Assembly: GCA_964432985.1 (NCBI GenBank)
Contig: CAYSPT010000011.1
Location: 21,257-85,256 of the forward strand
Reading direction: 5' to 3'
From: an uncultured bacterium
GTDB taxonomy: Bacteria; Muiribacteriota; CAYSPT01
DNA length: 64,000 nucleotides
This document shows, in pieces, positions 1 to 64,000 of the stretch. The translations under genes were made by a program, and so were the position numbers. Numbering within the stretch: the first letter of the stretch is position 1; each line of letters starts with the position of its first letter. The notes below the pieces were generated by a model. It searched no databases. It was not told the DNA's origin and saw only the letters and a list, made by a program, of their open reading frames with translations.

Positions 1-44
1 AAAACAGGAGTACCGTCCGCATATGCACCCGGCCGTCACTGACG

Positions 45-764
45 TTACCGGTTAAATTTCCGTTCCTGTTTATCAATGGCTTTCTCAAGGCTTTCAATGT
101 TTTCACACAGGCCCCGGTCCTGCTCTACAATCCGATACATTCTTTGCAGGGACTGATCCAACGCTACCCGGTTTATTTTTATCTTTTCCGGGTCTCCGGC
201 TTCTTTTCGCAAGATGTCAAAATTCTCTCCCAGTGCTATTGTCTGCCGGACCACTGTTATAAAGGTATCAGCCAGTTCGCCGGACCGTGATTTCAGATCT
301 CTGTGCCGCTCCTTCATTTCTTTCAGGCCGGCTTTAATCATTTTGGTATCAATTTGTGCAGCCTTCCGGTCGCGCTTCATGATGGTGACGGTAACCGGAT
401 TGCTTAGAATGATCAGCCCTTTATACTGGACGGTGGCAAGGATGGTCTTCTTACCCGGTTCGTACATCCTGACCGTGACGGTACCGTCCGTCCCGGTAGT
501 TCCTTTTGGCCAACCGTTGGCTGTGATTTTTGCTCCGATAACCGGCGAATATCCACTATCGACCACACCGACAGCGACATCGTTCATCCAGCCGTCACCG
601 TCGGTATCGATTACCTGTGTGGTAATGGTTATTTGACGTTTACCCGATGCTTGATCGTTTTTCTTCATTGCCGGTTGCGCCCACACCGCGACGGCGTACA
701 TAATCAGGATGTGAACCAGCATAATTCTTGAAGCCAACTCGATACTCGCTGTTTTTTTTGTCAT
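45..764 (-). CDS. secreted hypothetical protein
   Basis: N-terminal hydrophobic leader ending AVAVWA|QP looks like a signal peptide. Acidic DTDGDGWMND motif within a beta-rich middle region. Charged helical C-terminus. No family recognised. Confidence 0.5.
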   Translation of the reverse strand: MTKKTASIELASRIMLVHILIMYAVAVWAQPAMKKNDQASGKRQITITTQVIDTDGDGWMNDVAVGVVDSGYSPVIGAKITANGWPKGTTGTDGTVTVRMYEPGKKTILATVQYKGLIILSNPVTVTIMKRDRKAAQIDTKMIKAGLKEMKERHRDLKSRSGELADTFITVVRQTIALGENFDILRKEAGDPEKIKINRVALDQSLQRMYRIVEQDRGLCENIESLEKAIDKQERKFNR

Positions 765-869
765 TCCCAGTATGTCCCTTTCTCAAATAGAAACTCGCAC
801 TATAATATATTTACCATTCAATATTCCCGGCTATAACAATGATACACTATTACCGGACGTGAGACCTAT

Positions 870-1148
870 ATGAACATTGAAGATCCGGTAGAGATTCCGA
901 TCGACGGGGTACTGGACCTGCACACCTTCAGACCTGGTGAGATAAAATGCCTCATACCGGAATATGTTTACGAATGCCGGCGACGAGGCATCTATGAGAT
1001 TCGTATCATCCACGGCAAAGGCACGGGCACGCTGCAGCGCATCGTCCACTCGGCTCTGGGCAAGATACCCGAGGTCGAGTCGTTTCACCTGGCCGGAGCC
1101 GACCACGGCGGCTGGGGCGCAACCATTGTGTATTTAAAGAAAGAGTAG
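870..1148 (+). CDS. Smr (small MutS-related) domain protein
   Basis: 92 aa. IDGVLDLHTF ... IRIIHGKGTGTLQ matches the Smr LDLHG / HGxGxGxL signature. Confidence 0.7.
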   Translation: MNIEDPVEIPIDGVLDLHTFRPGEIKCLIPEYVYECRRRGIYEIRIIHGKGTGTLQRIVHSALGKIPEVESFHLAGADHGGWGATIVYLKKE

Positions 1149-1254
1149 TTAGCTTGGCCGGAGGATCCACTCAAAAAATATAAACAGGGCCGGGAGCGTT
1201 TTGCTGCTCTCCCGACCCTGGATGGTTTACTCAGTTATATTTCCGGCGAGTCTG

Positions 1255-1683
1255 CTATCGTTCAAGAGTCCTGCTAGTCGTCGCGTTTTGAAGGCCGTTG
1301 TTGACGGTCTGCTGAGTGGTGTTGGCAGTGTTGGCGAAGCTCCCGTCATTCTGAAGCGTACCGGCAGTGGTCTGGCCCTGGCCCTGGAATGCGCCCTGAA
1401 CACCCTGCACGGTATTCTGAACACCCTGCACGGCGCCGGGGACTGCCTGTACGATCTGCCCCGCCTGCCCCAGGGTATTTCCAACATTGTTGTTGCCGAA
1501 CATACTGGCTATACCACCGCCGGCGCTGAGTGCCGAACCGATGCCGCCCATGATTCCCGAGTTGCCCAAAATTCCACCAATACCTGAAACGAGGCCGCCG
1601 ATAACGCCGCAACCCTGAAGAACCATACTCCCCGTAACCAGAACCATCAGCAGCAGCAGCGAGCGGCAATTTCTTTTCAACAT
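1255..1683 (-). CDS. glycine-zipper lipoprotein (copy A)
   Basis: Leader MLKRNCRSLLLLMVLVTGSMVLQGC ends in a lipobox (LQGC). Gly-zipper stretch GGILGNSGIMGGIGSALSAGGGIASMFG. VQGVQ repeats. Paralogue of 2184..2651. Confidence 0.65.
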   Translation of the reverse strand: MLKRNCRSLLLLMVLVTGSMVLQGCGVIGGLVSGIGGILGNSGIMGGIGSALSAGGGIASMFGNNNVGNTLGQAGQIVQAVPGAVQGVQNTVQGVQGAFQGQGQTTAGTLQNDGSFANTANTTQQTVNNGLQNATTSRTLER

Positions 1684-1823
1684 CTTTCATCTTCCCTTTC
1701 CGAGTCATCCTTTATTTTCCTGCGGAACGTTCAACCGTTCCGTGTTTTCCGTTTTCACACAGTAAGTAACGTCCAGTGGAAAAAAGTTGGAAAGTTTATT
1801 TTTTGGGGACTTCAACTACCGTT

Positions 1824-1920
1824 TACGCTGCGCATCGTCTACTCGGCTCGGGGCAAGATACCCGAGGTCGAGTCGTTTCACCTGGCCGGAGCCGGTCACA
1901 GCGGCCGGGGACCTATTGTC
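1824..1920 (+). pseudogene. remnant of the Smr gene 3' end carried in a tandem duplication
   Basis: Aligns by eye to 1028-1131 (…gcatcgtc.actcggctc.gggcaagatacccgaggtcgagtcgtttcacctggccggagcc…). The 5' two thirds of the gene are absent. Confidence 0.6.
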
Positions 1921-2020
1921 GGAACCTATCAGCTTATTTGATGTGGCGTCGTTTAGGGAAGCCTACTACGTTTTACATAAACTGTTGTAAAATTTACAAC
2001 GTTTCATTAAATAGCCATAC

Positions 2021-2077
2021 TGACCAGAGACAGTCATCCCGACCAGGGACAGTCATCCTAACCAGGGACAGTCATCC
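2021..2077. repeat. 19-bp tandem repeat x3 (tgaccagagacagtcatcc / cgaccagggacagtcatcc / taaccagggacagtcatcc)
   Basis: Read directly from the sequence. Intergenic, inside the second duplication unit. Confidence 0.9.
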
Positions 2078-2183
2078 TCCGGCTTGACCGGAGGATCCAC
2101 TCCAAAAATATAAACAGGGCCGGGAGCGTTTGCTGCTCTCCCGACCCTGGATGGTTTACTCAACTATCTTTCCGGCGACTCCG

Positions 2184-2651
2184 CTATCGATCAAGATTCC
2201 TGGTAGTTGTCCTTCTGTTGTTTTCATTCATAACCGCCGTAGCGTTTTGAAGGTTGCTGTTAACGGCCTGCTGAGCGGTGTCGGTGTTGTTGGCGAAACT
2301 ACCGTCACTCTGAAGCGTACCGGCAGTGGTCTGGCCCTGGCCCTGGAATGCACCCTGAACACCCTGCACGGTATTCTGCACGCCCTGCACGGCACCGGGG
2401 ACTGCCTGCACGACCTGGCCTGCCTGCCCCAGGGTACCGGCTACATCGTCGTTACCGAACATACCGGCGATGCCACCAGCGGCACTGAGAGCCGTACCGA
2501 TTCCGCCCATGGCGCTCGAACTGCCCAACACTCCACCAATACTCGAAACGAGGCTGCCGATAACTCCCACCACGGCGCAACCCTGAAGAACCATACTCCC
2601 CGTAACCAGAACCATCAGCAGCAGCAGCGAGCGGCAATTTCTTTTCAACAT
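2184..2651 (-). CDS. glycine-zipper lipoprotein (copy B)
   Basis: First 25 aa identical to copy A, including the LQGC lipobox. Same Gly-zipper and VQGVQ repeats. The upstream leader/promoter sequence 2649-2743 duplicates 1681-1775. Confidence 0.65.
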   Translation of the reverse strand: MLKRNCRSLLLLMVLVTGSMVLQGCAVVGVIGSLVSSIGGVLGSSSAMGGIGTALSAAGGIAGMFGNDDVAGTLGQAGQVVQAVPGAVQGVQNTVQGVQGAFQGQGQTTAGTLQSDGSFANNTDTAQQAVNSNLQNATAVMNENNRRTTTRNLDR

Positions 2652-2889
2652 CTTTCATCTTCCCTTTCCGAGTCATCCTTTATTTTCCTGCGGAACGTTC
2701 AACCGTTCCGTGTTTTCCGTTTTCACACAGTAAGTAACGTCCTGTCGGATAAAGTTGGAAAGTTTTTTTATGAAGCTTTTACTAACGTCTCCATTGACAA
2801 CTCCCCATGTACAAAACCAGGGGCTTTACGACGTTAACTGGTAAGGATATTCATTGAGCATTCTTACGAATCGGTGCCTGGCGATTGGT

Positions 2890-4215
2890 TCATCCAGAAC
2901 CGGTACTATAGCCAAACCGGGAAATGAACGGGGCGAGATCTTCACGGACGTATTCGAGCTGCTCGGCATACCGCAGCCACCGGAACTTCGCCCGCTTGTA
3001 GATCGGTTTGGTCACCGACTGGTAGCTCGGCGTCTTGATAGTCCTCTTTTTGGCATGGTCCCGGTAATTCAAAACAGCTTCGTCCCAAGTAAGTTCGAGA
3101 AACTCCAGCAGCCCTTCGACTGCGCCGCGGAGGTTCTCCACCAACGATTCATATTTCACGGTGTGGTATTTCACCGGTAAGATCTTTATATACAGATCCC
3201 ACAATCCCATGATGTGTTTGTAGAGACGAGCAGACTCCTGAAGCGTATAAAAATTGGCCATGGCTTCGTTGATCTTGTAGTTCTGCATGAAATTGCTGAG
3301 GACCACATCACATGGATGGCGTATGACCAGGATGAACTTCGTGGCGGGGAACAACCGGACAGCCAACGGTACGTGCTGTATGTTGAGCGGAAGTTTGTCA
3401 ACCAGAACCGTTCCCGGCTTCCTGCCGATACTCTGCTCCACTTCGTTAAAGTACCGTGCCCGTAAAGATTTGATATCCTCCTGGTCAAGAGAGGGCAGCG
3501 CGCGTGGGTAACCTCCATACGATACGTCAATCTCCGAAGCAAGCGTTTCCAGGATAGGCACCTCTTCCATCACCTGCAACTGCGGATGACAGTCGAGAAT
3601 CTGGTCTAAAAGCGTCGTTCCCGAACGGGGGAATCCCACCAGAAAACAAGGTGGGCCGGAAGGATGGGACACCGGCTGCGCCGAAAAAGACCGGCCCCAC
3701 TCCGCGGTGACCGTGCTCTTCATCCGTTCGAGTTTGCGCAGGTACGATTCCATTGCCCGGTCGGAGCCCTCCGTTTTCAGCCGCTGAAGGTTGTTGCCCG
3801 ATGAAAAGTGGTGATACGCCCTGGCGTTGTCGTTGAGAAGATCGTACAGCTTGCCGAGCTCGAAATGAATGAAAGAAAGATAAACGCTTTCTACCTGGAC
3901 AGCCGGGGCTAACAGCTCTACGGCTTCCTCGAGTTTCCCCCGGCGCCTCAGCAGGCGGGCCTGAACGTACCGTGCGTGCGGATTGGCCGGGTCCATACTT
4001 AAAGCTTTTTGAGAGAACAACTCGGCCTGCTCGACGTCGTTGCGCTTTTCGTAGATCTCACCCAGATTATTGCAGGCATCGACTAATCCGGGGTTGATTT
4101 CATACGCCTTTTTGAAACTGGACAGGGCCTCGTCCAGCTGGTCACACTCCTGGTAGATGAGCCCCAGGTTGTTGTGGACTTCGGCGAAATCAGGCGCCAA
4201 GGCGAGGGCTTTCAA
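2890..4215 (-). CDS. TPR repeat + sulfotransferase domain protein (C-terminal portion of an interrupted gene)
   Basis: TPR repeats, then the PAPS-binding motif FPRSGTTLLDQIL (5'-PSB) and VIRHPCDVVLS (3'-PB-like). The annotated start is a TTG lying in frame just after a TAA (see 4231..4677). Confidence 0.7.
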   Translation of the reverse strand: MKALALAPDFAEVHNNLGLIYQECDQLDEALSSFKKAYEINPGLVDACNNLGEIYEKRNDVEQAELFSQKALSMDPANPHARYVQARLLRRRGKLEEAVELLAPAVQVESVYLSFIHFELGKLYDLLNDNARAYHHFSSGNNLQRLKTEGSDRAMESYLRKLERMKSTVTAEWGRSFSAQPVSHPSGPPCFLVGFPRSGTTLLDQILDCHPQLQVMEEVPILETLASEIDVSYGGYPRALPSLDQEDIKSLRARYFNEVEQSIGRKPGTVLVDKLPLNIQHVPLAVRLFPATKFILVIRHPCDVVLSNFMQNYKINEAMANFYTLQESARLYKHIMGLWDLYIKILPVKYHTVKYESLVENLRGAVEGLLEFLELTWDEAVLNYRDHAKKRTIKTPSYQSVTKPIYKRAKFRWLRYAEQLEYVREDLAPFISRFGYSTGSG

Positions 4216-4230
4216 GAAACTGTCAGCGGC

Positions 4231-4677
4231 TTACTCCAGGCGGCCCAGGTCCTTGAGCGCGTTGCCCAGGTTGTAGAAAGCCTGGGGATACGCCGGTTTA
4301 AGGGTGAGGGCTTTTTTATAGCACCGGATGGCTTCATCGGTCTCACCGGTGCTTTTCAAGGCATTGCCCAGGTTGTTGTGGTATGCAGCCGCAGAAGGAT
4401 TGCAGCCGATAGCGTCCCTGATGAGGTGTATGGCTTCACCGTACCGCGCACGCTTCATGAGCAGCACCCCCAGGAGGTGGAGAGCATCGGCATTTCGGGT
4501 ATCGTTTCGGACAATACGACGGTAGAGCTTTTCGGCTTCATCGAAGCGGCCGCCCTGGTGGTGTCGAAGCGCCGTTTCCAGATCGACGGACGTACTGCCC
4601 CCGGGGGCAGGTCCGGGATGCCGGCTGCGCTGGTGTTTCCGGCTGCCTTTTCGCTTCTTTGATTTTTTCTTGCCCAT
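4231..4677 (-). CDS. TPR repeat protein (N-terminal portion of the same interrupted gene)
   Basis: Basic N-terminus followed by three or more TPR units. It ends ...NLGNALKDLGRLE-TAA. The same frame continues AADSFLKALALAPDFAEVHNNLG, which completes the TPR unit. Confidence 0.65.
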   Translation of the reverse strand: MGKKKSKKRKGSRKHQRSRHPGPAPGGSTSVDLETALRHHQGGRFDEAEKLYRRIVRNDTRNADALHLLGVLLMKRARYGEAIHLIRDAIGCNPSAAAYHNNLGNALKSTGETDEAIRCYKKALTLKPAYPQAFYNLGNALKDLGRLE

Positions 4678-4763
4678 GGTACCGTTTATGGTAACACAGT
4701 GTCATAGCGCACGAAATTTACTCCTTTAACCAAACATAGTTGAAACAATCCTTCCCTTTATGC

Positions 4764-4967
4764 ATAGACCCGAGTAAGAAATAGACCCGAGTAAGAAATA
4801 GACCCGAATAAGAAATAGATCCGAGTATGAAGTACACCCAAGTAAGAAATACACCCAAATAAGAAATACACCCGAGTAAGAAATACACCCGAGTAAGAAA
4901 TGCACCCAGGTAAGAAATACACCCGGGTAAGAAATGCACCCGGGTAAGAAATACACCCGGGTGAAAA
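4764..4967. repeat. 17-bp tandem repeat array, 12 units (consensus atacacccgagtaagaa)
   Basis: Units read off at exact 17-nt phase from 4764 to 4967. The left units are 'atagaccc', the right units 'atacaccc/atgcaccc'. Intergenic, between divergent genes starting at 4677 (-) and 5128 (+). Confidence 0.95.
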
Positions 4968-4996
4968 GGATAACGCTGGGAAGAAGGGACAGCGCA

Positions 4997-5052
4997 GGAA
5001 ATTGATCTAACTGAGGAAATTCATATAACTGAGAAAATATATTTTAACTAGG
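4997..5052. repeat. degenerate 18-19-bp tandem repeat x3 (ggaaattgatctaactgag ...)
   Basis: ggaaattgatctaactgag / gaaattcatataactgag / aaaatatattttaactagg, read directly. Confidence 0.7.
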
Positions 5053-5127
5053 ACATAGTGAATAGATATATTCAGCAGCAATAGAAATATATCAAAAAGC
5101 AGGGATTAGCAGGAAGCAGGTGTTTTC

Positions 5128-6789
5128 ATGAAAAAACTGGCTGTATACCTATGTGCGGCAGCTCTGCTGGCGCCAGCACTGGTGATGTCCGCCACGACCG
5201 TTGAAGCCCGGGAAACGGACATCTCTGTCATTGAAAGACAAATAACGGAGGTCGATGCAACGGAGAACCGGGCGGCGGAAGCACAGCCAACGGAGGTCGA
5301 TGCAACGGAGAGCCGGACGGCGGAAGAAACCGTCCACTATTCGCTGGTGCGCGTCTACCTGGACAGCAAGAACGACAACCGCCTGCTGGCGGATATGGGC
5401 GTGCTGGACATCTGCGGCTACTCGGTTAAAGACGGCTACACGGAGCTGGTGGTCAATTCGTTTGGCCTGGAGCAGCTCAAAAACACGAACTTCCGGATAG
5501 AGATTATCGAGGACGGCCTGGACGCCCGGCTCGAGAAGTACCGCTTAAGCGGTGATCTCGGTGCTTATCACAGCGTGGCCGAGTCGAACCAGGCCATTCA
5601 GCGGATGCACGAGGATCATCCCGGGATAACCGCCCTGGAAGTGATCGGGTTTTCCTGGGAGGAACGGCCCATCTGGGCCATCAAGATATCGGACAACCCG
5701 CAGCTGGATGAAGACGAGCCGTCGGTCTTCTTCAACGGGGCCCACCACGCCAGGGAGTGGATCTCCTACGAGGTGCCCCTGGCCCTGGCGAAACACCTGC
5801 TTGAAAACTACGACAGCGACGAGACCATCACCGAACTGGTGAATGAGCGTGAGATATGGATCGTCCCTATTGTCAATCCCGACGGGGTGCGCCATGCCCA
5901 GACGACGTTCACCTTGTGGAGGAAGAACCGCCGGGAAGCGCCGCCGGAAGGCTATGAAAACGGGGTGCTCGACCCCAGGACGGTGGGGGTCGATCCCAAC
6001 CGCAACTACGGGTACATGTGGGGCGACACCAGCGACAACGTCCGTATCGAATCGGAAACCTATCACGGTCCCGGGCCGTTTTCCGAACCGGAAGTAATCG
6101 CCGTTCGGGACCTGGTCCTGCGGGAGCGGTTCGACACCGCCATCGCGTTTCACAGCTACTCCGAACTGATTCTCTATCCCTTCGGTTTTTCCAAAGAAGT
6201 CCATGCACCCGACGAACCGGCCATGCACGAGATAGCGGAAGAGATGGCCCGGTTCAACGGCTACACTCCCATGACGATTGCCGAGCTCTACCCCTGCCGG
6301 GGGACGGCCGACGACTGGTTCTACGGCGAAGCCGGGATCTTCCATTTCACCATGGAGCTGGGAAGGGATTTCATCCCCGCTGACGAGGACGTGGCGCCCA
6401 TTTGCGAATCGAACATCAAAGCGGCCCTGTACCTGTTGGGCAGGGCGGGAAACCTGGTTGACGAGCGCGTAGAGACCATCGTCCAGGTGCAGGATTACGT
6501 GGAGGCGCTGCTTAAAGAGGCAGCCGCCGACGGCCGCGGGATGTCCGACGGCGAGAAGATCGACTACGTGCGGATGCTCAGGCTGAAAAAGGTAATCGCA
6601 GAACAGCTGGCGAAAGAAGTGGCCGCAGGCTGCCCGGATAAAGCGGCCCAACTGACAGCGAAACTCGGCGCCATGCCACCCGGGATGAAAAACGTGTTTC
6701 GCCCGGTGGTCAACCACATCCTGGCCGCCGTGAAAAATAGAATGACACAGTGCTCACCGCAGCTGCGGTCACTGTTTAAAGAGTTTTAA
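5128..6789 (+). CDS. secreted M14 family zinc carboxypeptidase
   Basis: Signal peptide. Zn ligands HAREW (HxxE) and AFHSYS. NPDG, WRKNRR and NRNY motifs. Catalytic Glu in FTMELG. A 45-nt direct repeat near the N-terminus encodes TEVDATE.R.AE twice. Confidence 0.85.
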   Translation: MKKLAVYLCAAALLAPALVMSATTVEARETDISVIERQITEVDATENRAAEAQPTEVDATESRTAEETVHYSLVRVYLDSKNDNRLLADMGVLDICGYSVKDGYTELVVNSFGLEQLKNTNFRIEIIEDGLDARLEKYRLSGDLGAYHSVAESNQAIQRMHEDHPGITALEVIGFSWEERPIWAIKISDNPQLDEDEPSVFFNGAHHAREWISYEVPLALAKHLLENYDSDETITELVNEREIWIVPIVNPDGVRHAQTTFTLWRKNRREAPPEGYENGVLDPRTVGVDPNRNYGYMWGDTSDNVRIESETYHGPGPFSEPEVIAVRDLVLRERFDTAIAFHSYSELILYPFGFSKEVHAPDEPAMHEIAEEMARFNGYTPMTIAELYPCRGTADDWFYGEAGIFHFTMELGRDFIPADEDVAPICESNIKAALYLLGRAGNLVDERVETIVQVQDYVEALLKEAAADGRGMSDGEKIDYVRMLRLKKVIAEQLAKEVAAGCPDKAAQLTAKLGAMPPGMKNVFRPVVNHILAAVKNRMTQCSPQLRSLFKEF

Positions 6790-6894
6790 CAGGTCGCGGC
6801 GGTAAAGTTTGTGAAGAGTTTGGACAGGTCGCGGCAGAACAGTTTGTGAAGAATTTGGACAAGTCGCAGCAGAACAGTTTGTGAAGAATTTGGA
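6790..6894. repeat. 35-bp tandem repeat x3 (caggtcgcggcagaacagtttgtgaagaatttgga)
   Basis: Units at 6790-6824, 6825-6859 and 6860-6894, plus a partial fourth. Intergenic, between the M14 and S8 genes. Confidence 0.95.
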
Positions 6895-6922
6895 CAGGGA
6901 GTTAAGAAAGGGGATTTGAAGT

Positions 6923-9718
6923 ATGAAGCACCGTAGTTTGACTATTCATGTGACGATAATGTTGGCCGCGGTTATGACACTGGCGGCGGTTATGATGCTG
7001 CCGGCCTTCCCGGTGGAAGCCCGTACGATCGACGTACTGCTGGCGGAGAAACTGGCGGAAGCAGAGCGCACCGGTGATATCGCCATGATCCCGGTCATCG
7101 TGGAGATGAAAGAAGAAGCCGACCTGGAAACGGTACGGGAGGGCGACGCTGCGGCAGTGTGCCTGGCGCTTCGGCACACGGCCGAAGAAAGCCAGCGCGA
7201 CCTGCTGGCCCAGCTGACCTCCAAAAACGGGGGCGGAGCGACGGACATAACCAGTTTCTGGGGTGTCAACGCCGTGGCGTTCACCGCCACACCCGATGTC
7301 ATCGAATCTGTTTCCCAGCGCCGCGACGTGGGACGGGTGTACCTGGACAGTGTCCACACCCTCCCCGAGGAGCCACGTTCACCGGCGGAGTTTCCTGAAA
7401 AAAGCGGTGCCGTGTGGAGCGTTGAGAAGATCAAGGCCGCCCGGGTGTGGGATACCCTGGGACTGACCGGCGCCGGCGTGGAAATCGGGCACATCGACAG
7501 CGGTGTGGCCGGCGATCATCCGGACCTGACTGGGCGGATCAAGGAGTTCCGCGATTTTTCAAGAGGCGGGATAGCGACCGAGCCGATCGACGATGGGGGG
7601 CACGGGACCCACACCGCCGGCACCATCTGCGGCGGCGACGCTTCCGGCAACACCATCGGCGTGGCACCTGGCGCCAAGCTCCTGGTGGCCAGGATATTCG
7701 ACAAGATCGGCCGGACCAGGGACACGTGGATACTTGGGGCCATGCAGTGGATGCTCGACCCCGACGGCAATCCCCGCACCAATGACGCCCCACCGGTGGT
7801 GAGCAACTCGTGGGGTTCATCCAACTCCAACGACCGTCTCTCCTGGAACATGATCAGAAACTGGCTGAAGGCGGGGATCTTTCCCTGTTTCGCCGCCGGC
7901 AACAGCGGTTATTACGGCTCCAGTACCATGGCCACGCCGGCTTCGTACCCGCACGTTTTCGCCGTGGGCAGCACCACCAGGACCAACGCCCTGTCGAAGT
8001 TTTCTTCCCGCGGGCCGTCTACCTGGAACGGCGTTGAGTATATCAAACCCCAGGTCACCGCTCCCGGCGACCAGGTCACCAGTGCCAGGCACACCGGAGG
8101 ATGGGTGGCCATGAGCGGTACCTCCATGGCCTGCCCCGCGGTGTCGGGGGTGGTGGCACTGCTCAACGAGATGAAGCCGGACATAACGCCGGCGGAAGTC
8201 CGGGCAGTACTGGAATCAACCGCCCGCGACCTGGGAGCACCCGGCAACGACAACAATTTCGGTTACGGCCTGGTGGACGCCCTGGCAGCCTGCAACACCC
8301 TCAAGACCGGGGGAACCCTGGTGGGCACTACCTGCGATGTGCATGGGAATCCCATCCGGGCCACCGTCAAGATTTTCGGACGCACACTGCCGCTTGACTC
8401 AGGCGGCGAGGGCACCTTTGCGATATTCCTGGAATCTGGTAATTACACCGTGCAGGCCGAGACCAGCGGTTACTACCCGTTCGAGAAATCGGTCGCCATC
8501 CGCAAGGGGCAGGCCACCATGCTGGATATCCGCTTCGAGCAGGCCGCTCCGGTAAAGCTCTACGGCCGGGTGACCAGCAATACCGGCCTACCGCTGGCCG
8601 CTCGCATCGTGGTGCTCGGTGACGACATGCCCGAAACCCGGGCCGACGAGAACGGCTATTACGAGCTCAGGCTTCCTGCGGGCCCGCAAACCCTGAGAGT
8701 ATTCCACACCGGTTACGCAACCGCCGGGGAAAAAGTCACCATCGGTTATGTAGACAAGGAGTTGAATATAATCCTGGAGAAACTGCCGCCGGTTCTGTTG
8801 GTGGACGACGATCATTACGCGCAATACGAAACCTACTACACCGAAGCGCTGCGTGCAGCCGGTTTATACTTCAATACCCGACATGTATCACCCGACACCG
8901 ACACCCTGCTGCAGTACCCGCTGGTGATCTGGTTTACCGGCGAGGACACGCACGACACGCTGTCCGAACAGAACCAGGAGGCCATCACCGGCTACCTGGC
9001 TGGCGGCGGCAGCCTCCTGCTGGCGGGGCAGAACATCGCCGCCGACCTGGCTCAAAGCAAATTCCTGCGGGAGACTCTCAAGGTGAACTACATGGATGAC
9101 AACGCCATGTCCGACATCCTCGACGGGACCGGTGGGCCGTTCACCGGCAAACGTTTCTACATCCATGGAGGCGTGGACGCCGTCAACCAGGCCCGGCCCG
9201 ACTGGATCACGCCCTTCAAGGACCACAGCACGGAATGCCTGCAGTACTCAAACGGCCGGGGAGCGGCGGTGTGCGTTGAAGACGAAACTTCGCGCCTCAT
9301 CTTCCTGGGATTCGGCTTCGAGGGGATCCACAAACCGGCGGCACGCTTCGAGTTCATGCAGCTTGCCTGCCGGTGGCTCCTGCCCACGCCGCGAGATACC
9401 CTGTCGCGGGTAGAGGCAGCGGTGACCGGGACGGATGATTTCGGGACCGTGGCCCTGTACTACCACCACGCCCGCGAGCGGATCGTGGCCGAACTTGACC
9501 GGGCGGTCGAAAGCGGCGACTGCGAAACCATCCGGGAGTGGACCCGGGCCATCAACTGCCTGGAAGACAGCCATACCCCCACGCTGAACCGGCTGATCTG
9601 GTCAGTTGGCGAATGGGCGTACGGCCAGCTGCAGGGGAAGGACCGACACGGTGACAGCGATCTTAACAAATCGCTCCGGGCTCTTCAGTACGAAGCGCTT
9701 CAGGACCGGATGAACTGA
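6923..9718 (+). CDS. secreted S8 subtilisin-like serine protease with carboxypeptidase-regulatory-like beta domains and C-terminal extension
   Basis: Catalytic motifs GHIDSGV (Asp), HGTHTAGT (His), SNSWG (Asn) and GTSMACPAVSG (Ser). Signal-peptide-like N-terminus. Downstream CarboxypepD_reg-like segments (GNYTVQAETSGYYPF, GYYELRLPAGPQTLRVFHTGY). Confidence 0.9.
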   Translation: MKHRSLTIHVTIMLAAVMTLAAVMMLPAFPVEARTIDVLLAEKLAEAERTGDIAMIPVIVEMKEEADLETVREGDAAAVCLALRHTAEESQRDLLAQLTSKNGGGATDITSFWGVNAVAFTATPDVIESVSQRRDVGRVYLDSVHTLPEEPRSPAEFPEKSGAVWSVEKIKAARVWDTLGLTGAGVEIGHIDSGVAGDHPDLTGRIKEFRDFSRGGIATEPIDDGGHGTHTAGTICGGDASGNTIGVAPGAKLLVARIFDKIGRTRDTWILGAMQWMLDPDGNPRTNDAPPVVSNSWGSSNSNDRLSWNMIRNWLKAGIFPCFAAGNSGYYGSSTMATPASYPHVFAVGSTTRTNALSKFSSRGPSTWNGVEYIKPQVTAPGDQVTSARHTGGWVAMSGTSMACPAVSGVVALLNEMKPDITPAEVRAVLESTARDLGAPGNDNNFGYGLVDALAACNTLKTGGTLVGTTCDVHGNPIRATVKIFGRTLPLDSGGEGTFAIFLESGNYTVQAETSGYYPFEKSVAIRKGQATMLDIRFEQAAPVKLYGRVTSNTGLPLAARIVVLGDDMPETRADENGYYELRLPAGPQTLRVFHTGYATAGEKVTIGYVDKELNIILEKLPPVLLVDDDHYAQYETYYTEALRAAGLYFNTRHVSPDTDTLLQYPLVIWFTGEDTHDTLSEQNQEAITGYLAGGGSLLLAGQNIAADLAQSKFLRETLKVNYMDDNAMSDILDGTGGPFTGKRFYIHGGVDAVNQARPDWITPFKDHSTECLQYSNGRGAAVCVEDETSRLIFLGFGFEGIHKPAARFEFMQLACRWLLPTPRDTLSRVEAAVTGTDDFGTVALYYHHARERIVAELDRAVESGDCETIREWTRAINCLEDSHTPTLNRLIWSVGEWAYGQLQGKDRHGDSDLNKSLRALQYEALQDRMN

Positions 9719-9815
9719 ACACGATAATTGAGAAGCGAGCAGGCTGCATCGAATGATTCCTGCTTCGCCCCGTGCAATAGCCACATGCGATAAGAGATAG
9801 AGAAGAGAAATTATT

Positions 9816-10529
9816 ATGAGAAACAAATGGTTATTATTCGCGCTGGTAACGCTGGTTATCGGTCTGGTGAGTTTGACGCCGGCTATGGCTGAAGACTTCA
9901 ATCACCTTGAAGAAGCGTTTGAGCTCCATCAACCGGGCAGCTTGTTATCCCTTGTTAAGGACGCGTTTGGCTTCGATTTTAGCGATTCGATCTCCAGGGC
10001 CGAGTATGAGAATATTCGCGTAAACCTCACCGCTCTCAAGGAGAAGGCCCGGTTCAAAGCGGTCAACGAACCGCACGGCACCCTGTATTCGGATCTTATC
10101 AAAGCTCTGGATGAGATTGAAAGCAACCTATCCGAACCTTCACCCGAGCCGCGGTTCACCCGGGACGCACTTGGCGTCATCACCGACAGCAAGACGAACC
10201 TGCAATGGCTCGAAGGTCCCAACCGGCCCTCGAGCTGGGAAGACGCACAGGAATGGATCCAGAGCCTGGGCGGTTCGTGGCGGACGCCGACACTGGCGGA
10301 ACTTGAAGGAATCTACCTGCCCGAGTCCCGGCGAAAAGGTATCTACGGGGACCCGCTGTGCCTGGATTACGCCTTTCAACGCGAAAGCGGCTACTCCCTG
10401 TGGTCCGTGGAGAGATACCCGGGAACGGCCTGGATGTTCGATTTCAGCCGCGGTTACGCCCACTGGATCGACACCTATTTCCCAGGTCATTTCGATCGGG
10501 CGGTGGCGGTAAGAGAGGCATACAACTGA
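9816..10529 (+). CDS. secreted DUF1566 (Lcl C-terminal-like) domain protein
   Basis: Signal peptide. TNLQWLEGPN...SWEDAQEWIQSLGGSWRTPTLAELEGIY resembles the DUF1566 pattern (...W.eA..yc..l....WRLPt..EL). Confidence 0.6.
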   Translation: MRNKWLLFALVTLVIGLVSLTPAMAEDFNHLEEAFELHQPGSLLSLVKDAFGFDFSDSISRAEYENIRVNLTALKEKARFKAVNEPHGTLYSDLIKALDEIESNLSEPSPEPRFTRDALGVITDSKTNLQWLEGPNRPSSWEDAQEWIQSLGGSWRTPTLAELEGIYLPESRRKGIYGDPLCLDYAFQRESGYSLWSVERYPGTAWMFDFSRGYAHWIDTYFPGHFDRAVAVREAYN

Positions 10530-10614
10530 CAACCGGGCAGAGGAAACGATCCGGCTTTTCAATAGACATTCAAACAACATGTGAAGGAATGAAAACAGAA
10601 ATGGAGAAAATATC

Positions 10615-11088
10615 ATGAAGAAAGCAATTTTGGTTATGGTGTTGGTTATGTGTACCGCAGCGGTCCACGCGGAGACGGTGCAACTGAAGTCCTTCGACGA
10701 AGTGATGGCGGCGCTGAATACCGGGGAACATGTGCGGGCCGTGTTTCATTACGGCAGGTGCAAGCTGATGATCGGCGACGAGGAGCACGAAGCTCCCGAC
10801 GCCGTGGGTGGCATGGCCATCGAGACCTACGAGTACTTCGCCCCGATGGTGGTCAGGAACAAGCTGGCCTACGTGGTCACCTCGGAGTCCAAACTGATCT
10901 ACCTGCCCCACCTCGGGTACGTCTACAACTACGTCAAGGTGAAGATCGCCAAAGACAATTCGGTGAAGATCATAGCCCAGTACCTGACGCCGGGAACCCT
11001 GGAGGTAAAGATGGACGAGACCTTCGTGACCAGCGTCAATGACGGCACCAACGATGTCCAGGCCGCGTACTTCTACAAGGCTCGTTAA
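10615..11088 (+). CDS. small secreted hypothetical protein
   Basis: Signal peptide MKKAILVMVLVMCTAAVHA|E. 157 aa. No family recognised with confidence. Confidence 0.55.
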   Translation: MKKAILVMVLVMCTAAVHAETVQLKSFDEVMAALNTGEHVRAVFHYGRCKLMIGDEEHEAPDAVGGMAIETYEYFAPMVVRNKLAYVVTSESKLIYLPHLGYVYNYVKVKIAKDNSVKIIAQYLTPGTLEVKMDETFVTSVNDGTNDVQAAYFYKAR

Positions 11089-11168
11089 GCACATTTCTAC
11101 CATCATCGTTAATGCAGCGGTCAGTTTCGAACTGCAGCACTGAGCATGCATCATGGAAATCCCGGTGC

Positions 11169-11227
11169 ATGCTCAATCCTGGCGTATGCTCAATCCTGGC
11201 GTATGCTCAATCCCGGCGTATGCTGGA
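11169..11227. repeat. 17-bp tandem repeat x3.5 (atgctcaatcctggcgt)
   Basis: Units at 11169-11185, 11186-11202 and 11203-11219, plus a partial unit. Intergenic. Confidence 0.9.
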
Positions 11228-11270
11228 TTTAGGCCTACGCTGACGCGGATATATGTTCACCTGTGGGGTT

Positions 11271-11310
11271 GTCTCAGATTTGGTACGATCGTCTCAAATT
11301 TGGTACAACC
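11271..11310. repeat. 20-bp tandem repeat x2 (gtctcaRatttggtacRaYc)
   Basis: gtctcagatttggtacgatc / gtctcaaatttggtacaacc, read directly. Confidence 0.8.
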
Positions 11311-11513
11311 CCTGAACAGACATCCCCCCCTTGCTTTCACATCCTGTTAAGAGTAGTCTTTTCACTACCCATTCTCAGACGGGCCGGTGGTGCTGCCGGG
11401 AGATCCCAACTCCGATCCGGCCTTTCTTTATGACCGTTTTTGTATTGCGTGCCCTCCAAACTTGCTAGTAGTATAATTGTAGAATCAGACATTTTGCTGC
11501 TCAAAGAGGGTGC

Positions 11514-14081
11514 TTGAACACTATGCAAAACAAACATGATTACAATAGAGTAACCGTGGGCGCAGGAGTTCTGGCTGTAATTCTGTTTGCCGCCTGTTTC
11601 TTCAGCCCTGGTCAGGCGTTCGGTAATGAAGGACGGATACCTTTCGGACATCTTCCTCTCAGCCCTTACCTGCGGATCGAACTCGCCCGGCAGGAGCAGG
11701 CTCAACTGAAACCCAGGAGTCCAGCTGCCGGATCAGCGCCGGTCAGAGTTCTTATCAGGGGAGCAAGTGACAGCACAGAAACAGTGGTAAACCTGGTTGA
11801 AGAAACCGGCGGCACCGTCCGGTCGATAGTGGGGCCGGTGATTTCAGCCAGCGTACCGGCGGCGGCAGTGCCGGCTCTCGCCGCTGAACCGGAAATAGCC
11901 TACATTTCCCATATAAAAAAGCACCGGCCGCTGCTGGACCTGAGCGTCCCCGCCGTCAGGGCAGACCGGGTACACACCTCTGCTATTGGTGACCGGCTGT
12001 CCCGGCAGTATACGGGCGACGGCGTGGTGGTGGGGGTGGCGGATTCCGGCATCGACTGGCGTCATCCCGACTTCATCAACGAAGATGGGACATCGAGAAT
12101 CCTTTACCTGTGGGACCAGACCGATGAACAGGGTCCGCCCCCGGACGGATTCGGCTTTGGAACCGAGTACGACCAGGACGACCTGAACGACGCTCTGCAG
12201 GGACTCGGCACCGTGGACCAGGCAGACACCAACGGGCATGGTACCCACGTAGCTTCTACCGCCGCCGGTAACGGCCGCTCGGAGGGAGGAACCCCCGGGG
12301 TGGCCCCGGAAGCCGATCTCATCGTGGTCAATATCACCTGGGATGATGATGACCTTATGGCCGCCGGCCAGTACATATTCCAGAAGGCCGGAGAACTGGG
12401 GAAACCATGCGTGATCAACCTCAGCCTGGGGACCCATAAGTCTCCCCACGACGGCACCGGTGTGGCCGCCGACGGTATGAACGCCCTGATGGGAGCCGGC
12501 CGCATCGTGGTGGCTGCCGCCGGTAACGAGGGGAGTTATCCGGCGGCTCACGTGGGGTACACCGCCGGAGCCGGCGATGCCGGCAGCCGCTTTACGCCGT
12601 TTGGTTTCTACCCCGGGGAGACGGACGGATCGGTGGACATCTGGTACGAGCCTCCCGGGGAGATCGAGTTCCGGGTGGACGTCTTCGATATGGACCTCAA
12701 TTTACTTATCTCCTCCGGCTGGGTCGAGCCGGGCTGGAGCGTCCAGAAGACAATCAAGAAAGGAGGCGATATCTACGGGACGGTGACGGTGGATGCCGAA
12801 GAGACCGCCAACCCTTTCAACGGCTCCAGACATGTGGCGGTGCAGCTCGAGGGAGACATGATCGCCTACGGGTACCTGGGGTACCTGCTCTGGTCACGGG
12901 GGACGGGGTACTTCGACGCCTGGATCGATCTCGGGGGATTTGAAAGTTCGGACTTCGGCGATGACTACAGCGGCGATTACGAGATGAGCGTGGGAGATCC
13001 GGCGGTAATAACGGATGTAATCGCGGTGGCCAGCTACACCACCCGGAACCAGTGGACTGATATCGATGGTGACACACATACCTACAGTGACACTGTGGGT
13101 GACATATCTCCGTTTTCCAGCCGGGGTCCAACCCGGAATGAAGCCCTGACCGGCGTGAAACCTGAGATCGCGGCCCCTGGATCAATGATCGCGGCCGCCC
13201 TGTCCGGGGACGCCGAAACAGACCGTTTTTTTGTAACTTCCGAAGGGGAGCATACCGTGAAGGCCGGGACAAGTATGGCCTGCCCCCACGTGGTGGGTGC
13301 GGTGGCGCTCATGCTTCAGAAAGATCCGGACCTGACGCCGGCAGAGGTGAAAACGTTGCTGTTCGACCAGGCTGTGGTGGACCAGTTCGTGGCCGATTCT
13401 ACCCTGGGTGAAACAGTACCCAACCACACCTGGGGATACGGCAAACTGGACGTCCTGGCAATCATGCATGCCATGGAAGCGTCCGATCCCGGGGTACCCA
13501 CAGGCACCATCACCATGACGGCCACTCCCGGTACGCTGCCGGCAGGCCCCGGCTACTTCTGCACCGTGGTGTCCGACATCATCACCGACGCCGCCCAGCA
13601 GCCGGTCGCCGACGGTACGACGTTTGACGTAACCGTGAGCGGAGCAAGCGGTAAGCTAAAACCGCACGATGATCTTTTTTATTCCGAGAGTATCGAAGCC
13701 ACGAGCGAAAACGGCCGGCTGGCTTTCTATTACAAGAATGTCGATGTCAATTCCCGGGAGGTTGAGATTACCGCTGCAAGCCGGGTCGGATTGGCAGAAG
13801 GGACCTTGAAGATTCCCTTGATTGCGGGACAGGGCACCGGGAAAGGGTGTTTTATTGCCACCGCCGCATATGGAAATCCCGGTGCATCACACCTGTCGGT
13901 GCTGCGTCGTTTCCGGGACCATTATCTTTGTACCTCCGTCTCGGGACGCCGGCTCGTGGAAGCATATTACCGCTGGTCGCCGCCCATGGCACAGGTAATT
14001 GAACAGAATCCATCTTTGCGTCATCTGGTAAGAAATCTGCTCGCACCGGTCACCGTGGGAATCAGCCTGCTTTTACCCTGA
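11514..14081 (+). CDS. secreted S8 subtilisin-like serine protease with CFIATAAYG-type C-terminal module
   Basis: Motifs GVADSGIDWRHPDF (Asp), GHGTHVASTAAG (His), NLSLG (Asn) and GTSMACPHVVGAVAL (Ser). The C-terminus is GCFIATAAYGNPGASHLSVLRRFRDHYL... followed by a terminal hydrophobic stretch. The start could be TTG 11514 or ATG 11523. Confidence 0.9.
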   Translation: MNTMQNKHDYNRVTVGAGVLAVILFAACFFSPGQAFGNEGRIPFGHLPLSPYLRIELARQEQAQLKPRSPAAGSAPVRVLIRGASDSTETVVNLVEETGGTVRSIVGPVISASVPAAAVPALAAEPEIAYISHIKKHRPLLDLSVPAVRADRVHTSAIGDRLSRQYTGDGVVVGVADSGIDWRHPDFINEDGTSRILYLWDQTDEQGPPPDGFGFGTEYDQDDLNDALQGLGTVDQADTNGHGTHVASTAAGNGRSEGGTPGVAPEADLIVVNITWDDDDLMAAGQYIFQKAGELGKPCVINLSLGTHKSPHDGTGVAADGMNALMGAGRIVVAAAGNEGSYPAAHVGYTAGAGDAGSRFTPFGFYPGETDGSVDIWYEPPGEIEFRVDVFDMDLNLLISSGWVEPGWSVQKTIKKGGDIYGTVTVDAEETANPFNGSRHVAVQLEGDMIAYGYLGYLLWSRGTGYFDAWIDLGGFESSDFGDDYSGDYEMSVGDPAVITDVIAVASYTTRNQWTDIDGDTHTYSDTVGDISPFSSRGPTRNEALTGVKPEIAAPGSMIAAALSGDAETDRFFVTSEGEHTVKAGTSMACPHVVGAVALMLQKDPDLTPAEVKTLLFDQAVVDQFVADSTLGETVPNHTWGYGKLDVLAIMHAMEASDPGVPTGTITMTATPGTLPAGPGYFCTVVSDIITDAAQQPVADGTTFDVTVSGASGKLKPHDDLFYSESIEATSENGRLAFYYKNVDVNSREVEITAASRVGLAEGTLKIPLIAGQGTGKGCFIATAAYGNPGASHLSVLRRFRDHYLCTSVSGRRLVEAYYRWSPPMAQVIEQNPSLRHLVRNLLAPVTVGISLLLP

Positions 14082-14191
14082 TTACATCACCGGGTTTAGG
14101 CGCACGCAGAGGGGTTTATCAAGTATAATGCTATCGGGTCCGCTTTTATGGCACATCATGAACCCAGCGGGCCGGTAGAGGAGCCTTGATC

Positions 14192-15541
14192 ATGTCTTCG
14201 TGCAGAACGCAGACTGCCCGGCTGTTAATAAAACGAGCCAAACACTCGTCAGTAATCATTCTGCTCGTGCTGTTCACTTTTCTCCTCAACGCCACAGCCC
14301 TGTTCGCCGCCCAGCCCCTGAGAGTCGTCACCTACAATATCGCCGCCGGCTGCGGGGAGAACAAGGGCTTTTTCACCCGCACGCTTCCCCACGGGACGGG
14401 CGCTTTGAAGAAAGTGGCCCGTGCCCTCAAAGAGATGGACGCGGACATCATCGCCCTGAACGAAGCTGATTTCAAGAACTACCGAAGCCTGTGGACGGAC
14501 CAGCCCAAGTACATCGCCAAAGAGTGTGGTATGCAGTACTCCTGCAAAGCCGCCGGCCAGAGCTTTTCGGTCTTCTTCAACTCCGGAAACGCCATCCTGA
14601 GCAAGCACCCCATCGTGAGCCATACGGCCCACAAGCTGTACAAAAAGGACGACATGCAGCGGGTCTGCCTGGAGGCGAAGGTCGACGTCAACGGCACCAT
14701 GGTCACCGTCCTCAACGTCCACCTCAGCACCACGGAGGAAGAACGGCTCAAGCAGATCGAAGAGGTGAAACGAATCGCCGCCGCCGTTTCCGGCCCGGTG
14801 GTCCTACTGGGTGATTTCAATGCGATCCCGTCCTCAAGGGTAATAGAATCTCTGCTCAAACCCGGACAGGACAAAGAGTTCCGGGACAGTAACATTGTTG
14901 TCAACGGACCTGATGCCGCCAATAATCGAAGGACCGTTCCGGCCTGGGAGCCAAAGGACGATGACGTCATTCTCGGTTGGTCGGGTACCGGGAACGAAAA
15001 GCAGGCCTGCATCGATTACATATTCACCTCGAACGACATCGGGGTGGAAGACAACTATACCCTGAACAACGCCACCCGGAAGACCTCCGACCACCTGCCC
15101 GTGGTGGCGAACCTGGTCATCCCGGACGCTGACGGCGGCGTGGAAAGCTACGACAGGGCGAAAGCCCGGGCGGCGCGCAAACAAAAACTGCTCGCCCGCT
15201 TGCACGAACTACAGGTGCGCCTGGATAAACTGGAGAGAAGAATTGATCGACTCGGAACAAAGCGCAAAAAGCTGTCCTGGTGGCGGGTCATATCCAAATT
15301 CACCAATGACCGGAAGCTCAAAAAGCTGAAGAAAAGGCTCGCCCTGCTGAAGCTGCAGCGGGACATCCTGGCTGAGCGGCTGGACAAGGAAAACCTGGAA
15401 GGTGAGGTGCCCGGAGCTGTACCGTCCAACGTAGTATTGCCGGCACCCGAACCATCCGGGACGGGAAGCCATGATGGCCCCGACTCGGGCACTAAGGAGA
15501 GCCCCGGTACCCTCTCACCGGACGACAAGACGTCTTTCTGA
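14192..15541 (+). CDS. secreted endonuclease/exonuclease/phosphatase (EEP) family protein with Lys/Arg-rich coiled-coil tail
   Basis: EEP motifs LRVVTYNI, IIALNEAD, NVHLS, LLGDFNA and SDHLPV. GAGGAG lies 8 nt upstream of ATG 14192 (the ORF track begins at TTG 14186). The tail carries KLLARLHELQVRLDKLERRIDRL heptads. Confidence 0.8.
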   Translation: MSSCRTQTARLLIKRAKHSSVIILLVLFTFLLNATALFAAQPLRVVTYNIAAGCGENKGFFTRTLPHGTGALKKVARALKEMDADIIALNEADFKNYRSLWTDQPKYIAKECGMQYSCKAAGQSFSVFFNSGNAILSKHPIVSHTAHKLYKKDDMQRVCLEAKVDVNGTMVTVLNVHLSTTEEERLKQIEEVKRIAAAVSGPVVLLGDFNAIPSSRVIESLLKPGQDKEFRDSNIVVNGPDAANNRRTVPAWEPKDDDVILGWSGTGNEKQACIDYIFTSNDIGVEDNYTLNNATRKTSDHLPVVANLVIPDADGGVESYDRAKARAARKQKLLARLHELQVRLDKLERRIDRLGTKRKKLSWWRVISKFTNDRKLKKLKKRLALLKLQRDILAERLDKENLEGEVPGAVPSNVVLPAPEPSGTGSHDGPDSGTKESPGTLSPDDKTSF

Positions 15542-15559
15542 ATGATAATCCGCAAGCGT

Positions 15560-16720
15560 TCAAACGACCGTCAGCAGATCTTTCCAACCCACCACGTTCC
15601 CGTAAGCGCGCTTCTGGCTGTCTGAGCCACCGTAGATGATATAATTCATATCCGGTGGCTGCCCGCTGATTTTAGACCAGTATTTGAGATTCTTGAAAAA
15701 ATCGGAAACGACGGTTGCACCCGATTTTATCTCAACCGCCCGACACCCGGCGCCACGCTCGAGCAGGCAGTCAATCTCATGCCCCGGCTTATCCCGCCAG
15801 TAGTAACAGTTCGTGCTCCTGACCCGGTTGAAAACAGATTTGAAGATCTCACTTATAATGAACGACTCGAACAAATGTCCCCGCAGGTAATGGGTACGAA
15901 GCTGTTCAGCCGTCTCCAGACCGAGCAGGGAGCACACCAGCCCGGTATCATAGAAGTACAGCTTCGGTGACTTGATTATCCTCTTGTTGAAGTTCTTGTA
16001 GTATGGCTGCAAGAGGAAGATAATGAAGCTTGCTTCCAGGATGGAAATCCAGGCACGCACCGTGTTGTGCGACACCCCGAGATCGTTGCCCAAAGAACTC
16101 ATATTGAGCACCTGCCCTACCCGGCCGGCGCACAGCTTGAGAAACCGCTGGAACGTGTTCAGATCGGAGATATTCTTGATCAGCCTGACATCCCGTTCCA
16201 CATACGCCTGGATGTAAAAGGGATACCACTCCCCGGGTGCCAGGTCCTTGTCGTAGAGGCGCGGGTAAAAACCGTTGAAGAGATGCCGGACATAATCGTC
16301 TTCCTGTTTTCCCACCGAGGCCAGTTCCTCCAGGCTCAACGGCAGGAGATTGAGGATGGCCGCCCTTCCCGCCAACGACTGCGATATCTGCTCGGACATG
16401 AGAAAATGCTGGGACCCGGTCAACAGGTATTGGCCCGGTTCGTCCCGGTCGTCTACTGCAGTCTGTATGTAGGAGAACAGCCTGGGAGCCCGTTGGGCTT
16501 CGTCGATAATCACGTGCAGCCCGTGCTCCTGAAGGAATCCCCGGGGGTCGTCGATCGCAAACTCCCGCTTGTCATGCTCCTCGAGCGATACATAGGTGTA
16601 ACCGGGAAACGCACTGCGGGCCAACGTGGTTTTGCCGGATTGGCGAGGACCTATCAGGCAGACAACCGGAAACTTGCCGGCAAATGCAACAAGGTTTTCG
16701 GTCAATGTTCTGGGTATCAT
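15560..16720 (-). CDS. AAA family ATPase (AAA_14 + DUF4143-type)
   Basis: Walker A GPRQSGKTT and Walker B VIIDEAQ. The C-terminal half ends in a restriction-endonuclease-like portion (HEIDCLLE), typical of the DUF4143 ATPases. Confidence 0.75.
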   Translation of the reverse strand: MIPRTLTENLVAFAGKFPVVCLIGPRQSGKTTLARSAFPGYTYVSLEEHDKREFAIDDPRGFLQEHGLHVIIDEAQRAPRLFSYIQTAVDDRDEPGQYLLTGSQHFLMSEQISQSLAGRAAILNLLPLSLEELASVGKQEDDYVRHLFNGFYPRLYDKDLAPGEWYPFYIQAYVERDVRLIKNISDLNTFQRFLKLCAGRVGQVLNMSSLGNDLGVSHNTVRAWISILEASFIIFLLQPYYKNFNKRIIKSPKLYFYDTGLVCSLLGLETAEQLRTHYLRGHLFESFIISEIFKSVFNRVRSTNCYYWRDKPGHEIDCLLERGAGCRAVEIKSGATVVSDFFKNLKYWSKISGQPPDMNYIIYGGSDSQKRAYGNVVGWKDLLTVV

Positions 16721-16748
16721 GGTTTAAGTATAGTACAAAATGGACAAA

Positions 16749-16767
16749 TTGTAAATGTTATTTACAA
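16749..16767. promoter_or_regulatory. perfect 8+3+8 palindrome ttgtaaat-gtt-atttacaa between the giant gene stop and the ATPase start
   Basis: Read directly. It lies 29-47 nt upstream of the ATPase start codon on the minus strand. Function unknown (operator or weak hairpin). Confidence 0.35.
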
Positions 16768-16780
16768 AATGACATATATT

Positions 16781-19700
16781 CTACTTCGTCTCAAGCGCCT
16801 CCAGGCGTGACATGATCTCGGTGTTCTGCGCCTCCAGTGCTTCGATACGCTTATCCCTGGCGGCCAGCTCGGATTCTTTTTCCATCCTCAGAGACTCGAT
16901 CTCGTCGTCCTTCTGCGCTTTGAGCTCCTTGATGGCGTTTATCAGCACGAAGGTAAATGGGCTTGAATCGAAGCTGTAAAACTCGGTTTTTTCAGCATCT
17001 TCAGGTTCTAATTTGGCCATAAATGTAGAAATCGTATACGGGGCAATATTGATCACATCCTGCGCAACAACCCCTATTCCCTCAGCTCCCCGGGGCCGGG
17101 CCGCTTTTCCATTCAAGCGATAGCTGACCGGATTTATTTGCACGACAGTATCCAGGCCGTCAGTAAAGGGTTGTATGTCTTCCTTGAGTCGTTCATCCGA
17201 GACGATTGTCCACGTATTGCTCGTCGGTTTGGCGGCTGAATCGGTGGACAACTCGAGCTGGTAACTCGGGTTGGTGGTGCCGATACCGACATTGCCGCCG
17301 TTCAGACTCATGACGTGCTTGGTTCCAACATCTCCCGATGCATCCGTACCTTGATCCCACACAAAGAAATCGATTGAATTCTCATTGTCTGCACTACTAC
17401 GGTGGCGAGATTTAATAGCGTGTGTGTAACTGGAAGCTATTGATAATAGTATCTGGTTAATGTCATTATTGAAACTTACACCATCGCCAGACCTGAGTCG
17501 TAAAGCATCCTCAAGCCCATCCGGATCAATATCAACCCTGGCCCCCGGCGCGGTGGTGCCGATGCCGACCTTGCCGGCTGAGTTAATCTGCATTCTTTCC
17601 GTGAACGTGTCCGACGTCGAGTTCCAGTGACCGATCTGGATAGCCTCGCCATCCTCAGTGACAATATCCCCTTCTGTCGCATTTGCCCCGGTAATGTAAA
17701 TGCCAGGTTCTCCGCTGGGATCATAAACGCTCAGCAAACCTTCAGGAGTAGTCGTGCCGATACCGACCCTGCCGCTGCTTTCCATGAGAGTCAAGTACCC
17801 GTTCACCGGATCGATCCGCAGGCGCGTAGTCGTATCGTAGATGCCGAACTCGTCATCCGAGTCGCGGGCCCACAATTTCCACTCCTTGGTCCCACTCAAC
17901 AGAGAGAGTTGGGACTCGTTGGCGTCATCCGTCTCGATGCGGTGGATAACATCCTCCCCGGTTCCCCTAACATGCAGCTTGGTGGCAGGGGTGGCACCGA
18001 TACCGACGTATCCGTTGTTGTCTATCGTCATTCTTGTAAGGGGCGAGGTAGCGCCATTCGCGGTCGTCCCAAACTTCAGCTTGCCGCCGCCAGCTGTGCC
18101 AGTCCAATTTTCAGCTGCTTGAGCCCAGATATAGGCAGCGGCTCTATGACTTGATCCCGAATGGCCGTAATAATAGAGTGTTCCAAGTATGTCATTTGAC
18201 TGCACCGCCGCCGGGGATGCAGCGGTCCCCCGGGCAAACCTGAAATAAATTTCCGGATCGGCGTTGGCATGATCATAATAACTTTCAATGTATATCCCCT
18301 GGTCAAGGCCATCTTTAAACAAGTGAAGGGATTTCGCAGGCGCCGTGGTGCCGATACCGACCTTGCCGGCGTTGGTGATGCGCATACGCTCGGCGTTCTC
18401 GGTGGTGAAGGCGATGGTGCCGTCGGTGGTGGCGTCGGTGACCTCCACCTTGCTGTCGTCGGCGCTGATGCTGGAACCGGCGGGCAGGTTAGTCAGGGCG
18501 GAGCCGTTGCCCGCGAATGCGGTGGCCGTGACGGTGCCGTTGACATCGAGCTTGGACGATGGGCTGGTAGAGCCGATGCCGACGTTGCCGGAGCTGTCGA
18601 TATACAGATGCTCGGTACCGGCGGTACCGAGAGCCATGAGGTCCGTGGAATGCTTGTAGGTTATCCGTCCCCGGTAGGCTGCGTCCCCAGATGTCCCGTC
18701 GGCAAAAGCAATGGCACCTTCGTCAACCGTTCTCCCCGCGATGGTAATCCCGCTGGGTCCCTCTTCATGAATAACTAGATTATTAAAAGAAGCACTATAA
18801 TCCTTCGGGTTGGTGGTGCCGATGCCGACGTTGCCGTCGTTTAGGATGACCATCTTCTCGCTGCCAGCAGTGATGAACTGAATCTCGCCGCCGCTGGTGG
18901 AGTCGCTGTCAGCGGTGATGAGCATGTCAGCGGTGTTGGATATAGAGGATGCCGCTCCAACGCCGGCATCGAGTTGGACGATGGACATAGTGGGTTTTGT
19001 ATCTATTCCAGTATGAGTGTTAACTGCAGCACCTTCGACGTGATAAATCCTCATTTCAATAAAATCGCCTGCCTGTAAATCCAAGACTTCAACAAGATCA
19101 TTTCCAAGAGCTTGATTTGTATATGAACTTGTTTCGATTACTTTTTTAATTCTTACTCCATTGTAAAAAAAAGCTAATTGCATCTGCTCCCCACCATCAT
19201 TATTGATATGGTAATAATATCCAATAACCATATACTTTCCTGACTTCTGAATAAGAAAACGGTTGTTTGATTCATCAGCAATTCCCCCAATGTCAAATTC
19301 CACATTATCAAAAGCGATTGTCGTGTATACTCCGTTGGGTAGACTCTGTGCTGCATCTCGCACCATCTTCGCCATGTGAGCCGTGCTGCCGGCGGTGGCG
19401 GCCATCTCTTCCCAACCGGTGTTGGTGCCGTCACCGGAGGCCTTGCGGTAGACCTTACCGCTGGCGTGATCGGCGTAGATAGAGCCGAGCTGCGCGATGA
19501 CCACTCCTTCGGGCGCGCCGGAACCGGTGTAGATGCCCATGGAGTCGGTGTTGGTAGTGTCGGTCAGGCTGATGAATTCGGTGTCCTCGGCGCCCGCCAC
19601 TGTGAGCGTGCCGTCGGGTGTATCGGTGCCGATAGCGACCTTGCCGGCGGTGGTGTAGACGTCACCGGTACCCGTCCAGGAATCGTTGGTGGTGTCCGCA

Positions 19701-22700
19701 GCGCCGGCGGTAATGCCGTCGAGTTTGGTGCCGTCTGCGGCGATGTCCCGTCCATCCACGGTCCCGGAAACAGCGATATTGCCGGCCACGTCCAGGACTT
19801 CAACCGGCGTGGCCGATCCGATGCCGATCTTACCGTCGTTGAGGATGACCATACGTTCGCTACTGCCGGTGATGAACTGAATCTCGCCGCCGTCGGCGCT
19901 GTCGCTGTCGGCGGTGATGAGCAAGTCTTCTGCATTGGACATGGCGGTGGCATCCCCGCCTCCCGCGGCGTCGAGTTGGATGATGGACATTCTGGGTTTA
20001 AATTGTGCTGCAGTAGAGGTAGATAATCCTGATCCCGTACCAGCCTTAATATAAAATTCAATGTAATCTCCTTCAACAAGATCAAAAACTTCCGTTATAG
20101 GACCAGGTACTTCACAACCAGCTAATTTGTAATAATGACGGTAAAGCATCTGTGACGTACCGTTTTTATATATCAGGGAATCAATATGTCCAGACGGCAT
20201 ATTTTCACCCGTCCAGAAAGCTGAAACAATGTACTTTCCCGCTTTCTGGATAATGAAACGGTTATTTGTCACATCCGCCATTCCTCCTACATCAAACTCA
20301 ACATTATCAAAATCAACAGCTGTAATCTCAAGTTCAGTTAGACTCTGGGCAGCATCCCGCCTCATCTTCGCCATGTGAGCCGTACTGCCGGCGGTGGCGG
20401 CCATTTCCTCCCAGCCGGTGTTGGTGCCGTCGCCGGAGGCCTTGCGATAGACCTTGCCGCTGGCGTGATCGGCGTAGATAGAGCCGAGCTGCGCGATGAC
20501 CACTCCTTCGGGCGCGCCGGAACCGGTGTAGATGCCCATGGAGTCGGTGTTGGTTGAATCCTCCAGGCGGATGAGTTCGGTATCCTCAGCATCGGTGACA
20601 GTGAGCCTAGCGCCGGGACTTGAGGTACCTACGCCGACCTTGCCGGATGTGGTATAGACGTCATCGGTCCCCGTCCAAGAATCGTTGGTGGTGTCGGCGG
20701 CGCCAGCAGCAATGCCATCGAGTTTGGTGCCGTCTGCGGCGACGTCCCGTCCGTCGACCGTACCGGTAACCGCGATGTTGCCTACCACGTCAAGGATCTC
20801 TGCCGGGGTATCCGAACCTATCCCCACCTGGCCGTCATTGAGGATGACCATCTTCTCGCTGCCGGCGGTGACGAACTGGATCTCACCCCCGTCGGTGGAG
20901 TCGCTGTCGGCGGTGACGAGCATGTCGGCGGTATTGGATATGGAGGACGCCGCTCCTACGCCTGCATCGAGTTGGACGACAGACATGCGCGGCTTATAAT
21001 ATTCACCTGTATGTGTATTCATTGCAGTTCCCTTACTGTGTTTTACAGCAAACTGAAGATAATCATTTTCCACTAGATCTAAAACATCAGTAATAATTGC
21101 AGAAGAATACGCTGATCCAGCATGAATGTGCGTAAACGCAACTGAAGATCCATTTTTTTGAATTCGTGCTTCCATGGACGATCCAGCAGTGGCGGTACTG
21201 CTTGACCAAAACCCTGTTACCACATATTTTCCTGTTTTCTGGATGACAAACCGATCATTTGTTTCATCTGCCATCCCTCCAACATCAAATTCAACTGTAT
21301 CAAATTCAATATCTGTAATCGTAGTATTCGGAATACTTTGTGCTGTCTCCCTGGTCATCTTAGCCATGTGGGCGGTGCTGCCGGCGGTGGCGGCCATCTC
21401 TTCCCAGCCGGTATTGGTGCCGTCCCCGGAAGCCTTGCGGTAGACCTTGCCGCTGGCGTGATCGGCGTAGATGGATCCGAGTTGCGCGGTGACTGCCCCT
21501 TCGGGAGCGCCCGAGCCGGTGTAGATACCCATAGAGTCGGTGTTGGTGGTGTCGTTCAGGCTGATGAACTCGGTGTCTTCTTCGCCCGCTACCGTAAGCG
21601 TGCCGTCGGGAGTGTCGGTGCCGATGGAGACCTTGCCGGCGTCGAAATAGGCGTCTGTGTCGGTCTGCGTCCACAGTCCTCCGCCTCCGGCGTCAAGCTG
21701 GACGATGGACATTCTAGGTTGGTTTTCTTCGTTTGTATGAGTCGATATAGCACTGCCTTCGGTATGTCTCACAACCATTGTCACATTATCGCCAGCTTGC
21801 AAGTCAACAACATCAGTAATAAAAGGACTTGCGCCAGAATTTGCTGCTGGACTCATTCTCGATGAATGTAGTTTTGATACACCATTGATATAAATGTCGC
21901 AAACAACTTTTTCTCCGTCATCAATAACAGCAGCTGTTACCCATGATGCAGAAATCAAATACTTACCAGATTTCTGGATAGTGAAACGATTGTTTGTTTC
22001 ATAAGCCACTCCTCCCACATCAAACACTACCGTGTCAAAATCGATAGTTGTATAGGTTGCATGTGGGATACTCTGAGCCGCGGCTCTCGTCATCTTCGCC
22101 ATGTGAGCGGTGCTGCCGGCGGTGGCGGCCATCTCCTCCCAGCCGGTGTTGGTACCGTCGCCGGAAGCCTTGCGGTAGACCTTCCCGCTGGCGTGATCGG
22201 CGTAGATGGACCCGAGCTGTGCGGTGACTACCCCTTCGGGAGCACCGGAGCCGGTGTAGATGCCCATGGAGTCGGTGTTGGTTGAATCCTCCAGGCGGAT
22301 GAGTTCGGTATCCTCGGCATCGGTGACGGTGAGTTTTGCACCGGGACTGGATGTGCCGACACCAACTTTGCCGGACGTGGTGTAGACGTCATCAGTACCG
22401 GTCCAGGAGTCGTCGGTGGTGTCGGCGGCGTCAGCTGCAATACTGTCTAGCTTTGTGCCATCAGCGGCGATGTCTCGTCCGTCAACTGTGCCGGTGACCG
22501 CGATGTTGCCCGTCACATCCAGAATCTCTGCCGGAGTATCCGATCCGATCCCAACCTTGCCATCGTTGAGAATGACCATCTTCTCGCTGCCGGCGGTGAC
22601 GAACTGGATCTCGCCGCCGCTGGCGCTGTCGCTGTCGGCGGTGACGAGCATATCGGCGGTGTTGGATATGGATGATGCCGCGCCTACGCCGGCGTCGAGC

Positions 22701-25700
22701 TGGATGACGGACATAGTGGGGGCATATTGTTGGTTTGATAATATGTTCTCGGTATTAAACGCAGCTCCTTCATTATGCTTTACTTTCATCTTGATAGTAT
22801 CGCCAACTTGGAAATCCAGTATTCTAGTTATTTCCGTATCTACCGTGATATTTGCAGAACGTCCCAGTCCATCGGACGCAGCTATTGCAGCATCATTCAC
22901 AACAAGGTAAATCCTTACGTATTCAGAATCATCCATGACTGCAGGAGTTCTTATACTGGCCGTTATTAAGTATTTTCCAGCTTTCTGAATGGCGAATTGA
23001 TCATTTGTGTCATCACCAATTCCGCCAATATTAAAGTCAACAGTATCAAATGCGATTAATGTTGCTGAGTCGTGAGGGATACTCTGCGCCACGGTTCTGG
23101 TCATCTTTGCCATGTGGGCAGTGTTCCCAGCGGTGGCGGCCATCTCTTCCCAACCGGTGTTGGTGCCGTCACCGGAGGCCTTGCGGTAGACCTGGCCGCT
23201 GGCGTGATCAGCGTAGATGGATCCGAGCTGCGCGGTAACCGCCCCTTCGGGAGCGCCGGAACCGGTGTAGATGCCTATAGAATCTGTGTTGGTTGAATCC
23301 TCAAGACGTAGCAATTCGTTATCCTCTACATCGGTGACGGTGAGCTTCGCGCCGGGTACCGTGGTGCCGATGCCGACGTTACCTGAGGAGATGACCAACT
23401 GATCGGTGCCGGCTACCAGGCCGTTGGCTGGCAGGGTGAGGGTGCCGGTCATGGTGTCGCCGGTAGTGTTCACCCAGCTGTCCGCTGTGGCAGCCATGAA
23501 TTCGTTCACCTCTGCAGTGGCGGCGGAGCCCAGGCCCAGGGTTGCACGCTGGGCGGCGGCGTCCGCGTCGTCGAGAAGTGTCCGGCCGGCGGTAGATAGC
23601 GGCGTTACCGCATAGGTGTCGGTACCGGTGGTGTAGAGCATTTTGTCAGCCGCTGTGGTCAGACCGGATATGGACTCAAGCGCCGCGTGAAACGCCTGCA
23701 CATCGGCGCCGATGGCGTCCGTCATGATCGCACCGGCTTCCGCCACGGTAGTGGGATTAGTAACGTCGGCGCCCGCGGTGATATCGTCCAGCTTGGCGCC
23801 GTCCGCGGACAGGTCGCGCCCGTCGATGGTGCATCCGGCGGCGATCTCCACGGTGGCCCCCAGGTAGACGGTCCCGGCCACCTTCAGCTTGTAGGCACCC
23901 GGATCGGCGGTGCCGATTCCCACGCTGTCCCCGGCGGTGGTGAGAGTGACGATGCCGGTGCCTTCGGTCCAACCGCCGGCGCTGCCCGTGGGTTGAATGT
24001 CCAGGGCTTTCCACTCGCTTCCGGTATAGCCCTCGAAGGTGCCGCCGTTGAACCGGATGGTACCGGCGTTGGTACCGGTGGTGGTCCCCAGGATAAGACC
24101 ACCTTCCACATGCAGCTTGTCTGCCGGGGCCTCGGTGCCGATGCCGACATTGCCGTCCTGAACGCGTAATACTTCTGTCACACCATCATTGAGGGTTATT
24201 GATCCGGTGTCCATGCATGTCAACTTGAGCATATCGTTACCGCCACCATGGGCGATAAATGATTTAACTGCTATACCTTCATAAAAGCGAATATAGGTGT
24301 TGTAGCCGGTGTTGTTCACCAGGCTTAAACCGTCGTTGTTAGAGGTGGTAACCACCGTCAGCCTGGTGGTGGGACCTCCGGTACCAATGCTTACGGAACT
24401 TTCGGTGGTAAGAACGCCGTCACCGACACTCCACGGCGAATAGAGGTTTATCGTCCCTTCGGTAAGGTCGTCGGTGGTTTTTGCGGAAAACGCGGTATCG
24501 AATCCCCCCGAAGTGAAGTACTTGTTGGTGGAACCTTCCGACAGGTTGTCGGTGGTCTTTCCGGACAGGGCCGTTTCGAACCGTGCCTGGGTGTAGTAGA
24601 GATTATCACCTTCCGCAACCGCAGTAGTGGTCAACGTTTCCCAGGTCTTATCACCACGGAAGTACTCGGTAGTGGCCCCGGTGGTGAGAGCCGCTTCCTT
24701 GCCATCCACCGCTGTCTGCAGGCTGTCGATGTCGCCTTGAAGACCATCAAGTTCGCCCTGCAGGTCGGTCTGACTGGAAAGCGTGCCGGTGATGCCGCCC
24801 CAGGCAGTGCCCGCCTGGAAATCGGGGGTCCAGTTCTCCCACCGCGACTTGGAAGCGCTGTATTTCAGTATCTGCCCGTCACCGGGTGAGGTGAGAGCAA
24901 CATCCAATAGATCGCCGGTCTGCTTTCCGCTGAAGGCGGCGTCGAATGCCGTCTGGGTGAAATACTGGTTGGTTGAACCCTTGGTTATATCGTCGGCGGT
25001 CTTCCCGGCCAGGGACGCGTCAAACCGGTCCTGGGTGTAATAGAGGTTGTCACCTTCGGTTACCGCCGAGCTGCTCAACGTCTGCCAGGTCTTGTCGCCC
25101 CGGAAGTACTCTGTGGTGGCGCCGGCAGTGAGAGCCGCTTCCTTACCATCCACCGCCGTCTGCAGGCTGTCTATGTCACCTTGCAAACCATCAAGTTCGC
25201 CCTGCAGGTCTGTCTGGTCGGCCAGGGTGCCGGTGATTCCACCCCAGACCGCATCCGCTGTAAAATCAGGCGTCCAGTTCTCCCACTGTGATGTGGATGA
25301 ATTGTACTTCAACAGTTGTCCATCACCGGGAGTGCTGAGTGTTACATCGGAGAGATCACCGGCCTGCTTTTGACCTAAAGCGGCGTCGAATCCTGACTGG
25401 GTGAAGTACTTATTGTTGGATCCTTCCGTGATATCGTCGGTGGTCTTCCCGGTCAGGGACGCGTCGAACCGCGTCTGGGTGTAATAGAGGCTGTCGCCTT
25501 CCGCAACAGCGGTGGTGGTCAACGTCTGCCAGGTCTTGTCGCCCCGGAAGTACTCGGTGGTGGCCCCGGTGGTGAGAGCCGCTTCTTTGCCTTCCACCGC
25601 TGTCTGCAGACTGTCGATGTCGCTTTGCAGGCTGTCAAGTTCGCCCTGCAGGTCCGTCTGATCGGAAAGCGTACCGGTGATATCGCCCCAGGTGGTGTCA

Positions 25701-28246
25701 CTGGTGGAGCCCGATGAATCAAGCGCCTTCCATTCCTGTCCGTCGTAGCCTTTGAAACCGGTGCCGTCGAACTGCACCATGCCCGCTTCGGCGGTGGCGC
25801 CGAACGCCGGTCCCATGATGACGGTGCCCACCACGTGCAGGTCGGCTTTCGGATCACTGGTGGATATCCCGATTTTTCCCATGGTGATGACGTTCTGGTG
25901 CCCGAAATCGGGGCTGATCTTGGTGCCGGCGATGGCGGCGGTGGCGCTTACCCGGTTATCGGTTACGGCGCCGGACGCTATTTCTGCGTTGGTGATGGCC
26001 CCAACAGCAATGTCGTCCGCAGTTATCGTACCGTCGGCGATATCGTCTGAAGTAATGGCCCCATCGGCGATATGAGATGAAGTTACCGCTTCTTCGGTAA
26101 TACCGGAGGTAGTTACCGCACCGGCTGCGATATTTTCGGCGGTTATTGCCCCAGAGGCGATATCGTCGGTGGTGATGGTCCCGTCTTCGATGCTGCCTCC
26201 GGGACCGCCGGAAACGGTGGAGGTCAGGCTGTCGATTCCCAGGTTGGTGCGGGCCTGCTCGGCGGTGGTGGCGCCGGTTCCGCCGCTTGCAACCGGGACC
26301 ACACCGGTGACACCGGCGGCATTACCGGGGATGTCGCCCTCCACGCTGGCACCGGTGATCGGGCCGCTGATTTGTGAAGATGGGATATCTCCGACAACCT
26401 GCGAGGAGGGAATATCCCCAACAACCTGTGACGAGGGAATTGTTCCGGTTATCTTCGAGCCGGAAACGCTCTCGATGGAGTCATCTGAAATCAAACCCGT
26501 AATTTTTGTGCTGCTTACCGACTCGATGTAGTCGTCGGCGATGGGATCACCCTGCCAGGCGCCATCGATGACGTTACCGTTCTCATCTACCGCGAAGACA
26601 CCGCTGGTGCTGCTCGTTCCCGCCTGCTGCTGCCCGCTGCTGCCCACGGTCAAAGCGGCGTGGGGATCGGTGGTACCGATGCCGACATTGCCGGTATCAC
26701 CGTCCACCACGAAAGCGGAGCCCGATTCCGATTCCACGTGCAGCAGTCCCTGCGGGTCTTTCGTACCGATACCGATACAGCCCACCGCCGTGAGCAGGTT
26801 CTCGCGCTCTTCCGCAGTGGTGCCGCCGGGGTCCCCGGACACGTACAGGTATTCGCTTCGGTTGTACTCGATGTTCCCGTGCCGGTCCTTCACCCGCACC
26901 CCGAACACGTACCGTCCGCCGGAAAGCGACCCTTCGAAGATGCAGCCGCACTCGCCTCGGATACCGTCGTAGATCTCCGTATCACTATATTGGACAGGGT
27001 TGTTGTTGTCCCAGTTCTCCGGGTCCCATTGTTCCACCGTATTGTGGTAGACGATGAAAGTCAGGGGAGAAGAGGCGTCCAGGCAGCGCCCGAACTCAAC
27101 CGCCACGGCAAACTCTGCGCTGCTGGGATTTGCCGATTCATCGCCCCCGTTGGCCGATGACATGTCGATCTCGGTCATGTACACCAGACCGGGTGTGCTT
27201 TCCCACACCGGCGCTTTTTCGTCGATGAGCGAGGCGTTAACCGTGGATGTAGCTCCTTCGGCGACCGTTACGCCCTCTTCCACGGCTCCGTCTACGATCA
27301 GGTCGTGCCTGAACGTCACGGTGTAGCTTCCCGGTTTCACACCCACGATCTCGTAGTAACCGTCTTCGCCGGTGACGGCGAACTGCTCTTCACCGCTAGA
27401 GCCGGTCAGCGTGACCATTACTTCCCCCACGGGCTGCTGGTCCTGAGCGAGGGCGCTGCCGCTTACCGTGCCGCCCAGATACGGGATAAGGTTCACCGGG
27501 TCCAGCACCGCCGCTGAGGCGGCCGGGACCTGTACCAGCGCCGGGTAGTCCTGGCTCTCGTATCCCGGGTGCATGAAGCTCACCTGGTAGCTGCCTACCG
27601 GGACCTGGCTGATGGTGAACGATCCGTCGTCGCCGGTCATACTGATGTAATCGGTGCCCTTGATGACCACGAAGGTGCCGGCGTGAGCGCCGGATTCGGC
27701 GTCCTCAAGCAGGCAGTAGCCGGTTAAAGCGCCGGTGGGCGTGAGGGCCAGGTCCACCACGGTGGCTTCCAGCGGAGACACTGTCCCCCGCCCTTTTGCC
27801 TTCAGGCCGCCGCGGGTTGCTTCGATGTAGTAGGTGCCCGTGTCCAGCCCGGCGAGGACATAGACTCCCTGCCCATCGGTGACGGTGGCATAGGATCCGG
27901 GCGCGGCCGCGCCGGCCGCCTTAACCGATTGCCTGAAAGCGGTATTCCCGGACGGACGGGCCGCCAGCACCTTCGCCTGCCGGGGGCTGACGCCGCCTTC
28001 GTCCACCCGGCTGGCCAGCACCAGTATGCCCGGGCCCGACGAGCCGTCGGGCAGGATTACCTTCCCCGTCAAGGTGTATCCCAGAGCCGAAACAGTCGAT
28101 GACCCGCCGCTCGAGGAACCACCCGTAGCAGCGCTGTCGCCGCCACCGTCGCCGCAGCCGGTCATGACAATACAAATAAAGCCTGCCAGCAGGCAGGCCG
28201 TTCCAGTTGAAAATACACCCTTTTTAAAGCTATTCCCACATCCCAT
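16781..28246 (-). CDS. giant (3821 aa) lipobox-bearing fibre/adhesin-like protein, tail-fibre-like, with C-terminal S74 intramolecular chaperone domain
   Basis: Single uninterrupted ORF with GGAGGG 7 nt upstream of the ATG. The N-terminus ...CIVMTGC(31)GDGGG is a lipobox. Carboxypeptidase-regulatory-like beta domains follow (GTYYIEATRGG, GSYQVSFMHPGY, GSYTVTFRH). Also present: tail-fibre-type short repeats, 3x 148-aa repeats, 5 stalk/head modules and a C-terminal SDERLKEDI...GVVAQDV... domain plus coiled coil. Confidence 0.9.
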   Translation of the reverse strand: MGCGNSFKKGVFSTGTACLLAGFICIVMTGCGDGGGDSAATGGSSSGGSSTVSALGYTLTGKVILPDGSSGPGILVLASRVDEGGVSPRQAKVLAARPSGNTAFRQSVKAAGAAAPGSYATVTDGQGVYVLAGLDTGTYYIEATRGGLKAKGRGTVSPLEATVVDLALTPTGALTGYCLLEDAESGAHAGTFVVIKGTDYISMTGDDGSFTISQVPVGSYQVSFMHPGYESQDYPALVQVPAASAAVLDPVNLIPYLGGTVSGSALAQDQQPVGEVMVTLTGSSGEEQFAVTGEDGYYEIVGVKPGSYTVTFRHDLIVDGAVEEGVTVAEGATSTVNASLIDEKAPVWESTPGLVYMTEIDMSSANGGDESANPSSAEFAVAVEFGRCLDASSPLTFIVYHNTVEQWDPENWDNNNPVQYSDTEIYDGIRGECGCIFEGSLSGGRYVFGVRVKDRHGNIEYNRSEYLYVSGDPGGTTAEERENLLTAVGCIGIGTKDPQGLLHVESESGSAFVVDGDTGNVGIGTTDPHAALTVGSSGQQQAGTSSTSGVFAVDENGNVIDGAWQGDPIADDYIESVSSTKITGLISDDSIESVSGSKITGTIPSSQVVGDIPSSQVVGDIPSSQISGPITGASVEGDIPGNAAGVTGVVPVASGGTGATTAEQARTNLGIDSLTSTVSGGPGGSIEDGTITTDDIASGAITAENIAAGAVTTSGITEEAVTSSHIADGAITSDDIADGTITADDIAVGAITNAEIASGAVTDNRVSATAAIAGTKISPDFGHQNVITMGKIGISTSDPKADLHVVGTVIMGPAFGATAEAGMVQFDGTGFKGYDGQEWKALDSSGSTSDTTWGDITGTLSDQTDLQGELDSLQSDIDSLQTAVEGKEAALTTGATTEYFRGDKTWQTLTTTAVAEGDSLYYTQTRFDASLTGKTTDDITEGSNNKYFTQSGFDAALGQKQAGDLSDVTLSTPGDGQLLKYNSSTSQWENWTPDFTADAVWGGITGTLADQTDLQGELDGLQGDIDSLQTAVDGKEAALTAGATTEYFRGDKTWQTLSSSAVTEGDNLYYTQDRFDASLAGKTADDITKGSTNQYFTQTAFDAAFSGKQTGDLLDVALTSPGDGQILKYSASKSRWENWTPDFQAGTAWGGITGTLSSQTDLQGELDGLQGDIDSLQTAVDGKEAALTTGATTEYFRGDKTWETLTTTAVAEGDNLYYTQARFETALSGKTTDNLSEGSTNKYFTSGGFDTAFSAKTTDDLTEGTINLYSPWSVGDGVLTTESSVSIGTGGPTTRLTVVTTSNNDGLSLVNNTGYNTYIRFYEGIAVKSFIAHGGGNDMLKLTCMDTGSITLNDGVTEVLRVQDGNVGIGTEAPADKLHVEGGLILGTTTGTNAGTIRFNGGTFEGYTGSEWKALDIQPTGSAGGWTEGTGIVTLTTAGDSVGIGTADPGAYKLKVAGTVYLGATVEIAAGCTIDGRDLSADGAKLDDITAGADVTNPTTVAEAGAIMTDAIGADVQAFHAALESISGLTTAADKMLYTTGTDTYAVTPLSTAGRTLLDDADAAAQRATLGLGSAATAEVNEFMAATADSWVNTTGDTMTGTLTLPANGLVAGTDQLVISSGNVGIGTTVPGAKLTVTDVEDNELLRLEDSTNTDSIGIYTGSGAPEGAVTAQLGSIYADHASGQVYRKASGDGTNTGWEEMAATAGNTAHMAKMTRTVAQSIPHDSATLIAFDTVDFNIGGIGDDTNDQFAIQKAGKYLITASIRTPAVMDDSEYVRIYLVVNDAAIAASDGLGRSANITVDTEITRILDFQVGDTIKMKVKHNEGAAFNTENILSNQQYAPTMSVIQLDAGVGAASSISNTADMLVTADSDSASGGEIQFVTAGSEKMVILNDGKVGIGSDTPAEILDVTGNIAVTGTVDGRDIAADGTKLDSIAADAADTTDDSWTGTDDVYTTSGKVGVGTSSPGAKLTVTDAEDTELIRLEDSTNTDSMGIYTGSGAPEGVVTAQLGSIYADHASGKVYRKASGDGTNTGWEEMAATAGSTAHMAKMTRAAAQSIPHATYTTIDFDTVVFDVGGVAYETNNRFTIQKSGKYLISASWVTAAVIDDGEKVVCDIYINGVSKLHSSRMSPAANSGASPFITDVVDLQAGDNVTMVVRHTEGSAISTHTNEENQPRMSIVQLDAGGGGLWTQTDTDAYFDAGKVSIGTDTPDGTLTVAGEEDTEFISLNDTTNTDSMGIYTGSGAPEGAVTAQLGSIYADHASGKVYRKASGDGTNTGWEEMAATAGSTAHMAKMTRETAQSIPNTTITDIEFDTVEFDVGGMADETNDRFVIQKTGKYVVTGFWSSSTATAGSSMEARIQKNGSSVAFTHIHAGSAYSSAIITDVLDLVENDYLQFAVKHSKGTAMNTHTGEYYKPRMSVVQLDAGVGAASSISNTADMLVTADSDSTDGGEIQFVTAGSEKMVILNDGQVGIGSDTPAEILDVVGNIAVTGTVDGRDVAADGTKLDGIAAGAADTTNDSWTGTDDVYTTSGKVGVGTSSPGARLTVTDAEDTELIRLEDSTNTDSMGIYTGSGAPEGVVIAQLGSIYADHASGKVYRKASGDGTNTGWEEMAATAGSTAHMAKMRRDAAQSLTELEITAVDFDNVEFDVGGMADVTNNRFIIQKAGKYIVSAFWTGENMPSGHIDSLIYKNGTSQMLYRHYYKLAGCEVPGPITEVFDLVEGDYIEFYIKAGTGSGLSTSTAAQFKPRMSIIQLDAAGGGDATAMSNAEDLLITADSDSADGGEIQFITGSSERMVILNDGKIGIGSATPVEVLDVAGNIAVSGTVDGRDIAADGTKLDGITAGAADTTNDSWTGTGDVYTTAGKVAIGTDTPDGTLTVAGAEDTEFISLTDTTNTDSMGIYTGSGAPEGVVIAQLGSIYADHASGKVYRKASGDGTNTGWEEMAATAGSTAHMAKMVRDAAQSLPNGVYTTIAFDNVEFDIGGIADESNNRFLIQKSGKYMVIGYYYHINNDGGEQMQLAFFYNGVRIKKVIETSSYTNQALGNDLVEVLDLQAGDFIEMRIYHVEGAAVNTHTGIDTKPTMSIVQLDAGVGAASSISNTADMLITADSDSTSGGEIQFITAGSEKMVILNDGNVGIGTTNPKDYSASFNNLVIHEEGPSGITIAGRTVDEGAIAFADGTSGDAAYRGRITYKHSTDLMALGTAGTEHLYIDSSGNVGIGSTSPSSKLDVNGTVTATAFAGNGSALTNLPAGSSISADDSKVEVTDATTDGTIAFTTENAERMRITNAGKVGIGTTAPAKSLHLFKDGLDQGIYIESYYDHANADPEIYFRFARGTAASPAAVQSNDILGTLYYYGHSGSSHRAAAYIWAQAAENWTGTAGGGKLKFGTTANGATSPLTRMTIDNNGYVGIGATPATKLHVRGTGEDVIHRIETDDANESQLSLLSGTKEWKLWARDSDDEFGIYDTTTRLRIDPVNGYLTLMESSGRVGIGTTTPEGLLSVYDPSGEPGIYITGANATEGDIVTEDGEAIQIGHWNSTSDTFTERMQINSAGKVGIGTTAPGARVDIDPDGLEDALRLRSGDGVSFNNDINQILLSIASSYTHAIKSRHRSSADNENSIDFFVWDQGTDASGDVGTKHVMSLNGGNVGIGTTNPSYQLELSTDSAAKPTSNTWTIVSDERLKEDIQPFTDGLDTVVQINPVSYRLNGKAARPRGAEGIGVVAQDVINIAPYTISTFMAKLEPEDAEKTEFYSFDSSPFTFVLINAIKELKAQKDDEIESLRMEKESELAARDKRIEALEAQNTEIMSRLEALETK
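16784..17235 (-). other. Peptidase S74-like intramolecular chaperone (tail-spike/fibre autoprocessing) domain + terminal coiled coil
   Basis: TSNTWTIVSDERLKEDIQPFTDGLDTVVQINPVSYRLNG...GIGVVAQDVINIAPYTIS...FVLINAIKELKAQ matches the S-D-x-R-x-K ... AQE/D pattern of endosialidase-type chaperone domains. Confidence 0.8.
18989..23119 (-). repeat. five tandem stalk+head modules inside the giant gene (period 733-1012 nt)
   Basis: The AHMAKM codon blocks start at 23102, 22091, 21356, 20363 and 19364. The variable heads are 22715-23101, 21713-22090, 20987-21355, 19991-20362 and 18989-19363. Head lengths checked by counting residues: 129, 126, 123, 124 and 125 aa. Confidence 0.9.
24431..25705 (-). repeat. 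three tandem 148-aa (444-nt) repeats inside the giant gene
   Basis: The EYFRGDKTW codon blocks start at 25529, 25085 and 24641, an exact 444-nt period. Each unit has WGGITGTL.DQTDLQGELD.LQ.DIDSLQTAV.GKEAALT.GATTEYFRGDKTW. Confidence 0.9.
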
Positions 28247-28685
28247 TGTTTTCCCTCCTCTAAGGAGTTCTTAAAGTGCCAGTACCGAATCTCTCCTGTC
28301 TTTCATATTTATTCTTTTTCATATCATTCGAATTATTATTAAAATGGTAAAAATAATAAACCTTAGTACCAGTTTATGCCAAAAAGGCAAGGTTTGTCAA
28401 AGAAAACCTTAGGTAGTATTAGGGGATTTCCCTATTGGGTAAGTATATTATTTACGGGGACTATTGGGGCCAGGTGCCCGGCAGGCGTCTAACAAACAGA
28501 GGCAGCAGCGACAGCAGGCTAAAACATCTTTATTCTATCTATTTTGCTTTATCTTTTGACTGGGAGCCATTTCACTTGTTAGTATCACCTCAGCAGGCTG
28601 CTATATCTTTCACCCCTGTAAAATGATAACTATATGCACCCCTGTACACTATGCTTGTGCGCGGTGCCTGTAACGGAGGTCAACA

Positions 28686-29036
28686 ATGATTATCAATCAA
28701 ACAAAAGATGTTCCCGAGACGGCTGTTGCAATGCCGGGGGCCGAAAAGGTCGCCATGCGCATCCTGATCGGACCGAAAGACGGGTCCGATACCATCGTCA
28801 TGCGCTCGTTTGTCGTTCAGCCCGGGGGACACTCGCCCCACCATTCACATGATTTCGAGCATGTGGTCCGTGTACAGCGAGGCCGGGGAATTGTTATTGA
28901 TGAAGAGGGCGAGGAGCACCGGATCACGGTGGGAGACAGTGTCCTGGTGGAGAAAAACAAGGAGCACCAGTTCAAGAATCCCGGTGAAGAGCCATTCGAA
29001 TTTATCTGTGTGATCTTGAATCAGGACCAGTCATAA
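28686..29036 (+). CDS. cupin domain protein
   Basis: 116 aa. Cupin motif 1 GGHSPHHSHDFEHVVRVQRGRG and a motif-2-like GDSVLVEKNKEHQFKN. GGAGG RBS. Confidence 0.75.
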   Translation: MIINQTKDVPETAVAMPGAEKVAMRILIGPKDGSDTIVMRSFVVQPGGHSPHHSHDFEHVVRVQRGRGIVIDEEGEEHRITVGDSVLVEKNKEHQFKNPGEEPFEFICVILNQDQS

Positions 29037-29083
29037 AATGTATTTGGCGGAGGTTCCTTCGCTCATAGAATAAGGAGTTCAAG

Positions 29084-30607
29084 GTGGCGCTCGAGATAAT
29101 AGGCAGCGGGTTGACGATTGAAGATGTTGTGCGTGTTGCACGACACGGTGAAAAGGTGGAACTGCACCCGGAGTCCGTGAAGAGAATTGAGGCGTGCCGG
29201 GCCATGCTGGAAAACAAAATCAAAGCCGGCGAGATCATGTATGGCGTGAACACCGGCATAGGGGAGTTTTCCGAAGTTGTTCTGGACCATGACCAGATCA
29301 AGGAGTTTCAGAAATACCTGGTTTACAATCACGCCGCGGGGATAGGCGAAGCGGCGCCGGTGGAGCATGTCAGAGGAGCCATGTTGGGGCGAATCAACGT
29401 TCACGCCCACGGCAACTCTGGATGCCGTCCGGCGATAACGTTCACCCTGGCGGAGATGTTGAATAACGGTGTTACCCCTTATGTCTGCCAAAAAGGTTCG
29501 GTGGGAGCCTGCGGCGACCTGGCGCCCATGTCGCAGATAGCGCTGCTGCTGATGGGCGAGGGGAAGGCTTTTTACCAGGGGGAACTGCTCGAAGGACAGG
29601 AAGCAATGGACCGTGCGGGCATTGAGGTGCCCGGGCTACACGCCCGAGACGGGCTGGCCACAATCAACGGCTCCAACCTCCTGACCGCCATGAGCGCGCT
29701 GCTGCTCTACGATGCCAACCGGTGGTTGAAGCAGGCCGAGATAGCCGCCGCCATGTCCCTTGAAGCGCTCAAGGCCAACATGAGACCATATACTCCCAAA
29801 CTGCATGAAGCCCGTGGTTTCGCCGGCGCGGTACGAACCGCCAGGGCAATTTGCAAACTCATCGAAAATGGAGACCTGGCGGAAGGCAAAATCAAATGCC
29901 GGATACAGGACGCCTACTCCATGCGCTCCACTCCGCAGGTCATCGGCGCCGCCCATGACGCTCTCGCCTTCGCCCGTTCACAGGTGGAGATAGAACTGAA
30001 CGGTGTTGGTGATAATCCGGTCTTTTTCCCCGAAGAGAATCTCCAGCTTTCCGGGGCGAACTTTCAGGGCACCCCGGTTTCGCTGCCAATGGACATGGTA
30101 GGAGTCGCGCTCACCATGGTCAGCGTTATGTCAGAACGGAGGATGAACAGGCTCAATAATCCGGCACTCAGCGTAGGGCTTCCCGCTTTCTTGACGAAAG
30201 GCGCGGGAATGTTCTCCGGGTTGATGCTGAGCCAGTACACCGCCTGTATGCAGATAGTCGAACAGAGGATCCTTTCAGCGCCGGCGAGCATTCAATCCAT
30301 ACCGGCGGCGGCGGACCAGGAAGATTTTGTTTCCATGGGGATGAATACCGCCATCAAGAATTTCCAGATAATCGATAACGCCTGCGGAGTACTGGGAATC
30401 GAGTTGATGGCCGCCGCCCAGGCGCTGGATTTCAGAAACTACACGTTTGGACGCGGTGTTACCCGGGCCAGGGAAGTTATCCGCAAATACGTTGATTTTC
30501 TCGATATCGACCGTCCGTTGTATCCTGATCACAACGTGATGAAACGGCTGGTTGCATCGTATGAAATCCTCGAAGAAGTAGAGAAAGAGGTTGGATCCCT
30601 GGGATAA
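29084..30607 (+). CDS. histidine ammonia-lyase family (MIO-type aromatic amino acid lyase/aminomutase) protein with Ala-Cys-Gly triad
   Basis: 507 aa. YGVNTGIGEF, NHAAGIG and GSVGACGDLAPMS are the HAL GSVGASGDLAPL block with Ser->Cys at codon 143 (tgc, 29510-29512). GTG start with AAGGAG 7 nt upstream. Confidence 0.8.
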   Translation: MALEIIGSGLTIEDVVRVARHGEKVELHPESVKRIEACRAMLENKIKAGEIMYGVNTGIGEFSEVVLDHDQIKEFQKYLVYNHAAGIGEAAPVEHVRGAMLGRINVHAHGNSGCRPAITFTLAEMLNNGVTPYVCQKGSVGACGDLAPMSQIALLLMGEGKAFYQGELLEGQEAMDRAGIEVPGLHARDGLATINGSNLLTAMSALLLYDANRWLKQAEIAAAMSLEALKANMRPYTPKLHEARGFAGAVRTARAICKLIENGDLAEGKIKCRIQDAYSMRSTPQVIGAAHDALAFARSQVEIELNGVGDNPVFFPEENLQLSGANFQGTPVSLPMDMVGVALTMVSVMSERRMNRLNNPALSVGLPAFLTKGAGMFSGLMLSQYTACMQIVEQRILSAPASIQSIPAAADQEDFVSMGMNTAIKNFQIIDNACGVLGIELMAAAQALDFRNYTFGRGVTRAREVIRKYVDFLDIDRPLYPDHNVMKRLVASYEILEEVEKEVGSLG

Positions 30608-30662
30608 GATTGCCTGTGCACCTTCTGCAGCATTCAAATACCGTCTTTAAAAGGCTCATGAT

Positions 30663-32435
30663 ATGAACAATGGAAAAATAAGGAATATAGCTATCATCGC
30701 CCACGTGGACCACGGGAAGACCACCCTGGTGGACCAGTTGTTCAAGCAGAGCGGTATGTTCCGTGAAAACCAGGTGGTGATCGAGCGGTTCATGGACTCG
30801 ATGGATCTGGAACGTGAGCGCGGGATCACCATCACCTCGAAGAACGGATCGTTCAGGTTCGATGAGTATTTCATCAATATCATCGATACGCCGGGACACG
30901 CCGATTTCGGCGGACAGGTGGAACGGGTGCTGAAGATGGCGGACGGTGCCCTGCTGCTGGTCGATGCGCAGGAAGGCCCCATGCCCCAGACCTATTTTGT
31001 GCTCAAGAAGGCGCTGGCTTTGCGTCTTCCCATTATCATAGTGATCAACAAGGTGGACATGCCCCGCATCCGGCCCGACTGGGTGGTCGACCAGGTATTT
31101 GATCTGTTCGTTAAACTGGAAGCTCCCGACAGCATTCTCGATTTCCCGATACTTTTCACTTCGGCCAAACATGGGTACGCCACCCGGTCAATGGATGAAC
31201 CGGGAAAATCGTTGGCCCCGTTGTGCCAGGAAATCATACACCACGTGCCGCCTCCTTCCGGTGACGACGGCGCTCCGCTTCAGATGCTGGTCAGCTCCAT
31301 AGAGTTTTCCCCGTACCTGGGACGGCTGGGCATCGGGAAAATCACCTCGGGAGACCTGGCCGTCAACCGCGAGATAGCGGTGTCACTGCGGGACGGGAAG
31401 ATCGTCTCTTCCCGGGTGACAAAGATCTACCGGTTCGAAGGCAACCAGAAATCCCCGGTAGATACGGCTGGCTGCGGAGAAATTGTGGCGGTGGCCGGGG
31501 TCGAGAACGTGACGGTGGGAGTGACCTTGACCGATAAGGATGATCCGCAGCCGCTCCCTCCGGTCAACCTCGATCCGCCCACCATAACCATGTCCTTCAT
31601 CCCAAACGATTCACCGTTTACCGGCCAGGCCGGAACCTTCCTCACCTCACGGCACCTCGAGGAACGGCTCCAGCGGGCCGCCCTGGCGGATGTGGCTCTG
31701 GTGGTGGAAAAAGAAGGCGCGGGTAAAGGCTTCAAAGTCTCGGGCCGGGGAGAGCTCCACCTGTCGATTCTCATCGAGCGGATGCGCCGGGAAGGGTACG
31801 AGTTCCAGGTAACCCGGCCACGGGTCATTTTCAAGAAACGGAACGGTCGTCTCCTGGAACCCTACGAGAAACTGACCATCGATGTGGACGAAGCATATGT
31901 GGGATGTATCATCGAGGGGTTGGGCAAACGCAAGGGGCAGCTTCAGAACATGGATCCCGGCCCCCTGCATACCAGGCTCATGTTCACCGTACCGGCCCGG
32001 TGCCTGCTGGGGTACCGCTCGGTGTTCCTGTCGGATACCCGGGGGATGGGAACCATGAGTTATGTGTTCCACGAGTACGGTCCTTTCGCCGGTGAGATCA
32101 GGCAGCGGAAGAACGGCGTGCTGGTGGCCCTGTCGGGCTGCACCACGGTAGCATTTGCCCTGTTCAATCTCCAGGACCGCGGCCGCCTGTTCGTCGGTCC
32201 CGGTGAACCGGTTTACGCGGGACAGATCGTCGGCGAGCACAGCCGGGAAAACGATTTGCGGGTCAATCCCGCCAAGGGCAAGAAACTGACCAACATGCGG
32301 GCCGCGGGTTCGGACGAAAACGTGATCCTGATTCCGCCGGTGGAGATGGGGATAGAAGACTGCATCTCGTTCATCAATGACGATGAACTCGTAGAGGTGA
32401 CACCGGCCGCCCTTCGTTTGAGAAAACGTCCCTGA
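30663..32435 (+). CDS. typA: translational GTPase TypA/BipA
   Basis: IAIIAHVDHGKTTLVD (G1), IIDTPGHADFGG (G3) and NKVD (G4). Length of 590 aa and an EF-G-like domain order without domain IV. Confidence 0.9.
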   Translation: MNNGKIRNIAIIAHVDHGKTTLVDQLFKQSGMFRENQVVIERFMDSMDLERERGITITSKNGSFRFDEYFINIIDTPGHADFGGQVERVLKMADGALLLVDAQEGPMPQTYFVLKKALALRLPIIIVINKVDMPRIRPDWVVDQVFDLFVKLEAPDSILDFPILFTSAKHGYATRSMDEPGKSLAPLCQEIIHHVPPPSGDDGAPLQMLVSSIEFSPYLGRLGIGKITSGDLAVNREIAVSLRDGKIVSSRVTKIYRFEGNQKSPVDTAGCGEIVAVAGVENVTVGVTLTDKDDPQPLPPVNLDPPTITMSFIPNDSPFTGQAGTFLTSRHLEERLQRAALADVALVVEKEGAGKGFKVSGRGELHLSILIERMRREGYEFQVTRPRVIFKKRNGRLLEPYEKLTIDVDEAYVGCIIEGLGKRKGQLQNMDPGPLHTRLMFTVPARCLLGYRSVFLSDTRGMGTMSYVFHEYGPFAGEIRQRKNGVLVALSGCTTVAFALFNLQDRGRLFVGPGEPVYAGQIVGEHSRENDLRVNPAKGKKLTNMRAAGSDENVILIPPVEMGIEDCISFINDDELVEVTPAALRLRKRP

Positions 32436-32470
32436 TCTGAAAAAACAGCTTGTGCAGAACGAAGACGATT

Positions 32471-32833
32471 TTAGAAGTCGTTACTTGGATCTACCTTGAT
32501 TTTAGTGGGACTGCCTCCGAACTTCTTATCCAGCCATGCTCCCAGACCGCCGCCCAGCAAGACCCCGATAACGATAGGAACGATAATCATGGCCGCCGGA
32601 ATCAACAACCCGGCGAACACCCCGCCGCCCACTGTGGTTATGACTATGTACGCCGTGGCCAACTGCCAGAGCCCCAGGGCAAGCATAGCTCCGCCGACGC
32701 CGCCTGCGATGGCGCCTATGGTCCTCATTTTGACAGCTTCTACCGGCTGAATGCACGTCACAGCCATGAAAGACATAACCAATAAAACCGCAAGCATCCT
32801 GGTTTTGGATCCGTGTGTCATTATCGCCGTCAT
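32471..32833 (-). CDS. small Gly-rich integral membrane protein
   Basis: GAGGAGG RBS. Three or four hydrophobic Gly-rich segments (IGAIAGGVGGAMLALGLW, VGGGVFAGLLIPAAMIIVPIVIGVLLGGGLGAW). Confidence 0.55.
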   Translation of the reverse strand: MTAIMTHGSKTRMLAVLLVMSFMAVTCIQPVEAVKMRTIGAIAGGVGGAMLALGLWQLATAYIVITTVGGGVFAGLLIPAAMIIVPIVIGVLLGGGLGAWLDKKFGGSPTKIKVDPSNDF

Positions 32834-32967
32834 AACGATACCTCCTCATTATTCCATACCCGAAGCAACCGGGGTATATTCAAAGTATTAGTTACTATAA
32901 GTATAACAAAAGTTGGAAAATAAATTTGAGCCGGCTTACCAAAGGGTGTTTTTTCAAATATGGCACC

Positions 32968-34086
32968 TTAGTCCTGTGAAACAGCATCAACCTCAATCTC
33001 AAACAGGAGATTATCGCGGCAAAGATCATTTTGCATGATTACCACCGGCAGGGAAGGTATTTCTCTTTGTTTCCAATACTGATCCAGTGCCGGAACGTCG
33101 CCTGCCATCTTAAAATATGCAGATGCCCGGGTAATGTTTGAATAGTTCATACTTCGGGATTCGAGGAGAGTTTCCATGGCTTCCATAGTATGAGCTACCT
33201 GGGCATGTATATCGTGAACGTAAACAGTCTTACCACCGGCATCAATGCTTGCTGTTCCAGAAATAAGTACCGCGCGATGGTCAGGCATGGTTATCTCTAC
33301 TGCCCTGCTAAATGAGCTTCCGTAGTCGGGAGCGGGACATTGACAGGGGGAGTCTACTTCCAGCACCCGAACATTCTCTCCCTTATCCTGAATGGCAATA
33401 GTACCGGCGACGAGAGCCGTTTCGTGTGGATTGCTGCCTCCGACGCCGGTACTGGCCGGCAGTAATCCTTTGAAGATTTCTCTTTCCATGAAGAAGTTAC
33501 CGCGCACAGCGTTGAATTTGTCATACCAGTCAAGGATGTTTTCGTTATAGAACCACGTCCGAACAACATTCGACATATCCATTCCGGCCCGGACGAGCAG
33601 CTTTTCCAGAGTAACCAGAGTATGTCGTGTTTGTTCTTCACGGGAAAGGGAGGTAAGGCTCGGGACAACATCGCCGAGCATACAGTACCGGGCGAAATCG
33701 TCATAGAAAACCCGTGCGGCGGGATTACCGTTCAGTAATATCGTTTCCACAGAAACGTTGGTTACAGCATGAACATGGAGGCCGGCCACAGGATGGCCGA
33801 AACAACCGATCCCCTCCACCCAGGTTACCGGCCAATCAACATGACCGAACACATTTTTAAGGGAACTCATAAAAGGCTTGAATTCACCGATAGACCCGAA
33901 GACATCGAACTTCACCACCCGGGCTTCCTGGTCTTCCAACAGGTGTTTCAGCCGTCCAATCACAGATGACAGTTTTTCACCTTGTTCAGGAGATATGGTA
34001 ATGAATACCTCCTTGATACCCTGCCGCTTGATGATTGACAGGAAAGTACCGGAATAAGGCTGTTTATTTATGGTAACGTTCCTCAT
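32968..34086 (-). CDS. RidA/YjgF-fold protein resembling FkbO/Hyg5-type chorismatases
   Basis: RTWFYNENILDWYDKFNAVRGNFF and LISGTASIDAGGKTVYVHDIHAQVAHTMEAMETLL resemble the R.WnY...I....Y..FN.gR and SGTASI.G....h..d...Q signatures recalled for the FkbO/Hyg5 family. From memory, not searched. Confidence 0.5.
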   Translation of the reverse strand: MRNVTINKQPYSGTFLSIIKRQGIKEVFITISPEQGEKLSSVIGRLKHLLEDQEARVVKFDVFGSIGEFKPFMSSLKNVFGHVDWPVTWVEGIGCFGHPVAGLHVHAVTNVSVETILLNGNPAARVFYDDFARYCMLGDVVPSLTSLSREEQTRHTLVTLEKLLVRAGMDMSNVVRTWFYNENILDWYDKFNAVRGNFFMEREIFKGLLPASTGVGGSNPHETALVAGTIAIQDKGENVRVLEVDSPCQCPAPDYGSSFSRAVEITMPDHRAVLISGTASIDAGGKTVYVHDIHAQVAHTMEAMETLLESRSMNYSNITRASAYFKMAGDVPALDQYWKQREIPSLPVVIMQNDLCRDNLLFEIEVDAVSQD

Positions 34087-34196
34087 TTCAACCCGAAAAG
34101 CACAGAGTATTATACCATTAACCAGAACAATGGAATTTACTTCATCACGGAGGAATGACAGCAGGTGTTAGCGGTGCGCACTGTCCTGCCGGGAGC

Positions 34197-35807
34197 TTAC
34201 TGCTGAAAGCCGCTGTACATCTCTTCGGGGACCTCTTCCGGTGCAGTATTTTCTCCCTGGCCAACATTTGGTGTTGCACCTGATATCACATCGGCGGCCT
34301 GGCCCTCCTGAGAGGAAACAATAGCTTCTTCAAAGTCTCTTGCCGTCCATGGGATCCGGGTGCTGGCAAGTTCGGGAGCATTATAGTTGTCGAGCAGGGA
34401 ATCGTAGAAGGTGGGATCTTTCTGCGGGAGGAGGAGCGGTTTGTGATCCCTGCCGGTTTCGTCGATGTAGCTGAAATAAATCTTGCTGAACAGGTTGTCG
34501 CGCCGCTTGCTGACATAGGCAATCCAATGCCCGTTACTCGACCAGCTGTGCCAGGAATCGGTCTGCTGGCTGTTATGCTTCAGTGGCCAGTACCGGCCGC
34601 TCAGGAGGTCCAGCATATATAGATCGGCGCTATCCTGGTAAATAGGGAAGTTTCCGTATTGAGTCAGGCACAGGAGAACGAACCGTCCATTGGGAGACAC
34701 TCGCGGCTCCAGTATGCTCAGGCCGGTATCTTCGCTGCTCAGGATGGTCTCTAATTCGCCCCAGGTCCCCGTCTTGATGTCGTAGCCGATTCTCATCAGA
34801 TCGTACTGCACAAACTTGTACTGCTGAAACGGTGGTCCTTTCCGTTCGTCCTTTCTTTTCGGGTTCCATCTGAGGGGAGTGCGGCAGAAGAAAAGGTATT
34901 TTCCGTCCGGCGACCACGAAGGAAATGTTTCGAGCTGGCCAGGATCGGAAATTCTACGGGTACTGACCACCTTATTGGGCTCCACCAGGTAAAGGGCCAG
35001 GTCAGATTTAAAATCGAAGACTTCACGGGGCTCACCGATGCTGTGGAAGTATTGACCGAGCTTGTTCACTGAGAAGGCCAGTGCCTCGCCGCTGGGATGC
35101 CATGACGAGTACGCTGCCGGAGAAGCATTGTACCGTGTTCGGGTATTGATCTTGCTGACGCTCTTCCCGCGGGCCAGCAGCATGGCCACTCCCTTTTTGC
35201 CTCGCATGTGCAGGATCATCTGCTCGGGATTGTTGTTGACGAACGTGTGACAGTTCACACATCCGTTTTTGTCGCCCAGCAGAATGGGAATCTCCTTAAA
35301 CGTTTCCACGTTTCTCTGGTAGATCCCCATCCTGGTGTACTTATTGTACAGAGGTTTCAGCCGCCGGTAAGCGATATAGGGATCGATTGTCTCCATGGCG
35401 ATACGGTTCGAGATGGTATCGTACTTTCGCCATTTTCCATCTGATCCCCGGGAGTAGATATCGAAATGCAGGGCTCCCCCGGCATTGGCAGATAACAGCT
35501 GGTTCCAGCGGGTGCGGGGGAACATGATCTTCGAGCCGCTGCCGACCACCACCAGTTCGTTATCGTTGTTGCAGTAGGCTTTTACCAGAAATTCCAATCC
35601 TGGTTCCTTGATGACGAAATTCAGTGGAGCGATGTTGGGTGGAATCGTGCAGCCGGAATAGTCGGGGTCAATGCGAGCGATAGTCCCGGCGGGGATAAAC
35701 CTCGCGGGTAAGACCGGCCTGGCCGAATATTTTCCAAACACCAGGCCCAGGGTACAGACGGCCGCAAGAACGGTTACAATCACCAGTGGCCGACGATACA
35801 TGATCAT
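34197..35807 (-). CDS. membrane-anchored PD40/TolB-like beta-propeller protein with a single CxxCH motif
   Basis: N-terminal TM anchor. CVNCH at 35248-35262. PD40-like repeats (WHPSGEALAF, WSPDGKYLFF, VSPNGRFVLL, WSSNGHWIAYV). The start overlaps the upstream gene stop (ATGA). Confidence 0.65.
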   Translation of the reverse strand: MIMYRRPLVIVTVLAAVCTLGLVFGKYSARPVLPARFIPAGTIARIDPDYSGCTIPPNIAPLNFVIKEPGLEFLVKAYCNNDNELVVVGSGSKIMFPRTRWNQLLSANAGGALHFDIYSRGSDGKWRKYDTISNRIAMETIDPYIAYRRLKPLYNKYTRMGIYQRNVETFKEIPILLGDKNGCVNCHTFVNNNPEQMILHMRGKKGVAMLLARGKSVSKINTRTRYNASPAAYSSWHPSGEALAFSVNKLGQYFHSIGEPREVFDFKSDLALYLVEPNKVVSTRRISDPGQLETFPSWSPDGKYLFFCRTPLRWNPKRKDERKGPPFQQYKFVQYDLMRIGYDIKTGTWGELETILSSEDTGLSILEPRVSPNGRFVLLCLTQYGNFPIYQDSADLYMLDLLSGRYWPLKHNSQQTDSWHSWSSNGHWIAYVSKRRDNLFSKIYFSYIDETGRDHKPLLLPQKDPTFYDSLLDNYNAPELASTRIPWTARDFEEAIVSSQEGQAADVISGATPNVGQGENTAPEEVPEEMYSGFQQ

Positions 35808-37765
35808 TGAGTTCCTTTCGGATGAACAGTGGCAAAGTAGAGAAAATAACTGTTGCCAAACGTCGCGTCCAGCTTTTTATTAAGTTCTCTCTCCCGGCCG
35901 GCATCGTTTTCACTATCAATGTCCTGCATTATTCGTGCAAACTGATCGAATCGTTTGTAGATACCAGGATCAATTTTGTATCCAAACAGCTGCGGTGCCG
36001 ACCTGGAAAACATCCTCGAGTATAGTACGACAGCCTCGGCGATATGCTCAGGGATTTGCTCGAATTTGAACTCGTTTTTCATTATCTCCAGACTTTCCAG
36101 CAGGGGGACAAGCTGCTTCGTGCAGAGATAGTAAGCCAGGAGATATTCGAAAGCCATCCGGTTGGACCTGTTCGCCAAAAGAAGCATCATCAGTGTCATA
36201 TTGGGCTCCGGCGACATCAAAATATCTTCTACCGGCATGCGCGTACGCACGCTCTTCACCTGCGGATCCGATGTCATTAAAGGATCTTTTTCCAGGCGTG
36301 TCAGGTACTCTTCGGCCCAACGATCGTGGATAACATCTTTCTTCATCGCGTTTAAAAAGACACGGGCGGCTTCGGGCTTCTGTTTAACGATATTGATCAT
36401 CGCCAGAAGGCGGAGAATACTCGGCCGCTCACCGACCAGTTCCAATGACTCGTGGGCCAGGTGCTCAGCGTCGTTCACACTTCCCAGATCGAAGAGCATC
36501 TGTTGATAACCAGGATAGTAAATCCCATCAGCACTCGACATGAGCAATGGAACAGGATGCTGCGGATAAGAAAACATCTTGTCGCCCAGTTGACCCGTTT
36601 CATAAAGAGCACGGTTAACGTCCTGTACCGTGAAGGCCAGGAAATAATCCTTATGGCATTTCCAGGCCGCTTGAAGAGTGCGCTCCCATTGGTGAGTCCG
36701 GGCATAGTAGTTGACCCACAGATTATCCCTGACGTTTCGGTCAAGGCCGGCGAACGCCGCCGCCAGGCCCACGACGATTACCATCAATGGTGCCCAGACT
36801 TTCCACCGGAACCGTGCGGTACCCAAATCCGTTCGATCTACCTCAGTCGTCTCATCAAAGACCTCATCGAAGCCAGATCGACGTATCACGGCGGTTGAAG
36901 CAAGGCTGAACAGAAAGAAAGCATACGTTGTCGATAAAGCGGCCGTCTTGACCACATAGACCACCGGCAGAATCCCCAGCAAGCTAACATAGGCTTCCCG
37001 GGCCGTCACATCAAGAATATAAACACTCGTCAACGGTACCAGGCTTCCAGCAATGAGGTAAGCAGCGCCCAGCCGGAACCTGTGTTTATTTTGCAGGATT
37101 TCCACCAGGCTGCTCAACAGAATAAACAATATGTATGGACCGGCGACCAGGTAGTGCAAGGCTGCCGCTAAAAATAAAAAAACAAAGAACCGCGGTAACC
37201 AACCGCCCAGTCTCCTGCGCAGCGACACGTACAACCAGGCTGTTAAAACAGCTAAAGCCAACGCGATGAACTCTCTTAAATAAAACGTATAGCGGACAAT
37301 GGGAATCAACAGTAGAATGACCGGGATATACTGAAAGCCGCGTGCGCTCCTGCCGGTGACCTTGCGAAAAAGCCTCGCCGACGCCAGGCTAATCAAAACC
37401 AGCACTGCAGTGATGATGGCCGGTCCGACCAAAGGGTAATAGTAGTACTGACTCAAGTAGGCTGAAACATACTCCACCAACCCACCTGGCCGTCCGACAA
37501 ACTGCAGGAAGAATTGCGTTCCCCTTAAAAAGAAGGGGAAGACTATCGATTGGCCCTCCAGGAGCGGATATCCGGCTGGGGGAATTGCGAGGTGGATTAC
37601 ATAATACAATAGCTGTGGATGCACCAATTGCCACAGGAACAGATAGATCAGCCCAAAGACCGCTGCATTTCCCAGGAAACCGCGCATCACAGATCTTCCA
37701 GAATGGGCGCAACGCTCTTCGCCTGGTTCCGGTTGCCGGACAGTCATCTCAATTTCAGCAGACAC
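35804..37765 (-). CDS. large polytopic membrane protein with C-terminal soluble helical domain (possibly DUF6057-like)
   Basis: About 10 hydrophobic segments in the first ~330 aa, followed by a ~300-aa soluble helical region. Translationally coupled to 34197..35807. Confidence 0.6.
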   Translation of the reverse strand: MSAEIEMTVRQPEPGEERCAHSGRSVMRGFLGNAAVFGLIYLFLWQLVHPQLLYYVIHLAIPPAGYPLLEGQSIVFPFFLRGTQFFLQFVGRPGGLVEYVSAYLSQYYYYPLVGPAIITAVLVLISLASARLFRKVTGRSARGFQYIPVILLLIPIVRYTFYLREFIALALAVLTAWLYVSLRRRLGGWLPRFFVFLFLAAALHYLVAGPYILFILLSSLVEILQNKHRFRLGAAYLIAGSLVPLTSVYILDVTAREAYVSLLGILPVVYVVKTAALSTTYAFFLFSLASTAVIRRSGFDEVFDETTEVDRTDLGTARFRWKVWAPLMVIVVGLAAAFAGLDRNVRDNLWVNYYARTHQWERTLQAAWKCHKDYFLAFTVQDVNRALYETGQLGDKMFSYPQHPVPLLMSSADGIYYPGYQQMLFDLGSVNDAEHLAHESLELVGERPSILRLLAMINIVKQKPEAARVFLNAMKKDVIHDRWAEEYLTRLEKDPLMTSDPQVKSVRTRMPVEDILMSPEPNMTLMMLLLANRSNRMAFEYLLAYYLCTKQLVPLLESLEIMKNEFKFEQIPEHIAEAVVLYSRMFSRSAPQLFGYKIDPGIYKRFDQFARIMQDIDSENDAGRERELNKKLDATFGNSYFLYFATVHPKGTQ

Positions 37766-38076
37766 TGTGGCATTCTCCCATAAACATTGGGTTGATTATA
37801 ACATAATTAGTTTCTCGTTTAAATTTGACACGCGCCCCGCAACTTTGCACTATTGCTTTGTACAATTGATGAAGAAAAACATAGCAAACCACCAGTATGA
37901 AAAACGAAATCTGTCATGGCTCCGCTTAATCCGGATTCGTTACGTTTTGACAATGTCCGGCTTTACATAAATGATAGCCGATATTGCTAATTGTCTTTCG
38001 ATAGCCTATAATGATTCGCTTTAAGTGTTACTACATAGCTGGCATTGTTTGTTGAGCCATCTTACCAAAGGAGCTG

Positions 38077-40755
38077 ATGAAATTCATGCATAAACGCATC
38101 GATTATATTTCCTGCCTGCTGACCGTGGTGCTTCTCGTCTCACTGGCCTCCTCCGTCGCCGCTTTTGACTCTCCCCGGGAAAAGACAGAGGCGCTGAAAC
38201 TGGTATCGCAGATACAGGACCCGGGAACCAGGCTGAAAATTAAGCAGAACATGCTTCTGGGCACTATCAAAACCTACCGGCAGCTGGAAAGTATAGTGGC
38301 CTCGCATTTCAGTGCAAAACCTCTCGGCTCCGAGCTGGTCACCGATATCAGGGAGGTATTCCTGTTTCAGGGATCCCAGAGCCACGACCGGCAGGCAAAG
38401 CTCAGGATCCAGGATTTCATCGAACGGGTTCTTAACAATCCAGGGCGGCTGCAGGTGGAGCTCTTTTGCTCTGAAGACCGGATCGTGCTGCGGGATGTGG
38501 GCAATCCGGAGTACAGCGCCGTTATCGATGACCCCCGCCTGGTACGGGAACTATTCAAGCGGCACACCGGGCACGTGCGCTCGGATTACCTGCTGTTCGA
38601 CGGCCGGATAATTCAACAGGTAAATATAGCCGGCAGCTTCAACGGCTGGAACCCGGATTCAACCGCCGCCCAGATGACCTTGACCGACGGCCTCTGGAAA
38701 ACGAACATATCTCTTAATCCCGGCGTCATCGAGTACAAATTCACTGCCAATGGCGGCTGGCTGAAAAACTGGGGAACCGGCACCGCGGACCCGGCCCTGC
38801 CGCAGCAGGGGACGGCCTATCCCGGGGATGATAATATCAAGGCGAAGATAACCATGGCCGGTGTTCATGAGTTTACCTTCAACCCCGAAACCGGCGGCTT
38901 CACCTTAGACAGGGATCCCGATTCCGATGATCCGCAACCGCCGTCTCCGCCACCACCGCCGCAGCCGCCACAGCCTCCCTCGGGAAAGGATTTCCGCGAA
39001 GAAAGCATCTATTTTCTGCTCACCGCCAGGTTCTACGACGGCGACCCGGACAACAATTTCTACTGCCGTGACCGCATCAAACCGGGCGACCCGCACTGGC
39101 GCGGCGACTTCAAGGGGCTCATAGAAAAGCTTGATTATCTTAAAGCCCTCGGCTTCACCGCCATCTGGATCACCCCGCCGGTGGAGAACCGAAGCGGGCT
39201 CGACTATCATGGCTACCACGCCTATGACTGGACCCGTATCGACTCGCGCCTGGAATCACCCGGCGCTTCCTACCAGGACCTCATCGACGCCTGTCACGCC
39301 AAGGGAATCAAGGTCATCCAGGATGTGGTGGTGAACCACTCCTCAAACTACGGTATCCGCGGCCAGGTCTGGATCGACAGGCTGCCGGTCAAGTATTTCC
39401 GCGAGCCCGGCATGAACCTGACGCCGCCCTACACCGGCAACCTGGGCAATTACCAGCATCCGTACCGCATGGACAACGATAACCCGGCGGCACCCGACTG
39501 GTTCAGAGAACGGAACAGCTCCGATCCCGACGGAGAGGTCCCCCTGCTGGACCCGACCACAGGGATCACGGTCCCCACCGTTAACATAAGCCCCAACCGG
39601 TTCTTCGGTACCGATGCCGGCACCCTCGCCCCGGAGTGGTACCACCAGAACGGCTTCATCTCCGGGGGAGACTGGGAGAGCCCCTGGCCGCTTCAGACCA
39701 AGCATCTGGCCGGCGACTGTATCGATCTGGCCACCGGGCGCCAGAATGTCCGTGATTATATCAACGGCGCGATCAAGACGTATCTCGACATGGGGGTCGA
39801 CGCCATACGGGTCGACACGGTAAAACATGTAGAACGCGGCGACCTGCTCTCGTACGTCAATACCTGGAAAGCACACAAGCCGGGGCTGTTCGTGTTCGGA
39901 GAAAACCTGGTTAAAGGACATGGCTGGGGGGATCTCGGCGGGGATAACGGGCCTTCCGATATCAGGCCCTGGTGGTATACGCGGCTGGGAAATGACCGGA
40001 GCAACCCCCGGTCAGGTCCCGATTCAGGCTTTTCCGTGCTCGATTTCTCGCTGTTTTCAACCTTCCGCGACAATCTGAGCCACGGTCACTACGGCGGTAT
40101 CGGCGGCGTTCTCGGGATGGATTGGATTTATGGCGATGTCACCCAGCTGGTGACCTTCCTGCAGAATCATGATGTGGGGCCGGACAATGATTTCAAATAC
40201 CGCTTCAAGGGAAACAATCGCCAGGCGGCAACAGCCTATAACATGATCTGGACCATCCGCGGTATACCCTGCCTTTATTACGGGGAAGAGATCGCGTTCA
40301 TGCGCGGAGCGCCGCAGGATATCTGCGGCAATGACGACACCCTTGACACCACCGGGCGGGCATATTTCGGAGATCACCTCGAAGAGGACACTATCGGCGC
40401 CACCATGAATCACCCGCTTTTCAAGCATATCGCCAGGCTGAATCTGATCAGACGCTCCGTCCCCGCCCTGCAGAAGGCGCCCATGAGCCACGTGAACGAA
40501 TGGGGCGCGGGCATGAGCTTTGTCAGGAACCATAATCACGGCGAGAGTTATGCCGTGGTCGGCCTGTCTGCCGGTTCCGGCCAGGGGATCACGGTAGGCG
40601 GCGTGTTTAACGGTGTGTACCGCGACGCGGTCACCGGCAATGAAATCACCGTTACCGACGGTACCATCAGCTTCCACGTAAAGGGCGCCTCGGCCGGTAT
40701 ATACGTATTGAACGGGCCAGGCAAGATAGGGCAGGACGGCGCATACCTGCGATAG
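38077..40755 (+). CDS. secreted GH13 alpha-amylase family enzyme with N-terminal domain, glycogen/starch-binding-like module and Pro-rich linker
   Basis: GH13 regions DVVVNHS (I), GVDAIRVDTVKHV (II), FVFGENL (III) and FLQNHDV (IV). CBM-like VNIAGSFNGWNPD...EYKFTANGGW. Linker PQPPSPPPPPQPPQPP. AAGGAG RBS. Confidence 0.85.
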   Translation: MKFMHKRIDYISCLLTVVLLVSLASSVAAFDSPREKTEALKLVSQIQDPGTRLKIKQNMLLGTIKTYRQLESIVASHFSAKPLGSELVTDIREVFLFQGSQSHDRQAKLRIQDFIERVLNNPGRLQVELFCSEDRIVLRDVGNPEYSAVIDDPRLVRELFKRHTGHVRSDYLLFDGRIIQQVNIAGSFNGWNPDSTAAQMTLTDGLWKTNISLNPGVIEYKFTANGGWLKNWGTGTADPALPQQGTAYPGDDNIKAKITMAGVHEFTFNPETGGFTLDRDPDSDDPQPPSPPPPPQPPQPPSGKDFREESIYFLLTARFYDGDPDNNFYCRDRIKPGDPHWRGDFKGLIEKLDYLKALGFTAIWITPPVENRSGLDYHGYHAYDWTRIDSRLESPGASYQDLIDACHAKGIKVIQDVVVNHSSNYGIRGQVWIDRLPVKYFREPGMNLTPPYTGNLGNYQHPYRMDNDNPAAPDWFRERNSSDPDGEVPLLDPTTGITVPTVNISPNRFFGTDAGTLAPEWYHQNGFISGGDWESPWPLQTKHLAGDCIDLATGRQNVRDYINGAIKTYLDMGVDAIRVDTVKHVERGDLLSYVNTWKAHKPGLFVFGENLVKGHGWGDLGGDNGPSDIRPWWYTRLGNDRSNPRSGPDSGFSVLDFSLFSTFRDNLSHGHYGGIGGVLGMDWIYGDVTQLVTFLQNHDVGPDNDFKYRFKGNNRQAATAYNMIWTIRGIPCLYYGEEIAFMRGAPQDICGNDDTLDTTGRAYFGDHLEEDTIGATMNHPLFKHIARLNLIRRSVPALQKAPMSHVNEWGAGMSFVRNHNHGESYAVVGLSAGSGQGITVGGVFNGVYRDAVTGNEITVTDGTISFHVKGASAGIYVLNGPGKIGQDGAYLR

Positions 40756-40774
40756 CAGAGGGTTTACTAGGGGT

Positions 40775-40892
40775 CAGGTCTCAACATTTGACATTTCTCT
40801 GATATTCAAATCTTACTTTCAAATCTTCTTGCTTGAGGGTGGGACTGACCAGCTTTGTTACCCTGCAGGTCTCAACATTTGACATTTCTCTG
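40775..40892. repeat. two perfect 27-bp direct repeats (caggtctcaacatttgacatttctctg) 91 bp apart
   Basis: 40775-40801 and 40866-40892, read directly. They lie between convergent genes. Confidence 0.9.
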
Positions 40893-40903
40893 TCAGACTC
40901 TTA

Positions 40904-41182
40904 TCAGTCCCGGAGCAGCCGTCCCCCGCCATTGTAGATACGGGAGCGGAAGTGCGTTGTCATCTCCGGCAGCTCTACCACTTCGAGAGACCTCTGGCGG
41001 TACTTGCCGTAGAACCACATGATATAGAGAACCACCAGGGGGATACAGAGGATCATAGCGGCCGGAACCAGACCACCGATGGCCGCACCCATCAAAGCTC
41101 CGATCATGGAGTGATCCACAATATCTCCCATAAAAAATCCTGCCGCACCTACGAGAACGGCACCGAGTACGATAGGGTGCAT
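40904..41182 (-). CDS. small Gly-rich membrane protein
   Basis: I prefer the start at the ATG preceded by GGAGG (MHPIVLGAVLVGAAG...). The ORF track extends the ORF to 41233. Two or three hydrophobic segments. Confidence 0.5.
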   Translation of the reverse strand: MHPIVLGAVLVGAAGFFMGDIVDHSMIGALMGAAIGGLVPAAMILCIPLVVLYIMWFYGKYRQRSLEVVELPEMTTHFRSRIYNGGGRLLRD

Positions 41183-41502
41183 CGAGTATCGACCTCCGTT
41201 CCAGAAATTTGATTCATTTAGTATTTTTTTCAAGCTTCAATCCATAGGTGTCGGCAAACGCCAAATTGTTGGAAACTTTTTTCAATGAATGAGGATGTTC
41301 TCAAGAAAAGAGTTCTTTACGAGTCACATTGCATTAACAAAAGCCTTTTCTTATTCCGGCCTCATTGCGACTGAAAAGACCTGTTCTTCATGTTTGATTC
41401 CTGTTGTTCTTGCCGCTGGCCGTGGACAGAGAGTATCATGAGAATAGCGTCAGAGACGCCGGCCGGACATTGTACTAGTTTGATAATTGAAAGGGTTTTG
41501 AG

Positions 41503-42765
41503 ATGATGCCCTCATTAACACATGATGTTAGACCTGACGGGGATGGAAAATCCCAGATATTAAGTTTACGGGAAAAAGAGCTTCTTTCTTTAATAGAGAT
41601 CTGCAAGCTTATTGGTTCCGTAATTGTACGGGATGAATTGTTGAATACCATAATAAAGGTAGTAAGAGACCTATTGGACGCTGAAGGTGCGTCCATTATT
41701 ATTTTAAGTGAAGACAAGAAGGAGTTATTATTCTGTGTTGTAACCGGAGAAAAATCAGATATTCTCAAAAAGATACGCCTTAAATATGGTGAGGGTATAG
41801 CCGGGAATGTGATAGCCCAATGTATCCCCGTTATTGTTAATGACGCTCAAAATGATCCCCGGTTTTGCAGCAGGATTGATGATGAATCCGAATTCAAGAC
41901 ACGTAACATTTTATGTGTTCCGATGAAAGCGGGAAATAAAATAATTGGAGCCCTCGAGGTTGTTAATAAACGTAATAATAAAGACTTTGATTTTTATGAC
42001 TCAAAAATTTGTGAGGCCATGGCCAGCCAGCCAGGAGTAGCTATAGACAGGGCGGATTTGATAGAAGAAAATTTGAAATCAGCAAAATTAGCGACTATTG
42101 GTCAGACAGTCGCAGGATTGGCCCATTGCGTCAAGAACATATTAAACGGATTGGAAGGCGGGCAGTACATAGTTAAGCGGGGCTTGGAAAAGAACGATGA
42201 AGCAAAGATAAATCGTGGTTGGAATATGGTTGAAAAGAATATCAAACGTATTTCAACGATGGTTTTTGACATGCTTCATTATGTGAAAGATCGTAAACCC
42301 GAGTACGCCGAAGTAGATCCTAACCAAACAATAGAAGAGGTCAAAGATTTGTTCCTGGTCCAGGCGGAGAAGGCCGGGGTAAGAATTGAAACCAAAATGG
42401 ATAAGAATCTGAACAAAGCCATGATTGATCCGAAAGGTCTTTACCGATGCCTGGTCAACCTTGTCAGGAATGCCATTGATGCTTGTACCGAACTGGACAA
42501 TGAAGGTGTGGTCACTCTGGAATCACGGCTCGATTCAGACGACCATTTCATAATAAGTGTTAATGATAATGGAATTGGTATGGATGAACAGATCTTGAAG
42601 AATCTTTTTACGAAGTTTTTTAGTACGAAGGGATCAAAAGGAACCGGGTTAGGGCTGCCGGTAACGTATAAAATCATCCAGGAACATAATGGTTCTATAA
42701 ACGTAGACTCACGCTCCGGAGAAGGAACGACGTTCAGTATCAGTCTTCCGTTGCTTCAACCATAA
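41503..42765 (+). CDS. cytoplasmic GAF-domain sensor histidine kinase (orphan)
   Basis: GAF-like N-terminal half. H-box-like GLAHCVKNILNGL, N-box LVRNAIDA, G1 VNDNGIGM and G2 GTGLGLPV. No adjacent response regulator. Confidence 0.8.
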   Translation: MMPSLTHDVRPDGDGKSQILSLREKELLSLIEICKLIGSVIVRDELLNTIIKVVRDLLDAEGASIIILSEDKKELLFCVVTGEKSDILKKIRLKYGEGIAGNVIAQCIPVIVNDAQNDPRFCSRIDDESEFKTRNILCVPMKAGNKIIGALEVVNKRNNKDFDFYDSKICEAMASQPGVAIDRADLIEENLKSAKLATIGQTVAGLAHCVKNILNGLEGGQYIVKRGLEKNDEAKINRGWNMVEKNIKRISTMVFDMLHYVKDRKPEYAEVDPNQTIEEVKDLFLVQAEKAGVRIETKMDKNLNKAMIDPKGLYRCLVNLVRNAIDACTELDNEGVVTLESRLDSDDHFIISVNDNGIGMDEQILKNLFTKFFSTKGSKGTGLGLPVTYKIIQEHNGSINVDSRSGEGTTFSISLPLLQP

Positions 42766-43051
42766 TTCCCGCCTCGGGGAAAGAACGTCCTCCAGTATCA
42801 GTCTTCCGTTGCTTCAACCATCACCGACTGAAGTCGGTTGATTGATCACGGTTGAGGTTACGCAGTCTTCCTTCTCGCGGATAATAAACATTTGTAATGT
42901 ATTTCATTGTTGGGTGTGCCATGGTCACTCTGGGAGTCCTGAACGCAAAAGGTATTATCGTTGTTAACTGCATTAGCTTGTTTTGATATACTGCCTGATG
43001 TTTAACTCTAATTATTGAATCAAGCATAAATTTTGGGCAGGTAGATATTCG

Positions 43052-43855
43052 ATGATTCTAGATTCGCTGATTTTATGTGCCGTTATCGTTGAATTAATGC
43101 TGTTCATCAAGATTGGGCGCCTGAGCACCCGGAATAGATTAGTGCGCTATTTCCTAATATCTATTGGTTTTTTCATCATACTGAGTTTTTTACTTCACCA
43201 GCTGAGACCAGGTTTTTTTCCAGGTTATTTAGTGATCTGGAAGGTCGAATATATCTTGTTACTATCGGTCATATCACTGCTTGCCGGGATGAGAAGCCAG
43301 GTAGTAAAGAGTTCTCGCGAAAGGCGGCTCTTCGCAATTATTTTTAGTCTTGGTCTCTTCCTGGCATCTTTTCCTTTTCTCCTCCGGCCGTTTATGAGAG
43401 TTTCCTGGAGGGATAGTGAGCCAAGCTTCGTAGATGGAGTGTGCCTTCAGCAAGCCAGTTACAGTTGTGGCGCTGCCAGTATCAGCACGGTTATGAAACA
43501 TCATGGGTACGAATTCTCTGAAGGTGAAGCTGTGATTGCCACCTGGACGGTTCCGCTTCTCGGAACCGAACCTGACATGCTGGCTTCGGGAATAGAGAGT
43601 CTGACACACGATGCCTTACAATCTTCTGTTCACCGCACTCCTTTTGCTGAGATCGCACGAGAAAGGTTACCCTGTATTGTCGCTCTATACTGGAGCGGAC
43701 TGGTAAGCCACTACGTCGTGCTGTTCCAGCTTACTCCGGAAACAGCGGTCATTGGCGATCCGTTGGTAGGATCTGTGGAATATCCGGTCTCCTGGTTTTC
43801 CGGCCACTACCGGGGCTACTTGATCAGTGTCTCACCGAAAGCAGCTCGAAAATAA
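43052..43855 (+). CDS. membrane protein with C39-like cysteine peptidase domain
   Basis: Four N-terminal TM segments. QQASYSCGAASISTVMKHHGY (Q...C) and GLVSHYVVLF (His) resemble the peptidase C39 catalytic motifs. Confidence 0.6.
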   Translation: MILDSLILCAVIVELMLFIKIGRLSTRNRLVRYFLISIGFFIILSFLLHQLRPGFFPGYLVIWKVEYILLLSVISLLAGMRSQVVKSSRERRLFAIIFSLGLFLASFPFLLRPFMRVSWRDSEPSFVDGVCLQQASYSCGAASISTVMKHHGYEFSEGEAVIATWTVPLLGTEPDMLASGIESLTHDALQSSVHRTPFAEIARERLPCIVALYWSGLVSHYVVLFQLTPETAVIGDPLVGSVEYPVSWFSGHYRGYLISVSPKAARK

Positions 43856-44146
43856 CTGCATAATTCCACGTAATCCGCTCACGACTTCCTCTGGCGGCGC
43901 AGTCCAAAAGTTTCGATAATCGTCCACCAGCACCAGGAGTATATGGACCTATGATTCTGGAACCGGCAGCACTAACTTTGAATTTGGTACAATGATTGGG
44001 GTAGGTCACGGTTGGCGCCTGTACAAATCATCGGAATCGTGCTCTGCATAACCGGTGCAGCCCTGTCAACCTATTTTAAAAAGGTTTGAGTGCGATAACA
44101 CCGTTTGAAAACTCGTTCATCAAACCGGAGAACAGAGGAGATAACA

Positions 44147-44920
44147 ATGAGCAGTACACCGAAACAATGGTACGAAGAGCTTTTTGAAAACTACGGGAAG
44201 CAATACGACCGGGAGTGCTTCACTCAAGGTACCGCAGGTGAGTGTGATTTCATCGAGCAGGAGGCTGCACATACCAGGAACATACGCATTCTCGATATCG
44301 GCTGTGGAACCGGCCGCCATGCAATTGAATTAACCCGGCGAGGATATACCAGTATAGTGGGCGTGGATCTTTCCGCATCGCAGATAGCGCACGCGAAAGT
44401 GAAAGCCGAAGCCGAGGGGTACACTATCGACTTCAAGATAGCCGACGCGCGTAATTTACCGTTTGATAGCGAGTTCGACCTCGTTATCATGCTCTGCGAA
44501 GGCGGATTCTCGTTAATGGAAACCGACGAAATGAACTTTGAAATTCTTCGTAATGCAAAAAAGGCGCTGGTTGAAGGCGGTAAGCTGATCTTCACCACGC
44601 TCAACGGTTTATTCCCTCTGTTTAACGCCGTTCAAGAGTTCCTCAACAGCGGAAACAAAGAGGGTAATGCGTTTATTAAAAACCTGCAATTCGATCTCAT
44701 GACGTTTCGTGAAACGAGCGAATTGACTGCGGTGGACGACGACGGAAACGAGAAAACACTGCTTACCAACGAACGTTATTATATGCCGGCGGAAATCACC
44801 TGGCTGCTCACAACCCTGGGGTTCAAGAAAATCACAATCCGTGGCGCCCGCCTCGGTGAGTTCTCTCGCGAACATTCGTTGACGGTGAAGGACTTTGAGA
44901 TGCTGGTGATTGCAGAGTAA
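44147..44920 (+). CDS. class I SAM-dependent methyltransferase
   Basis: Motif I ILDIGCGTGRHA, post-I VGVDLS and motif II DLVIMLCEG. GGAG lies 7 nt upstream of ATG 44147 (the ORF track starts at 44105). Confidence 0.8.
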   Translation: MSSTPKQWYEELFENYGKQYDRECFTQGTAGECDFIEQEAAHTRNIRILDIGCGTGRHAIELTRRGYTSIVGVDLSASQIAHAKVKAEAEGYTIDFKIADARNLPFDSEFDLVIMLCEGGFSLMETDEMNFEILRNAKKALVEGGKLIFTTLNGLFPLFNAVQEFLNSGNKEGNAFIKNLQFDLMTFRETSELTAVDDDGNEKTLLTNERYYMPAEITWLLTTLGFKKITIRGARLGEFSREHSLTVKDFEMLVIAE

Positions 44921-44935
44921 GGACGGAGCAGGAGC

Positions 44936-45196
44936 ATGACTGACCCAGCCAAGAATTCATTCCTACGCAAAGACGACGGTTCGGTATTTCGGCTTGAAAC
45001 AGGCCAATCCGCTTCAGCCCGTATCCGTTCGGAGCACGGAATCCAGAGCAATATTGTTATAGGCGAAGCCGCTGGTAACACCGGCAGCACTCCTCCCGGA
45101 AGCGGTGAGGCTGACGACGGCAAAACACTGACAGCCGCCAATGGCGACCGAGTCACGCTCTACTATTTAAAAACCGCCCTCACACCAAGCCAATGA
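44936..45196 (+). CDS. small hypothetical protein
   Basis: 86-aa ORF starting 16 nt after the methyltransferase stop. No recognisable motif. Competes with an antisense ORF. Confidence 0.3.
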   Translation: MTDPAKNSFLRKDDGSVFRLETGQSASARIRSEHGIQSNIVIGEAAGNTGSTPPGSGEADDGKTLTAANGDRVTLYYLKTALTPSQ

Positions 45197-45632
45197 GCCA
45201 TTTGGGCTGGACCAGGCAATAACTGCTCTGGGAGTTGAAATAATACTCGCCTCCCCGTCCCAGGAAAGTGGGGTCCGTTTTAAGAATGTATCTCCACTCA
45301 GGCGCAGCAGGTTCGATCAGGCTGCGCAGCCGGGAGATGTTCGTCTTGACGGTGCGGAAATCGATAAAGGTGTCGTAATCCGCCAGCCAGACCGCCTCAA
45401 ACAGCTCACCCGCAGTGTAGCGCCGCCCGGCGTGGGTGATTAAGAAGCAGAGCAGCTTTCCCAGAACACGCTTGCGGAATAGGCTGATCTCGCCCAGCTT
45501 CTCCTCCCGGACCAGGCGGGTTTCCAGGTCAAGCCAGAGAGAAAAGTCGCGGCAACTGCCCCGCAAGGATTCAACCTCCTTACGGGACAGCTCCTGACGA
45601 CCTCCATGGGTGTACAGGAAGTAATCACTCAT
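45180..45632 (-). CDS. OmpR/PhoB-type winged-helix transcriptional regulator lacking a receiver domain
   Basis: LLCFLITHAGRRYTAGELFEAVWLADYDTFIDFRTVKTNISRLRSLIE matches the Trans_reg_C pattern (…l..L……v.sr..L...vW…….rtvdv.I.rLR.K…). Only 150 aa, with no Asp-pocket receiver. Confidence 0.65.
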   Translation of the reverse strand: MSDYFLYTHGGRQELSRKEVESLRGSCRDFSLWLDLETRLVREEKLGEISLFRKRVLGKLLCFLITHAGRRYTAGELFEAVWLADYDTFIDFRTVKTNISRLRSLIEPAAPEWRYILKTDPTFLGRGGEYYFNSQSSYCLVQPKWLIGLV

Positions 45633-45636
45633 GCGC

Positions 45637-45990
45637 TCAGATCACCTGGCCGGGCTGGTTGAACAACAACTCCTTATCCATCACCTTGGCAATGCGCAGC
45701 AGGCAGTAATCGAGGGTGCCGTCCTGCTCGCCAGCCCGGAACATCAGCTGAACAAAAGGAGAAGAGAAAAATGCATCGTTCTCATCCGTCAGACTCTTGC
45801 CCTGCTGGATGTTCTCCAGCATCTTTCCAATAGCCTCGGTGACCAGGACTGCACCGCGCGGCGGGGAAAAATCCTCCCGTAAAGCCTCCAGGCTGACCTG
45901 AATGGGAATGCCCGAGTGCAGCATCTGGCCAAACTTCTCACAAAATAGTGACATCAGAGACATGTGTAAGCGATCCATAATAACCTCCAA
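45637..45990 (-). CDS. stand-alone T2SS-F (GspF/PilC cytoplasmic) -like domain protein
   Basis: LHSGIPIQVSLEAL...LENIQQGKSLTD...FVQLMFRAGEQDGTLDYCLLRIA resembles the T2SSF domain pattern (l.sG.pl..aL..l...v..G.sls.al...fp..v..mi..GE.sG.L...l). Only 4 nt separate it from the regulator gene. Confidence 0.5.
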   Translation of the reverse strand: MEVIMDRLHMSLMSLFCEKFGQMLHSGIPIQVSLEALREDFSPPRGAVLVTEAIGKMLENIQQGKSLTDENDAFFSSPFVQLMFRAGEQDGTLDYCLLRIAKVMDKELLFNQPGQVI

Positions 45991-46080
45991 ATGAGTTTTT
46001 CGAAAGACGTCTTCCTGTACCTAAGGATAACAGATTCCGGTGCTGTTTCAAGTTACAACAAGGTTACAATTAGGTTACAG
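45873..46080. repeat. 208-bp direct repeat, copy A (5' end plus upstream region of 45637..45990)
   Basis: Aligns without indels to 53413-53620 at a constant offset of 7540 nt, roughly 90% identity by eye. Confidence 0.9.
46052..46079. promoter_or_regulatory. three GTTACA direct repeats at exact 11-bp phasing (candidate operator)
   Basis: GTTACA at 46052, 46063 and 46074, which is 62-89 nt upstream of the 45990 start on the minus strand. Duplicated at 53592, 53603 and 53614. Confidence 0.5.
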
Positions 46081-46380
46081 AGTAAGGAGGGTGGTACTCT
46101 ACACAGTAGTACACCATGATCTGCAGTGGCTTCATAGGATGGAACATGAGAAGACAGTAATTCTAGCCATTTTCCATTAAATGTCAATACTTTTGCAAAG
46201 CTATTGGGGTACTCAAAGGATATTAATATTCAGAAGAGTACGAAAATTCGAAGAAATAGAACACCTTCTAGATTTGATACCTGAGCGATCATGAATAGAT
46301 ATCAGATCATCGGGTATAATTGTTCTACCATAAACAGGAAGATATATTTCATCGCCGCTGTTTGTGAAAGTTGACAGAAT

Positions 46381-47409
46381 ATGAATGTTTCAAGTTTATT
46401 CAGGTACCCTTTGAATTATGTCCGGCACGGAGTTTTCGGGGACAAGATATGGTTGGACGCATCGAATGTCTGCCAGTTGAAGTGCCAGTTGTGTCCCACC
46501 GGACAAGAAGAGAGTACCGCCAGTACGGTAGGATCCGGTTTGCTGGGCTTCGACAACTTCAAGACAATTGTTGATGGCAACCCATGGATTAGAACCATAG
46601 AACTTTCTAACTGGGGTGAAATATTCCTTAATCCGGAGCTGGCACCGATCGTGCGCTATGCCTGCGAAAAGAAGGTGGGCCTGCGGGCGGGCAACGGTGT
46701 GAACCTCAACTCGGCGGAGGATGAAATGCTCGAGTGTCTGGTCAAATACCGGTTCAGGTTTCTTTCCGTTTCACTGGACGGCGCCAGTCAGGAAACATAT
46801 TCGCTGTACCGGATTAATGGTCATTTCCATCGGGCCCTCGATAACATAAAGAAGATCAACGACTACAAAAAAAAGTATCGGTCTGAATTCCCGAAGCTTC
46901 GTTGGCAGTTCATCGTTTTCGGTCACAACGAGCATGAGATTCCGGCGGCACGAGAAATGGCCCGGGACCTGGGCATGCATTTCAAACTGAAACTGAACTG
47001 GGATTCGACGTTCTCACCGGTCAGGAATAAAGAACTCGTAAAAAAAGAGTTAGGGTTTGATGCCTCCTCCCGGGAAGCCTTCAAAGAGCGGTATGGCGTC
47101 GAGCACATCCTTCCCTGCCTGCAGCTCTGGTTCGAACCGACCATCAACTGGAATGGTAAACTCCTGGGCTGTTGTGACAACTGGTGGGGGGATTTCGGCA
47201 ACGTCTTCGAACAGGGTTTGACGGAAACGTTGAAAGGCAATCGATTCACTTACGCCAGGCAGATGCTCATGGGGAAAAATCCCGAACGGAACGATATGCC
47301 CTGCGTCCGGTGCCGTTACTTCCATAGCATCAAGCGCTCAGGTAAGCCGATACGGTTTCTCCTCAAGCACATTGTGGTTCGAATAAAAGACAAAATAGTC
47401 AACTATTGA
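46381..47409 (+). CDS. radical SAM enzyme with SPASM/twitch-like C-terminal Cys-rich domain
   Basis: CQLKCQLCPTG is a CxxxCxxC motif. C-terminal CLQLWFEPTINWNGKLLGCCDNWWGDFGNVF...MPCVRCRYF has the SPASM-like Cys pattern. Confidence 0.75.
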   Translation: MNVSSLFRYPLNYVRHGVFGDKIWLDASNVCQLKCQLCPTGQEESTASTVGSGLLGFDNFKTIVDGNPWIRTIELSNWGEIFLNPELAPIVRYACEKKVGLRAGNGVNLNSAEDEMLECLVKYRFRFLSVSLDGASQETYSLYRINGHFHRALDNIKKINDYKKKYRSEFPKLRWQFIVFGHNEHEIPAAREMARDLGMHFKLKLNWDSTFSPVRNKELVKKELGFDASSREAFKERYGVEHILPCLQLWFEPTINWNGKLLGCCDNWWGDFGNVFEQGLTETLKGNRFTYARQMLMGKNPERNDMPCVRCRYFHSIKRSGKPIRFLLKHIVVRIKDKIVNY

Positions 47410-47470
47410 TTCAACTATATGAATCTGACAAAACAAAAGTCCTCTACGCAGGGTGGATGAGGAAATGAGG

Positions 47471-47490
47471 CCCTAAGCGACTGGATTTGA
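47471..47490 (+). repeat. 20-nt recurring motif, copy 1 (ccctaagcgactggatttga)
   Basis: Matches 53736-53755 and 63666-63685 (cctatgcgactggatttga) with one or two mismatches. Confidence 0.7.
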
Positions 47491-47768
47491 CATAATTTTA
47501 AAAATAAAATATACTATCTATTCCAACAAAAAGCTTATTAATTAAGAATCTTATCCTTAATAAGCAAACGTTTATTTTAAGCAAAAATAATTAATTGCAA
47601 ATGTACTACTTATAACTAGCTTACAAGGTATATTCTGGTTTTTTATAAATCTACCGTTTTAAACAACGTTTTATCACTTATAAGCTTATTTTAAAAGGAA
47701 ATTTTGATAATTCATATTTAAACATTGTTTTTCAAATATAGAACGCATTCCTGGAAAGGGTTTTTATC
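47491..47768 (+). promoter_or_regulatory. ~280-bp extremely AT-rich leader/promoter region upstream of kamA
   Basis: Visibly AT-dominated in an otherwise GC-rich window. Contains the inverted repeat cttattaa-N15-ttaataag and a repeated 'aagcttatt' word. Confidence 0.5.
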
Positions 47769-49076
47769 ATGACTTCATCGCAGGCTCGGAAAATCGCCGA
47801 GCGGATTCAATCAGATGTCAGCGTATCCCACTGGCGGAATTGGCGCTGGCAGTTGAAGCATACCATCCAAAAGGTATCGTCGGTGGAACGGCTCCTGAAG
47901 ATCACCTTCAAGGCCAAGGAGCGGGCCTTGCTCGAACAAACAATCAAGAAATTTCCCCTGGCGGTAACGCCGTACTACCTCTCGCTGATCGACCGGGATG
48001 ATTTTCGCAACGATCCGATCTTCAAGCAGGCTATTCCAAACCATCACGAACTGGTCATCGAGCACAGCGACATGAAAGACCCGCTGGCGGAGGACGCGGA
48101 CAGCCCCGTACCGGGCATTACTCACCGGTATCCCGACCGGGTGCTGTTTCTGATCAGCAACATCTGCTCCATGTACTGCCGGCACTGCACCCGCAAGCGG
48201 AAAGTCGGTGACGTTGATTTCATACCCGACCGTGAGGTGATCATGCAGGGAATCGAGTACATACGAAAGACGCCGGTGATCCGGGATGTTCTGCTGTCCG
48301 GTGGCGATCCGCTCATGCTTACCGACGATTACCTGGACTGGATTTTAACCGAGTTGCATTCCATCGACCACGTGGAAGTGATACGTATCGGCACCCGCAT
48401 GCCCGTGGTCCTCCCGTACCGTGTCACGGACGATCTGGTGGCCGTGCTCAAGAAGCATCACCCGCTGTGGATCAATACCCAGTTCAACCATCCGCGGGAG
48501 CTGACCCGCTCGTCCCGGGAAGCTTTGCGCAAACTGGCCGATGCCGGTCTCCCGCTGGGCAACCAGTCGGTCTTGCTGGCCGGGATAAACGACTGTCCCC
48601 GCATCATCAAGAAGCTGGTTCACAAGCTGGTACAGAACCGGGTGCGGCCGTATTACATGTACCAATGCGACCTGGCGGAAGGGCTGACCCACTTTCGCAC
48701 TCCGGTGGGTAAAGGCCTGGATATCATCGAGGGCCTCATCGGGCACACCAGCGGTTTCGCGGTCCCCACGTATGTGGTGGATGCTCCCGAGGGCGGCGGC
48801 AAGATCCCCATCATGCCCAACTACATCATCTCCTGGTCCACCAACCGGGTGGTATTGCGCAATTACGAGGGGGTCATCACCACCTATCGGGAACCCGACT
48901 CCTACGAGCCGATCTTCTGCGACCGGAACTGTACGGATTGCGATCTTCAGCTCAAACTGGACGACGCCGAGGAGATCGAGGCTACGGGGATCGAAAAGCT
49001 CCTGTGGGATTGGGACAAAACCACGTCACTCGTGCCCGAAGACACCGATCGTATTGTCCGCCGGGACGAGGAATGA
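47769..49076 (+). CDS. kamA: lysine 2,3-aminomutase (radical SAM, PLP-dependent)
   Basis: [12 protein letters not shown] cluster motif, LLSGGDPL, and [20 protein letters not shown] with the PLP lysine. C-terminal Cys cluster CDRNCTDC. 435 aa. Confidence 0.9.
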
Positions 49077-49143
49077 TCCGCCCGTAAGCGCAGTTGCTGT
49101 CCAAATGGTGATTCCCATTGCTTGTATCCAGGAAGGGAGAACA

Positions 49144-50067
49144 ATGACTAATCTTGCCTCATTCATGAAGGTGATCCCCGTAACCGACAACCCGGAAGTG
49201 AAGGCCGTTTACGCCTGTGATTTTCCGGCTAGCGGTGGAGAAAACGGTTCGGCGGTGTTTGATATTTATAATCGGCGTCTGAAGCTCTACACTATCGCGC
49301 CGGCGGATTACGTGCGATGCCTGACCGGCAGGGAGGCTGGCCGGCCGGTCGATCTCCCGCCGGATATTACCAAGGTTACGGTATACGCCCGGCCAGGTGA
49401 CGGGTGGCGCCGGCATGGTTTCGAGCGCGAAGCGATCATCAGGGGCTTCTTCGCCGATGGGACCGATGCCTGGCTCTGGGCCCTGTACACCGATTTAGAA
49501 CGCGGCCGCGACCAGCGTGAAGAAGAGCATATGATAATCACTAAAATCGCCAGCGCAAAGGCACCGGCCACTCCCGAACTAAATACCGTCGAGTACACCT
49601 GCTGCCGCGCCGTGGCCGGTGACGCCGGCGAAATCGCCGCGCTGCTGCTGGAGATCTTCCCGGATTATCCCAGCCCGCTGACAGAGGAGTACATCCGGAA
49701 CCGCATCGAGAAAAAAATAAGCCATTTCCGTTTCATCCACAATAACGACGGGGCAATGGTCGCGGCGGCATCCGCGGAGATCGACCATTGCAATAAGAAC
49801 GCCGAAATGACCGACTGCGCCACCAGACCCTCGGCCAGGGGTCAGGGGCTCATGGCGTACCTGCTGTGGATGTTGGAGAACGACCTGCAGGAACTCTACA
49901 ACATTACCGACCTGTACACTATCGCCCGGGCTGACGAGGTGGGTATGAACTGCGTCTTCAGCAAGCTGGGTTATATATATGACGGCCGGCTGGTAAACAA
50001 CTGCCGTATGCCCAATGGCTGGGAGTCCATGAACGTCTGGTGCAGGCAAACCTCTCTGAACGGATGA
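49144..50067 (+). CDS. ablB: GNAT acetyltransferase, beta-lysine N6-acetyltransferase (AblB)-like
   Basis: Sits immediately downstream of kamA. GGAAGGGAG RBS before ATG 49144. C-terminal GNAT core TRPSARGQGLMAYLL. ~307 aa, a two-lobed size typical of AblB. The assignment rests on context plus recalled family features. Confidence 0.65.
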   Translation: MTNLASFMKVIPVTDNPEVKAVYACDFPASGGENGSAVFDIYNRRLKLYTIAPADYVRCLTGREAGRPVDLPPDITKVTVYARPGDGWRRHGFEREAIIRGFFADGTDAWLWALYTDLERGRDQREEEHMIITKIASAKAPATPELNTVEYTCCRAVAGDAGEIAALLLEIFPDYPSPLTEEYIRNRIEKKISHFRFIHNNDGAMVAAASAEIDHCNKNAEMTDCATRPSARGQGLMAYLLWMLENDLQELYNITDLYTIARADEVGMNCVFSKLGYIYDGRLVNNCRMPNGWESMNVWCRQTSLNG

Positions 50068-50073
50068 TACACA

Positions 50074-50628
50074 GTGAAAAACATCGCGCATGTTGATACT
50101 CGGGACGATGATTACTCTTCCCACCCGGCGCCGGCGGGCGAGGAAAATCCGGATGCCGTTTTAACTCTTCGTCAGGCGGTTCCGGGTACCGGTGACGTTG
50201 CCGACCTCCTGGCGAGTGAGCAGCAGGCCTTCGGTGATAAGAGCTTCACTATCTGGGCGGTTGAGCCGCTCTGCCGCCACGGCGCCGCGTACCTGTTCGA
50301 ATTCGATGGTAACGTCGTCGGGCACGCTCTGCTCATGAAGGAATGGACTAATCCCGCAAGCGTCTACCTGGCCAGCTTTGCCATTGACAGCCATTACCGC
50401 GGACGAGGTCTGGGCCGCCGTTCGCTCAGACTTTTGCTTGACGAACTTCGCGGGCAGGATATTGCTCTTGCAACTCTGACGGTCGACCCGGTCAACCAGT
50501 CTGCCTGCGGGTTATACCGCAGCGAGGGGTTTTATGTTAACAAGACGGTTTCCGACCAGTACGGGCCCGGTGAGGACCGGTACGTGATGGCGGTCTCGCT
50601 TTCAGCAGAAAAATGCATGGTAACCTGA
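50074..50628 (+). CDS. GNAT family N-acetyltransferase
   Basis: Motif A SHYRGRGLGRRSLRLLL and GFY near the C-terminus. The start codon is uncertain (GTG 50074). Confidence 0.7.
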   Translation: MKNIAHVDTRDDDYSSHPAPAGEENPDAVLTLRQAVPGTGDVADLLASEQQAFGDKSFTIWAVEPLCRHGAAYLFEFDGNVVGHALLMKEWTNPASVYLASFAIDSHYRGRGLGRRSLRLLLDELRGQDIALATLTVDPVNQSACGLYRSEGFYVNKTVSDQYGPGEDRYVMAVSLSAEKCMVT

Positions 50629-50662
50629 AAGGCACCTATGAAAATCCGTTAGGTGAAAGGAG

Positions 50663-53173
50663 ATGGGCGTGAAGCTTCCAGACATCACGTTTGACGTTCA
50701 GTTCGATCGGTCGGGGATTACCAGGCAGGTGTCCCTGACGGCTTTGATTGACCAGGTGATCGAGTTACTCGAGAACCATGGGGTGGAGCCCATCATCGAC
50801 CGTAAAACATACGCCGTAATCGGGACGGGAGATGGTATCTCCCGCTTATCCCGTCTACTGGATACCGCCGGGTTTCCCCGTGACCCGCGGGGATTTTTCG
50901 GCGAGCTTTTGAAGCAGCTGCAAACCGCAGGCTGCGGACGGGCCCTGACGGTAAAGATAGGTAAGGTCGTTGTCCCTTACAACCTGCTCCTGGCTGTGCT
51001 GGAAGTGGTGATACCGGGCAACAAGTTCGTTACGGTGAAGACCGTGCGCCAGCTGGAGCGGCTCTGCAACATCAGCGTTCCGGCCGGAGAACGGCCGGCC
51101 ATGCAGCTGGTACTGGACACCTACCCGGTGCGCTTTTCCCTGCACACGCTCAGGCAGATGCACCTTTCTCCGGCGGTGGCGGCCCAGTACATGCCGTTCA
51201 TTGATGAGCTTAACCACGAGGGCCTGGTGCACACCTGGGTAGGGCAGTTCCACCGGGGTGTGCTGGAGCAGATGTACCGCAACCGGGTCATCTTCATCCT
51301 GAACATGTGGTGCCCGGTATACTGCCGCTTCTGTTTCCGCAAGCACAAGGAGTGCCGCAATCAGCGTCCACCCACCCAGGCGGCGGTCAAGGAGGCGCTC
51401 GGATACCTGCGCCAGGCAGAGCATGTCAAGGAGGTTGTCCTGACCGGCGGCGATCCGTTCATGAACAGCGCCACGCTGCGTTACGCCATCGACGGGTTGG
51501 CCAGAATCCCCCACATCAGGGTGCTCAGGATTGCCACCCGTTCGATCTCGTACTATCCCGACCTGTTCTACCGCGACGACTCTTTCTGGTTCCACTACCT
51601 GCAGCAAAAGAACTACGAGCTGCGTTATAAAAATAAGCGGATCGAAATCGCCACCCACTTCATCCATCCCGACGAGGTATCTGTTTACAGCCTGGATATC
51701 ATCAATCGGCTCACCGGAAACGGTATTCCCGTGTACGTGCAGACGCCCTTTATCGGCGGTTGCAACGACGACGGAGATATTCTGGCATCCCTGTTCAGCC
51801 GCCTGCGCGCCGCCGGGGCGGAGAATCACTACATCTTTATGCCGTGCAGCCCCCTTCAGGGCAACCGGGTGTACGGCACCACCATCGCTAGCGGTTTCGA
51901 AACCGCCCGGCGGATGCGCGCCTATCTTTCGGATCGGGCCATCCCCAAGATGTGCACCGCCACCTCAATCGGTAAGATCGACTGGAACACCAGCGGCTGG
52001 GCGGTGGAGCGGGACGAGGAGGATCCCCGGTACTTGTGGATCCGTACGCCCTATACCTACGAGTATTTCGCCTCGTTTACCCCGATCCTGCAGTTGTCGG
52101 AATTGGTACGTCCTAACTCCGGCGGCACCCTGGACGCCAGGTTCATGGTTGACGTGGGTGACGACCGGCTCCTCAAGGGCCGGGAATTCGGCCGCCGGCC
52201 GGTTCCGCGCGTGGCGGATGTGCTGCCGCACATCGTCGCCAGCGAGCGGGCGCAGCGGGATGACCTTGAATTCCTGCAGCATTTCGCGCTCAAGGACCAG
52301 CGTGTCTCACGGTCGGTGGTCGGCACGGGATCGCCGTCTATATCACGGGTCCACCTGACCAGGGTTGAGCTTGACTGCCTGGCGCCGGACCATGAGATGG
52401 GCGCCACCTTGAAATACATCAAACATGACCGCAGGATCACTGACGTGGTGCTCTTCTCGCGGCGGGGCATCATTCGGAACCTGTACCGCGTCGGGCGGAT
52501 CATACAACGCTTGAACTCCATGCGCCACGTGCAGAGCATCCGGCTGCGGAGCCTCAAGTTCACCTACCAGCCGCATGAATATACCCCGACCGCGGTAAAG
52601 AAAATAGTCTCCTTCAATCATCTCGATGTCACCGGGTCGAAACGGTTGGAAATCGAGGCCCGGTTTATGCATTCAAGCGAGTTTACCGGCGCTCATCAGC
52701 GGCTGGTCAACGCCTTCCTGCGCCGCGGGGTGACAGTCTACAACAACACGCCGCTGCTGGCGCACATCAACGACACCCCCGGGGAGATGAACCGGATAGC
52801 CTACCGATGCCGGGAACTGGGGCTTGAGTTCCATCACTGTTACGTAGCCGGGCTGCCGATCCAGATTTTCTGGGGGCACAGGCATCCGCTCGATCTTAGC
52901 CGGGTCACCCGTATCGCGAGCTTCGTGCGCAAGTACGGCAGTGGGCGTGAGATTCCCCGTTACATTATCCGAACCCCGCTGGGAGAGGTGGATTACGATC
53001 TGACATCCGAGATAGTGAAGGTCGATGACGGCGGCCGGATTATGGTCAGACTACTGCCCTACGATCTTGAATATTTCAGGAGTATGGATAAGGAATTCAC
53101 CTTGCCTGCCGGAGGCAGAATCGATGATGACGGAATGATCCTGGTCCCGGTAGACGGGCTCCGCCAAGGATAG
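50663..53173 (+). CDS. 836-aa tandem KamA-like protein: one intact radical SAM/PLP aminomutase-like domain plus one degenerate KamA-like barrel
   Basis: Domain 1 has CPVYCRFCFRKHK (51309-51340 region), LTGGDPF and SIGKIDW (Lys retained). Domain 2 (52436-53000) aligns to KamA (ITDVVLFSRRG~[24 protein letters not shown]~[28 protein letters not shown]~[16 protein letters not shown]). It has no CxxxCxxC motif and no Lys. Confidence 0.8.
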   Translation: MGVKLPDITFDVQFDRSGITRQVSLTALIDQVIELLENHGVEPIIDRKTYAVIGTGDGISRLSRLLDTAGFPRDPRGFFGELLKQLQTAGCGRALTVKIGKVVVPYNLLLAVLEVVIPGNKFVTVKTVRQLERLCNISVPAGERPAMQLVLDTYPVRFSLHTLRQMHLSPAVAAQYMPFIDELNHEGLVHTWVGQFHRGVLEQMYRNRVIFILNMWCPVYCRFCFRKHKECRNQRPPTQAAVKEALGYLRQAEHVKEVVLTGGDPFMNSATLRYAIDGLARIPHIRVLRIATRSISYYPDLFYRDDSFWFHYLQQKNYELRYKNKRIEIATHFIHPDEVSVYSLDIINRLTGNGIPVYVQTPFIGGCNDDGDILASLFSRLRAAGAENHYIFMPCSPLQGNRVYGTTIASGFETARRMRAYLSDRAIPKMCTATSIGKIDWNTSGWAVERDEEDPRYLWIRTPYTYEYFASFTPILQLSELVRPNSGGTLDARFMVDVGDDRLLKGREFGRRPVPRVADVLPHIVASERAQRDDLEFLQHFALKDQRVSRSVVGTGSPSISRVHLTRVELDCLAPDHEMGATLKYIKHDRRITDVVLFSRRGIIRNLYRVGRIIQRLNSMRHVQSIRLRSLKFTYQPHEYTPTAVKKIVSFNHLDVTGSKRLEIEARFMHSSEFTGAHQRLVNAFLRRGVTVYNNTPLLAHINDTPGEMNRIAYRCRELGLEFHHCYVAGLPIQIFWGHRHPLDLSRVTRIASFVRKYGSGREIPRYIIRTPLGEVDYDLTSEIVKVDDGGRIMVRLLPYDLEYFRSMDKEFTLPAGGRIDDDGMILVPVDGLRQG

Positions 53174-53219
53174 ATGGATTTTTGTAGGAGTTCAAAGAAC
53201 ATTCCATGGATACACAATA

Positions 53220-53441
53220 ATGGAGCTTGACAGCACGCAGAGGAAAATAGTCGACAGCCTCAGAGATTTGAGACTGCCTCCCGGCGCACGGATTCTGGAA
53301 CTAGGGATGGGGCGCGGGGGCCACACAATACCGCTCAGAGCGGCTTACCCTGAGGCCTGGATAACCGGCTATGACCTGGCAAAGTGTCAGATTGGAGGCA
53401 GGCCCGACCGGCCCTCCCGTAAAGCTTCCAGGCTGACCTGA
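53220..53441 (+). pseudogene. truncated class I SAM methyltransferase (N-terminal ~60 aa only)
   Basis: Motif I ILELGMGRGGH and ITGYDL are present. The reading frame then runs into direct-repeat copy B (from 53413) and terminates. Confidence 0.6.
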
Positions 53442-53620
53442 ATGGGAATACCCGAGTGCAGCATCTGGCCAAACTTCTCACAAAATAGCGACATCAGAGA
53501 CATGTGTAAACGATCCATAATAACTTCCAAATGATTTTTTTGAAAGACGTCTTCCTGTATCTAATGATACCAGACCCCGGTGCCATTTCAAGTTACAGCA
53601 AGGTTACAAATAGGTTACAG
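53413..53620. repeat. 208-bp direct repeat, copy B (orphan promoter/operator plus first ~35 codons of the T2SSF-like gene)
   Basis: See copy A. The minus strand encodes MDRLHMSLMSLFCEKFGQMLHSGIPIQVSLEAL and then diverges and stops. GTTACA x3 at 53592, 53603 and 53614. Confidence 0.9.
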
Positions 53621-53735
53621 AACCAGGTAAGTGCGCGAGTTCGAATCATCTTTAACTTTCCACGCATACCTAATCAGAGGGTGGTACAAGCAAGTTTTCA
53701 AAACAGAAGCGTGAGATGCCTCAATTCCTCAGCCA

Positions 53736-53755
53736 TCCTATGCGACTGGATTTGA
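53736..53755 (+). repeat. 20-nt recurring motif, copy 2 (tcctatgcgactggatttga)
   Basis: Read directly; see 47471 and 63666. Confidence 0.7.
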
Positions 53756-53766
53756 AGCAAAGCCGA

Positions 53767-54303
53767 TCATAATTGATCTTTATAACCTTCGCGGATCAGT
53801 TTAAAAATACCGTTACCCGTATTGAGATCATAAATATTGAAATTTGTCCTGATATCAAATCCCTCATGATGAACAGCAAAATTCAAGGATGCCGAACCTT
53901 CTTCCCCACTGCGAATGCGATGAAAAACAGCCCTCGGCCAGGTAAGCATTGCCGGTCCGTCAAAAAGGATTTCTCCATCTTTTTCAATCCGGTCAGGTAG
54001 TACGATGAAACTCTCAACATTCCCATGTTTTCGATTATAAACATCGACATATCGAATGCCATGAAGGACAATGAGGTTGTCATCCTGATAAGGATGCATA
54101 TACCAGGGCCGTTCCACATCACCGATCAGGCCGGGTGAAATAGCGTCACTCTTATGAATAACTCTATCGATGGCACTGATTCGGGGCAGCAGGTTCATTG
54201 GTACGATATCAAAAGCAACGTTTTTCGTGTGCCGGAAGGGAATCAGTCGGATAATACGGTATAAATCAGGAACTTCATCTATTATATCTAATTCAGTTTT
54301 CAT
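53767..54303 (-). CDS. cupin-fold hypothetical protein (RmlC-like appearance)
   Basis: WYMHPYQDDNLIVLHGIRYVDVY ... LTWPRAVFHRI resembles a double-stranded beta-helix. I prefer the ATG at 54303, preceded by AGAGAGG (the ORF track extends to 54351). Confidence 0.5.
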   Translation of the reverse strand: MKTELDIIDEVPDLYRIIRLIPFRHTKNVAFDIVPMNLLPRISAIDRVIHKSDAISPGLIGDVERPWYMHPYQDDNLIVLHGIRYVDVYNRKHGNVESFIVLPDRIEKDGEILFDGPAMLTWPRAVFHRIRSGEEGSASLNFAVHHEGFDIRTNFNIYDLNTGNGIFKLIREGYKDQL

Positions 54304-54398
54304 AATCGTACCTCTCTTTAGCTCTATTCTTAAGAAATCATACCGTACCACGGCAATGTCTGCAAATGATACAATCGAGTTCAGGATGGTGATCTGGT

Positions 54399-54971
54399 AT
54401 GGGGCTTACTAAGCGCTTACTGATACTGGGGTTTCTGTTAGTCCTGGTAATGTGCCTGAAAGCGGCCTATGGCCAGCAGGACGATGCAACTGTCAACACG
54501 GACCAACCGGCCAGTGGGCGATCCTTCGACCATGTGGCAAGCAGCATCCCCTTTGATAAAAAATCGTTAAAGGAGCTCAATAAAAAAATTGACAGACATT
54601 ATAAAAGCGGGGACTATTCCCAGGCTGCCGCGCTGGGTGAAGTAGCGCTAAAAATAACGAAAGACCTGTATGATGCTGATCATCCACGAGTAATTACTGC
54701 GCTAAACAACCTGGCCCTCTTTTATAAATTAACCGAGAGACTTGATAAAGCCGAGCAGATGTATCGGGAGGCAATATCCCTCAATGAAATGTCCGGCGGT
54801 GCTGATCATTCTGAAACCTCCACCGTGATCGGCAATCTGGCCATGGTGTGCCTGGATCAGAAGAAATATGGGGAACCCCATTCAATACACAACATGCTGC
54901 TGGGAGCATGCGGAAGATCTTTGAGGATGCGCCACCCGATTTTTGCCCGACTGGGCCGCACCAGGTATTGA
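54399..54971 (+). CDS. secreted TPR (TPR_10/12-like) protein
   Basis: Signal peptide. Two or three TPR units with DHP..a..lnNLA spacing (DADHPRVITALNNLALFY, GADHSETSTVIGNLAMV). Confidence 0.6.
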   Translation: MGLTKRLLILGFLLVLVMCLKAAYGQQDDATVNTDQPASGRSFDHVASSIPFDKKSLKELNKKIDRHYKSGDYSQAAALGEVALKITKDLYDADHPRVITALNNLALFYKLTERLDKAEQMYREAISLNEMSGGADHSETSTVIGNLAMVCLDQKKYGEPHSIHNMLLGACGRSLRMRHPIFARLGRTRY

Positions 54972-55094
54972 TCCAGCTGCACCGGATTTAAACCCATCTT
55001 CGCTGGACGGATACCCAACCCTGTCGGGTATAATCATACAAGGTCGAGGTGAGTTGTTCGGTGAATTACGGAGTGAGGAATAAGTGACGGGAAG

Positions 55095-57458
55095 ATGAAA
55101 AAGGTACTCAATAAACTGCATCACATTCTTGCGCCGATGTTTCTCTGGTTCTTCCTGTCTTTCGTTATTGTTTCAGCGCCTGGCGCTCCGGCCGCTGAAC
55201 CATCAAATGCCGCGGGTGTACATTCATCTTTCACGGGAATACCATCAAATGCTGAGAGTGGTATTTCGCGCCCCCTGATCCTGAAGCATTTCTCAGAGAC
55301 CCTGATTAGATCATTCGAGATTTCACTCCAGGAATTCAAGAACCCGACTCTTGCAAAATGGCTTGGAACCGTCAGTTCACCAGACAGGCTGTCCGGATCG
55401 ACCCTGCACGAACTTTTTAATGAATTCAGCAGTCATCTTCTCCAGGTACTATCGGCCACTGAGCTTGCCGGTCAGGAGGATACTCTCTGGAAAGCCATGC
55501 AACGCTCGGCCAATTTTCTCCGTCTCGATGATCGCCCTCTGGAAGAGAATTTACCTCTTTTAAAAATCGAACGTTCGCTCGAAAAATCTCCGCCTTTCAC
55601 CAGAGAGATAGACAATACCAGTTCCACTGTCGTCGAAGTCAACTGGCCTGGAATCGATCACTACACAGAAGATCGTCTCGGTCCGCTGGAAGTCCTTATC
55701 AATATCCTGAATCCGGCAGACCGGGTGATTCTGACAAATACAGATCTCAGTGAAGTGCTGGCTGGAATGACTGACCTGGTCTCTCTGGTCAGATACAATC
55801 TGCCGATTTCCTCGTATGGGAAAAATATCACTCTGGCAACTAAATCCGATGGGAAAAAAATCCTCGTCCTCTCAGGTTTTGACAGCAAAGCCTACCTGCT
55901 TCATTTCGGACTGATCATAAATCGATACAGACGGATCAAAAAAAAGCAGTTCTCCATTTTTGAATTTATCGATCCGAAAAGCCTGAAAAATAGTTACACC
56001 CAGCTCCTGTTATTCGCTCAGAAGCATCCTTCCCTTTTTTCTTCCCTGGACGCCATCGTGATCGGTTACGATTCGGCATTCCGGGAGCAGTGGAAGGAAT
56101 ATGAAACCGCCGTTGCCTGCCAGAGAGGCTTCCCTGGTGAAAACTGGGGGATCAATGTATTCCGCTTCCCTGAAGGAAAAACAGCCGGAGTCCTGACAGG
56201 AGATGTGGACTATTACGGAGAAGGTCTGGTCTGTCAAATTGAGACACTGATATCCCGTTTTCCAGTTAAACAGGTTTTCTTTGGCGGATCGGGAGGGGCT
56301 GTCATTCCCCGCCCGATCTATGATATGTACTACCCTTCCGTGATAAGATCATCCAACGTAATCAGATCATCCCCCGGGTATGAAACCACCAATGTGCTGA
56401 CCGGATCAAGTGATGCGGGAACCCATGTCAGCGTGAATTCGCCGCTCTATGAAACCCCCCTGCTGCTGGCTCGGTTTCAAGCCGCCCATTACAATACCGT
56501 CGATATGGAAGCGGGTCATCTTGCCCGTCTGGCCGGAAAACACGGTATGGAAGTAGGTGTCGGAATCCTTGTCACCGATTTCCCGCCCGGTTTCGAAAGC
56601 ATTGACGTCACCTTCGCTAAGCAGAATTTCATGGCCAAGCAGAAAGCCAGGGCCGATTTTGTCCGCAAGGTGGAAGCGTATGTGAGGCGGAATGAGATAA
56701 CCTACCTGCACTTCCTGGAACGGCTGACCGGTAAGACCATACTGGAAATCAGCCGTGAAACACTCACCAGCCATCGCGATAAAATAGGCCTGTTTTCACC
56801 AGAGGAACAGGAGGTTGTCCGGCGCCTCTTCACCCTCCCCTTCCGAATTGTCGTTCGAATGAGCCCCGGACGTCTGCACTGGACACTGAAAGACAGCGCC
56901 CTGTTCTCCACCGGACTGCTAAACAGTCTCGGCAAGAAGACCGATCCGTTCACGCCCGAACTTGAAGACCAGATGTTCGGCGCCTTCGATTATATATTCG
57001 CATCATACTGCACCGATTTCGGACAGAGCATGTACGGAGATGTTATCGTCCTCCTCAAACCCGAGGAGATACTGCCCCGCAGTTGGGGTTCCCGGGCATC
57101 AGGATGGCGGGTCGCAGGTTACAAAAAAGGCTCCCCGCTGGAAGTCCACCAGAAAAACTTCCTCCGGGAAGTACTGCATCCCAGCCATTACCGTGAAGCC
57201 ATGGAACTTCAAGCCGTGTACCGTTACCGCCGTCTGAAACCTTCAACCCGGAAAATGCTCATGAACCGCCCCGTAGAAACCTGGCCTTCAATTTTGTATG
57301 AGATCGGTTTCGGCAAACTCGAATTAAAGATAAAATCGCACGTTCTAACCAGAGAGATCCAGCGCGTCATACTGCCCCCGTCAGTCCGCGGGGAGATTCC
57401 AGGCATGCTGAAACAGCATAACATCCCCTTCGAATATTACCGAACCGATGATAAATAG
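55095..57458 (+). CDS. large hypothetical protein with N-terminal anchor/signal and an internal PNP/UDP-phosphorylase-like segment
   Basis: FFGGSGGAV ... NTVDMEAGHLARLAGKHGMEVGVGILVTDFP resembles the nucleoside phosphorylase (PNP_UDP_1) motif vDME.aa.a.va......v..vsD. The flanking ~300-aa regions are unrecognised. Confidence 0.55.
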   Translation: MKKVLNKLHHILAPMFLWFFLSFVIVSAPGAPAAEPSNAAGVHSSFTGIPSNAESGISRPLILKHFSETLIRSFEISLQEFKNPTLAKWLGTVSSPDRLSGSTLHELFNEFSSHLLQVLSATELAGQEDTLWKAMQRSANFLRLDDRPLEENLPLLKIERSLEKSPPFTREIDNTSSTVVEVNWPGIDHYTEDRLGPLEVLINILNPADRVILTNTDLSEVLAGMTDLVSLVRYNLPISSYGKNITLATKSDGKKILVLSGFDSKAYLLHFGLIINRYRRIKKKQFSIFEFIDPKSLKNSYTQLLLFAQKHPSLFSSLDAIVIGYDSAFREQWKEYETAVACQRGFPGENWGINVFRFPEGKTAGVLTGDVDYYGEGLVCQIETLISRFPVKQVFFGGSGGAVIPRPIYDMYYPSVIRSSNVIRSSPGYETTNVLTGSSDAGTHVSVNSPLYETPLLLARFQAAHYNTVDMEAGHLARLAGKHGMEVGVGILVTDFPPGFESIDVTFAKQNFMAKQKARADFVRKVEAYVRRNEITYLHFLERLTGKTILEISRETLTSHRDKIGLFSPEEQEVVRRLFTLPFRIVVRMSPGRLHWTLKDSALFSTGLLNSLGKKTDPFTPELEDQMFGAFDYIFASYCTDFGQSMYGDVIVLLKPEEILPRSWGSRASGWRVAGYKKGSPLEVHQKNFLREVLHPSHYREAMELQAVYRYRRLKPSTRKMLMNRPVETWPSILYEIGFGKLELKIKSHVLTREIQRVILPPSVRGEIPGMLKQHNIPFEYYRTDDK

Positions 57459-57748
57459 CGTTAGCTTATAGATGGAAGCCACTTTTCGCGGTGGCCGCGA
57501 CGCATCTTTCCAACCGCTTTCTATTGGTGTCCACCCCCTTATAAACATTACCCTTTAAAATTCCACATTTTCCATTGATTCGTCTGGTTATCACGCCCGT
57601 GGATGTCAGCGTGGATGTCAAATTGGCAGTTAAAAGAAGAGGCGATAATGACCACCTCGTACGCTTCATTACAGTTCGAGTACCGCACCCAATTTCTCGG
57701 CTGTGTCCTGCTGCATTGTGAGCAGTGCATGGGCCTATATATCAAGCG

Positions 57749-60700
57749 TCATACCCGTGCCGGTGCAACTCCTTTGTCATCCACAGTCTGCTGAGATGTG
57801 CGTAAACCTCCAAACAAGGCATACAGGGCTGGCAATACCAGCAGTGTCAGCACGTTGTCAGCGATGATGCCGCCGATTACCACGGTGGCCAGGGGACGCT
57901 GGACTTCCGCTCCCACCCCGGTACTGATGGCCATGGGAAGAAAACCAAGCACGGCTACCAGTCCGGCCATGATGATGGGCCGCAGCCTTAGAAGCGCGCC
58001 CTCCTCGATCCCCCGGGCTACGGAGAGCCCGCTTGCCAGGCGATTCTTTATCGTGTGAATCAGTACCAACCCGTTCAAAACGGATACGCCTGAAGCAATG
58101 ACAAAACCCACACCGGCGGAAACGGTAAACGGCATCCCGCGTAAGCAGAGCGCGGTCAAACCGCCGAAGGCCGCGAAGATGGGGCCCAGGAAGATAATGC
58201 AGGATGCACGCGTTGAACCTGTGGCCGCGAGCAGCAAAACGAAGATGAGCAACAGGGCCAGCGGAACGACGATCATCAGCCTTTTCGCCGCCCGCTGCAG
58301 GTGTTCGAACTGACCTCCGAATTCCACGTGATAGCCCGGCGGCAGCGCGAGGGTCTCCTCGATTGTGCGGCGTACCTCCTCCACGAACCCGCCGATGTCC
58401 CGGCCGGAGACATTGCACTGGATTACGATCCGCCGTTTTTGCCACTCCCGGGTGATTGTCGACGGCTCTTCGACCTGCCGGATGTACGCCAGGCGGGCCA
58501 GCGGGATACGCTCGCCGCCGGCAGAGGGAACCAGGATACGGCCGACGGCGGAGGTGTCACAACGGTATTCTTCCTTGAGCCTGACCACCAGGTCGAACCG
58601 CCGCTGCCCCTCGCGGATCTCTCCCACGTGCCGGGCACCGATCGCTTCGACAGCGTCGAGGACATGCCGGGCCGGCACGCCGTAACGGGCAATAGCCTCC
58701 TGGTCGAGGCGGACCTGAAGCACCGGCTGTCCGGTGATCTGCTCCGTGTATAGATCCGTACTCCCGGGAATCGATCGAAGGATAGCCTCCGCTTCCATGG
58801 CTTTTGTCCGTAAAATTTCAAGATCGTCCCCGAAAATCTTCACGCCGAGGTCGGTTCGGATCCCGGCAATCATCTCATTCACCCGCATCTCAATCGGTTG
58901 GGTAAAAATCATCCGCATACCGGGCAGGCCGGATAGCTCCCGGCGTAGAACGGATGTCAACTCATCCTGTGTCCGGGCCCGGACCCATTCCTCACGTGGT
59001 GCCAGGGTGATAAACACATCACTCAGCTCGATCCCCATGGGGTCCGTGGCCACCTCCGCGGTCCCTGTCCGGACCCAGACGTTTTTCACCTCGTGAGGGA
59101 ACTTCTCCCGGATGAGCGTTTCAATCCGCGTCCCGTACCGGACCGATTCTTCCACCGACACGCCGGCTAGCCGCACGGTATTGATGACGATACCCATCTC
59201 CGAAAGCCTTGGAATGAATTCCGATCCGATACCGGCGGCCAACCATATCCCCGCAGCGATGACGATCACCGGGATAAAGCCGAACAGTGCCGGATTCCTG
59301 AGTGTCCGGCGCACCACCGGCCGGTATAGCCAGGCGATCAACGGCGTGATGCGGTCCTTTGCGGTCCTCATGCGTCCGGGGGTGAAATAACTGACCATGA
59401 CGGGCAAGACGGTGCAGATGAGCAGCACCGACCCGGACAGGGCGAAGAGTATCGTCAAAGACATCGGCCGGAAGAGTTTCCCTTCAATTCCTTCCAGGGC
59501 CAGGACCGGCAAATAAACGATCATGTTGATCGTCTGGGCGAACACCGTGGGACGGGCGACCTGTACCGAGGCCTGCTTGACTATCTCCATCACCGGGCGT
59601 TTACCGGTGCTCTCCTGGAGGTGGCGGACATTATTCTCGACCATGACCAGCGCGCTGTCCACGATGAATCCGAAATCTATGGCTCCGAGGCTCATGAGAC
59701 TGCCGGCGATTCCCAGCCGGAGCATCCCGCTGAAAGCGAAGCACATGGATAGAGGGATCGCAGAGGCCACGATGATACCGGCCCGAAGATTCCCGAGGAA
59801 CAGGAACAGCACGGCCACCACCAGGACAGCTCCTTCCAGGAGGTTGTTCTTGACGGTATCCAGTACCTGTCTGACCAGGTCGGTCCGGTCGTACAGGGGA
59901 AGTATTTCCACTCCCGAGGGTAGAGACATCCGAATTTCGTCCAGTCGTTTCTTTAGCCTCTCGGTCACCTGGTCGCTGTTTTCGCCCATCAGCATGAATC
60001 CCAGCCCCAGTACGACCTCTCCTCGGCCGTTGGCGGTCGCCGCACCGCGGCGGATCTCGTGACCGATTTTCACGACGGCCACGTCGCGGATGCGAACAGG
60101 AGTTCCACGATACGCGTCGATGACGATATTGCCGATCTCCTCCGTACTCGTAGTCAGACCGATACCATGCACGAGATGCAGCTCCCCGGCCTGAACGATG
60201 TTGCCGCCGCCAACATTGAGGTTGTTTTCCTGCAGGGCTGCAAAGACGTCATCCAGAGCGAGGTTGTATTTCATGAGGTTTTCCAGGTCGACCAGCACGT
60301 GATACTGCCGGCGCTTCCCGCCCCAGGTGTTTACTTCTGCCACACCGGATACCGAGCGCAGGCGGGGCTTTACCACCCAATCATGAATAGTTGTAAGCTC
60401 TTCCAGGCTCTTGTCCTGGCCGGTAACGATGTAGTGGTAGACTTCCCCCAGCCCGGTGGAAACAGGACCCATCTTCGGCCTGGTTATGCCTTCGGGAAGT
60501 GACACGACCATGAGTTTTTCCATCACCAACTGCCGGGCAAAATAGATATCGGTTCCGTCCTCGAAGATTACGATCACCTGGGACAGGCCGAACTTGGATA
60601 TCGACCGGACCTCGGCCAGCCCCGGGAGCCCGCTGATCGCCTGCTCCACCGGGAAGGTGATCTCCTGTTCGATCTCCCGTGGCGACAGGGCGGTGGCAAC

Positions 60701-60853
60701 AGTGTTGATCTGCACCTGGACCGGTGTGGTGTCGGGAAACGCGTCAATCGGCAGACGGGACAGCGAGTACATCCCGCTCACCGCCAGCAGGAGGGTGAAG
60801 GTGATCACCAGGGAACGGTTGTCAAGCGACCACGATATGATACGTTCGAGCAT
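57749..60853 (-). CDS. heavy-metal efflux RND transporter, CzcA/CusA family
   Basis: 1034 aa with 12-TM RND architecture. HME hallmark AIDFGFIVDSALVMVEN in TM4. Confidence 0.9.
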   Translation of the reverse strand: MLERIISWSLDNRSLVITFTLLLAVSGMYSLSRLPIDAFPDTTPVQVQINTVATALSPREIEQEITFPVEQAISGLPGLAEVRSISKFGLSQVIVIFEDGTDIYFARQLVMEKLMVVSLPEGITRPKMGPVSTGLGEVYHYIVTGQDKSLEELTTIHDWVVKPRLRSVSGVAEVNTWGGKRRQYHVLVDLENLMKYNLALDDVFAALQENNLNVGGGNIVQAGELHLVHGIGLTTSTEEIGNIVIDAYRGTPVRIRDVAVVKIGHEIRRGAATANGRGEVVLGLGFMLMGENSDQVTERLKKRLDEIRMSLPSGVEILPLYDRTDLVRQVLDTVKNNLLEGAVLVVAVLFLFLGNLRAGIIVASAIPLSMCFAFSGMLRLGIAGSLMSLGAIDFGFIVDSALVMVENNVRHLQESTGKRPVMEIVKQASVQVARPTVFAQTINMIVYLPVLALEGIEGKLFRPMSLTILFALSGSVLLICTVLPVMVSYFTPGRMRTAKDRITPLIAWLYRPVVRRTLRNPALFGFIPVIVIAAGIWLAAGIGSEFIPRLSEMGIVINTVRLAGVSVEESVRYGTRIETLIREKFPHEVKNVWVRTGTAEVATDPMGIELSDVFITLAPREEWVRARTQDELTSVLRRELSGLPGMRMIFTQPIEMRVNEMIAGIRTDLGVKIFGDDLEILRTKAMEAEAILRSIPGSTDLYTEQITGQPVLQVRLDQEAIARYGVPARHVLDAVEAIGARHVGEIREGQRRFDLVVRLKEEYRCDTSAVGRILVPSAGGERIPLARLAYIRQVEEPSTITREWQKRRIVIQCNVSGRDIGGFVEEVRRTIEETLALPPGYHVEFGGQFEHLQRAAKRLMIVVPLALLLIFVLLLAATGSTRASCIIFLGPIFAAFGGLTALCLRGMPFTVSAGVGFVIASGVSVLNGLVLIHTIKNRLASGLSVARGIEEGALLRLRPIIMAGLVAVLGFLPMAISTGVGAEVQRPLATVVIGGIIADNVLTLLVLPALYALFGGLRTSQQTVDDKGVAPARV

Positions 60854-60871
60854 ATGAGTCTCCCTCCCCGC

Positions 60872-62413
60872 CTATTGTTTTCCCGGCTCGACTTCGCAGC
60901 AGCCGGCGCCAATGCTTCCTTTTAGTATCTCGGTCTTGAGCAGAAAGCTGCCCGTGGTCACGATTTCCTCACCATCCTTGACGCCGCTTTCCGCCACGTA
61001 GAAGCGATCCGTCTCGTAACCGAGCGTGACCTTGCGTGGTTCGAAGAGGACATCGCTTATCTTCACGAAAACAACATTGCAGCATCCATCCCACTGGACC
61101 GACTCTTTGGGGAGGACCAGCGAGGCTTCGTCCTCCCGAACGATAATGGCTGCTTTTCCGAACATCCCTGAACGCAGCAGACGGTCCTGGTTCTCTATTT
61201 CAGCCCGGACCTTGATTGTTCGCGTGCGGAGGTCCACGTGGGAGCTGATCCAGGTGACCCGGCCGCCGCGGCGTTCGCCGGGAAGTCCTTCAGGCTCAAA
61301 GATCACGTTTTGACCGTCCCGGACCATTGGCAGATCACTTTCGTAGATGTCGAGCATGGCCCACACACGGGACGTGTCGGCGATGCTGACAAGTGGTTGG
61401 CCGGTATCGACGACTTCACCGGCTACCGCGAGACGTTCCACTACCGCCCCGGCGAAAGGAGCCCGGAGGGGAAGCAGCGAAGAAAGGTCCGTTTCCTCCG
61501 GAATGGCCTCGATCTGTTCGTTGGAGAACCCGAGGTTCCTGAGCTGTTGGGCCGCCCGGGAGAGGCTGATGCGGCTTTCGGTAAGCCTGGTTTCGGCCTC
61601 CTGGATTTCCCATTCGGAGGAAGCTTTGTGTTCCAGGAGACGCGCTTCGCGGGCGTGATTTTTCTCCCAGAGACTCACCAGGGCCAGCGCCTGAAGGTAC
61701 TCGGCCTTGGCCGTTCCCAAAGCCACCGAGTCCACCACCGCCAGCGTTTCGCCCTCCACCACCGGCTGGCCCAGGTCCTTGCGGATCTCCCGCACCACAC
61801 CGCCGGCCCGCGACGAGAGGCGCGCGTACCGGCCGGCATCGAAGGCGGTCTCGGCATTGCAGATAATCGTCTGCGTCACCTTCCGGTTCTCGACGAGCGC
61901 ATACTCCAGCCCGGCGGCCCGCGCGATCCCGGGAGAATCGAATTGGACGCGCAAGTCATGGGTCCGACAGGTAACCGAAGGGGATCGTTGACTCCTGGGT
62001 GGTTCGGGAGCCCGGACGAGCCTGATATCGGATGCCGGAGCTTTGCTCTTCTCGCTCACGCTTCCCCCTGGCACCAGATCATGGTTGCAGATCGTGCATT
62101 GCGACTCCGGGATGTCGTGACCAGCGCACCAGTCGCCGATGGCTTTGAAGGCCGTGACGAGGTCAGGAGAGCATTTTGTGCAGAGGGCTTCCGGAACCCC
62201 GTGCCCGTTGCAGAATCCCATTGCATCGATCAGGCTTTCATCACAGAAGGGGCACTTTCCAGATGTCAGCCCATGCGGGCATGCCGCCTCCGTTTCCCTC
62301 TGAACACCGGGTTTCCCGGTGGGTATCCACCCGTGCCTGTCGGCGACGATAATCAGAGAAGCCCCAGCGGCTACAAATATCAGTCCAACCAGTACCGACA
62401 CAAACCTTTTCAT
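60872..62413 (-). CDS. efflux RND periplasmic adaptor (MFP, CzcB/CusB-like) with N-terminal triplicated Cys/His motif module
   Basis: Barrel-sandwich/lipoyl motifs (VVEGETLAVVDS, VDTGQPLVSIAD). The N-terminus has CPHGLTSGKCPFC, CNGHGVPEALCTKC and CAGHDIPESQCTIC. Confidence 0.85.
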   Translation of the reverse strand: MKRFVSVLVGLIFVAAGASLIIVADRHGWIPTGKPGVQRETEAACPHGLTSGKCPFCDESLIDAMGFCNGHGVPEALCTKCSPDLVTAFKAIGDWCAGHDIPESQCTICNHDLVPGGSVSEKSKAPASDIRLVRAPEPPRSQRSPSVTCRTHDLRVQFDSPGIARAAGLEYALVENRKVTQTIICNAETAFDAGRYARLSSRAGGVVREIRKDLGQPVVEGETLAVVDSVALGTAKAEYLQALALVSLWEKNHAREARLLEHKASSEWEIQEAETRLTESRISLSRAAQQLRNLGFSNEQIEAIPEETDLSSLLPLRAPFAGAVVERLAVAGEVVDTGQPLVSIADTSRVWAMLDIYESDLPMVRDGQNVIFEPEGLPGERRGGRVTWISSHVDLRTRTIKVRAEIENQDRLLRSGMFGKAAIIVREDEASLVLPKESVQWDGCCNVVFVKISDVLFEPRKVTLGYETDRFYVAESGVKDGEEIVTTGSFLLKTEILKGSIGAGCCEVEPGKQ

Positions 62414-62416
62414 GGC

Positions 62417-62797
62417 CTACCTCCGGGAATCCTTCGGCAACGCGCCTTTCTTTTCTCCGGGGAGATGCCCACCCGCCAGGCACGGTGCGCATTGGGATTC
62501 AGGGACGCCGTGTCCCGCGCACCAGTCATTCTCCACTTTGAATCCGGCAATCAGGGCTGGATTGCATTGTGCGCACAAGGCCTCGGGGACGCCGTGTTCA
62601 GGGCACTTGCCTTTGCTATTTACCAGGGAAGGATCACACCACGGGCAATCTTTCTCCGCAATCTGGTGTCGGGTGCAAAATTCCTTTGCCTGGACTGCTA
62701 CGGGAGTTTCCTTAAGCGAACGGGTGTAGCGGAGGTACATGAAAGCTCCGCCGGCCCCGACCGCTACCAGAAGCACTGCTATTGCGATTTTTTTCAT
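62417..62797 (-). CDS. small exported protein consisting only of the triplicated Cys/His motif module
   Basis: Signal/anchor MKKIAIAVLLVAVGAGGAF. CTRHQIAEKDCPWC, CPEHGVPEALCAQC and CAGHGVPESQCAPC are paralogous to MFP residues ~44-110. Confidence 0.7.
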   Translation of the reverse strand: MKKIAIAVLLVAVGAGGAFMYLRYTRSLKETPVAVQAKEFCTRHQIAEKDCPWCDPSLVNSKGKCPEHGVPEALCAQCNPALIAGFKVENDWCAGHGVPESQCAPCLAGGHLPGEKKGALPKDSRR

Positions 62798-63001
62798 CTT
62801 GATTCACTCCTTTGTGTTAATTCATTTTCGATTTCTGGCTCCATGATCTCCCACAGGCAAGCTCCGGTCACGTAAATATCTTTAGATGATTCCAGCCCGG
62901 AGAGGCGTGTGGTTTACTAATCAGGAAAAACAAGAACTATCTCCTGCAGGGATATAATAAAAGTATTCACCTGATCAGGGAACAACTGGTATGAAAAGGA
63001 A

Positions 63002-63442
63002 TCAAGCACGGGGAGGGTGGAAAATATCCGTCGGATAGACGGAGAAAAGGTCGCAAACCTGGAAGCCAGGGATTGAACCGGTACGAGCAACGTAGAGAAG
63101 TTTTGCTACAGGGGTGTGAAGCAGAGGCATGCCTTCACAGCAGGACCGTGAGCACTTCGTGCAATCATTCGGGCAACAAGCTCTGCCGTCAGGAACTGTC
63201 TCGCTGGAAAATGTCGCGTACGAAACGGTACCGTGACAGCAAAAAGAAACCGGACTATCACATGGTCCTGCTTCATCAAGCTCACTTGATTCGCGGCAAA
63301 TCCGGCTGTCAGGAAGACTGTCAAGCGTATGGTCGGCAGTCGTGAACGGGAGATGCGCTGCCAGCATACTGGGGACCAGCACCAGGATAATAATCCTGCG
63401 CCAGGATTCATTCCAAAGTCGATAAATAAGTCTGGTCGTCAT
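63002..63442 (-). CDS. small membrane-anchored Cys-rich protein at the head of the efflux operon
   Basis: I prefer the start MTTRLIYRLWNESWRRIIILVLVPSML (the ORF track extends to 63529). Cys-rich core FCCHGT...ACCPNDCTKCSRSCCEG. Confidence 0.45.
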   Translation of the reverse strand: MTTRLIYRLWNESWRRIIILVLVPSMLAAHLPFTTADHTLDSLPDSRICRESSELDEAGPCDSPVSFCCHGTVSYATFSSETVPDGRACCPNDCTKCSRSCCEGMPLLHTPVAKLLYVARTGSIPGFQVCDLFSVYPTDIFHPPRA

Positions 63443-63665
63443 TCTCGTACCCCTAATATGGAACGAAATCTTTTCTGGATAAAGTTCCTTTTCTCTCTTA
63501 GTCTGACAAAAAATTACCAACAATGTCAATAGGTTTTACGGGCTGTATAAGTTATTGTTTGTCAACTTTATCCATTCTGTCAATGTCATTGTATAAAAAT
63601 AATTATTGTGTGTTGTAGTAATTGATGCCAAACTGATGTCAAAATCAGATTTGAGACCCTACCCA

Positions 63666-63685
63666 CCCTATGCGACTGGATTTGA
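63666..63685 (+). repeat. 20-nt recurring motif, copy 3 (ccctatgcgactggatttga)
   Basis: Read directly. Followed by the hairpin aataccc-aaa-gggtatt (63694-63710). Confidence 0.7.
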
Positions 63686-63884
63686 ACCAGCTAAATACCC
63701 AAAGGGTATTCATGCTCAGAAGAACCTAAATGTTCGCAGAACATTAGACCACCCCTTGAACCCCATTCAAACTTCAGCCCTGCACACAGTGGTATACAGT
63801 GATACACAGTGACCTTTCGATTGTATTATCTGGATAGTCTGTATAGTTTGGTACCGGTGTTGCTGCAGTAATTGCTGCAGTACC

Positions 63885-64000
63885 TCAAGGTAAAAGCGAT
63901 TCAATCCAGTCCATGAACCGTTCAACATGCTTTGCCAGGTCACGAGCTTTAGCGGCAGTGCAAATGGTTCCTTCATATTCGATTATATTCTTTGCCGTGA
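63885..64000 (-). CDS. 3' end of a gene running off the window (C-terminal ~37 aa)
   Basis: Frame open from the window edge: ...TAKNIIEYEGTICTAAKARDLAKHVERFMDWIESLLP-TGA (stop at 63885-63887). Unidentifiable. Confidence 0.3.
   Translation of the reverse strand, partial: TAKNIIEYEGTICTAAKARDLAKHVERFMDWIESLLP

Follow-up and report, generated by a model that had tools for sequence, protein, structure and literature searches.

The locus examined here lies in a 64,000-nucleotide stretch of DNA (the window) from an uncultured bacterium and encodes a fibre-like protein of 3821 residues, in which an earlier note, made from the sequence alone, had recognized a string of C1q/TNF-like heads on one putative receptor-binding organelle. 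This raises the questions of what kind of fibre is encoded, where its heads came from and what they may do.

The five modules described in that note are present, each consisting of a neck and a divergent head of ~140 aa (Table 1). A repeat search found the five copies at spacings of 999, 993, 735 and 1011 nt, the shortness of link 2 resulting in 735 nt compared with ~1000 nt elsewhere. The head cores (aa 1720-1844, 2057-2178, 2302-2420, 2633-2752 and 2966-3086) are each preceded by a 61-aa segment, IYTGSGAPEG...HMAKM.R.., and all five heads contain one match each to F-x5-G-K-Y-x-[IV]. The interpretation as a fibre gene was supported by matches to Peptidase_S74, to PHROG tail-fibre families and to the shafts of the mosaic adhesive trimer (MAT) fibres of Bdellovibrio. 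In Pfam, the protein matches Peptidase_S74 (PF13884; 45.1 bits, cut-off 22, aa 3683-3736), CarboxypepD_reg (PF13620; 65.3 bits, cut-off 32.3, three stretches) and PF13715 (37 bits). The catalytic motif of S74 domains is SDxxxK (PMC10769870), and the only SD...K motif of the fibre protein is located at aa 3683. Sixteen G[NKQR][VI][GSA][IV]G[TS] motifs were counted. With phmmer, the distal shaft matches the MAT structures 8OML (2.6e-12), 8ON4 (6.5e-9) and 8OND (2.9e-8), and link 1 matches Bdellovibrio Bd2133 (8OND; E 8.2e-6), with the GNVGIGTT motif aligning to the Bd2133 shaft.

Table 1. Features of the fibre gene, from the N-terminus to the C-terminus of the product (positions within the window).
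Feature	Position	Strand	Basis and remarks
Whole fibre gene	16781..28246	-	3821 aa + stop codon; ORF list and translation
N-terminal signal peptide, aa 1-31, lipobox-like ...ICIVMTG|C	28154..28246	-	Translation
Three CarboxypepD_reg / Ig-like beta-sandwich domains, aa ~55-340, cell-proximal	27227..28084	-	Pfam
Proximal fibre part, to aa ~1630	23357..28153	-	Collinear with sister-species orthologue
Three 444-nt (148-aa) shaft repeats, WGGITGTL.DQTDLQGELD...	24465..25652	-	Repeat search, 78-80% identity
GNVGIGTT capping-loop motif, start of head array	23355..23401	-	Junction nucleotide alignment; in 47-nt repeat family
Neck 1, aa 1639-1709, beta-propeller-blade-like	23120..23332	-	Profile match, AF2; GC3 0.77
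Head 1, aa 1710-1852, C1q/TNF-like jelly-roll	22691..23119	-	BclA_C 8e-7, C1q 1.5e-4, head HMM; GC 0.405, GC3 0.33
Link 1, aa 1853-1975, Gly/Ala/Ser linker, then MAT-type beta-helix shaft, two GIGT motifs	22322..22690	-	phmmer; GC3 0.72
Neck 2, aa 1976-2046	22109..22321	-	As neck 1; part of AF2-modelled module
Head 2, aa 2047-2186	21689..22108	-	AF2, Foldseek; GC3 0.28
Link 2, aa 2187-2220, short	21587..21688	-	Lacks first ~90 aa of other links; module alignment
Neck 3, aa 2221-2291	21374..21586	-	Module alignment
Head 3, aa 2292-2428	20963..21373	-	BclA_C 7.4e-7, C1q 5.2e-4; GC3 0.24
Link 3, aa 2429-2551	20594..20962	-	85% nt identity to link 1
Neck 4, aa 2552-2622	20381..20593	-	98-nt exact tract in common with neck 5
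Head 4, aa 2623-2760, most divergent	19967..20380	-	Pfam only BclA_C E 0.047; recovered by head HMM and profile; GC3 0.275
Link 4, aa 2761-2884	19595..19966	-	76-78% nt identity to links 1 and 3
Neck 5, aa 2885-2955	19382..19594	-	64-nt exact tract in common with neck 1
Head 5, aa 2956-3094	18965..19381	-	BclA_C 1.6e-5, C1q 2e-4; GC 0.36, GC3 0.27
Distal shaft, aa 3095-3682, MAT/phage-tail-fibre-like beta-helix, GIGT capping motifs	17201..18964	-	phmmer, PHROG
S74 intramolecular chaperone/autoprotease from S3683 (SDERLK) and terminal coiled coil	16784..17200	-	Pfam PF13884

The jelly-roll fold, proposed from a skeleton of conserved residues, was recovered by profile and by structure searches. 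BclA_C (78.6 bits, cut-off 38) and C1q (56.6 bits, cut-off 23.7) both exceed their Pfam thresholds in the fibre protein. An AF2 model of neck 2 plus head 2 reached a pLDDT of 85.5, with most head residues above 90 and the neck forming four strands at 83-89; with the neck profile, single blades of the designed Pizza propellers were found at E 2.5e-9. In a Foldseek search of the PDB with the modelled module, C1QL2, Caprin-2, C1ql1 and C1q were on top (E ~1e-9, TM 0.80-0.85 normalised to the target), and many of the matches among viral structures are phage tail-fibre and C1q-domain proteins. That C1q heads are as a rule single and C-terminal is true of characterised proteins only. The head profile matched 54,528 cluster representatives in a search of 1.84 billion, and 147 of the 150 best database matches carry 2-10 heads, three being the most frequent count (52 of the 150); in many database proteins the heads are linked by just 5-20 aa. 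Among these 147, the Hyphomicrobium protein WP_414463365.1 repeats the same design of serial heads, spacers and an S74 domain, with six spaced heads that are 21-39% identical and spacers that are 66-84% identical. In relatives that have the same neck, the number of heads is one or two. Multi-knob C1q fibres are already common in sequence databases, and the five-head array is not exceptional, as it had been taken to be.

The five heads are 34-47% identical to each other and have in common a one-residue deletion, the Val in FDTVxF and the Gln in IQK, which outgroup heads lack. Because of these derived residues they are probably paralogues that arose in situ by internal duplication; in a neighbour-joining tree they form a clade with weak bootstrap (31/200). 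The heads are saturated at synonymous sites, the fraction of identical codons being 0.49 (0.46 expected) compared with 0.71 (0.57 expected) for the necks. The stalk DNA, which had been called almost invariant, is so for the pair given as an example (187/197 nt identical); across all ten pairs the identity is 83.6-94.0%. In the 183-nt neck, these ten pairs show 9-18 synonymous codon differences at a protein identity of 89-98%. There are two significant gene-conversion tracts between necks, i.e., exact tracts of 64 nt (necks 1 and 5, permutation P = 0.0002) and of 98 nt (necks 4 and 5, P = 0.002), the latter being the longest exact internal repeat. Neck identity is probably upheld by purifying selection with occasional gene conversion.

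A sister species carries an orthologue in a syntenic locus (L020; Cupin-HutH-TypA, TypA 95% identical). The two proteins are collinear up to aa ~1630, with 71-92% amino acid identity per 100-residue window to aa 1600 and 69-92% nucleotide identity per 60-codon window to aa ~1650; beyond the GNVGIGTT motif, at which the homology stops in the nucleotide alignment, they are unrelated, and in the ~550 aa available past the junction no head or neck was found. It is therefore the entire distal part that differs, not individual heads. The sister-species contigs examined all end inside the orthologous fibre gene. Outside this species, the best TypA matches from named organisms reach only ~70% identity.

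The contrast in base composition between stalks and heads, hand-counted in the earlier note, was confirmed by computation per segment: heads have a GC of 0.36-0.41 and a GC3 of 0.24-0.33, necks 0.645-0.67 and 0.77-0.84, and the remainder of the fibre gene has a GC3 of 0.69. It sits in codons as well as in amino acids. At both head borders GC3 switches from ~0.8 to ~0.25 inside about 20 codons, and the heads show an inverted codon preference. These features would suit a version of the cassette model of that note in which the heads come laterally from AT-rich donors, such as low-GC Patescibacteria or their phages, and were placed between resident GC-rich stalks by homologous recombination in the conserved flanks, as would the finding of neck-plus-head relatives predominantly in Patescibacteria, part of whose genomes have a low GC (in the relative L006, GC is 0.36 for the locus and GC3 0.24 for the head), the 64-98 nt exact repeats, which are long enough for RecA-type recombination, and the replacement of the distal fibre part in one or other sister lineage. 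However, the five heads have derived characters in common that outgroup heads lack, they group together, and no foreign head more than ~47% identical was found among 5.8 billion proteins or, by profile, among 1.84 billion representatives. Variants in the number or order of heads were absent among the assemblies and the members of the 90% identity cluster examined, so that swapping of single cassettes is not borne out. Moreover, an AT3-rich donor stalk would be without nucleotide identity to a GC3-rich resident stalk, and the heads, despite saturated synonymous sites, all show the same AT3 bias, which looks stationary and not recently imported. Import of cassettes from AT-rich donors is thus considered unlikely. 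As a guess that we prefer to recent import, the AT3-rich head DNA might reflect a region-specific regime, in which fast-evolving segments are excluded from homologous recombination and escape GC-biased conversion. The recombination-exclusion idea is weakened by L004 and L027, GC3-rich genes in which the heads lack the contrast; the extreme codon inversion is particular to the 3821-aa fibre gene.

Regarding the role of the heads, strand-wise pairwise identity among the five is high in strands A (0.86), H (0.70) and C (0.54) compared with D (0.09) and E (0.08). Hypervariable positions cluster in the D/E strands and loops and the core is conserved, a pattern typical of surfaces that bind ligands or are antigenic. 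This argues against a role of the heads as structural knobs, giving the fibre stiffness, spacing or joints, or as antigenic decoys, in which case binding would be confined to the distal beta-helix ahead of the S74 site. The binding cleft of S74-type MAT and phage fibres does lie in the beta-helix immediately before the chaperone (PMC10769870), and TNF-like knobs are internal structural elements of the central spike of phage phi812 (9eul, a Foldseek match); yet phage proteins and MAT fibres have this same domain as a terminal tip, where it binds glycans, and a purely structural or decoy role appears quite improbable.

That the gene encodes the tail fibre of a phage, prophage, tailocin or contractile injection system, i.e., a viral-type receptor-binding organelle, might be expected from its parts. 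The distal shaft matches the PHROG tail-fibre families phrog_9942 (6.2e-52) and phrog_18345 (2.8e-30), a virion structural protein family was matched at 5e-49, some matched PHROG families carry a head or neck at their C-terminus, phage fibres typically have an S74 chaperone, and C1q heads are known from pelagiphage receptor-binding proteins and eCIS fibres (PMC3909814, PMC12923769). However, a scan of 20 flanking proteins brought up subtilases, an M14 carboxypeptidase, HutH, TypA, an amylase, radical-SAM enzymes and others of this sort; families of capsid, terminase, tail tube, sheath or baseplate proteins did not appear among them, and the 64,000-nt window contains no tRNA gene. The synteny of housekeeping genes is retained in the sister species, whose orthologue also keeps the lipobox-like signal Cys and its context (...ICIVMAGC). 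The gene is chromosomal and its product looks lipoprotein-anchored, by motif only. Cellular neighbours together with a lipoprotein-type signal point to a bacterial surface fibre, and a viral-type organelle is very unlikely.

Heads of one chain could also pack as pseudo-trimers, like single-chain TNF, in place of three-chain homotrimers, and the short inter-head linkers and the commonness of three heads in database proteins would fit; as five is no multiple of three, 105-195 aa of shaft-type sequence lie between neighbouring heads, same-neck relatives have one or two heads and the S74 domain implies a three-chain fibre, there is little to recommend this arrangement. An assembly artefact of collapsed or chimeric paralogues, conceivable for a repetitive gene in whose orthologue all sister-species contigs examined break off, is practically dismissed, and the module array taken as genuine, because the identical protein occurs on at least 15 contigs, two fetched loci from different archives (a JGI and an ENA contig) show no nucleotide difference from the window over 17.5 kb, the 90% identity cluster contains, apart from the fibre gene itself, just a variant with one residue changed and fragments truncated by contig ends, the frame is unbroken over 11.5 kb and each exact repeat (at most 98 nt) is flanked by a unique head.

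The protein is best read as a predicted trimeric adhesin of the cell surface, similar to MAT fibres, and not as a fibre of virions. It is reasonably probable that this giant trimeric fibre, built from phage-tail-fibre parts, is of the same kind as the Bdellovibrio MAT fibres; these are defined by a conserved ~130-aa N-terminal domain, whereas the protein described here has CarboxypepD_reg domains at its N-terminus and is likened to them by its other parts, the shaft and link matching solved structures. In C1q/TNF domains both termini lie at the base, and we know of no solved structure in which a trimeric shaft runs on past an internal head. In Bd2439 a base linker coordinates the C-terminus (PMC10769870). 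The S74 domain would drive trimerisation and then cleave itself off at S3683, and each head would form a homotrimeric knob via strands A, C, F and H, which are conserved. MAT fibres lie at the cell surface and their tips are of the S74 or TNF-like type, and Bd2439 binds glycans that contain GlcNAc (PMC10769870); by analogy with its TNF-like tip, the ligands of the heads would most likely be surface glycans. The hypervariable D/E strands and loops would point outward and bind these ligands, which would place five different binding surfaces in series along one fibre, and from this we infer multi-specific binding by the heads.

The fibre gene is a single 3821-codon open reading frame on the minus strand, as obtained from the ORF listing and translation of the window, and a repeat search found within it a unit of about 300 nt in five copies, spaced by 999, 993, 735 and 1011 nt. 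Module borders were anchored on the motifs IYTGSGAPEG, AQS[IL] and MS[VI][IV]QLDA, and the five modules proposed in the earlier note were recovered at the positions listed in the table below, each consisting of a neck and a C1q/TNF-like head, joined by links and numbered from the N-terminal side. The stalk segments had been described as almost invariant in DNA, which holds for the pair quoted as example (187 of 197 nt identical) but not for the set, as identity over all necks is 83.6-94.0% and neck pairs differ by 9-18 synonymous codons each. The module array was checked against an assembly artefact and is real: an identical fibre protein was found on 15 contigs read in the look-up, and over 17.5 kb the two loci fetched, one on a JGI contig and one on an ENA contig, do not differ from the window in a single nucleotide, so that an artefact was rejected. 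The 90% cluster of the protein contains only the same gene, a one-residue variant and contig-truncated fragments. An NCBIfam search with the fibre protein gave no family match.

Positions of the fibre gene, its parts and other features of the window
Position (nt)	Strand	Feature	Remarks
1034-2769		tandem duplication	period ~790-970 nt, copies 84-97% identical, several repeat families; spans ORF 2130..2837 and preceding sequence
4730-4992		tandem array	~15 copies of a 17-nt unit (ATAGACCCGAGTAAGAA / ATACACCCGAGTAAGAA); intergenic, upstream of M14 carboxypeptidase gene 5128..6789
6923-9718, 9816-10529, 11514-14081		two large secreted subtilases and an Lcl_C-domain protein	downstream of fibre gene on the map
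16781-28246	-	fibre gene	3821 aa
17360-17480		AT3-rich patch	GC3 0.2-0.4; aa ~3581-3620; non-repeat segment
18989-19363	-	head of module 5	
19991-20362	-	head of module 4	
20987-21355	-	head of module 3	
21713-22090	-	head of module 2	
22715-23101	-	head of module 1	
~23355		end of collinearity with sister-species orthologue	aa ~1630, at GNVGIGTT
24200-24320		AT3-rich patch	GC3 0.2-0.4; aa ~1321-1340; non-repeat segment
24465-25652	-	three 148-aa repeats of proximal shaft	78-80% DNA identity; coiled-coil-like DLQGELD.LQ.DIDSLQTAV; conserved with sister species
41000-48000		region with low-GC stretch (0.41-0.49)	peptidase C39 protein and GAF histidine kinase, just upstream of radical-SAM cluster
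41503-42765		low-GC gene	
45873-46081, 53413-53621		209-nt direct repeat	92% identity

The assignment of the heads to the C1q/TNF jelly-rolls was borne out by profile and structure comparisons. The whole protein scores above the Pfam gathering scores for BclA_C (PF18573; 78.6 bits vs 38) and for C1q (PF00386; 56.6 vs 23.7), while single heads lie just below the cut-offs (BclA_C 14-31.5 bits, C1q 20.7-22.4, head 4 without a C1q match). An AlphaFold2 model of the neck and head of module 2, built with an alignment of the five modules and nine relatives, reached a pLDDT of 85.5 overall and values above 90 over most of the head. Foldseek against the PDB returned C1QL2, Caprin-2 C1q, C1ql1, C1QL3, C1QTNF5 and C1q first and TNF ligands next; the matches to 4qpy, 4oum, 9lkk, 5ybz and 1pk6 have E values of 1e-9 to 4e-8, target-normalised TM scores of 0.80-0.85 and an rmsd of 2.4-3.2 A. 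The C1q signature is F-x(5)-G-x-Y-x-F; every one of the five heads has a single F-x5-G-K-Y-x-[IV], with Ile or Val in place of the final Phe, and the rest of the protein has none. Among the five heads, strands A (HMAKM), C (GKYLI..) and H (RMSIVQ) show a pairwise identity of 0.54-0.86 and strand F is also conserved, whereas strands D and E are hypervariable and nearly unrelated (0.08-0.09). In C1q/TNF domains strands A, H, C and F build the inner, trimer-forming sheet. The pattern of strand conservation fits putative trimeric knobs with a variable outer face.

The neck is not a generic stalk. The profile of this 61-aa segment matches single blades of the Pizza designed beta-propellers (E 2.5e-9), and four confident strands were predicted for it in the AlphaFold2 model. 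Neck and head constitute a conserved pair, as the neck precedes heads in proteins of many genomes; headless necks also occur, in the related proteins P0006, P0016 and P0070. In the translation of the fibre gene no collagen-like Gly-X-Y repeats were found before any head. A permutation test for unusually long identical stretches gave significance for two of the ten neck pairs, modules 1 and 5 (64 nt, P = 0.0002) and modules 4 and 5 (98 nt, P = 0.002), which argues for occasional gene conversion. Strong constraint at the protein level, with such occasional conversion in addition, thus keeps the necks alike.

Pfam matches along the protein are CarboxypepD_reg in three copies close to the N-terminus, BclA_C and C1q at the heads, and Peptidase_S74 (PF13884; 45.1 bits vs a cut-off of 22) at aa 3683-3736. 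The sole SD...K motif of the protein is SDERLK at S3683; in the intramolecular chaperones of the S74 type SDxxxK forms the catalytic dyad, and after folding a trimeric fibre they cleave themselves off (PMC10769870). The N-terminal signal peptide ends in ...ICIVMTG-C, and this lipobox-like motif is kept in the orthologue of the sister species, so that the fibre is, judged from sequence, probably lipid-anchored. Distal to the five internal heads (aa 1710-3094) lie 590 aa of shaft, followed by the S74 domain. In phmmer searches aa 3101-3821 matched the solved shafts of mosaic adhesive trimer (MAT) fibres of Bdellovibrio (8OML 2.6e-12, 8ON4 6.5e-9, 8OND 2.9e-8, 8OL4 1.4e-7), and link 1 matched 8OND at 8.2e-6. 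A GNVGIGTxxPxxKL-type motif (GxVGIGT), which occurs 16 times in the fibre protein, aligns with the capping-loop motif of the MAT fibres. The PHROG tail-fibre families phrog_9942 (6.2e-52) and phrog_18345 (2.8e-30) match the distal shaft, and a match to phrog_13989 was found at 5.2e-49; the head sits at the C-terminus in two phage families, and the neck does so in one. Cellular genes flank the locus, among them subtilases, an M14 carboxypeptidase, HutH, TypA/BipA, an amylase, a histidine kinase and radical-SAM enzymes; a Pfam scan of 20 flanking proteins found no phage structural family, and the 64-kb window contains no tRNA gene. Therefore, from the signal peptide, the S74 domain, the MAT-like shaft, the phage relatives and the cellular neighbours, the product is best read as a chromosomally encoded surface fibre assembled from phage-fibre parts. 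One of the subtilases listed in the table shares CarboxypepD_reg/PEGA domains with the N-terminus of the fibre, and the subtilases and the Lcl_C-domain protein may be its envelope partners.

The closest described system is that of the MAT fibres of Bdellovibrio bacteriovorus (Bd3182 of the S74 type, Bd2439 and Bd2734 with TNF/C1q-like tips, and Bd2133; Caulton et al. 2024, PMC10769870). Like the fibre gene these are chromosomally encoded with a signal peptide, and the fibre protein resembles their solved parts 8OML, 8OND, 8OL4 and 8ON4 in sequence; they possess a phage-tail-fibre-like beta-helix shaft, trimeric in MAT, with a V-G-x-G...P...L capping motif, an S74 chaperone with SDxxxK and TNF/C1q-like adhesive modules, and their distal parts were exchanged in evolution. 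However, MAT fibres are of ~1000 aa with one variable adhesive module at the C-terminus, a tip that is either S74 or TNF-like, while the fibre gene encodes 3821 aa with five internal heads plus S74, each head with a blade-like neck that sets it apart from the MAT tips. The N-termini may differ as well: a lipobox and three CarboxypepD_reg domains in the fibre protein, and a ~130-aa beta-rich N-domain in the description of MAT. Phage C1q receptor-binding proteins and the fibres of extracellular contractile injection systems (eCIS) have the same head fold, with the head as hypervariable part of S74-assisted trimeric fibres, and families 13989 and 12754 of PHROG belong to the same sequence family as found in the fibre protein. 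Among viral models, Foldseek found numerous tail fibres of phages as well as 'C1q domain-containing' proteins, the BFVD matches to the heads including Synechococcus phage C1q-domain proteins and the L-shaped fibre of Xanthomonas phage RiverRider. The fibre protein shares this tail-fibre family homology; in phages and eCIS, however, each protein has one head, at its end, and is encoded in a virion or eCIS operon, whereas here five heads are internal and the locus has a cellular context, with no virion, tailocin or other contractile-system structural protein among the 20 flanking proteins scanned. With the gC1q/TNF proteins proper (C1q, C1QL1-3, Caprin-2, CTRPs, cerebellins) and Bacillus BclA the heads have in common the ten-strand jelly-roll, a signature of the form F-x5-G-x-Y-x-hydrophobic and the conserved inner-sheet strands; sequence identity to superposed C1q-family structures is 14-20%, and C1q proper and BclA have a collagen-like Gly-X-Y stalk in place of the beta-blade-like neck.

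Another likeness was found in Hyphomicrobium sp. DY-1, where WP_414463365.1, annotated as 'C1q-like domain-containing protein', has a signal peptide and a C-terminal S74 domain as the fibre gene does, and alternates in the same manner between six spaced heads that are 21-39% identical and conserved spacers that are 66-84% identical. It differs in having another spacer without blade-like neck, half the length, and a place in a row of S74 fibre genes. At this locus (CP134870.1 540020-551788) four adjacent genes end in Peptidase_S74, with products of 780, 743, 1922 (six C1q heads) and 942 aa (Gp34_trimer), and the row resembles a MAT-like set of fibres, here in a cultured alphaproteobacterium that is not a predator.

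The fibre gene is a member of a large, uncharacterised population of multi-head fibres, a MAT-like/phage-fibre-like adhesin with TNF/C1q modules. The head profile, searched against 1.84 billion cluster representatives, matched 54,528 proteins at E <= 0.001 and 499 at E <= 1e-30. Among the best 150 of the 54,528, a list that favours multi-head proteins because scores add across domains, the head HMM found at least two heads in 147 and five to ten in 45; in many of them the heads are joined by 5-20-aa linkers and in others they are spaced as in the fibre gene. In the subfamily with blade-like necks five neck-head pairs is the highest number seen, the other members having one or two. The statement that C1q heads are single and C-terminal therefore describes the phage and eCIS heads reported so far, such as the single heads on pelagiphage receptor-binding proteins (PMC3909814) and on eCIS fibres (PMC12923769), but not the best database matches. 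TNF-like tips were described for MAT fibres (PMC10769870), and tandem C1q domains in animals with two or three per protein (CTRP4; a bivalve C1qDC protein); the literature searched contained no report of bacterial fibres with internal heads in series. In four related proteins (P0005, P0004, P0021 and P0308) the first head is directly followed, after a 17-aa Gly-rich linker (SGGGNPE...), by a head of another type, which shares ~25-30% identity with the first and is 50-57% identical across genomes.

Concerning the origin of the heads, pairwise identity within the set of five is 34-47%, and the closest heads in other genomes reach 37-47%. Common to all five are a one-residue deletion after GGIAD, the Val in FDTVxF and the Gln in IQK, characters that are absent from nearly all outgroup heads, and in a neighbour-joining tree the five heads form one clade with weak bootstrap (31/200). 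From these characters we regard them, with moderate confidence, as in-situ paralogues. At conserved residues the fraction of identical codons is 0.49 among the heads (0.46 expected from codon usage), 0.71 among the necks (0.57) and 0.62 among the links (0.47); thus, synonymous sites are saturated among the heads and not in necks and links.

The best named matches to TypA (Chitinivibrionales, Fibrobacter, Thermodesulfobacteriota MAGs) share only ~70% identity with it, and the organism of the window did not come up in a scan of GTDB representative genomes. In the sister species, which has a 95% identical TypA and the same Cupin-HutH-TypA order with HutH and TypA synteny conserved, the orthologue of the fibre gene shows 71-92% identity per 100 residues up to aa 1600 and is collinear up to the GNVGIGTT listed in the table. 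Beyond this junction its sequence is unrelated; no head or neck was detected in the 550 aa left before the contig ends, and the distal part has no Pfam match. Close relatives hence differ in the whole distal part with the junction at a capping-loop motif, a difference of the same kind as the exchange of tips described for MAT fibres (PMC10769870). The visible part of the sister orthologue has tandem YTLPATDGSADQVLVTDGSGAVSW repeats in place of heads. All four sister contigs (L019, L020, L021 and L022) end inside the orthologue, after 1230, 2175, 1653 and 1230 aa, and in this species the distal part may be richer in repeats or in polymorphism. For the swapping of single head cassettes between stalks, as envisaged earlier, no evidence was obtained: the 90% cluster contains no strain variants in head number or order. 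In a metagenome scan with the neck peptide, two weak TARA fragments were among the matches listed. Silent head cassettes and invertible segments were rejected, as the 64-kb window has no copies of head sequence outside the fibre gene and no inverted repeats, and a diversity-generating retroelement target was rejected as well, with neither a template repeat nor, among the proteins scanned, a reverse-transcriptase family in the window. Taken as a whole, the earlier interpretation is partly supported.

The most surprising feature is the inverted codon usage of the heads, recorded here as an unexplained anomaly. Computed values confirmed the difference in GC that had been counted by hand: the head cores have a GC content of 0.36-0.405 (GC3 0.24-0.33), the 61-aa segments preceding them 0.645-0.67 (GC3 0.77-0.84) and the links 0.60-0.63 (GC3 0.72-0.79), with a GC3 of 0.69 for the rest of the gene. 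Because codon positions 1 and 2 differ only modestly in GC among the segments, the contrast reflects synonymous codon choice and not only amino-acid content; the heads prefer GGA, GCT/GCA, ACA/ACT, GAT, AAA and TTT, the rest of the gene GGC, GCC, ACC, GAC, AAG and TTC. Neighbouring genes have a GC3 of mostly 0.55-0.78 (range 0.41-0.78), and a 120-codon stretch with GC3 <0.33 is found in no other gene except the low-GC gene of the table, which alone comes that low. Relatives with neck and head show head GC3 below neck GC3 in 10 of the 10 loci compared, by 0.05-0.24, and in three further homologues it lies slightly under the rest of the gene, by 0.03-0.13. In multi-head genes, head and spacer GC3 are 0.69 and 0.81 in that of Hyphomicrobium (L026), a mild contrast compared with the fibre gene, 0.64 and 0.76 at locus L028, and 0.77 and 0.75 at L027. 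The GC3 contrast of ~0.5 in the fibre gene is an outlier among the genes compared. Since short AT3-rich patches lie outside the heads (see table) and also in the sister orthologue L020, where a patch of GC3 0.2-0.35 at aa 1741-1800 lies in a unique insert between GC3-rich shaft repeats, the effect is not strictly confined to C1q heads.

We prefer, as a still unproven explanation, a local compositional regime for the heads, in which unique, fast-evolving segments that are shut out of homologous recombination would drift to an AT-biased mutational equilibrium. The main rival is import of the heads from an AT-rich pool, to which the prevalence of neck-head relatives in Patescibacteria lends some colour; however, the saturated paralogous heads all keep the same AT3 bias, which therefore looks stationary and unlike that of an un-ameliorated import. 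Translational pausing intrinsic to the heads is unlikely because relatives show little or no GC3 contrast.

Elsewhere in the window, the two copies of the 209-nt direct repeat bracket a radical-SAM/SPASM enzyme, a lysine-2,3-aminomutase-like enzyme and another radical-SAM protein, and this region with the adjacent C39 peptidase gene could be a RiPP-type island.

As most likely mechanism, the S74 domain would nucleate the three-chain fibre and then be cleaved off, with the N-terminus of the fibre remaining at the cell envelope. In C1q/TNF domains both termini lie at the base, and we know of no solved structure with the chain topology of such a head in an internal position. The Gly/Ala/Ser-rich stretch after each head (QLDAGVGAASSISNTADM) would need to lead the chain alongside or beyond the knob, unless the fibre kinks at each head; in Bd2439 the C-terminus is coordinated by the base linker (PMC10769870). 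The TNF-like tip of Bd2439 binds GlcNAc-type glycans in an inter-protomer pocket (PMC10769870), and by analogy the five heads would form homotrimeric knobs, with different outer faces that act as lectin-like binding sites. A further proposal, to which we give little credence at present, is that serial C1q/TNF trimers on one trimeric shaft constitute an undescribed, multi-specific 'poly-head' class of adhesins, the heads of which would, in this lineage, be held at their own AT-rich equilibrium by a region-specific process and would serve as diversification cassettes; candidate processes would be exclusion both from recombination and from GC-biased conversion, or targeted mutagenesis.

The MAT-type fibres are a recently recognised route of bacterial cell recognition that uses phage parts, with six solved examples, and the fibre gene together with hundreds of multi-head relatives points to a larger family in which the TNF/C1q tip is multiplied along one fibre. 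This poses the structural question of how a trimeric shaft continues beyond a domain with both termini on one side. The codon inversion in five paralogous, saturated segments offers a test case for import versus a local evolutionary regime in low-GC hypervariable surface genes. Should the five heads differ in their ligands, a single protein would serve the cell as a five-way recognition device.

Follow-up and report, generated by a model that had tools for sequence, protein, structure and literature searches.

Campbell-type integration by a single crossover leaves direct repeats that equal the homology used, whereas integrase islands are flanked by short, near-perfect att repeats that duplicate a gene end, typically the 3′ end of a tRNA gene. 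A third route to altered gene order, tandem duplication followed by random loss, has been used to account for rearrangements in mitochondrial genomes (PMC3283314). The ablA/ablB pathway leads to N-epsilon-acetyl-beta-lysine, which serves methanogens and some bacteria as a compatible solute (PMC1224877), and winged-helix regulators of the PhoB/OmpR type bind 7-bp direct repeats with 4-bp spacers, as in the pho box (PhoB-DNA structure 1GXP). Here we compare these systems with a locus in a 64,000-nt stretch of DNA from an uncultured bacterium (the window, meaning the whole stretch that was analysed), where an ablA/ablB-like operon lies between two direct repeats. An earlier note on this DNA had described the arrangement as a 7.5-kb island bracketed by direct repeats of a promoter-operator and a gene 5′ end.

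The repeats, copy A (45873–46081) and copy B (53413–53621), both on the minus strand, span 209 nt and are identical at 193 of 209 positions (92%; 16 mismatches, no gaps), as determined with MAFFT and a repeat finder, and their starts are 7540 nt apart. The earlier note had read them as 208 bp at roughly 90% identity; the constant offset and the lack of indels held up in the exact alignment. Similarity between the copies ends abruptly on both sides, the longest perfect tract is 38 nt, and the pair is the sole long repeat of the window outside the giant gene and the region at 1–2.8 kb. At 209 bp it is, as had been argued, no target-site duplication. Each copy contains three TGTAACC heptamers in 11-bp phase, a sigma-70-like promoter, a ribosome-binding site and the first 35 codons of a gene encoding a T2SSF-like protein. 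Copy A forms the head of an intact operon of this gene and a winged-helix (wHTH) gene, in which the minus strand runs from the heptamers through the promoter and a GGAGG Shine-Dalgarno sequence to the ATG at 45978. The repeat thus includes the upstream region, as first reported, together with 35 codons plus 1 nt of the gene and not the approximately 37 codons first counted. Copy B carries the same elements, orphaned.

In copy A, the putative operator (46052–46079, minus strand; TGTAACC-N4-TGTAACC-N4-TGTAAC in 11-bp phase) abuts the −35 element of the promoter-like site P_A (46024–46051, read from 46051 to 46024; TTGAAA-16 nt-TATCCT with a TG extension). All three heptamers are intact in the putative operator of copy B (53592–53619, minus strand), and the adjoining promoter-like site P_B (53564–53591, minus strand; TTGAAA-16-TATCAT with a TG extension, 10/12) faces the 3′ end of the operon with its elements intact, in the orientation originally proposed; the Shine-Dalgarno sequence is weakened to GGAAG. 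The TGTAACC array also lies upstream of a 93%-identical and a 45%-identical homologous operon, and so precedes all three known ones. A related population, referred to below as the relative, has one operator copy at the locus, versus two in the population studied here. As a motif search found no further operator copies elsewhere in the window, there is no sign of an operator at the kamA promoter. Sixty matches to the motif in viral contigs, none of which encode relatives of the cassette proteins, were treated as an unrelated use of the motif. Like the pho box, the putative operator consists of 7-bp direct repeats with an 11-bp period adjoining the −35 element, and the wHTH protein is predicted to bind these heptamers.

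Heptamers, promoter, T2SSF-like gene and wHTH gene together make up a cassette of approximately 0.9 kb that is probably autoregulated. The T2SSF-like gene (45637–45978, minus strand) encodes 113 aa with a single cytoplasmic domain of the GspF/PilC type (Pfam PF00482, 39.8 bits against a cut-off of 25.2). Its relatives in the PDB are the cytoplasmic N-domains of PilC (2WHN) and EpsF (2VMA), and in a search of 1.84 billion representative proteins all matches but one were GspF/PilC proteins of approximately 400 aa. The protein therefore shares its T2SSF domain, found above the Pfam cut-off, with the platform proteins of type II secretion and type IV pili. However, those proteins combine two such domains with membrane segments and are encoded in secretion or pilus clusters, whereas the cassette protein has one domain, no membrane segments and no secretion genes nearby, and its gene adjoins the wHTH gene. 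The latter (45180–45632, minus strand) encodes a 150-aa orphan winged-helix protein of the OmpR/PhoB type that carries a C-terminal Trans_reg_C domain (PF00486, 39.2 bits against a cut-off of 26.2), as OmpR/PhoB response regulators do, and whose nearest solved relatives are the DNA-binding domains of VicR, WalR and PhoB in the PDB. Unlike those regulators it lacks a receiver domain, since a profile search returned no Response_reg match and only 58 residues precede the wHTH, and its gene is co-transcribed with that of the single-domain T2SSF-like protein.

Between the repeats lie a radical-SAM/SPASM gene (46411–47409, plus strand), which is divergent from copy A and absent at the relative's locus, and an operon composed of kamA (ablA), an ablB-like gene, a GNAT gene and dKamA (47769–53173, plus strand). 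This gene content agrees with the original description. The first operon product is an AblA-type lysine 2,3-aminomutase (TIGR03820, 765.8 bits against a cut-off of 525.4 for the AblA equivalog), and the GNAT protein encoded beside it resembles AblB, at a score just under the curated cut-off (TIGR03827, 198.2 bits against 205.1). As in the ablAB operon for acetyl-beta-lysine, then, an AblA equivalog adjoins an AblB-like GNAT, but here the AblB score is below the cut-off and the operon also encodes a second GNAT and an 836-aa KamA-family protein, dKamA. A dKamA homologue in candidate division KSB1 is solitary, without ablAB, which indicates that dKamA is no fixed member of ablAB-type operons. 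An Rfam scan of 44.0–55.5 kb returned no credible riboswitch or RNA family. Third-position GC content (GC3) is 0.65–0.77 in the operon and 0.70–0.72 in the cassette, compared with 0.67–0.74 in core genes, while the HK, C39, MT, p86, p178, TPR and PNP-like genes have values of 0.37–0.59. An island of foreign composition is thus not supported, as operon and cassette are host-like and it is genes outside the repeats that are atypical. The kamA-to-dKamA genes are most likely a native operon of the osmolyte type.

The relative was the one informative population on which our outgroup comparison is based; core genes of the two populations share 86% nucleotide identity (86.6% in the cupin-HAL-BipA block and 85.6% in the amylase gene). 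A dKamA scan and a wHTH-alignment scan of a collection of 185,579 species found no relative, and a metagenome scan with the wHTH alignment returned a single contig that was already in the comparison set. In the relative, the genes from kamA to dKamA are followed by AAA_14, wHTH and T2SSF-like genes and their promoter, all pointing back towards the operon, and then by a giant gene and a forward PNP-like gene. In the window, dKamA is followed by a forward methyltransferase-like fragment (MT′), by the T2SSF-like fragment of copy B with P_B and by p178, these latter pointing back, and then by forward TPR and PNP-like genes. The relative also has ABC-transporter genes, and the window has the radical-SAM/SPASM gene and MT′. 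The relative thus carries one cassette, in the interval from the 3′ end of this operon to the PNP-like gene, which is the position of copy B here. The PNP_UDP-like gene (55095–57458, plus strand; 93.8% nucleotide identity) serves as the synteny anchor beyond the relative's cassette and beyond copy B.

The flanks of the two copies agree with this placement. Next to the repeat, the outer flank of copy B (53622–53650, minus strand) matches the upstream region of the relative's cassette at 25 of 29 nt, a score that was reached by none of 1000 shuffles, while the flank of copy A scored at the shuffle mean. The left breakpoint of the relocated cassette (45196/45197) coincides with the stop of an 86-aa ORF (p86, 44936–45196). 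Homology between the copy A cassette and that of the relative ends there with the final wHTH sense codon (...QPKWL* versus ...QPKWLIGLV*), such that the last four codons and the stop of the wHTH gene in the window derive from the new left flank; at the other end, homology with the relative stops at most 9 nt past the first heptamer. Shared boundary motifs of the kind a cassette-shuffling system would use were looked for at the cassette ends and none were found. Because the relative has its single cassette at the copy B site, and because copy B retains the flank match, we conclude that copy B is a relic at the ancestral cassette site and that copy A, at a new junction, is the one that survived. 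Insertion of a 7.5-kb island into a promoter is not supported by this comparison, as operon and cassette are already neighbours in the relative, with the cassette at the position of copy B.

The coding sequence that remains in copy B is a 43-codon orphan ORF (53387–53518, minus strand), of which 35 encode residues identical to those of copy A (MDRLHMSLMSLFCEKFGQMLHSGIPIQVSLEALRE) and the remaining eight, before the stop, are unrelated. This matches the earlier description of shared 5′ codons running into unrelated sequence. The same junction interrupts MT′ (53220–53441, plus strand), which has 64 codons of its own followed by nine that are antisense to the orphan ORF, and it is this antisense ending that marks MT′ as a truncated gene. 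The proposal that copy B cuts off a methyltransferase gene after about 60 codons is thereby borne out, with the family assignment a tentative one at weak scores: the first 64 codons include a SAM-methyltransferase motif I and match positions 1–33 of 97 of Pfam Methyltransf_25 (E = 0.006), and BLASTP against the neighbouring methyltransferase gave E = 8e-6. We rejected the idea that MT′ is a recent paralogue of the methyltransferase to the left of copy A, as the two share just generic motif-I similarity. A homology search with MT′ recovered the fragment itself alone, with neither a full-length parent nor a pre-deletion state, and no genome in the collections searched has a full-length MT′ or both cassettes complete.

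The reading we favour, with moderate confidence, is that the repeats are the remains of the regulator cassette, duplicated to both sides of the operon and then half deleted; the 209 bp would then probably be a remnant left by the later deletion and not the original repeat unit. In the ancestral state, a single cassette on the PNP-like side would have been convergent with the 3′ end of the operon. A second copy would then have appeared at the operon's 5′ end, either by tandem duplication of operon plus cassette with loss of the redundant parts or by a copy-and-paste event, giving an intermediate with two full cassettes in direct orientation flanking the operon. A later, probably recent, deletion in the original copy would have taken out T2SSF-like codons 36–113 together with the wHTH gene, as well as the 3′ portion of the methyltransferase gene, creating copy B and leaving copy A as the only working cassette. 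We infer this order of events and the two-cassette intermediate, the latter solely from the purely synonymous divergence of the copies. What duplication and loss would leave behind is seen at the locus, namely paralogous copies in direct orientation, one of them truncated, and an outgroup whose only copy occupies the copy B site. On this reading, as in the tandem-duplication/random-loss model, a block was duplicated, each gene survives once, gene order is altered relative to an outgroup in single-copy order, and the former site can be recognized by a truncated fragment of the copy that was lost. The case differs from the mitochondrial one in that it concerns a bacterial chromosome, a promoter and operator form part of what was duplicated, the full intermediate is deduced, and the high divergence of the operon suggests that gene exchange was also involved.

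Three-way comparison assigned eight lineage-specific changes to copy A, seven to copy B and nine to the relative, with a star-shaped tree, which does not resolve copy B and the relative's copy as sisters. Since all four coding differences between A and B are synonymous third-position changes, the gene in copy B probably stayed intact until a recent deletion truncated it; 2.5–8 nonsynonymous changes would be expected had copy B been neutral since duplication, and it has none. This pattern would fit a long intact phase followed by recent deletion, and the missing nonsynonymous changes could alternatively reflect gene conversion or selection on the relic. Synonymous divergence (dS) from the relative ranges from 0.94 to saturation in the operon, versus 0.2–0.5 in core genes, and this, together with the differing gene content, suggests that one lineage has probably exchanged the operon, which a purely in-situ history leaves unexplained. 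In the cassette dS is 0.11–0.20 and in the PNP-like gene 0.09; these values are no higher than the lower limit of the core range (BipA, 0.20), which hints at gene flow at the locus.

These operon data bring in the strongest competing history, in which a circle from a related donor, carrying the radical-SAM/SPASM gene through dKamA, MT′ and its own cassette, crossed into a resident cassette by Campbell-type recombination, so that the operon came to lie between two hybrid cassettes, and a deletion later trimmed copy B. This corresponds to the first option of the earlier note, circle-mediated recombination, with the cassette in place of the 209 bp as the original homology; the note's second option was an incomplete tandem duplication, and both remain candidates once the picture of an island inserted into a promoter is set aside. 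As such a crossover predicts, same-orientation repeats bracket an inserted-looking block exactly, the outer junction of copy A is novel while the outer flank of copy B is ancestral, and the event would in principle be reversible. An operon dS 2–5 times that of the core and the differing gene content would fit an incoming xenologous operon, the radical-SAM/SPASM gene and AT-rich spacers (27–37% GC) are absent from the relative, and the 8% divergence between A and B could have been there from the outset. However, the adjacency of operon and cassette in the relative indicates that their association predates any such insertion, and the GC3 of the operon is host-like. The repeats are 8% diverged and, after the deletion, 209 nt long; their differences, examined together with those of the relative, show no mosaic or change-point, and the cassette halves differ by approximately 8% while the operons are at a dS of about 1. 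No empty-site or circular variants occur among the contigs, and circle formation, crossover and deletion amount to at least as many steps as duplication and loss. We regard this history as possible but unlikely, and less probable than duplication and loss.

A separate question, compatible with either origin, concerns the present role of copy B. Selection may have preserved it, either because it works as an additional promoter and operator under wHTH control at the 3′ end of the operon, by way of antisense or convergent transcription, regulator titration or looping, or because it encodes a 43-aa peptide. The heptamers, −35 element, spacer length, ATG and 35 codons are intact despite six copy-B-specific changes in 104 non-coding nt, the −10 element (TATCAT) is nearer to consensus than that of copy A, and nonsynonymous changes are lacking. 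The distribution of copy-B-specific changes, one coding versus six non-coding, points in the same direction (one-sided Fisher p = 0.058), but with seven changes in all the test has little power. There is also no convincing terminator between P_B and the dKamA stop, the sole candidate hairpin (z = −1.4) being no better than shuffles. Against selection, a recent truncating deletion is a simpler account of the same pattern, the Shine-Dalgarno sequence has been weakened from GGAGG to GGAAG, and the 35 residues represent about one third of the 113-residue T2SSF-like domain. On balance we consider it doubtful that selection has maintained copy B, and a shade more doubtful that the old operator and promoter, perhaps with the 43-codon ORF, have been kept at the 3′ end of the operon specifically as a second target of the wHTH regulator. 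If this were true, the regulator would activate its own operon and also drive antisense or convergent transcription into dKamA, or bridge operators 7.5 kb apart, and what began as a scar of rearrangement would now help to regulate an osmolyte-type operon.

The remaining possibilities are an integrase-type island whose direct repeats are att-like and a duplication of the promoter region introduced during assembly. The genes between the direct repeats form a functionally coherent block and the data are metagenomic, which could suggest one or the other; as in integrase islands, the far side of the block carries a second copy of a gene end. However, what has been copied here is a promoter with the 5′ end of a protein-coding gene, the repeats are both long and imperfect (92% identity), and composition is host-like. 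Scans with Pfam and NCBIfam identified no integrase or transposase in the substantial ORFs from 38 to 61 kb, in agreement with the earlier note, and there is no tRNA or tmRNA gene in the window. Forty-one contigs of this population, from independent assemblies of JGI and ENA samples, have the same arrangement at ≥99.9% identity, with both junctions identical across samples, assemblers and data sets and the copies differing at the same 16 positions throughout. An artefactual duplication, which the note had listed as a possible refutation, is excluded by these independent assemblies. A 118-nt odd insert in one variant (L005) was considered a scaffold gap artefact or an untraceable variant. None of the 41 contigs, which come from many samples, has an empty site, so that no presence/absence polymorphism of the kind known from islands was seen; this result and the 38-nt limit on perfect identity between A and B speak against the prediction that the block can loop out. 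Both readings are extremely improbable and are refuted as far as the data allow.

The repeats are thus most likely a scar of ordinary rearrangement rather than a trace left by a mobile island. What looked like an island with insertion scars becomes, once a related genome is consulted, a rearrangement inside a conserved neighbourhood, in which the orphan copy marks the old position of the cassette and the live gene marks the new one. Events of this type are common in bacterial genomes, and no open question hinges on this one. The locus does reveal a very rare pair of regulator proteins, an orphan OmpR-type winged helix and a solitary GspF/PilC-type domain, which keeps company with an ablA/ablB-like operon. 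Taken with the two further homologous operons, the repeat yields a clean candidate operator in which three heptamers (TGTAACC) are spaced in 11-bp phase, and this putative operator and its regulator constitute a directly testable promoter/regulator system.

Alignment of 45873-46081 with 53413-53621, using MAFFT and a repeat finder, gave 209 nt with no gaps, 16 mismatches (92.3% identity) and a constant copy A to copy B offset of 7540. The direct repeats described in the earlier note as an indel-free 208-bp pair at roughly 90% identity are thus real. Both copies lie on the minus strand, both edges of the similarity are abrupt in the MAFFT alignment, and the longest uninterrupted perfect match is 38 nt. 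In a whole-window search, leaving aside the start of the window with its tandem duplication and the internal repeats of a giant gene, this was the sole long dispersed repeat. The genome is rich in local duplications, including a 17-nt tandem array (≥11 copies; 4730-4992), three 35-nt repeats (6770-6898) and a ~960-bp tandem duplication (1034-2770; 84–97% identity).

Each copy begins with three heptamers, TGTAACC/TGTAAC, with 4-nt spacers and an 11-bp phase (minus strand; 46079-46052 in copy A, 53619-53592 in copy B). These are followed directly by a sigma-70-like promoter with a TG extension and then by a 5'-UTR, a Shine-Dalgarno sequence (GGAGG in copy A vs GGAAG in copy B), an ATG and 35 codons. 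The copy A promoter, P_A, reads TTGAAA-16 nt-TATCCT, while the copy B −10 element, TATCAT, is nearer consensus. A further near-consensus sigma-70-like site, TTGACA-16-TAGAAT (46160-46187, minus), is located upstream of P_A, within the new flank, and is directed at the cassette, the ~0.9-kb unit of operator, promoter, T2SSF-like gene and winged-helix (wHTH) gene. From copy A the frame extends to a 113-aa protein with one T2SSF (GspF/PilC-type) domain, whose closest solved structures are the cytoplasmic N-domains of PilC and EpsF. The gene for a 150-aa protein starts 4 nt after it; an OmpR/PhoB-type winged helix is the only recognisable part of this protein, domain scans found no receiver domain in it, and its closest solved structures are the DNA-binding domains of VicR, WalR and PhoB. 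Copy B, already regarded as an orphan, encodes the identical 35 residues followed by 8 unrelated codons and a stop. On the opposite strand, the ORF at 53220-53441 (MT'), which had been described as a methyltransferase gene cut off at copy B, has 64 codons outside the repeat that carry, at weak scores, the N-terminal SAM-binding motif of a class I methyltransferase; its final 9 codons are copy B antisense. The two genes therefore truncate each other at 53412/53413.

A second population (samples ERZ247946xx) shares the giant gene-cupin-HAL-BipA block (86.6% nucleotide identity) and the amylase gene (85.6%) with the window, and so represents a related genome. Its kamA, 314-aa ablB-like, GNAT, SBP/permease, ABC and dKamA (KamA-family) genes run in one direction; AAA_14 and a cassette follow on the opposite strand, with the wHTH gene first, then the T2SSF-like gene and the promoter/operator, and a giant gene and a PNP-like gene come next in the forward direction. 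In the window, dKamA and MT' are followed by the truncated T2SSF-like gene, its promoter P_B and the p178 gene, all on the opposite strand, and then by forward TPR and PNP-like genes, the last 93.8% identical to that of the relative. Copy B, convergent with the operon 3' end on the PNP-like side, therefore sits exactly where the whole cassette of the relative sits. The outer 29 nt of copy B match the upstream region of the relative at 25/29 positions across a ~31-nt deletion, a score reached by 0 of 1000 shuffles, whereas the outer flank of copy A scored at the shuffle mean. The relative has one operator per locus. Homology between the copy A cassette and the relative is sharply bounded: one end is the final sense codon of the wHTH gene, which has lost its native stop and gained 4 codons read antisense to the p86 3' end, and the other lies within 9 nt of the first heptamer. 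Gene order, flank homology and cassette bounds together make it most likely that copy B is a relic left at the ancestral position and that copy A, the live cassette, occupies a new junction. The window has its own giant-protein gene (16781-28246; 3821 aa, internal repeats of ~1 kb), whose 5' end (from 26445) is ~87% identical to the giant gene adjoining cupin in the relative; BLASTP showed no similarity between its product and the different giant gene (3834 aa) beside the relative's cassette.

Five genes lie between the repeats. A 300-nt spacer (37% GC) separates copy A from a divergently oriented radical-SAM/SPASM gene, and an AblA equivalog follows after a 360-nt spacer (27% GC). The latter spacer holds a strong promoter-like site (47487-47515, plus; near-consensus sigma-70-like TTGACA-17-TATACT), which lies in the AT-rich leader ~250 nt upstream of kamA. 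Next come an AblB-like GNAT scoring slightly below the curated cut-off, a second GNAT and dKamA (50663-53173), an 836-aa protein with two KamA-like stretches. The dKamA family is widespread, with ~1000 matches at 50–54% identity in many phyla, and is not always linked to ablAB, lying away from it in one KSB1 genome. It is large and uncharacterised, with members of 820–860 aa in candidate division KSB1, Acidobacteriota, Aminicenantes, Desulfobacterales and others. GC3 is 0.65–0.77 in the kamA to dKamA operon and 0.70–0.72 in the cassette, compared with 0.67–0.74 in core genes (HAL, BipA, amylase, AcrB) and 0.37–0.59 outside the repeats (GAF-kinase, C39 peptidase, methyltransferase, p86, p178, TPR, PNP-like). 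Judged by GC3, the "island" resembles native DNA and the genes around it resemble acquired DNA. This host-like GC3, and the operon and cassette already adjacent in the relative, speak against the proposal of an inserted 7.5-kb island. As had been noted, no integrase or transposase is evident, none being found in domain scans of the substantial ORFs from 38 to 61 kb. A tRNA search likewise found no tRNA. The structure fell outside the integrase-type islands on every test of membership.

The exact T2SSF-like protein was traced to 17 contigs and the exact p178 protein to 24, from many samples and different assembly projects (ENA SUTE22-1, SCRA20-1; JGI 3300007511, 3300013119). Wherever a contig is long enough, its arrangement is that of the window; over both junctions the contigs compared match the window at ≥99.9% identity, with the A/B mismatches always at the same 16 positions. 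Since independent contigs are identical over both junctions, an assembly artefact was ruled out. The predicted looping-out of the island found no support: no empty-site or alternative-junction variant was seen among the traced contigs and, with only 38 nt of perfect match, RecA-type loop-out is possible yet expected to be rare. One short scaffold of this population (L005; window 46349) has 118 unrelated nt and N10 in the spacer that separates copy A from the radical-SAM gene, which reflects either faulty scaffolding or a minor variant. A 58-nt tandem repeat at the 3' end of the GAF-histidine-kinase gene (42709-42821) is polymorphic in copy number between assemblies of the same population (+116 nt in L001 and L003).

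For the origin of the second copy we lean towards in-situ duplication, in which the operon and cassette would have been duplicated in tandem and the redundant operon copy, and later most of cassette B, lost; in a variant, the cassette alone would have been copied and pasted. Such duplication/random-loss logic is known from organelle genomes (PMC3283314). In a less likely route, a circularised fragment of a related donor, carrying operon and cassette, integrated by single crossover into the resident cassette, followed by the same deletion. In favour of this second route, the operon is much more diverged from its counterpart in the relative (dS of 0.94 for kamA, 1.0 for dKamA, 2.4 for GNAT, saturated for ablB) than are core genes (0.20–0.53), and gene content differs, with ABC-transporter genes in the relative vs radical-SAM/SPASM and MT' in the window. 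Against it, operon and cassette were linked before the event, the composition of both operons is host-like, and no mosaic was seen in the A/B differences. The ablB products share 55% amino acid identity (window operon 47769-53173 vs relative contig L022, 5029-12502). Cassette (0.11–0.20) and PNP-like (0.09) dS lie at or below the low end of the core range, and the locus reads as a mosaic of different ages. By either route, the 209-bp repeat is probably a secondary product of deletion, neither original homology nor a target duplication. The earlier note had likewise rejected a target-site duplication, and both mechanisms it offered, circle integration and incomplete tandem duplication, still fit, but not with the 209 bp as original homology. 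The structure agrees with a duplication-and-loss relic in its testable features, remains compatible with Campbell-type integration, and is a rearrangement scar of an ordinary, already-known kind.

Lineage-specific changes in the 209 nt number 8 in copy A, 7 in copy B and 9 in the relative. This star pattern suggests that the duplication is about as old as the cassette split between the two populations, and not recent. Within the 105 coding nt, copies A and B differ at 4 third codon positions, all of them synonymous. The copy B branch has 1 coding change vs 6 in 104 non-coding nt, and no nonsynonymous changes where 2.5–8 would be expected under neutrality since duplication. On the simplest reading, copy B would have belonged to an intact gene under selection during most of this time and the truncating deletion would be recent, implying an intermediate in which the operon lay between two full ~0.9-kb cassettes. 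The missing changes could alternatively reflect gene conversion or selection acting on the relic.

A 20-nt direct repeat, TTGAGCCNNCTTACCAAAGG (32926-32945 and 38052-38071), brackets a 5.1-kb block of minus-strand L-PSP-like, PD40 and DUF6057 genes that stands where the relative has a guanylate-cyclase gene. Its right copy is the amylase 5'-UTR/RBS and its left copy an orphan, a scar in the same style as the 209-bp repeat, which suggests that such events are common in this genome. The C39-peptidase gene with ~90 nt of flank (42962-43925) shares 95% identity with a third population (GCA_024711605.1), where toxin-antitoxin and ParB-like genes surround it; its borders are sharp, and it behaves as a cassette of one gene.

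The copy B operator and promoter are intact, if anything improved, and P_B is directed at the operon 3' end ~385 nt away, with no convincing terminator found between them. We take copy B by default as a young, still undecayed relic, and consider its active retention by selection quite improbable. If the wHTH protein activates P_A, P_B should respond too, with antisense or convergent transcripts running into MT' and dKamA; the regulator would also be titrated by copy B.

The paired-heptamer pattern has 4 matches in the window, two overlapping ones per array and none elsewhere, against a shuffle expectation of 0.2. Among 5.8 billion proteins the T2SSF-like protein has just two homologue clusters, at 93% and 45% identity; all other matches, among 1.84 billion representative proteins, are GspF/PilC of ~400 aa. 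In 3/3 populations the wHTH gene lies downstream of the T2SSF-like gene and a heptamer array lies upstream in the same phase (close relative, TGTAACCttttTGTAACCttttTGTAAC; distant population, TGTAACCcagaTGTAACCtagaTTTAAC, with the rest of its upstream region not alignable). None of the 16 non-coding substitutions among copy A, copy B and the close relative falls inside a heptamer, and the array is a well-supported putative operator. PhoB-type sites classically comprise 7-bp direct repeats with 4-bp spacers adjoining the −35. Because the array is conserved and has this geometry, we read the cassette as probably autoregulated by its own wHTH protein, in the manner of a PhoB-type unit. Without a receiver domain, the wHTH protein is not an OmpR/PhoB response regulator, and its partner is a relative of the T2SSF domain rather than a GspF/PilC secretion platform protein. 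The pair (45180-45978; L006, L015) is extremely rare, occurring in 3 populations among 5.8 billion proteins, and was not found in the 185,579 species-representative genomes searched. TGTAACC-N4-TGTAACC-N4-TKTAAC arrays also occur, often with further heptamer copies, in 60 IMG/VR viral contigs (L045-L104; by rough estimate <1 expected), several just upstream of ORFs that by eye resemble small-terminase genes; none of the 60 encodes relatives of the cassette proteins. The most reusable product of this analysis is a well-defined candidate operator/regulator pair attached to an ablA/ablB-like operon.

What the first reader, a model, noticed from the sequence alone, without database searches (positions are those of the whole stretch)
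50663..53173. 836-aa tandem KamA-like protein: an intact radical SAM/PLP aminomutase core fused to a degenerate second KamA barrel
Residues ~150-480 align with the neighbouring bona fide KamA: YPVRFSLHTL~[23 protein letters not shown]~[20 protein letters not shown]~LSGGDPL, SIGKIDW~GGGKIPI with the PLP lysine retained.

Residues ~590-780 (nt 52436-53000) align again to the KamA barrel: ITDVVLFSRRG, HVQSIRLRS, NNTPLLAHINDTPGEMNRIAYRC, REIPRYIIRTPLGEV. This second copy lacks the CxxxCxxC cluster, the GGDP SAM motif and the PLP lysine. A ~150-aa unrecognised N-terminal extension precedes both.

Canonical 2,3-aminomutases are ~350-470 aa and act as homo-oligomers. An intragenic active plus pseudo-enzyme pair would be a covalent heterodimer. 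It sits beside kamA, ablB and an extra GNAT, so it may act on a different amino acid, or on the acetylated product, in an undescribed beta-amino-acid pathway.
Basis: partly seen in the sequence, partly recalled or inferred. Interest (0 to 1): 0.75.

Follow-up and report, generated by a model that had tools for sequence, protein, structure and literature searches.

The report
Tandem KamA aminomutase with dead twin
This gene encodes an uncharacterised but widespread radical-SAM/PLP aminomutase-like enzyme that has duplicated itself internally and kept one working and one catalytically dead copy, and it is repeatedly found next to the genes that make the osmolyte N-acetyl-beta-lysine.

Summary
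Window 50663-53173 (+) is one uninterrupted 836-aa ORF; the likely true start is GTG 50669, giving 834 aa.

- **Residues ~150-510:** a complete KamA-type module with CxxxCxxC, GGDP and the PLP lysine K438.
- **Residues ~525-836:** a second KamA-type module that lacks all three motifs (K→E775).
- **Residues 1-150:** match no family or solved fold.

The two halves are homologous to each other (hhalign E 2.7e-33) and closer to each other than the C-half is to KamA. This is an internal duplication, not a fusion of two different genes.

It is not an artefact or a one-off. Collinear 820-850-aa homologues occur in 387 GTDB species, mostly Desulfobacterales, also Acidobacteriota, Calditrichota, KSB1 and Gemmatimonadota. 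All carry only generic names such as 'radical SAM protein'.

No characterised KamA subfamily model reaches its cut-off. The two Asp residues that hold lysine's ε-ammonium in LAM are Ser396 and Ala433 here.

AblB-type acetyltransferase genes lie within 10 kb in 25 of 87 loci, often directly upstream and without ablA.

Best reading: a covalent active/pseudo-enzyme 2,3-aminomutase of new specificity, tied to β-lysine/N-acetyl-β-lysine metabolism. The substrate is unproven. It is a new variant of a known kind.

The parts
47487..47515 (+). sigma-70-like promoter candidate upstream of kamA (TTGACA-17-TATACT, 11 of 12)
   Evidence: consensus match only, not proof of function
47769..49076 (+). canonical lysine 2,3-aminomutase gene (ablA/kamA), 435 aa
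   Evidence: TIGR03820 766 bits (cut-off 525); Pfam Radical_SAM + LAM_C. Both lysine-binding Asp positions are retained.
49144..50067 (+). ablB-like beta-lysine N-acetyltransferase gene, 307 aa
   Evidence: TIGR03827 198 bits, just under the 205 cut-off. Start ATG 49144 with GGAAGGGAG upstream.
50074..50628 (+). small GNAT acetyltransferase gene, 184 aa, lineage-specific
   Evidence: Pfam Acetyltransf_1 E 6e-15. A homologue is found near the fusion gene only in the 73%-identical relative L005.
50663..53173 (+). tandem KamA-like gene (836-aa ORF; probable true start GTG 50669, 834 aa)
50663..51112 (+). N-terminal domain, residues 1-150, family-specific, fold unrecognised
   Evidence: No Pfam or NCBIfam hit. 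AF2 pLDDT 88. No PDB match, best E 0.32.
51113..52192 (+). catalytically complete KamA module, residues ~151-510
   Evidence: KamA-family models E 1e-29 to 2e-34. All 16 KamA ≥90%-conserved columns are retained. Foldseek top hit is LAM 2A5H, E 2e-17.
51311..51334 (+). C217-x3-C221-x2-C224, [4Fe-4S]/SAM cluster motif
   Evidence: Invariant in 57 homologues; aligned to the KamA Cys triad.
51446..51457 (+). G262-G263-D264-P265 SAM-binding motif
   Evidence: G262, G263 and D264 are invariant and P265 is ≥90% conserved; aligned to the KamA GGDP motif.
51848..51850 (+). Ser396, at the position of LAM Asp293 (lysine ε-NH3+ ligand)
   Evidence: Alignments; invariant in the family.
51959..51961 (+). 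Ala433, at the position of LAM Asp330 (lysine ε-NH3+ ligand)
   Evidence: ≥90% conserved.
51974..51976 (+). Lys438, candidate PLP Schiff-base lysine (LAM Lys337 equivalent)
   Evidence: G437-K438 are invariant; aligned to the KamA GK motif.
52193..52234 (+). inter-module linker, residues 511-524
   Evidence: The only segment with pLDDT below 50. One MAG (L042) has an in-frame stop plus restart in the corresponding linker region.
52235..53170 (+). degenerate second KamA module (pseudo-enzyme), residues ~525-836
   Evidence: KamA models E 1e-13 to 1e-4. hhalign against the N-half E 2.7e-33. No Cys triad, no GGDP; 8 of 16 KamA-conserved columns kept.
52985..52987 (+). Glu775, replacing the PLP lysine in the second module (LGEVD motif)
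   Evidence: LGE(V/I)D is found in 8 of the 14 family representatives of ≥739 aa, and none of them has a second GK.

Best explanation
The gene encodes a KamA-family radical-SAM/PLP enzyme built as a covalent pseudo-dimer. An ancestral single-barrel KamA-like module was duplicated in tandem.

**First copy (residues ~151-510).** It keeps everything needed for the 2,3-aminomutase reaction:
- the Cys triad for the [4Fe-4S] cluster that cleaves SAM to a 5'-deoxyadenosyl radical;
- the GGDP SAM motif;
- the carboxylate-binding Arg (R226);
- the PLP lysine (K438).

**Second copy (residues ~525-836).** It has lost the cluster, the SAM motif and the PLP lysine, yet remains under purifying selection.

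**Inferred roles.**
- The dead copy plays the structural role that the second subunit plays in homo-oligomeric lysine 2,3-aminomutase, namely closing and stabilising the active barrel. This would make the zinc-mediated subunit contact of LAM dispensable.
- The enzyme catalyses a reversible 1,2-amino shift on an α/β-amino acid that is not free lysine, because the two Asp residues that bind lysine's ε-ammonium are Ser and Ala here.

**Proposed substrate (least certain).** The gene sits in an operon with ablA-ablB in this window, and is recurrently adjacent to AblB-type acetyltransferases elsewhere. The most economical proposal is that it interconverts an ε-N-blocked lysine pair, Nε-acetyl-L-lysine ⇌ Nε-acetyl-β-lysine. 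That would give an alternative or salvage/catabolic branch of N-acetyl-β-lysine osmolyte metabolism.

**Shown:** domain architecture, motif retention and loss, internal duplication, family distribution, gene neighbourhood.

**Inferred:** pseudo-dimer function, aminomutase activity, substrate.
For: **Architecture and duplication**
- Single ORF.
- N-half hits KamA models at E ~1e-34 and the C-half alone at E 1e-13.
- The halves align to each other over 245 columns: hhalign probability 99.9%, E 2.7e-33; BLASTP E 1.3e-17.
- C-half against KamA gives only E 2.9e-8.
- The halves share family-specific segments absent from canonical KamA, such as WIRTPYTYEYF / LLPYDLEYF.

**Catalytic completeness**
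- 16 of 16 KamA-conserved columns are kept in the N-half and 8 of 16 in the C-half.
- C217, C221, C224, GGD, R226 and G437-K438 are invariant in 57 homologues.
- Every full-length representative has exactly one CxxxCxxC. Ten of the 14 representatives of ≥739 aa match the IGK(I/L)D pattern in the first module and eight match LGE(V/I)D in the second; none has a second GK.

**Compact two-barrel fold**
- AF2 pLDDT 89.4, pTM 0.92; only the linker is disordered.
- LAM 2A5H is the top structural match.

**Not lysine-specific**
- LAM D293 aligns to S396 and D330 to A433, whereas 20 of 43 canonical KamA-like proteins have D/D at these positions.
- All characterised subfamily HMMs score far below their cut-offs.

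**Functional link to ablB**
- An AblB-like GNAT lies within 10 kb in 25 of 87 loci from several phyla.
- The arrangements differ: ablA-ablB-FUS; ablB>FUS without ablA in ≥10 loci; and convergent layouts.
- One such neighbour passes the TIGR03827 equivalog cut-off (296 against 205 bits).
- The window genes are tightly spaced (6-nt and 34-nt gaps) behind one strong promoter-like site.
Against: - No biochemical data exist for any family member. No paper on it was found in six literature searches.
- The specific substrate is pure inference from two residue replacements plus neighbourhood.
- About 70% of loci have no ablB within 10 kb.
- In Desulfobacterales the best-conserved partners are a divergent IclR regulator, a cytoplasmic M23-like protein directly downstream, a PotA/PotD-like ABC transporter, a proline-racemase-family protein, an Amidohydro_3 enzyme and a class-I aminotransferase. 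These could point to a different substrate.
- The roles of LAM Asp293, Asp330 and Arg134 and of the zinc site are cited from my knowledge of Lepore et al. 2005. That paper could not be read here.
- The C-half keeps some conserved polar residues (R627, E663, N703, D704, R762), so it may bind a ligand rather than being purely structural.
Confidence: 0.55

Rival explanations
1. It is simply an alternative lysine 2,3-aminomutase, an AblA isozyme, that supplies β-lysine to AblB. Lysine's ε-ammonium would be bound by other acidic residues: family-specific invariants such as E387, D424 or D440, or residues of the second module.
For: - In ≥10 Desulfobacterales loci an AblB-type gene sits directly upstream on the same strand, with no canonical ablA within 10 kb.
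- That AblB passes the TIGR03827 equivalog cut-off.
- The α-carboxylate Arg and the PLP lysine are retained.
Against: - Both Asp positions that are D/D in all ten AblA sequences examined (window plus loci) are Ser/Ala here, and these are invariant or ≥90% conserved.
- The TIGR03820 score is 157 against a cut-off of 525.
- In this window and at least 9 other loci the gene co-occurs with a bona fide ablA, often in the same operon, which would be redundant.
Confidence: 0.2
2. It is an aminomutase for an unrelated amino acid within an uptake/catabolic regulon. That regulon comprises an IclR regulator, a PotA/D-like ABC importer, a proline-racemase-family enzyme, an Amidohydro_3 deacylase, a class-I aminotransferase and an M23-like protein. 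The ablAB linkage would be secondary.
For: - 28 loci have a divergent IclR gene.
- 27 loci have the M23-like gene; in 26 it lies within 500 bp of the gene (median 13 nt downstream), and in 25 it is on the same strand.
- About 30 loci have the transporter/ProRac/Amidohydro_3 block (families).
- Specificity residues are small and neutral.
Against: - That cluster is confined to Desulfobacterales-type genomes and is absent from the window.
- In several of those clusters an AblB-type gene is itself a member (AblB< AT_I< ... IclR< FUS>), so the two contexts are not independent.
- Outside Desulfobacterales the recurring partner is ablA-ablB.
Confidence: 0.2
3. It is not an aminomutase: either a KamA-fold radical SAM enzyme doing different chemistry, or a non-catalytic or regulatory protein.
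For: - It fails the curated cut-off even of the general KamA subfamily model TIGR00238 (134 against 199 bits).
- It has a unique N-terminal domain of unknown fold.
- The C-half retains conserved polar residues.
Against: - All residues diagnostic of SAM cleavage and PLP binding are invariant in the N-half.
- Every characterised KamA-family member is, to my knowledge, a 2,3-aminomutase.
Confidence: 0.05
4. It is an assembly or sequencing artefact: two adjacent KamA-like genes joined by a frameshift or missed stop.
For: One MAG (L042) has an in-frame TAG in the linker followed by an ATG 9 codons later. Several ~280-350-aa C-half-only proteins exist among metagenome representatives.
Against: - The ORF in the window is continuous.
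- More than 120 collinear 820-850-aa homologues at ~50% identity are known.
- 387 species are hit, including complete genomes of cultured strains: Desulfosarcina alkanivorans WP_155316076.1 and Desulfopila WP_136815077.1.
Confidence: 0.01

Closest known systems
Lysine 2,3-aminomutase KamA/AblA (Clostridium subterminale LAM, PDB 2A5H; TIGR03820)
   Same: - Radical-SAM (βα)6 barrel with CxxxCxxC, GGDP, the carboxylate-binding Arg and the PLP lysine.
- Best sequence match in PDB (E 5e-21) and best fold match (E 2e-17).
- Encoded next to ablB.
   Different: - About twice as long, with the barrel duplicated in tandem and the second copy inactivated.
- A new 150-aa N-terminal domain.
- No LAM_C/zinc-Cys region.
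- Asp293 and Asp330 equivalents are Ser and Ala.
- HMM score 157 against a cut-off of 525.
Glutamate 2,3-aminomutase (Eam, TIGR04368) and arginine 2,3-aminomutase (BlsG type, TIGR04468)
   Same: KamA-family members whose specificity differs from lysine through changes at the same pocket positions. The arginine model gives the best E-value for both halves.
   Different: - Scores are 141 against 650 and 164 against 600, far below the cut-offs.
- Those enzymes are single-barrel.
- The pocket residues here (Ser/Ala) are neither the Lys/Asn I recall for Eam nor acidic.
Uncharacterised single-barrel KamA-like proteins (340-390 aa, e.g. P0175, P0176, P0196, P0202)
   Same: - They share the two-residue deletion before the PLP lysine (T-x--IGK) and non-Asp pocket residues.
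- They are the closest single-barrel-length (340-390 aa) hits of the C-half query.
   Different: One barrel only, and none reaches any curated equivalog cut-off. They lack the N-terminal domain and the family-specific C-terminal extension.
Active enzyme/pseudo-enzyme tandem duplications in general
   Same: A catalytically dead paralogue retained as an obligate structural partner of the active copy.
   Different: In the six literature searches run here I found no such arrangement described for the KamA family.

Membership tests
KamA family radical SAM/PLP aminomutases (TIGR00238 level) | CxxxCxxC motif binding the [4Fe-4S] cluster | tested here: met
   C217, C221 and C224 are invariant. The motif is present once per protein, in the N-half only.
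KamA family radical SAM/PLP aminomutases (TIGR00238 level) | GGDP SAM-binding motif | tested here: met
   G262-G263-D264 invariant and P265 ≥90% conserved in the N-half; FSRRG in the C-half.
KamA family radical SAM/PLP aminomutases (TIGR00238 level) | PLP Schiff-base lysine in a G-K motif (LAM Lys337) | tested here: met
   G437-K438 are invariant in the N-half; the C-half has G774-E775.
KamA family radical SAM/PLP aminomutases (TIGR00238 level) | Score above the curated model cut-off (199.2 bits) | tested here: not met
   134.1 bits for the whole protein and 111 bits for the N-half alone. It is a divergent outlier of the family.
KamA family radical SAM/PLP aminomutases (TIGR00238 level) | SAM- and PLP-dependent 2,3-amino shift activity | not testable with these tools
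   Needs anaerobic reconstitution and an activity assay.
Lysine 2,3-aminomutase AblA/KamA (TIGR03820) | Equivalog cut-off of 525.4 bits | tested here: not met
   157 bits. The neighbouring kamA scores 766.
Lysine 2,3-aminomutase AblA/KamA (TIGR03820) | Two Asp residues binding the lysine ε-ammonium (LAM Asp293, Asp330; roles recalled from Lepore et al. 2005) | tested here: not met
   S396 and A433 occupy these positions. All ten AblA sequences examined (window plus loci) have D/D.
Lysine 2,3-aminomutase AblA/KamA (TIGR03820) | C-terminal LAM_C domain with zinc-binding cysteines | tested here: not met
   No PF12544 hit. The AblA Cys-rich segment aligns to gaps in both halves.
Glutamate 2,3-aminomutase (TIGR04368) | Equivalog cut-off of 650 bits | tested here: not met
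   141 bits.
Arginine 2,3-aminomutase (TIGR04468) | Equivalog cut-off of 600 bits | tested here: not met
   164.5 bits.
EF-P β-lysylation protein EpmB (TIGR03821) | Equivalog cut-off of 369.3 bits | tested here: not met
   120.9 bits.
Tandem active/pseudo-enzyme (internal duplication) | The two halves are homologous to each other, and only one retains the catalytic motifs | tested here: met
   hhalign E 2.7e-33 over 245 columns. Motif census.
Tandem active/pseudo-enzyme (internal duplication) | The halves pack like the subunits of the ancestral homo-oligomer | not tested

The most novel reading that the evidence does not exclude
The family is a previously unrecognised class of 2,3-aminomutase that works on an N-acylated substrate, Nε-acetyl-lysine ⇌ Nε-acetyl-β-lysine. 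Its catalytically dead internal twin replaces the second subunit and may act as an effector-binding or gating module. If so, it would define a second, ablA-independent route to the osmolyte N-acetyl-β-lysine, or the first known catabolic route from it, in sulfate reducers and other sediment bacteria.
Probability: 0.2. Interest if true: 0.8.

Novelty: new variant of a known kind. Interest (0 to 1): 0.6.

Why it matters
- **Enzyme family.** KamA-type aminomutases are textbook radical-SAM/PLP enzymes, and only lysine, glutamate and arginine specificities have been characterised.
- **Natural experiment.** A conserved family in 387 species that hard-wires an active/pseudo-enzyme pair into one chain tests what the partner subunit contributes to radical control in these enzymes. 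It is also a tractable target for structure and enzymology.
- **Osmolyte metabolism.** Its recurrent linkage to ablB suggests an unrecognised step in N-acetyl-β-lysine or β-amino-acid metabolism. The host lineages, Desulfobacterales, Acidobacteriota and Calditrichota, are abundant in marine and freshwater sediments. Osmolyte synthesis and turnover are poorly mapped there.
- **Annotation.** These proteins are labelled 'radical SAM protein' or, in JGI, 'lysine 2,3-aminomutase'. The latter is probably wrong.

Tried and rejected
- **Artefactual fusion.** Rejected: the ORF is continuous and hundreds of collinear homologues exist, including in complete genomes.
- **Riboswitch or leader upstream of the operon.** An Rfam E-value search of 44-56 kb found only one sub-threshold chance hit.
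- **N-terminal domain identity.** Pfam and NCBIfam, hhalign against both barrels, and a separate AF2 model with Foldseek against PDB all gave no significant match.
- **Horizontal-transfer island.** The operon is GC-rich relative to its immediate flanks. However, GC varies from 0.44 to 0.62 across the whole window, so this is not informative.
- **Literature.** Six full-text searches found nothing on a tandem or long KamA family. Lepore 2005 and Behshad 2006 are not held, so LAM residue roles are from memory.
- **Desulfobacterales cluster genes in the window.** A tblastn search for IclR, M23-like, ProRac, Amidohydro_3, AT_I and ABC genes found only ablB.
- **AblB phylogeny.** AblB copies next to the fusion without ablA form their own clade. 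This tracks taxonomy, so it does not discriminate between functions.
- **Superposition on the LAM dimer.** I could not superpose the AF2 two-barrel model, because no coordinates are exposed by the tools.
Full report
**1. The observation**

Window 50663-53173 (+) is one uninterrupted ORF of 836 codons. The identical public protein is called at 834 aa (P0001). It starts at GTG 50669, which lies 6 nt after an AAGGAG, whereas the ATG at 50663 abuts it.

Scanning the whole protein against NCBIfam gives two matched stretches for each KamA-family model. When the protein is cut in three:
- Residues 151-520 hit arginine, lysine and glutamate 2,3-aminomutase, EpmB and the generic KamA model at E 1e-29 to 2e-34.
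- Residues 521-836 alone hit the same models at E 1e-13 to 1e-4, always over the back two-thirds of the model (about positions 140-329 of 351). That is the part after the Fe-S loop.
- Residues 1-150 hit nothing in NCBIfam or Pfam.

Pairwise BLASTP against the kamA gene next door gives E 6e-25 for the N-half and 2.9e-8 for the C-half.

**2. Anatomy**

*The two halves are homologous.* A profile-profile comparison of the halves, built from 57 homologues, gives probability 99.9%, E 2.7e-33, 245 aligned columns and 23% identity. BLASTP of N-half against C-half gives E 1.3e-17. The halves therefore resemble each other more than the C-half resembles an ordinary KamA.

They also share segments that canonical KamA lacks. 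One is the long insert after the third strand. Another is the C-terminal WIRTPYTYEYF / LLPYDLEYF extension. This is an internal tandem duplication of a family-specific module, not a fusion of two unrelated genes.

*Motif retention.* Sixteen columns are ≥90% conserved across the canonical KamA-like set.
- The N-half keeps all 16: the three Cys, GG-P, R289, P299, E338, Q360, N368-D369 and G437-K438.
- The C-half keeps 8.
- The C-half specifically lacks the Cys triad, has S599-R600-G602 for GG-P, N695 for the conserved Gln, and E775 for the PLP lysine.

*Conservation.* In 57 homologues at ~50% identity, C217, C221, C224, R226, G262-G263-D264 and G437-K438 are invariant. The C-half has its own invariants: R562, R627, E663, N703, R717, E722, Q734, R756 and S760-G761-R762. 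Mean column conservation is 0.76 for the active module and 0.65 for the dead one. The dead module is therefore under purifying selection.

*Model.* An AlphaFold2 model built on this alignment is confident (pLDDT 89.4, pTM 0.92). Only residues 511-524 are disordered. Its best PDB match is lysine 2,3-aminomutase 2A5H (E 2e-17), followed at much weaker scores by other radical-SAM enzymes such as AprD4, viperin-like enzymes and PFL activase.

*N-terminal domain.* Modelled separately (pLDDT 88), the N-terminal 152 residues have no significant PDB neighbour (best E 0.32).

**3. Not an artefact, and not rare**

The homology search returned more than 120 collinear proteins of 813-867 aa at 49-54% identity, plus one at 73%.

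A scan of one genome per GTDB species found 387 species with a relative. Most are Desulfobacterales and other Thermodesulfobacteriota. Others are Acidobacteriota/Aminicenantes, Calditrichota, KSB1, Gemmatimonadota and a few more. Cultured strains are included: Desulfosarcina alkanivorans PL12 and Desulfopila sp. IMCC35006.

In RefSeq and UniProt these are 'radical SAM protein', 'hypothetical protein' or 'Radical SAM core domain-containing protein' (WP_155316076.1, WP_136815077.1). JGI calls some 'lysine 2,3-aminomutase'.

Searching the C-half alone against 1.84 billion cluster representatives gives only 42 clusters at E ≤ 1e-30. The complete ones are ~740-850 aa. Every full-length one has a single CxxxCxxC. 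Ten of the 14 representatives of ≥739 aa match IGK(I/L)D in module 1, eight match LGE(V/I)D in module 2, and none has a second GK.

One MAG (L042) carries an in-frame TAG in the linker, followed nine codons later by an ATG with a GGA-rich stretch upstream. This may be a natural split into two polypeptides or a sequencing error. Several 280-350-aa C-half-only representatives exist but may be fragments.

**4. What it is not**

No characterised subfamily model comes near its curated cut-off:

| Model | Score (bits) | Cut-off (bits) |
|---|---|---|
| AblA | 157 | 525 |
| Eam | 141 | 650 |
| Arginine 2,3-aminomutase | 164.5 | 600 |
| EpmB | 121 | 369 |
| Generic TIGR00238 | 134 | 199 |

In LAM, to my knowledge of the 2A5H paper (not readable here), Asp293 and Asp330 bind lysine's ε-ammonium, Arg134 binds the carboxylate and Lys337 binds PLP. 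A zinc held by Cys268' and Cys375/377/380 ties two subunits together.
- In the alignments, Arg134 corresponds to R226 and Lys337 to K438.
- Asp293 corresponds to invariant S396 and Asp330 to A433 (≥90%).
- All ten AblA sequences from the window and related loci have D/D at these positions.
- The Cys-rich LAM_C segment aligns to gaps in both halves, and Pfam LAM_C is not detected.

The closest single-barrel relatives are uncharacterised 340-390-aa KamA-like proteins. They share the two-residue deletion before the PLP lysine and non-Asp pocket residues, and they reach no equivalog cut-off.

**5. Genomic context**

*In the window.* The gene is last in a tight co-directional array behind a strong promoter-like site at 47487-47515:
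- kamA/ablA, 47769-49076, a true TIGR03820 member;
- ablB, 49144-50067;
- a 184-aa GNAT, 50074-50628;
- the fusion gene, 50663-53173.

No Rfam element was found.

*Across 87 loci with a full-length homologue*:
- An AblB-like GNAT lies within 10 kb in 25 loci.
- Arrangements include MarR-ablA-ablB-FUS (Holophagae, Thermoanaerobaculia, Acidobacteria), ablA-SSF-ablB-FUS, and convergent FUS> <ablB <ablA.
- In ≥10 Desulfobacterales loci the arrangement is ablB>FUS directly, with no ablA in the 10-kb flank.
- One such AblB passes the TIGR03827 equivalog cut-off (296 against 205 bits).

*In Desulfobacterales* the most conserved arrangement is AblB< AT_I< Amidohydro_3< ProRac< ABC (PotA/PotD-like)< IclR< | FUS> M23-like>. 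About 28 loci have the divergent IclR. The M23-like protein is 221 aa and cytoplasmic with intact HxxxD/HxH motifs. It occurs in 27 loci, within 500 bp of the gene in 26 (median 13 nt downstream) and on the same strand in 25. None of these extra genes is in the window. The small GNAT is found only in the 73%-identical relative.

**6. Mechanism**

*Shown.* The protein has one chemically complete and one gutted KamA module in a fixed compact arrangement. The pocket is altered at both lysine-specificity positions. Linkage to AblB-type acetyltransferases is conserved across phyla.

*Inferred.*
- (a) The first module is an active SAM/PLP 2,3-aminomutase.
- (b) The second module substitutes for the partner subunit of homo-oligomeric LAM. 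This would explain the loss of the zinc/LAM_C contact. Family-specific residues invariant in both halves (E387/E722, R425/R762) or, for D440/D777, invariant in one half and ≥90% conserved in the other, are candidates for reciprocal interface contacts.
- (c) The substrate is not free lysine.

Because ablA and the fusion gene share an operon in this window and, in five other loci, simple redundancy is unattractive. Because ablB>FUS pairs occur without a nearby ablA, the enzyme plausibly supplies the amino-shift step on a side-chain-neutralised lysine (Nε-acetyl-lysine ⇌ Nε-acetyl-β-lysine). Ser and Ala in place of the two Asp would suit an acetamido group.

In the Desulfobacterales cluster, a class-I (α-amino-acid) aminotransferase and an amidohydrolase could then process Nε-acetyl-α-lysine. 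I rate this specific substrate at about 0.2-0.25. The general statement (active/pseudo KamA aminomutase of new specificity connected to β-lysine/N-acetyl-β-lysine metabolism) I rate at about 0.55.

Rivals: an AblA isozyme (0.2), an unrelated catabolic aminomutase (0.2), non-aminomutase chemistry (0.05), and an artefact (≤0.01).

**7. Novelty and score**

The enzyme kind is known (KamA-family radical-SAM/PLP aminomutase). The conserved tandem active/dead architecture, the new N-domain and the non-lysine pocket are not described in any library or paper I could search. I file it as a new variant of a known kind, interest 0.6.

It is a solid, well-delimited enzymology target with a plausible link to osmolyte metabolism, but function remains unproven.

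Noticed in passing
L043, L052, L056, L059, L062, L065, L070, L072, L077, L083 and others (locus coordinates ~1-13000): A conserved Desulfobacterales gene cluster surrounds the fusion gene: AblB-like GNAT, class-I aminotransferase, Amidohydro_3, a proline-racemase-family protein and a PotA/PotD-like ABC transporter. A divergent IclR lies on one side and a cytoplasmic M23-like 221-aa protein directly downstream. It looks like an uptake/catabolic regulon of unknown substrate.
   Followed up: partly
L070:12449-13111 (+) and equivalents: The M23-like partner has intact HxxxD/HxH zinc motifs and no obvious signal peptide. Its best NCBIfam match is the middle segment (407-570) of the 1015-aa 'hypothetical protein' model PRK06148. 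This is an unexplained domain relationship.
   Followed up: no
L042:11480-11700: An in-frame TAG sits in the inter-module linker of one MAG's homologue, followed 9 codons later by an ATG with a GGA-rich stretch upstream. It would split the protein into a 529-aa active half and a 303-aa dead half. Either a natural split or an error.
   Followed up: partly
window 50663-50671: The first ATG abuts the AAGGAG Shine-Dalgarno sequence. The GTG two codons later (50669) has normal spacing and is the start used in the public gene call (834 aa).
   Followed up: yes
window 50074-50628 (+): The extra 184-aa GNAT gives weak NCBIfam hits to RimI and to streptothricin N-acetyltransferases Sat3/Sat4, which acetylate a β-lysine moiety (E 4e-5 and 1.5e-3). 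These are probably generic GNAT cross-hits.
   Followed up: no
window 46381-47409 (+): A radical SAM/SPASM protein (342 aa) lies just upstream of the operon promoter, with weak similarity to tungsten-cofactor oxidoreductase maturase. It has lower GC than the operon and there is no evidence that it belongs to it.
   Followed up: no
window 55095-57458 (+): A 787-aa protein with only a sub-threshold PNP_UDP_1 (phosphorylase superfamily) hit and no NCBIfam match. Function unknown.
   Followed up: no
window 16781-28246 (-); L005:14247-18502: A giant 3821-aa ORF. The 73%-identity relative's contig carries a 3834-aa FG-GAP/Cadherin/Laminin_G protein and the same small Trans_reg_C and T2SSF-fragment genes (window 45180-45990). 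The two contigs are therefore syntenic relatives.
   Followed up: no
P0175, P0176, P0185, P0196, P0202, P0206, P0212, P0217: A diverse set of single-barrel KamA-like proteins (340-390 aa) has non-Asp pocket residues and the same shortened T-x--IGK motif. None reaches any curated aminomutase cut-off. This is a reservoir of uncharacterised KamA specificities.
   Followed up: partly
L002/L009:6249-9496; L001:1-7055: In some loci the fusion gene neighbours other osmolyte-type genes: GMC oxidoreductase plus aldehyde dehydrogenase (choline to betaine type), a BCCT transporter and SSF symporters. This is consistent with, but does not prove, an osmoadaptation role.
   Followed up: no
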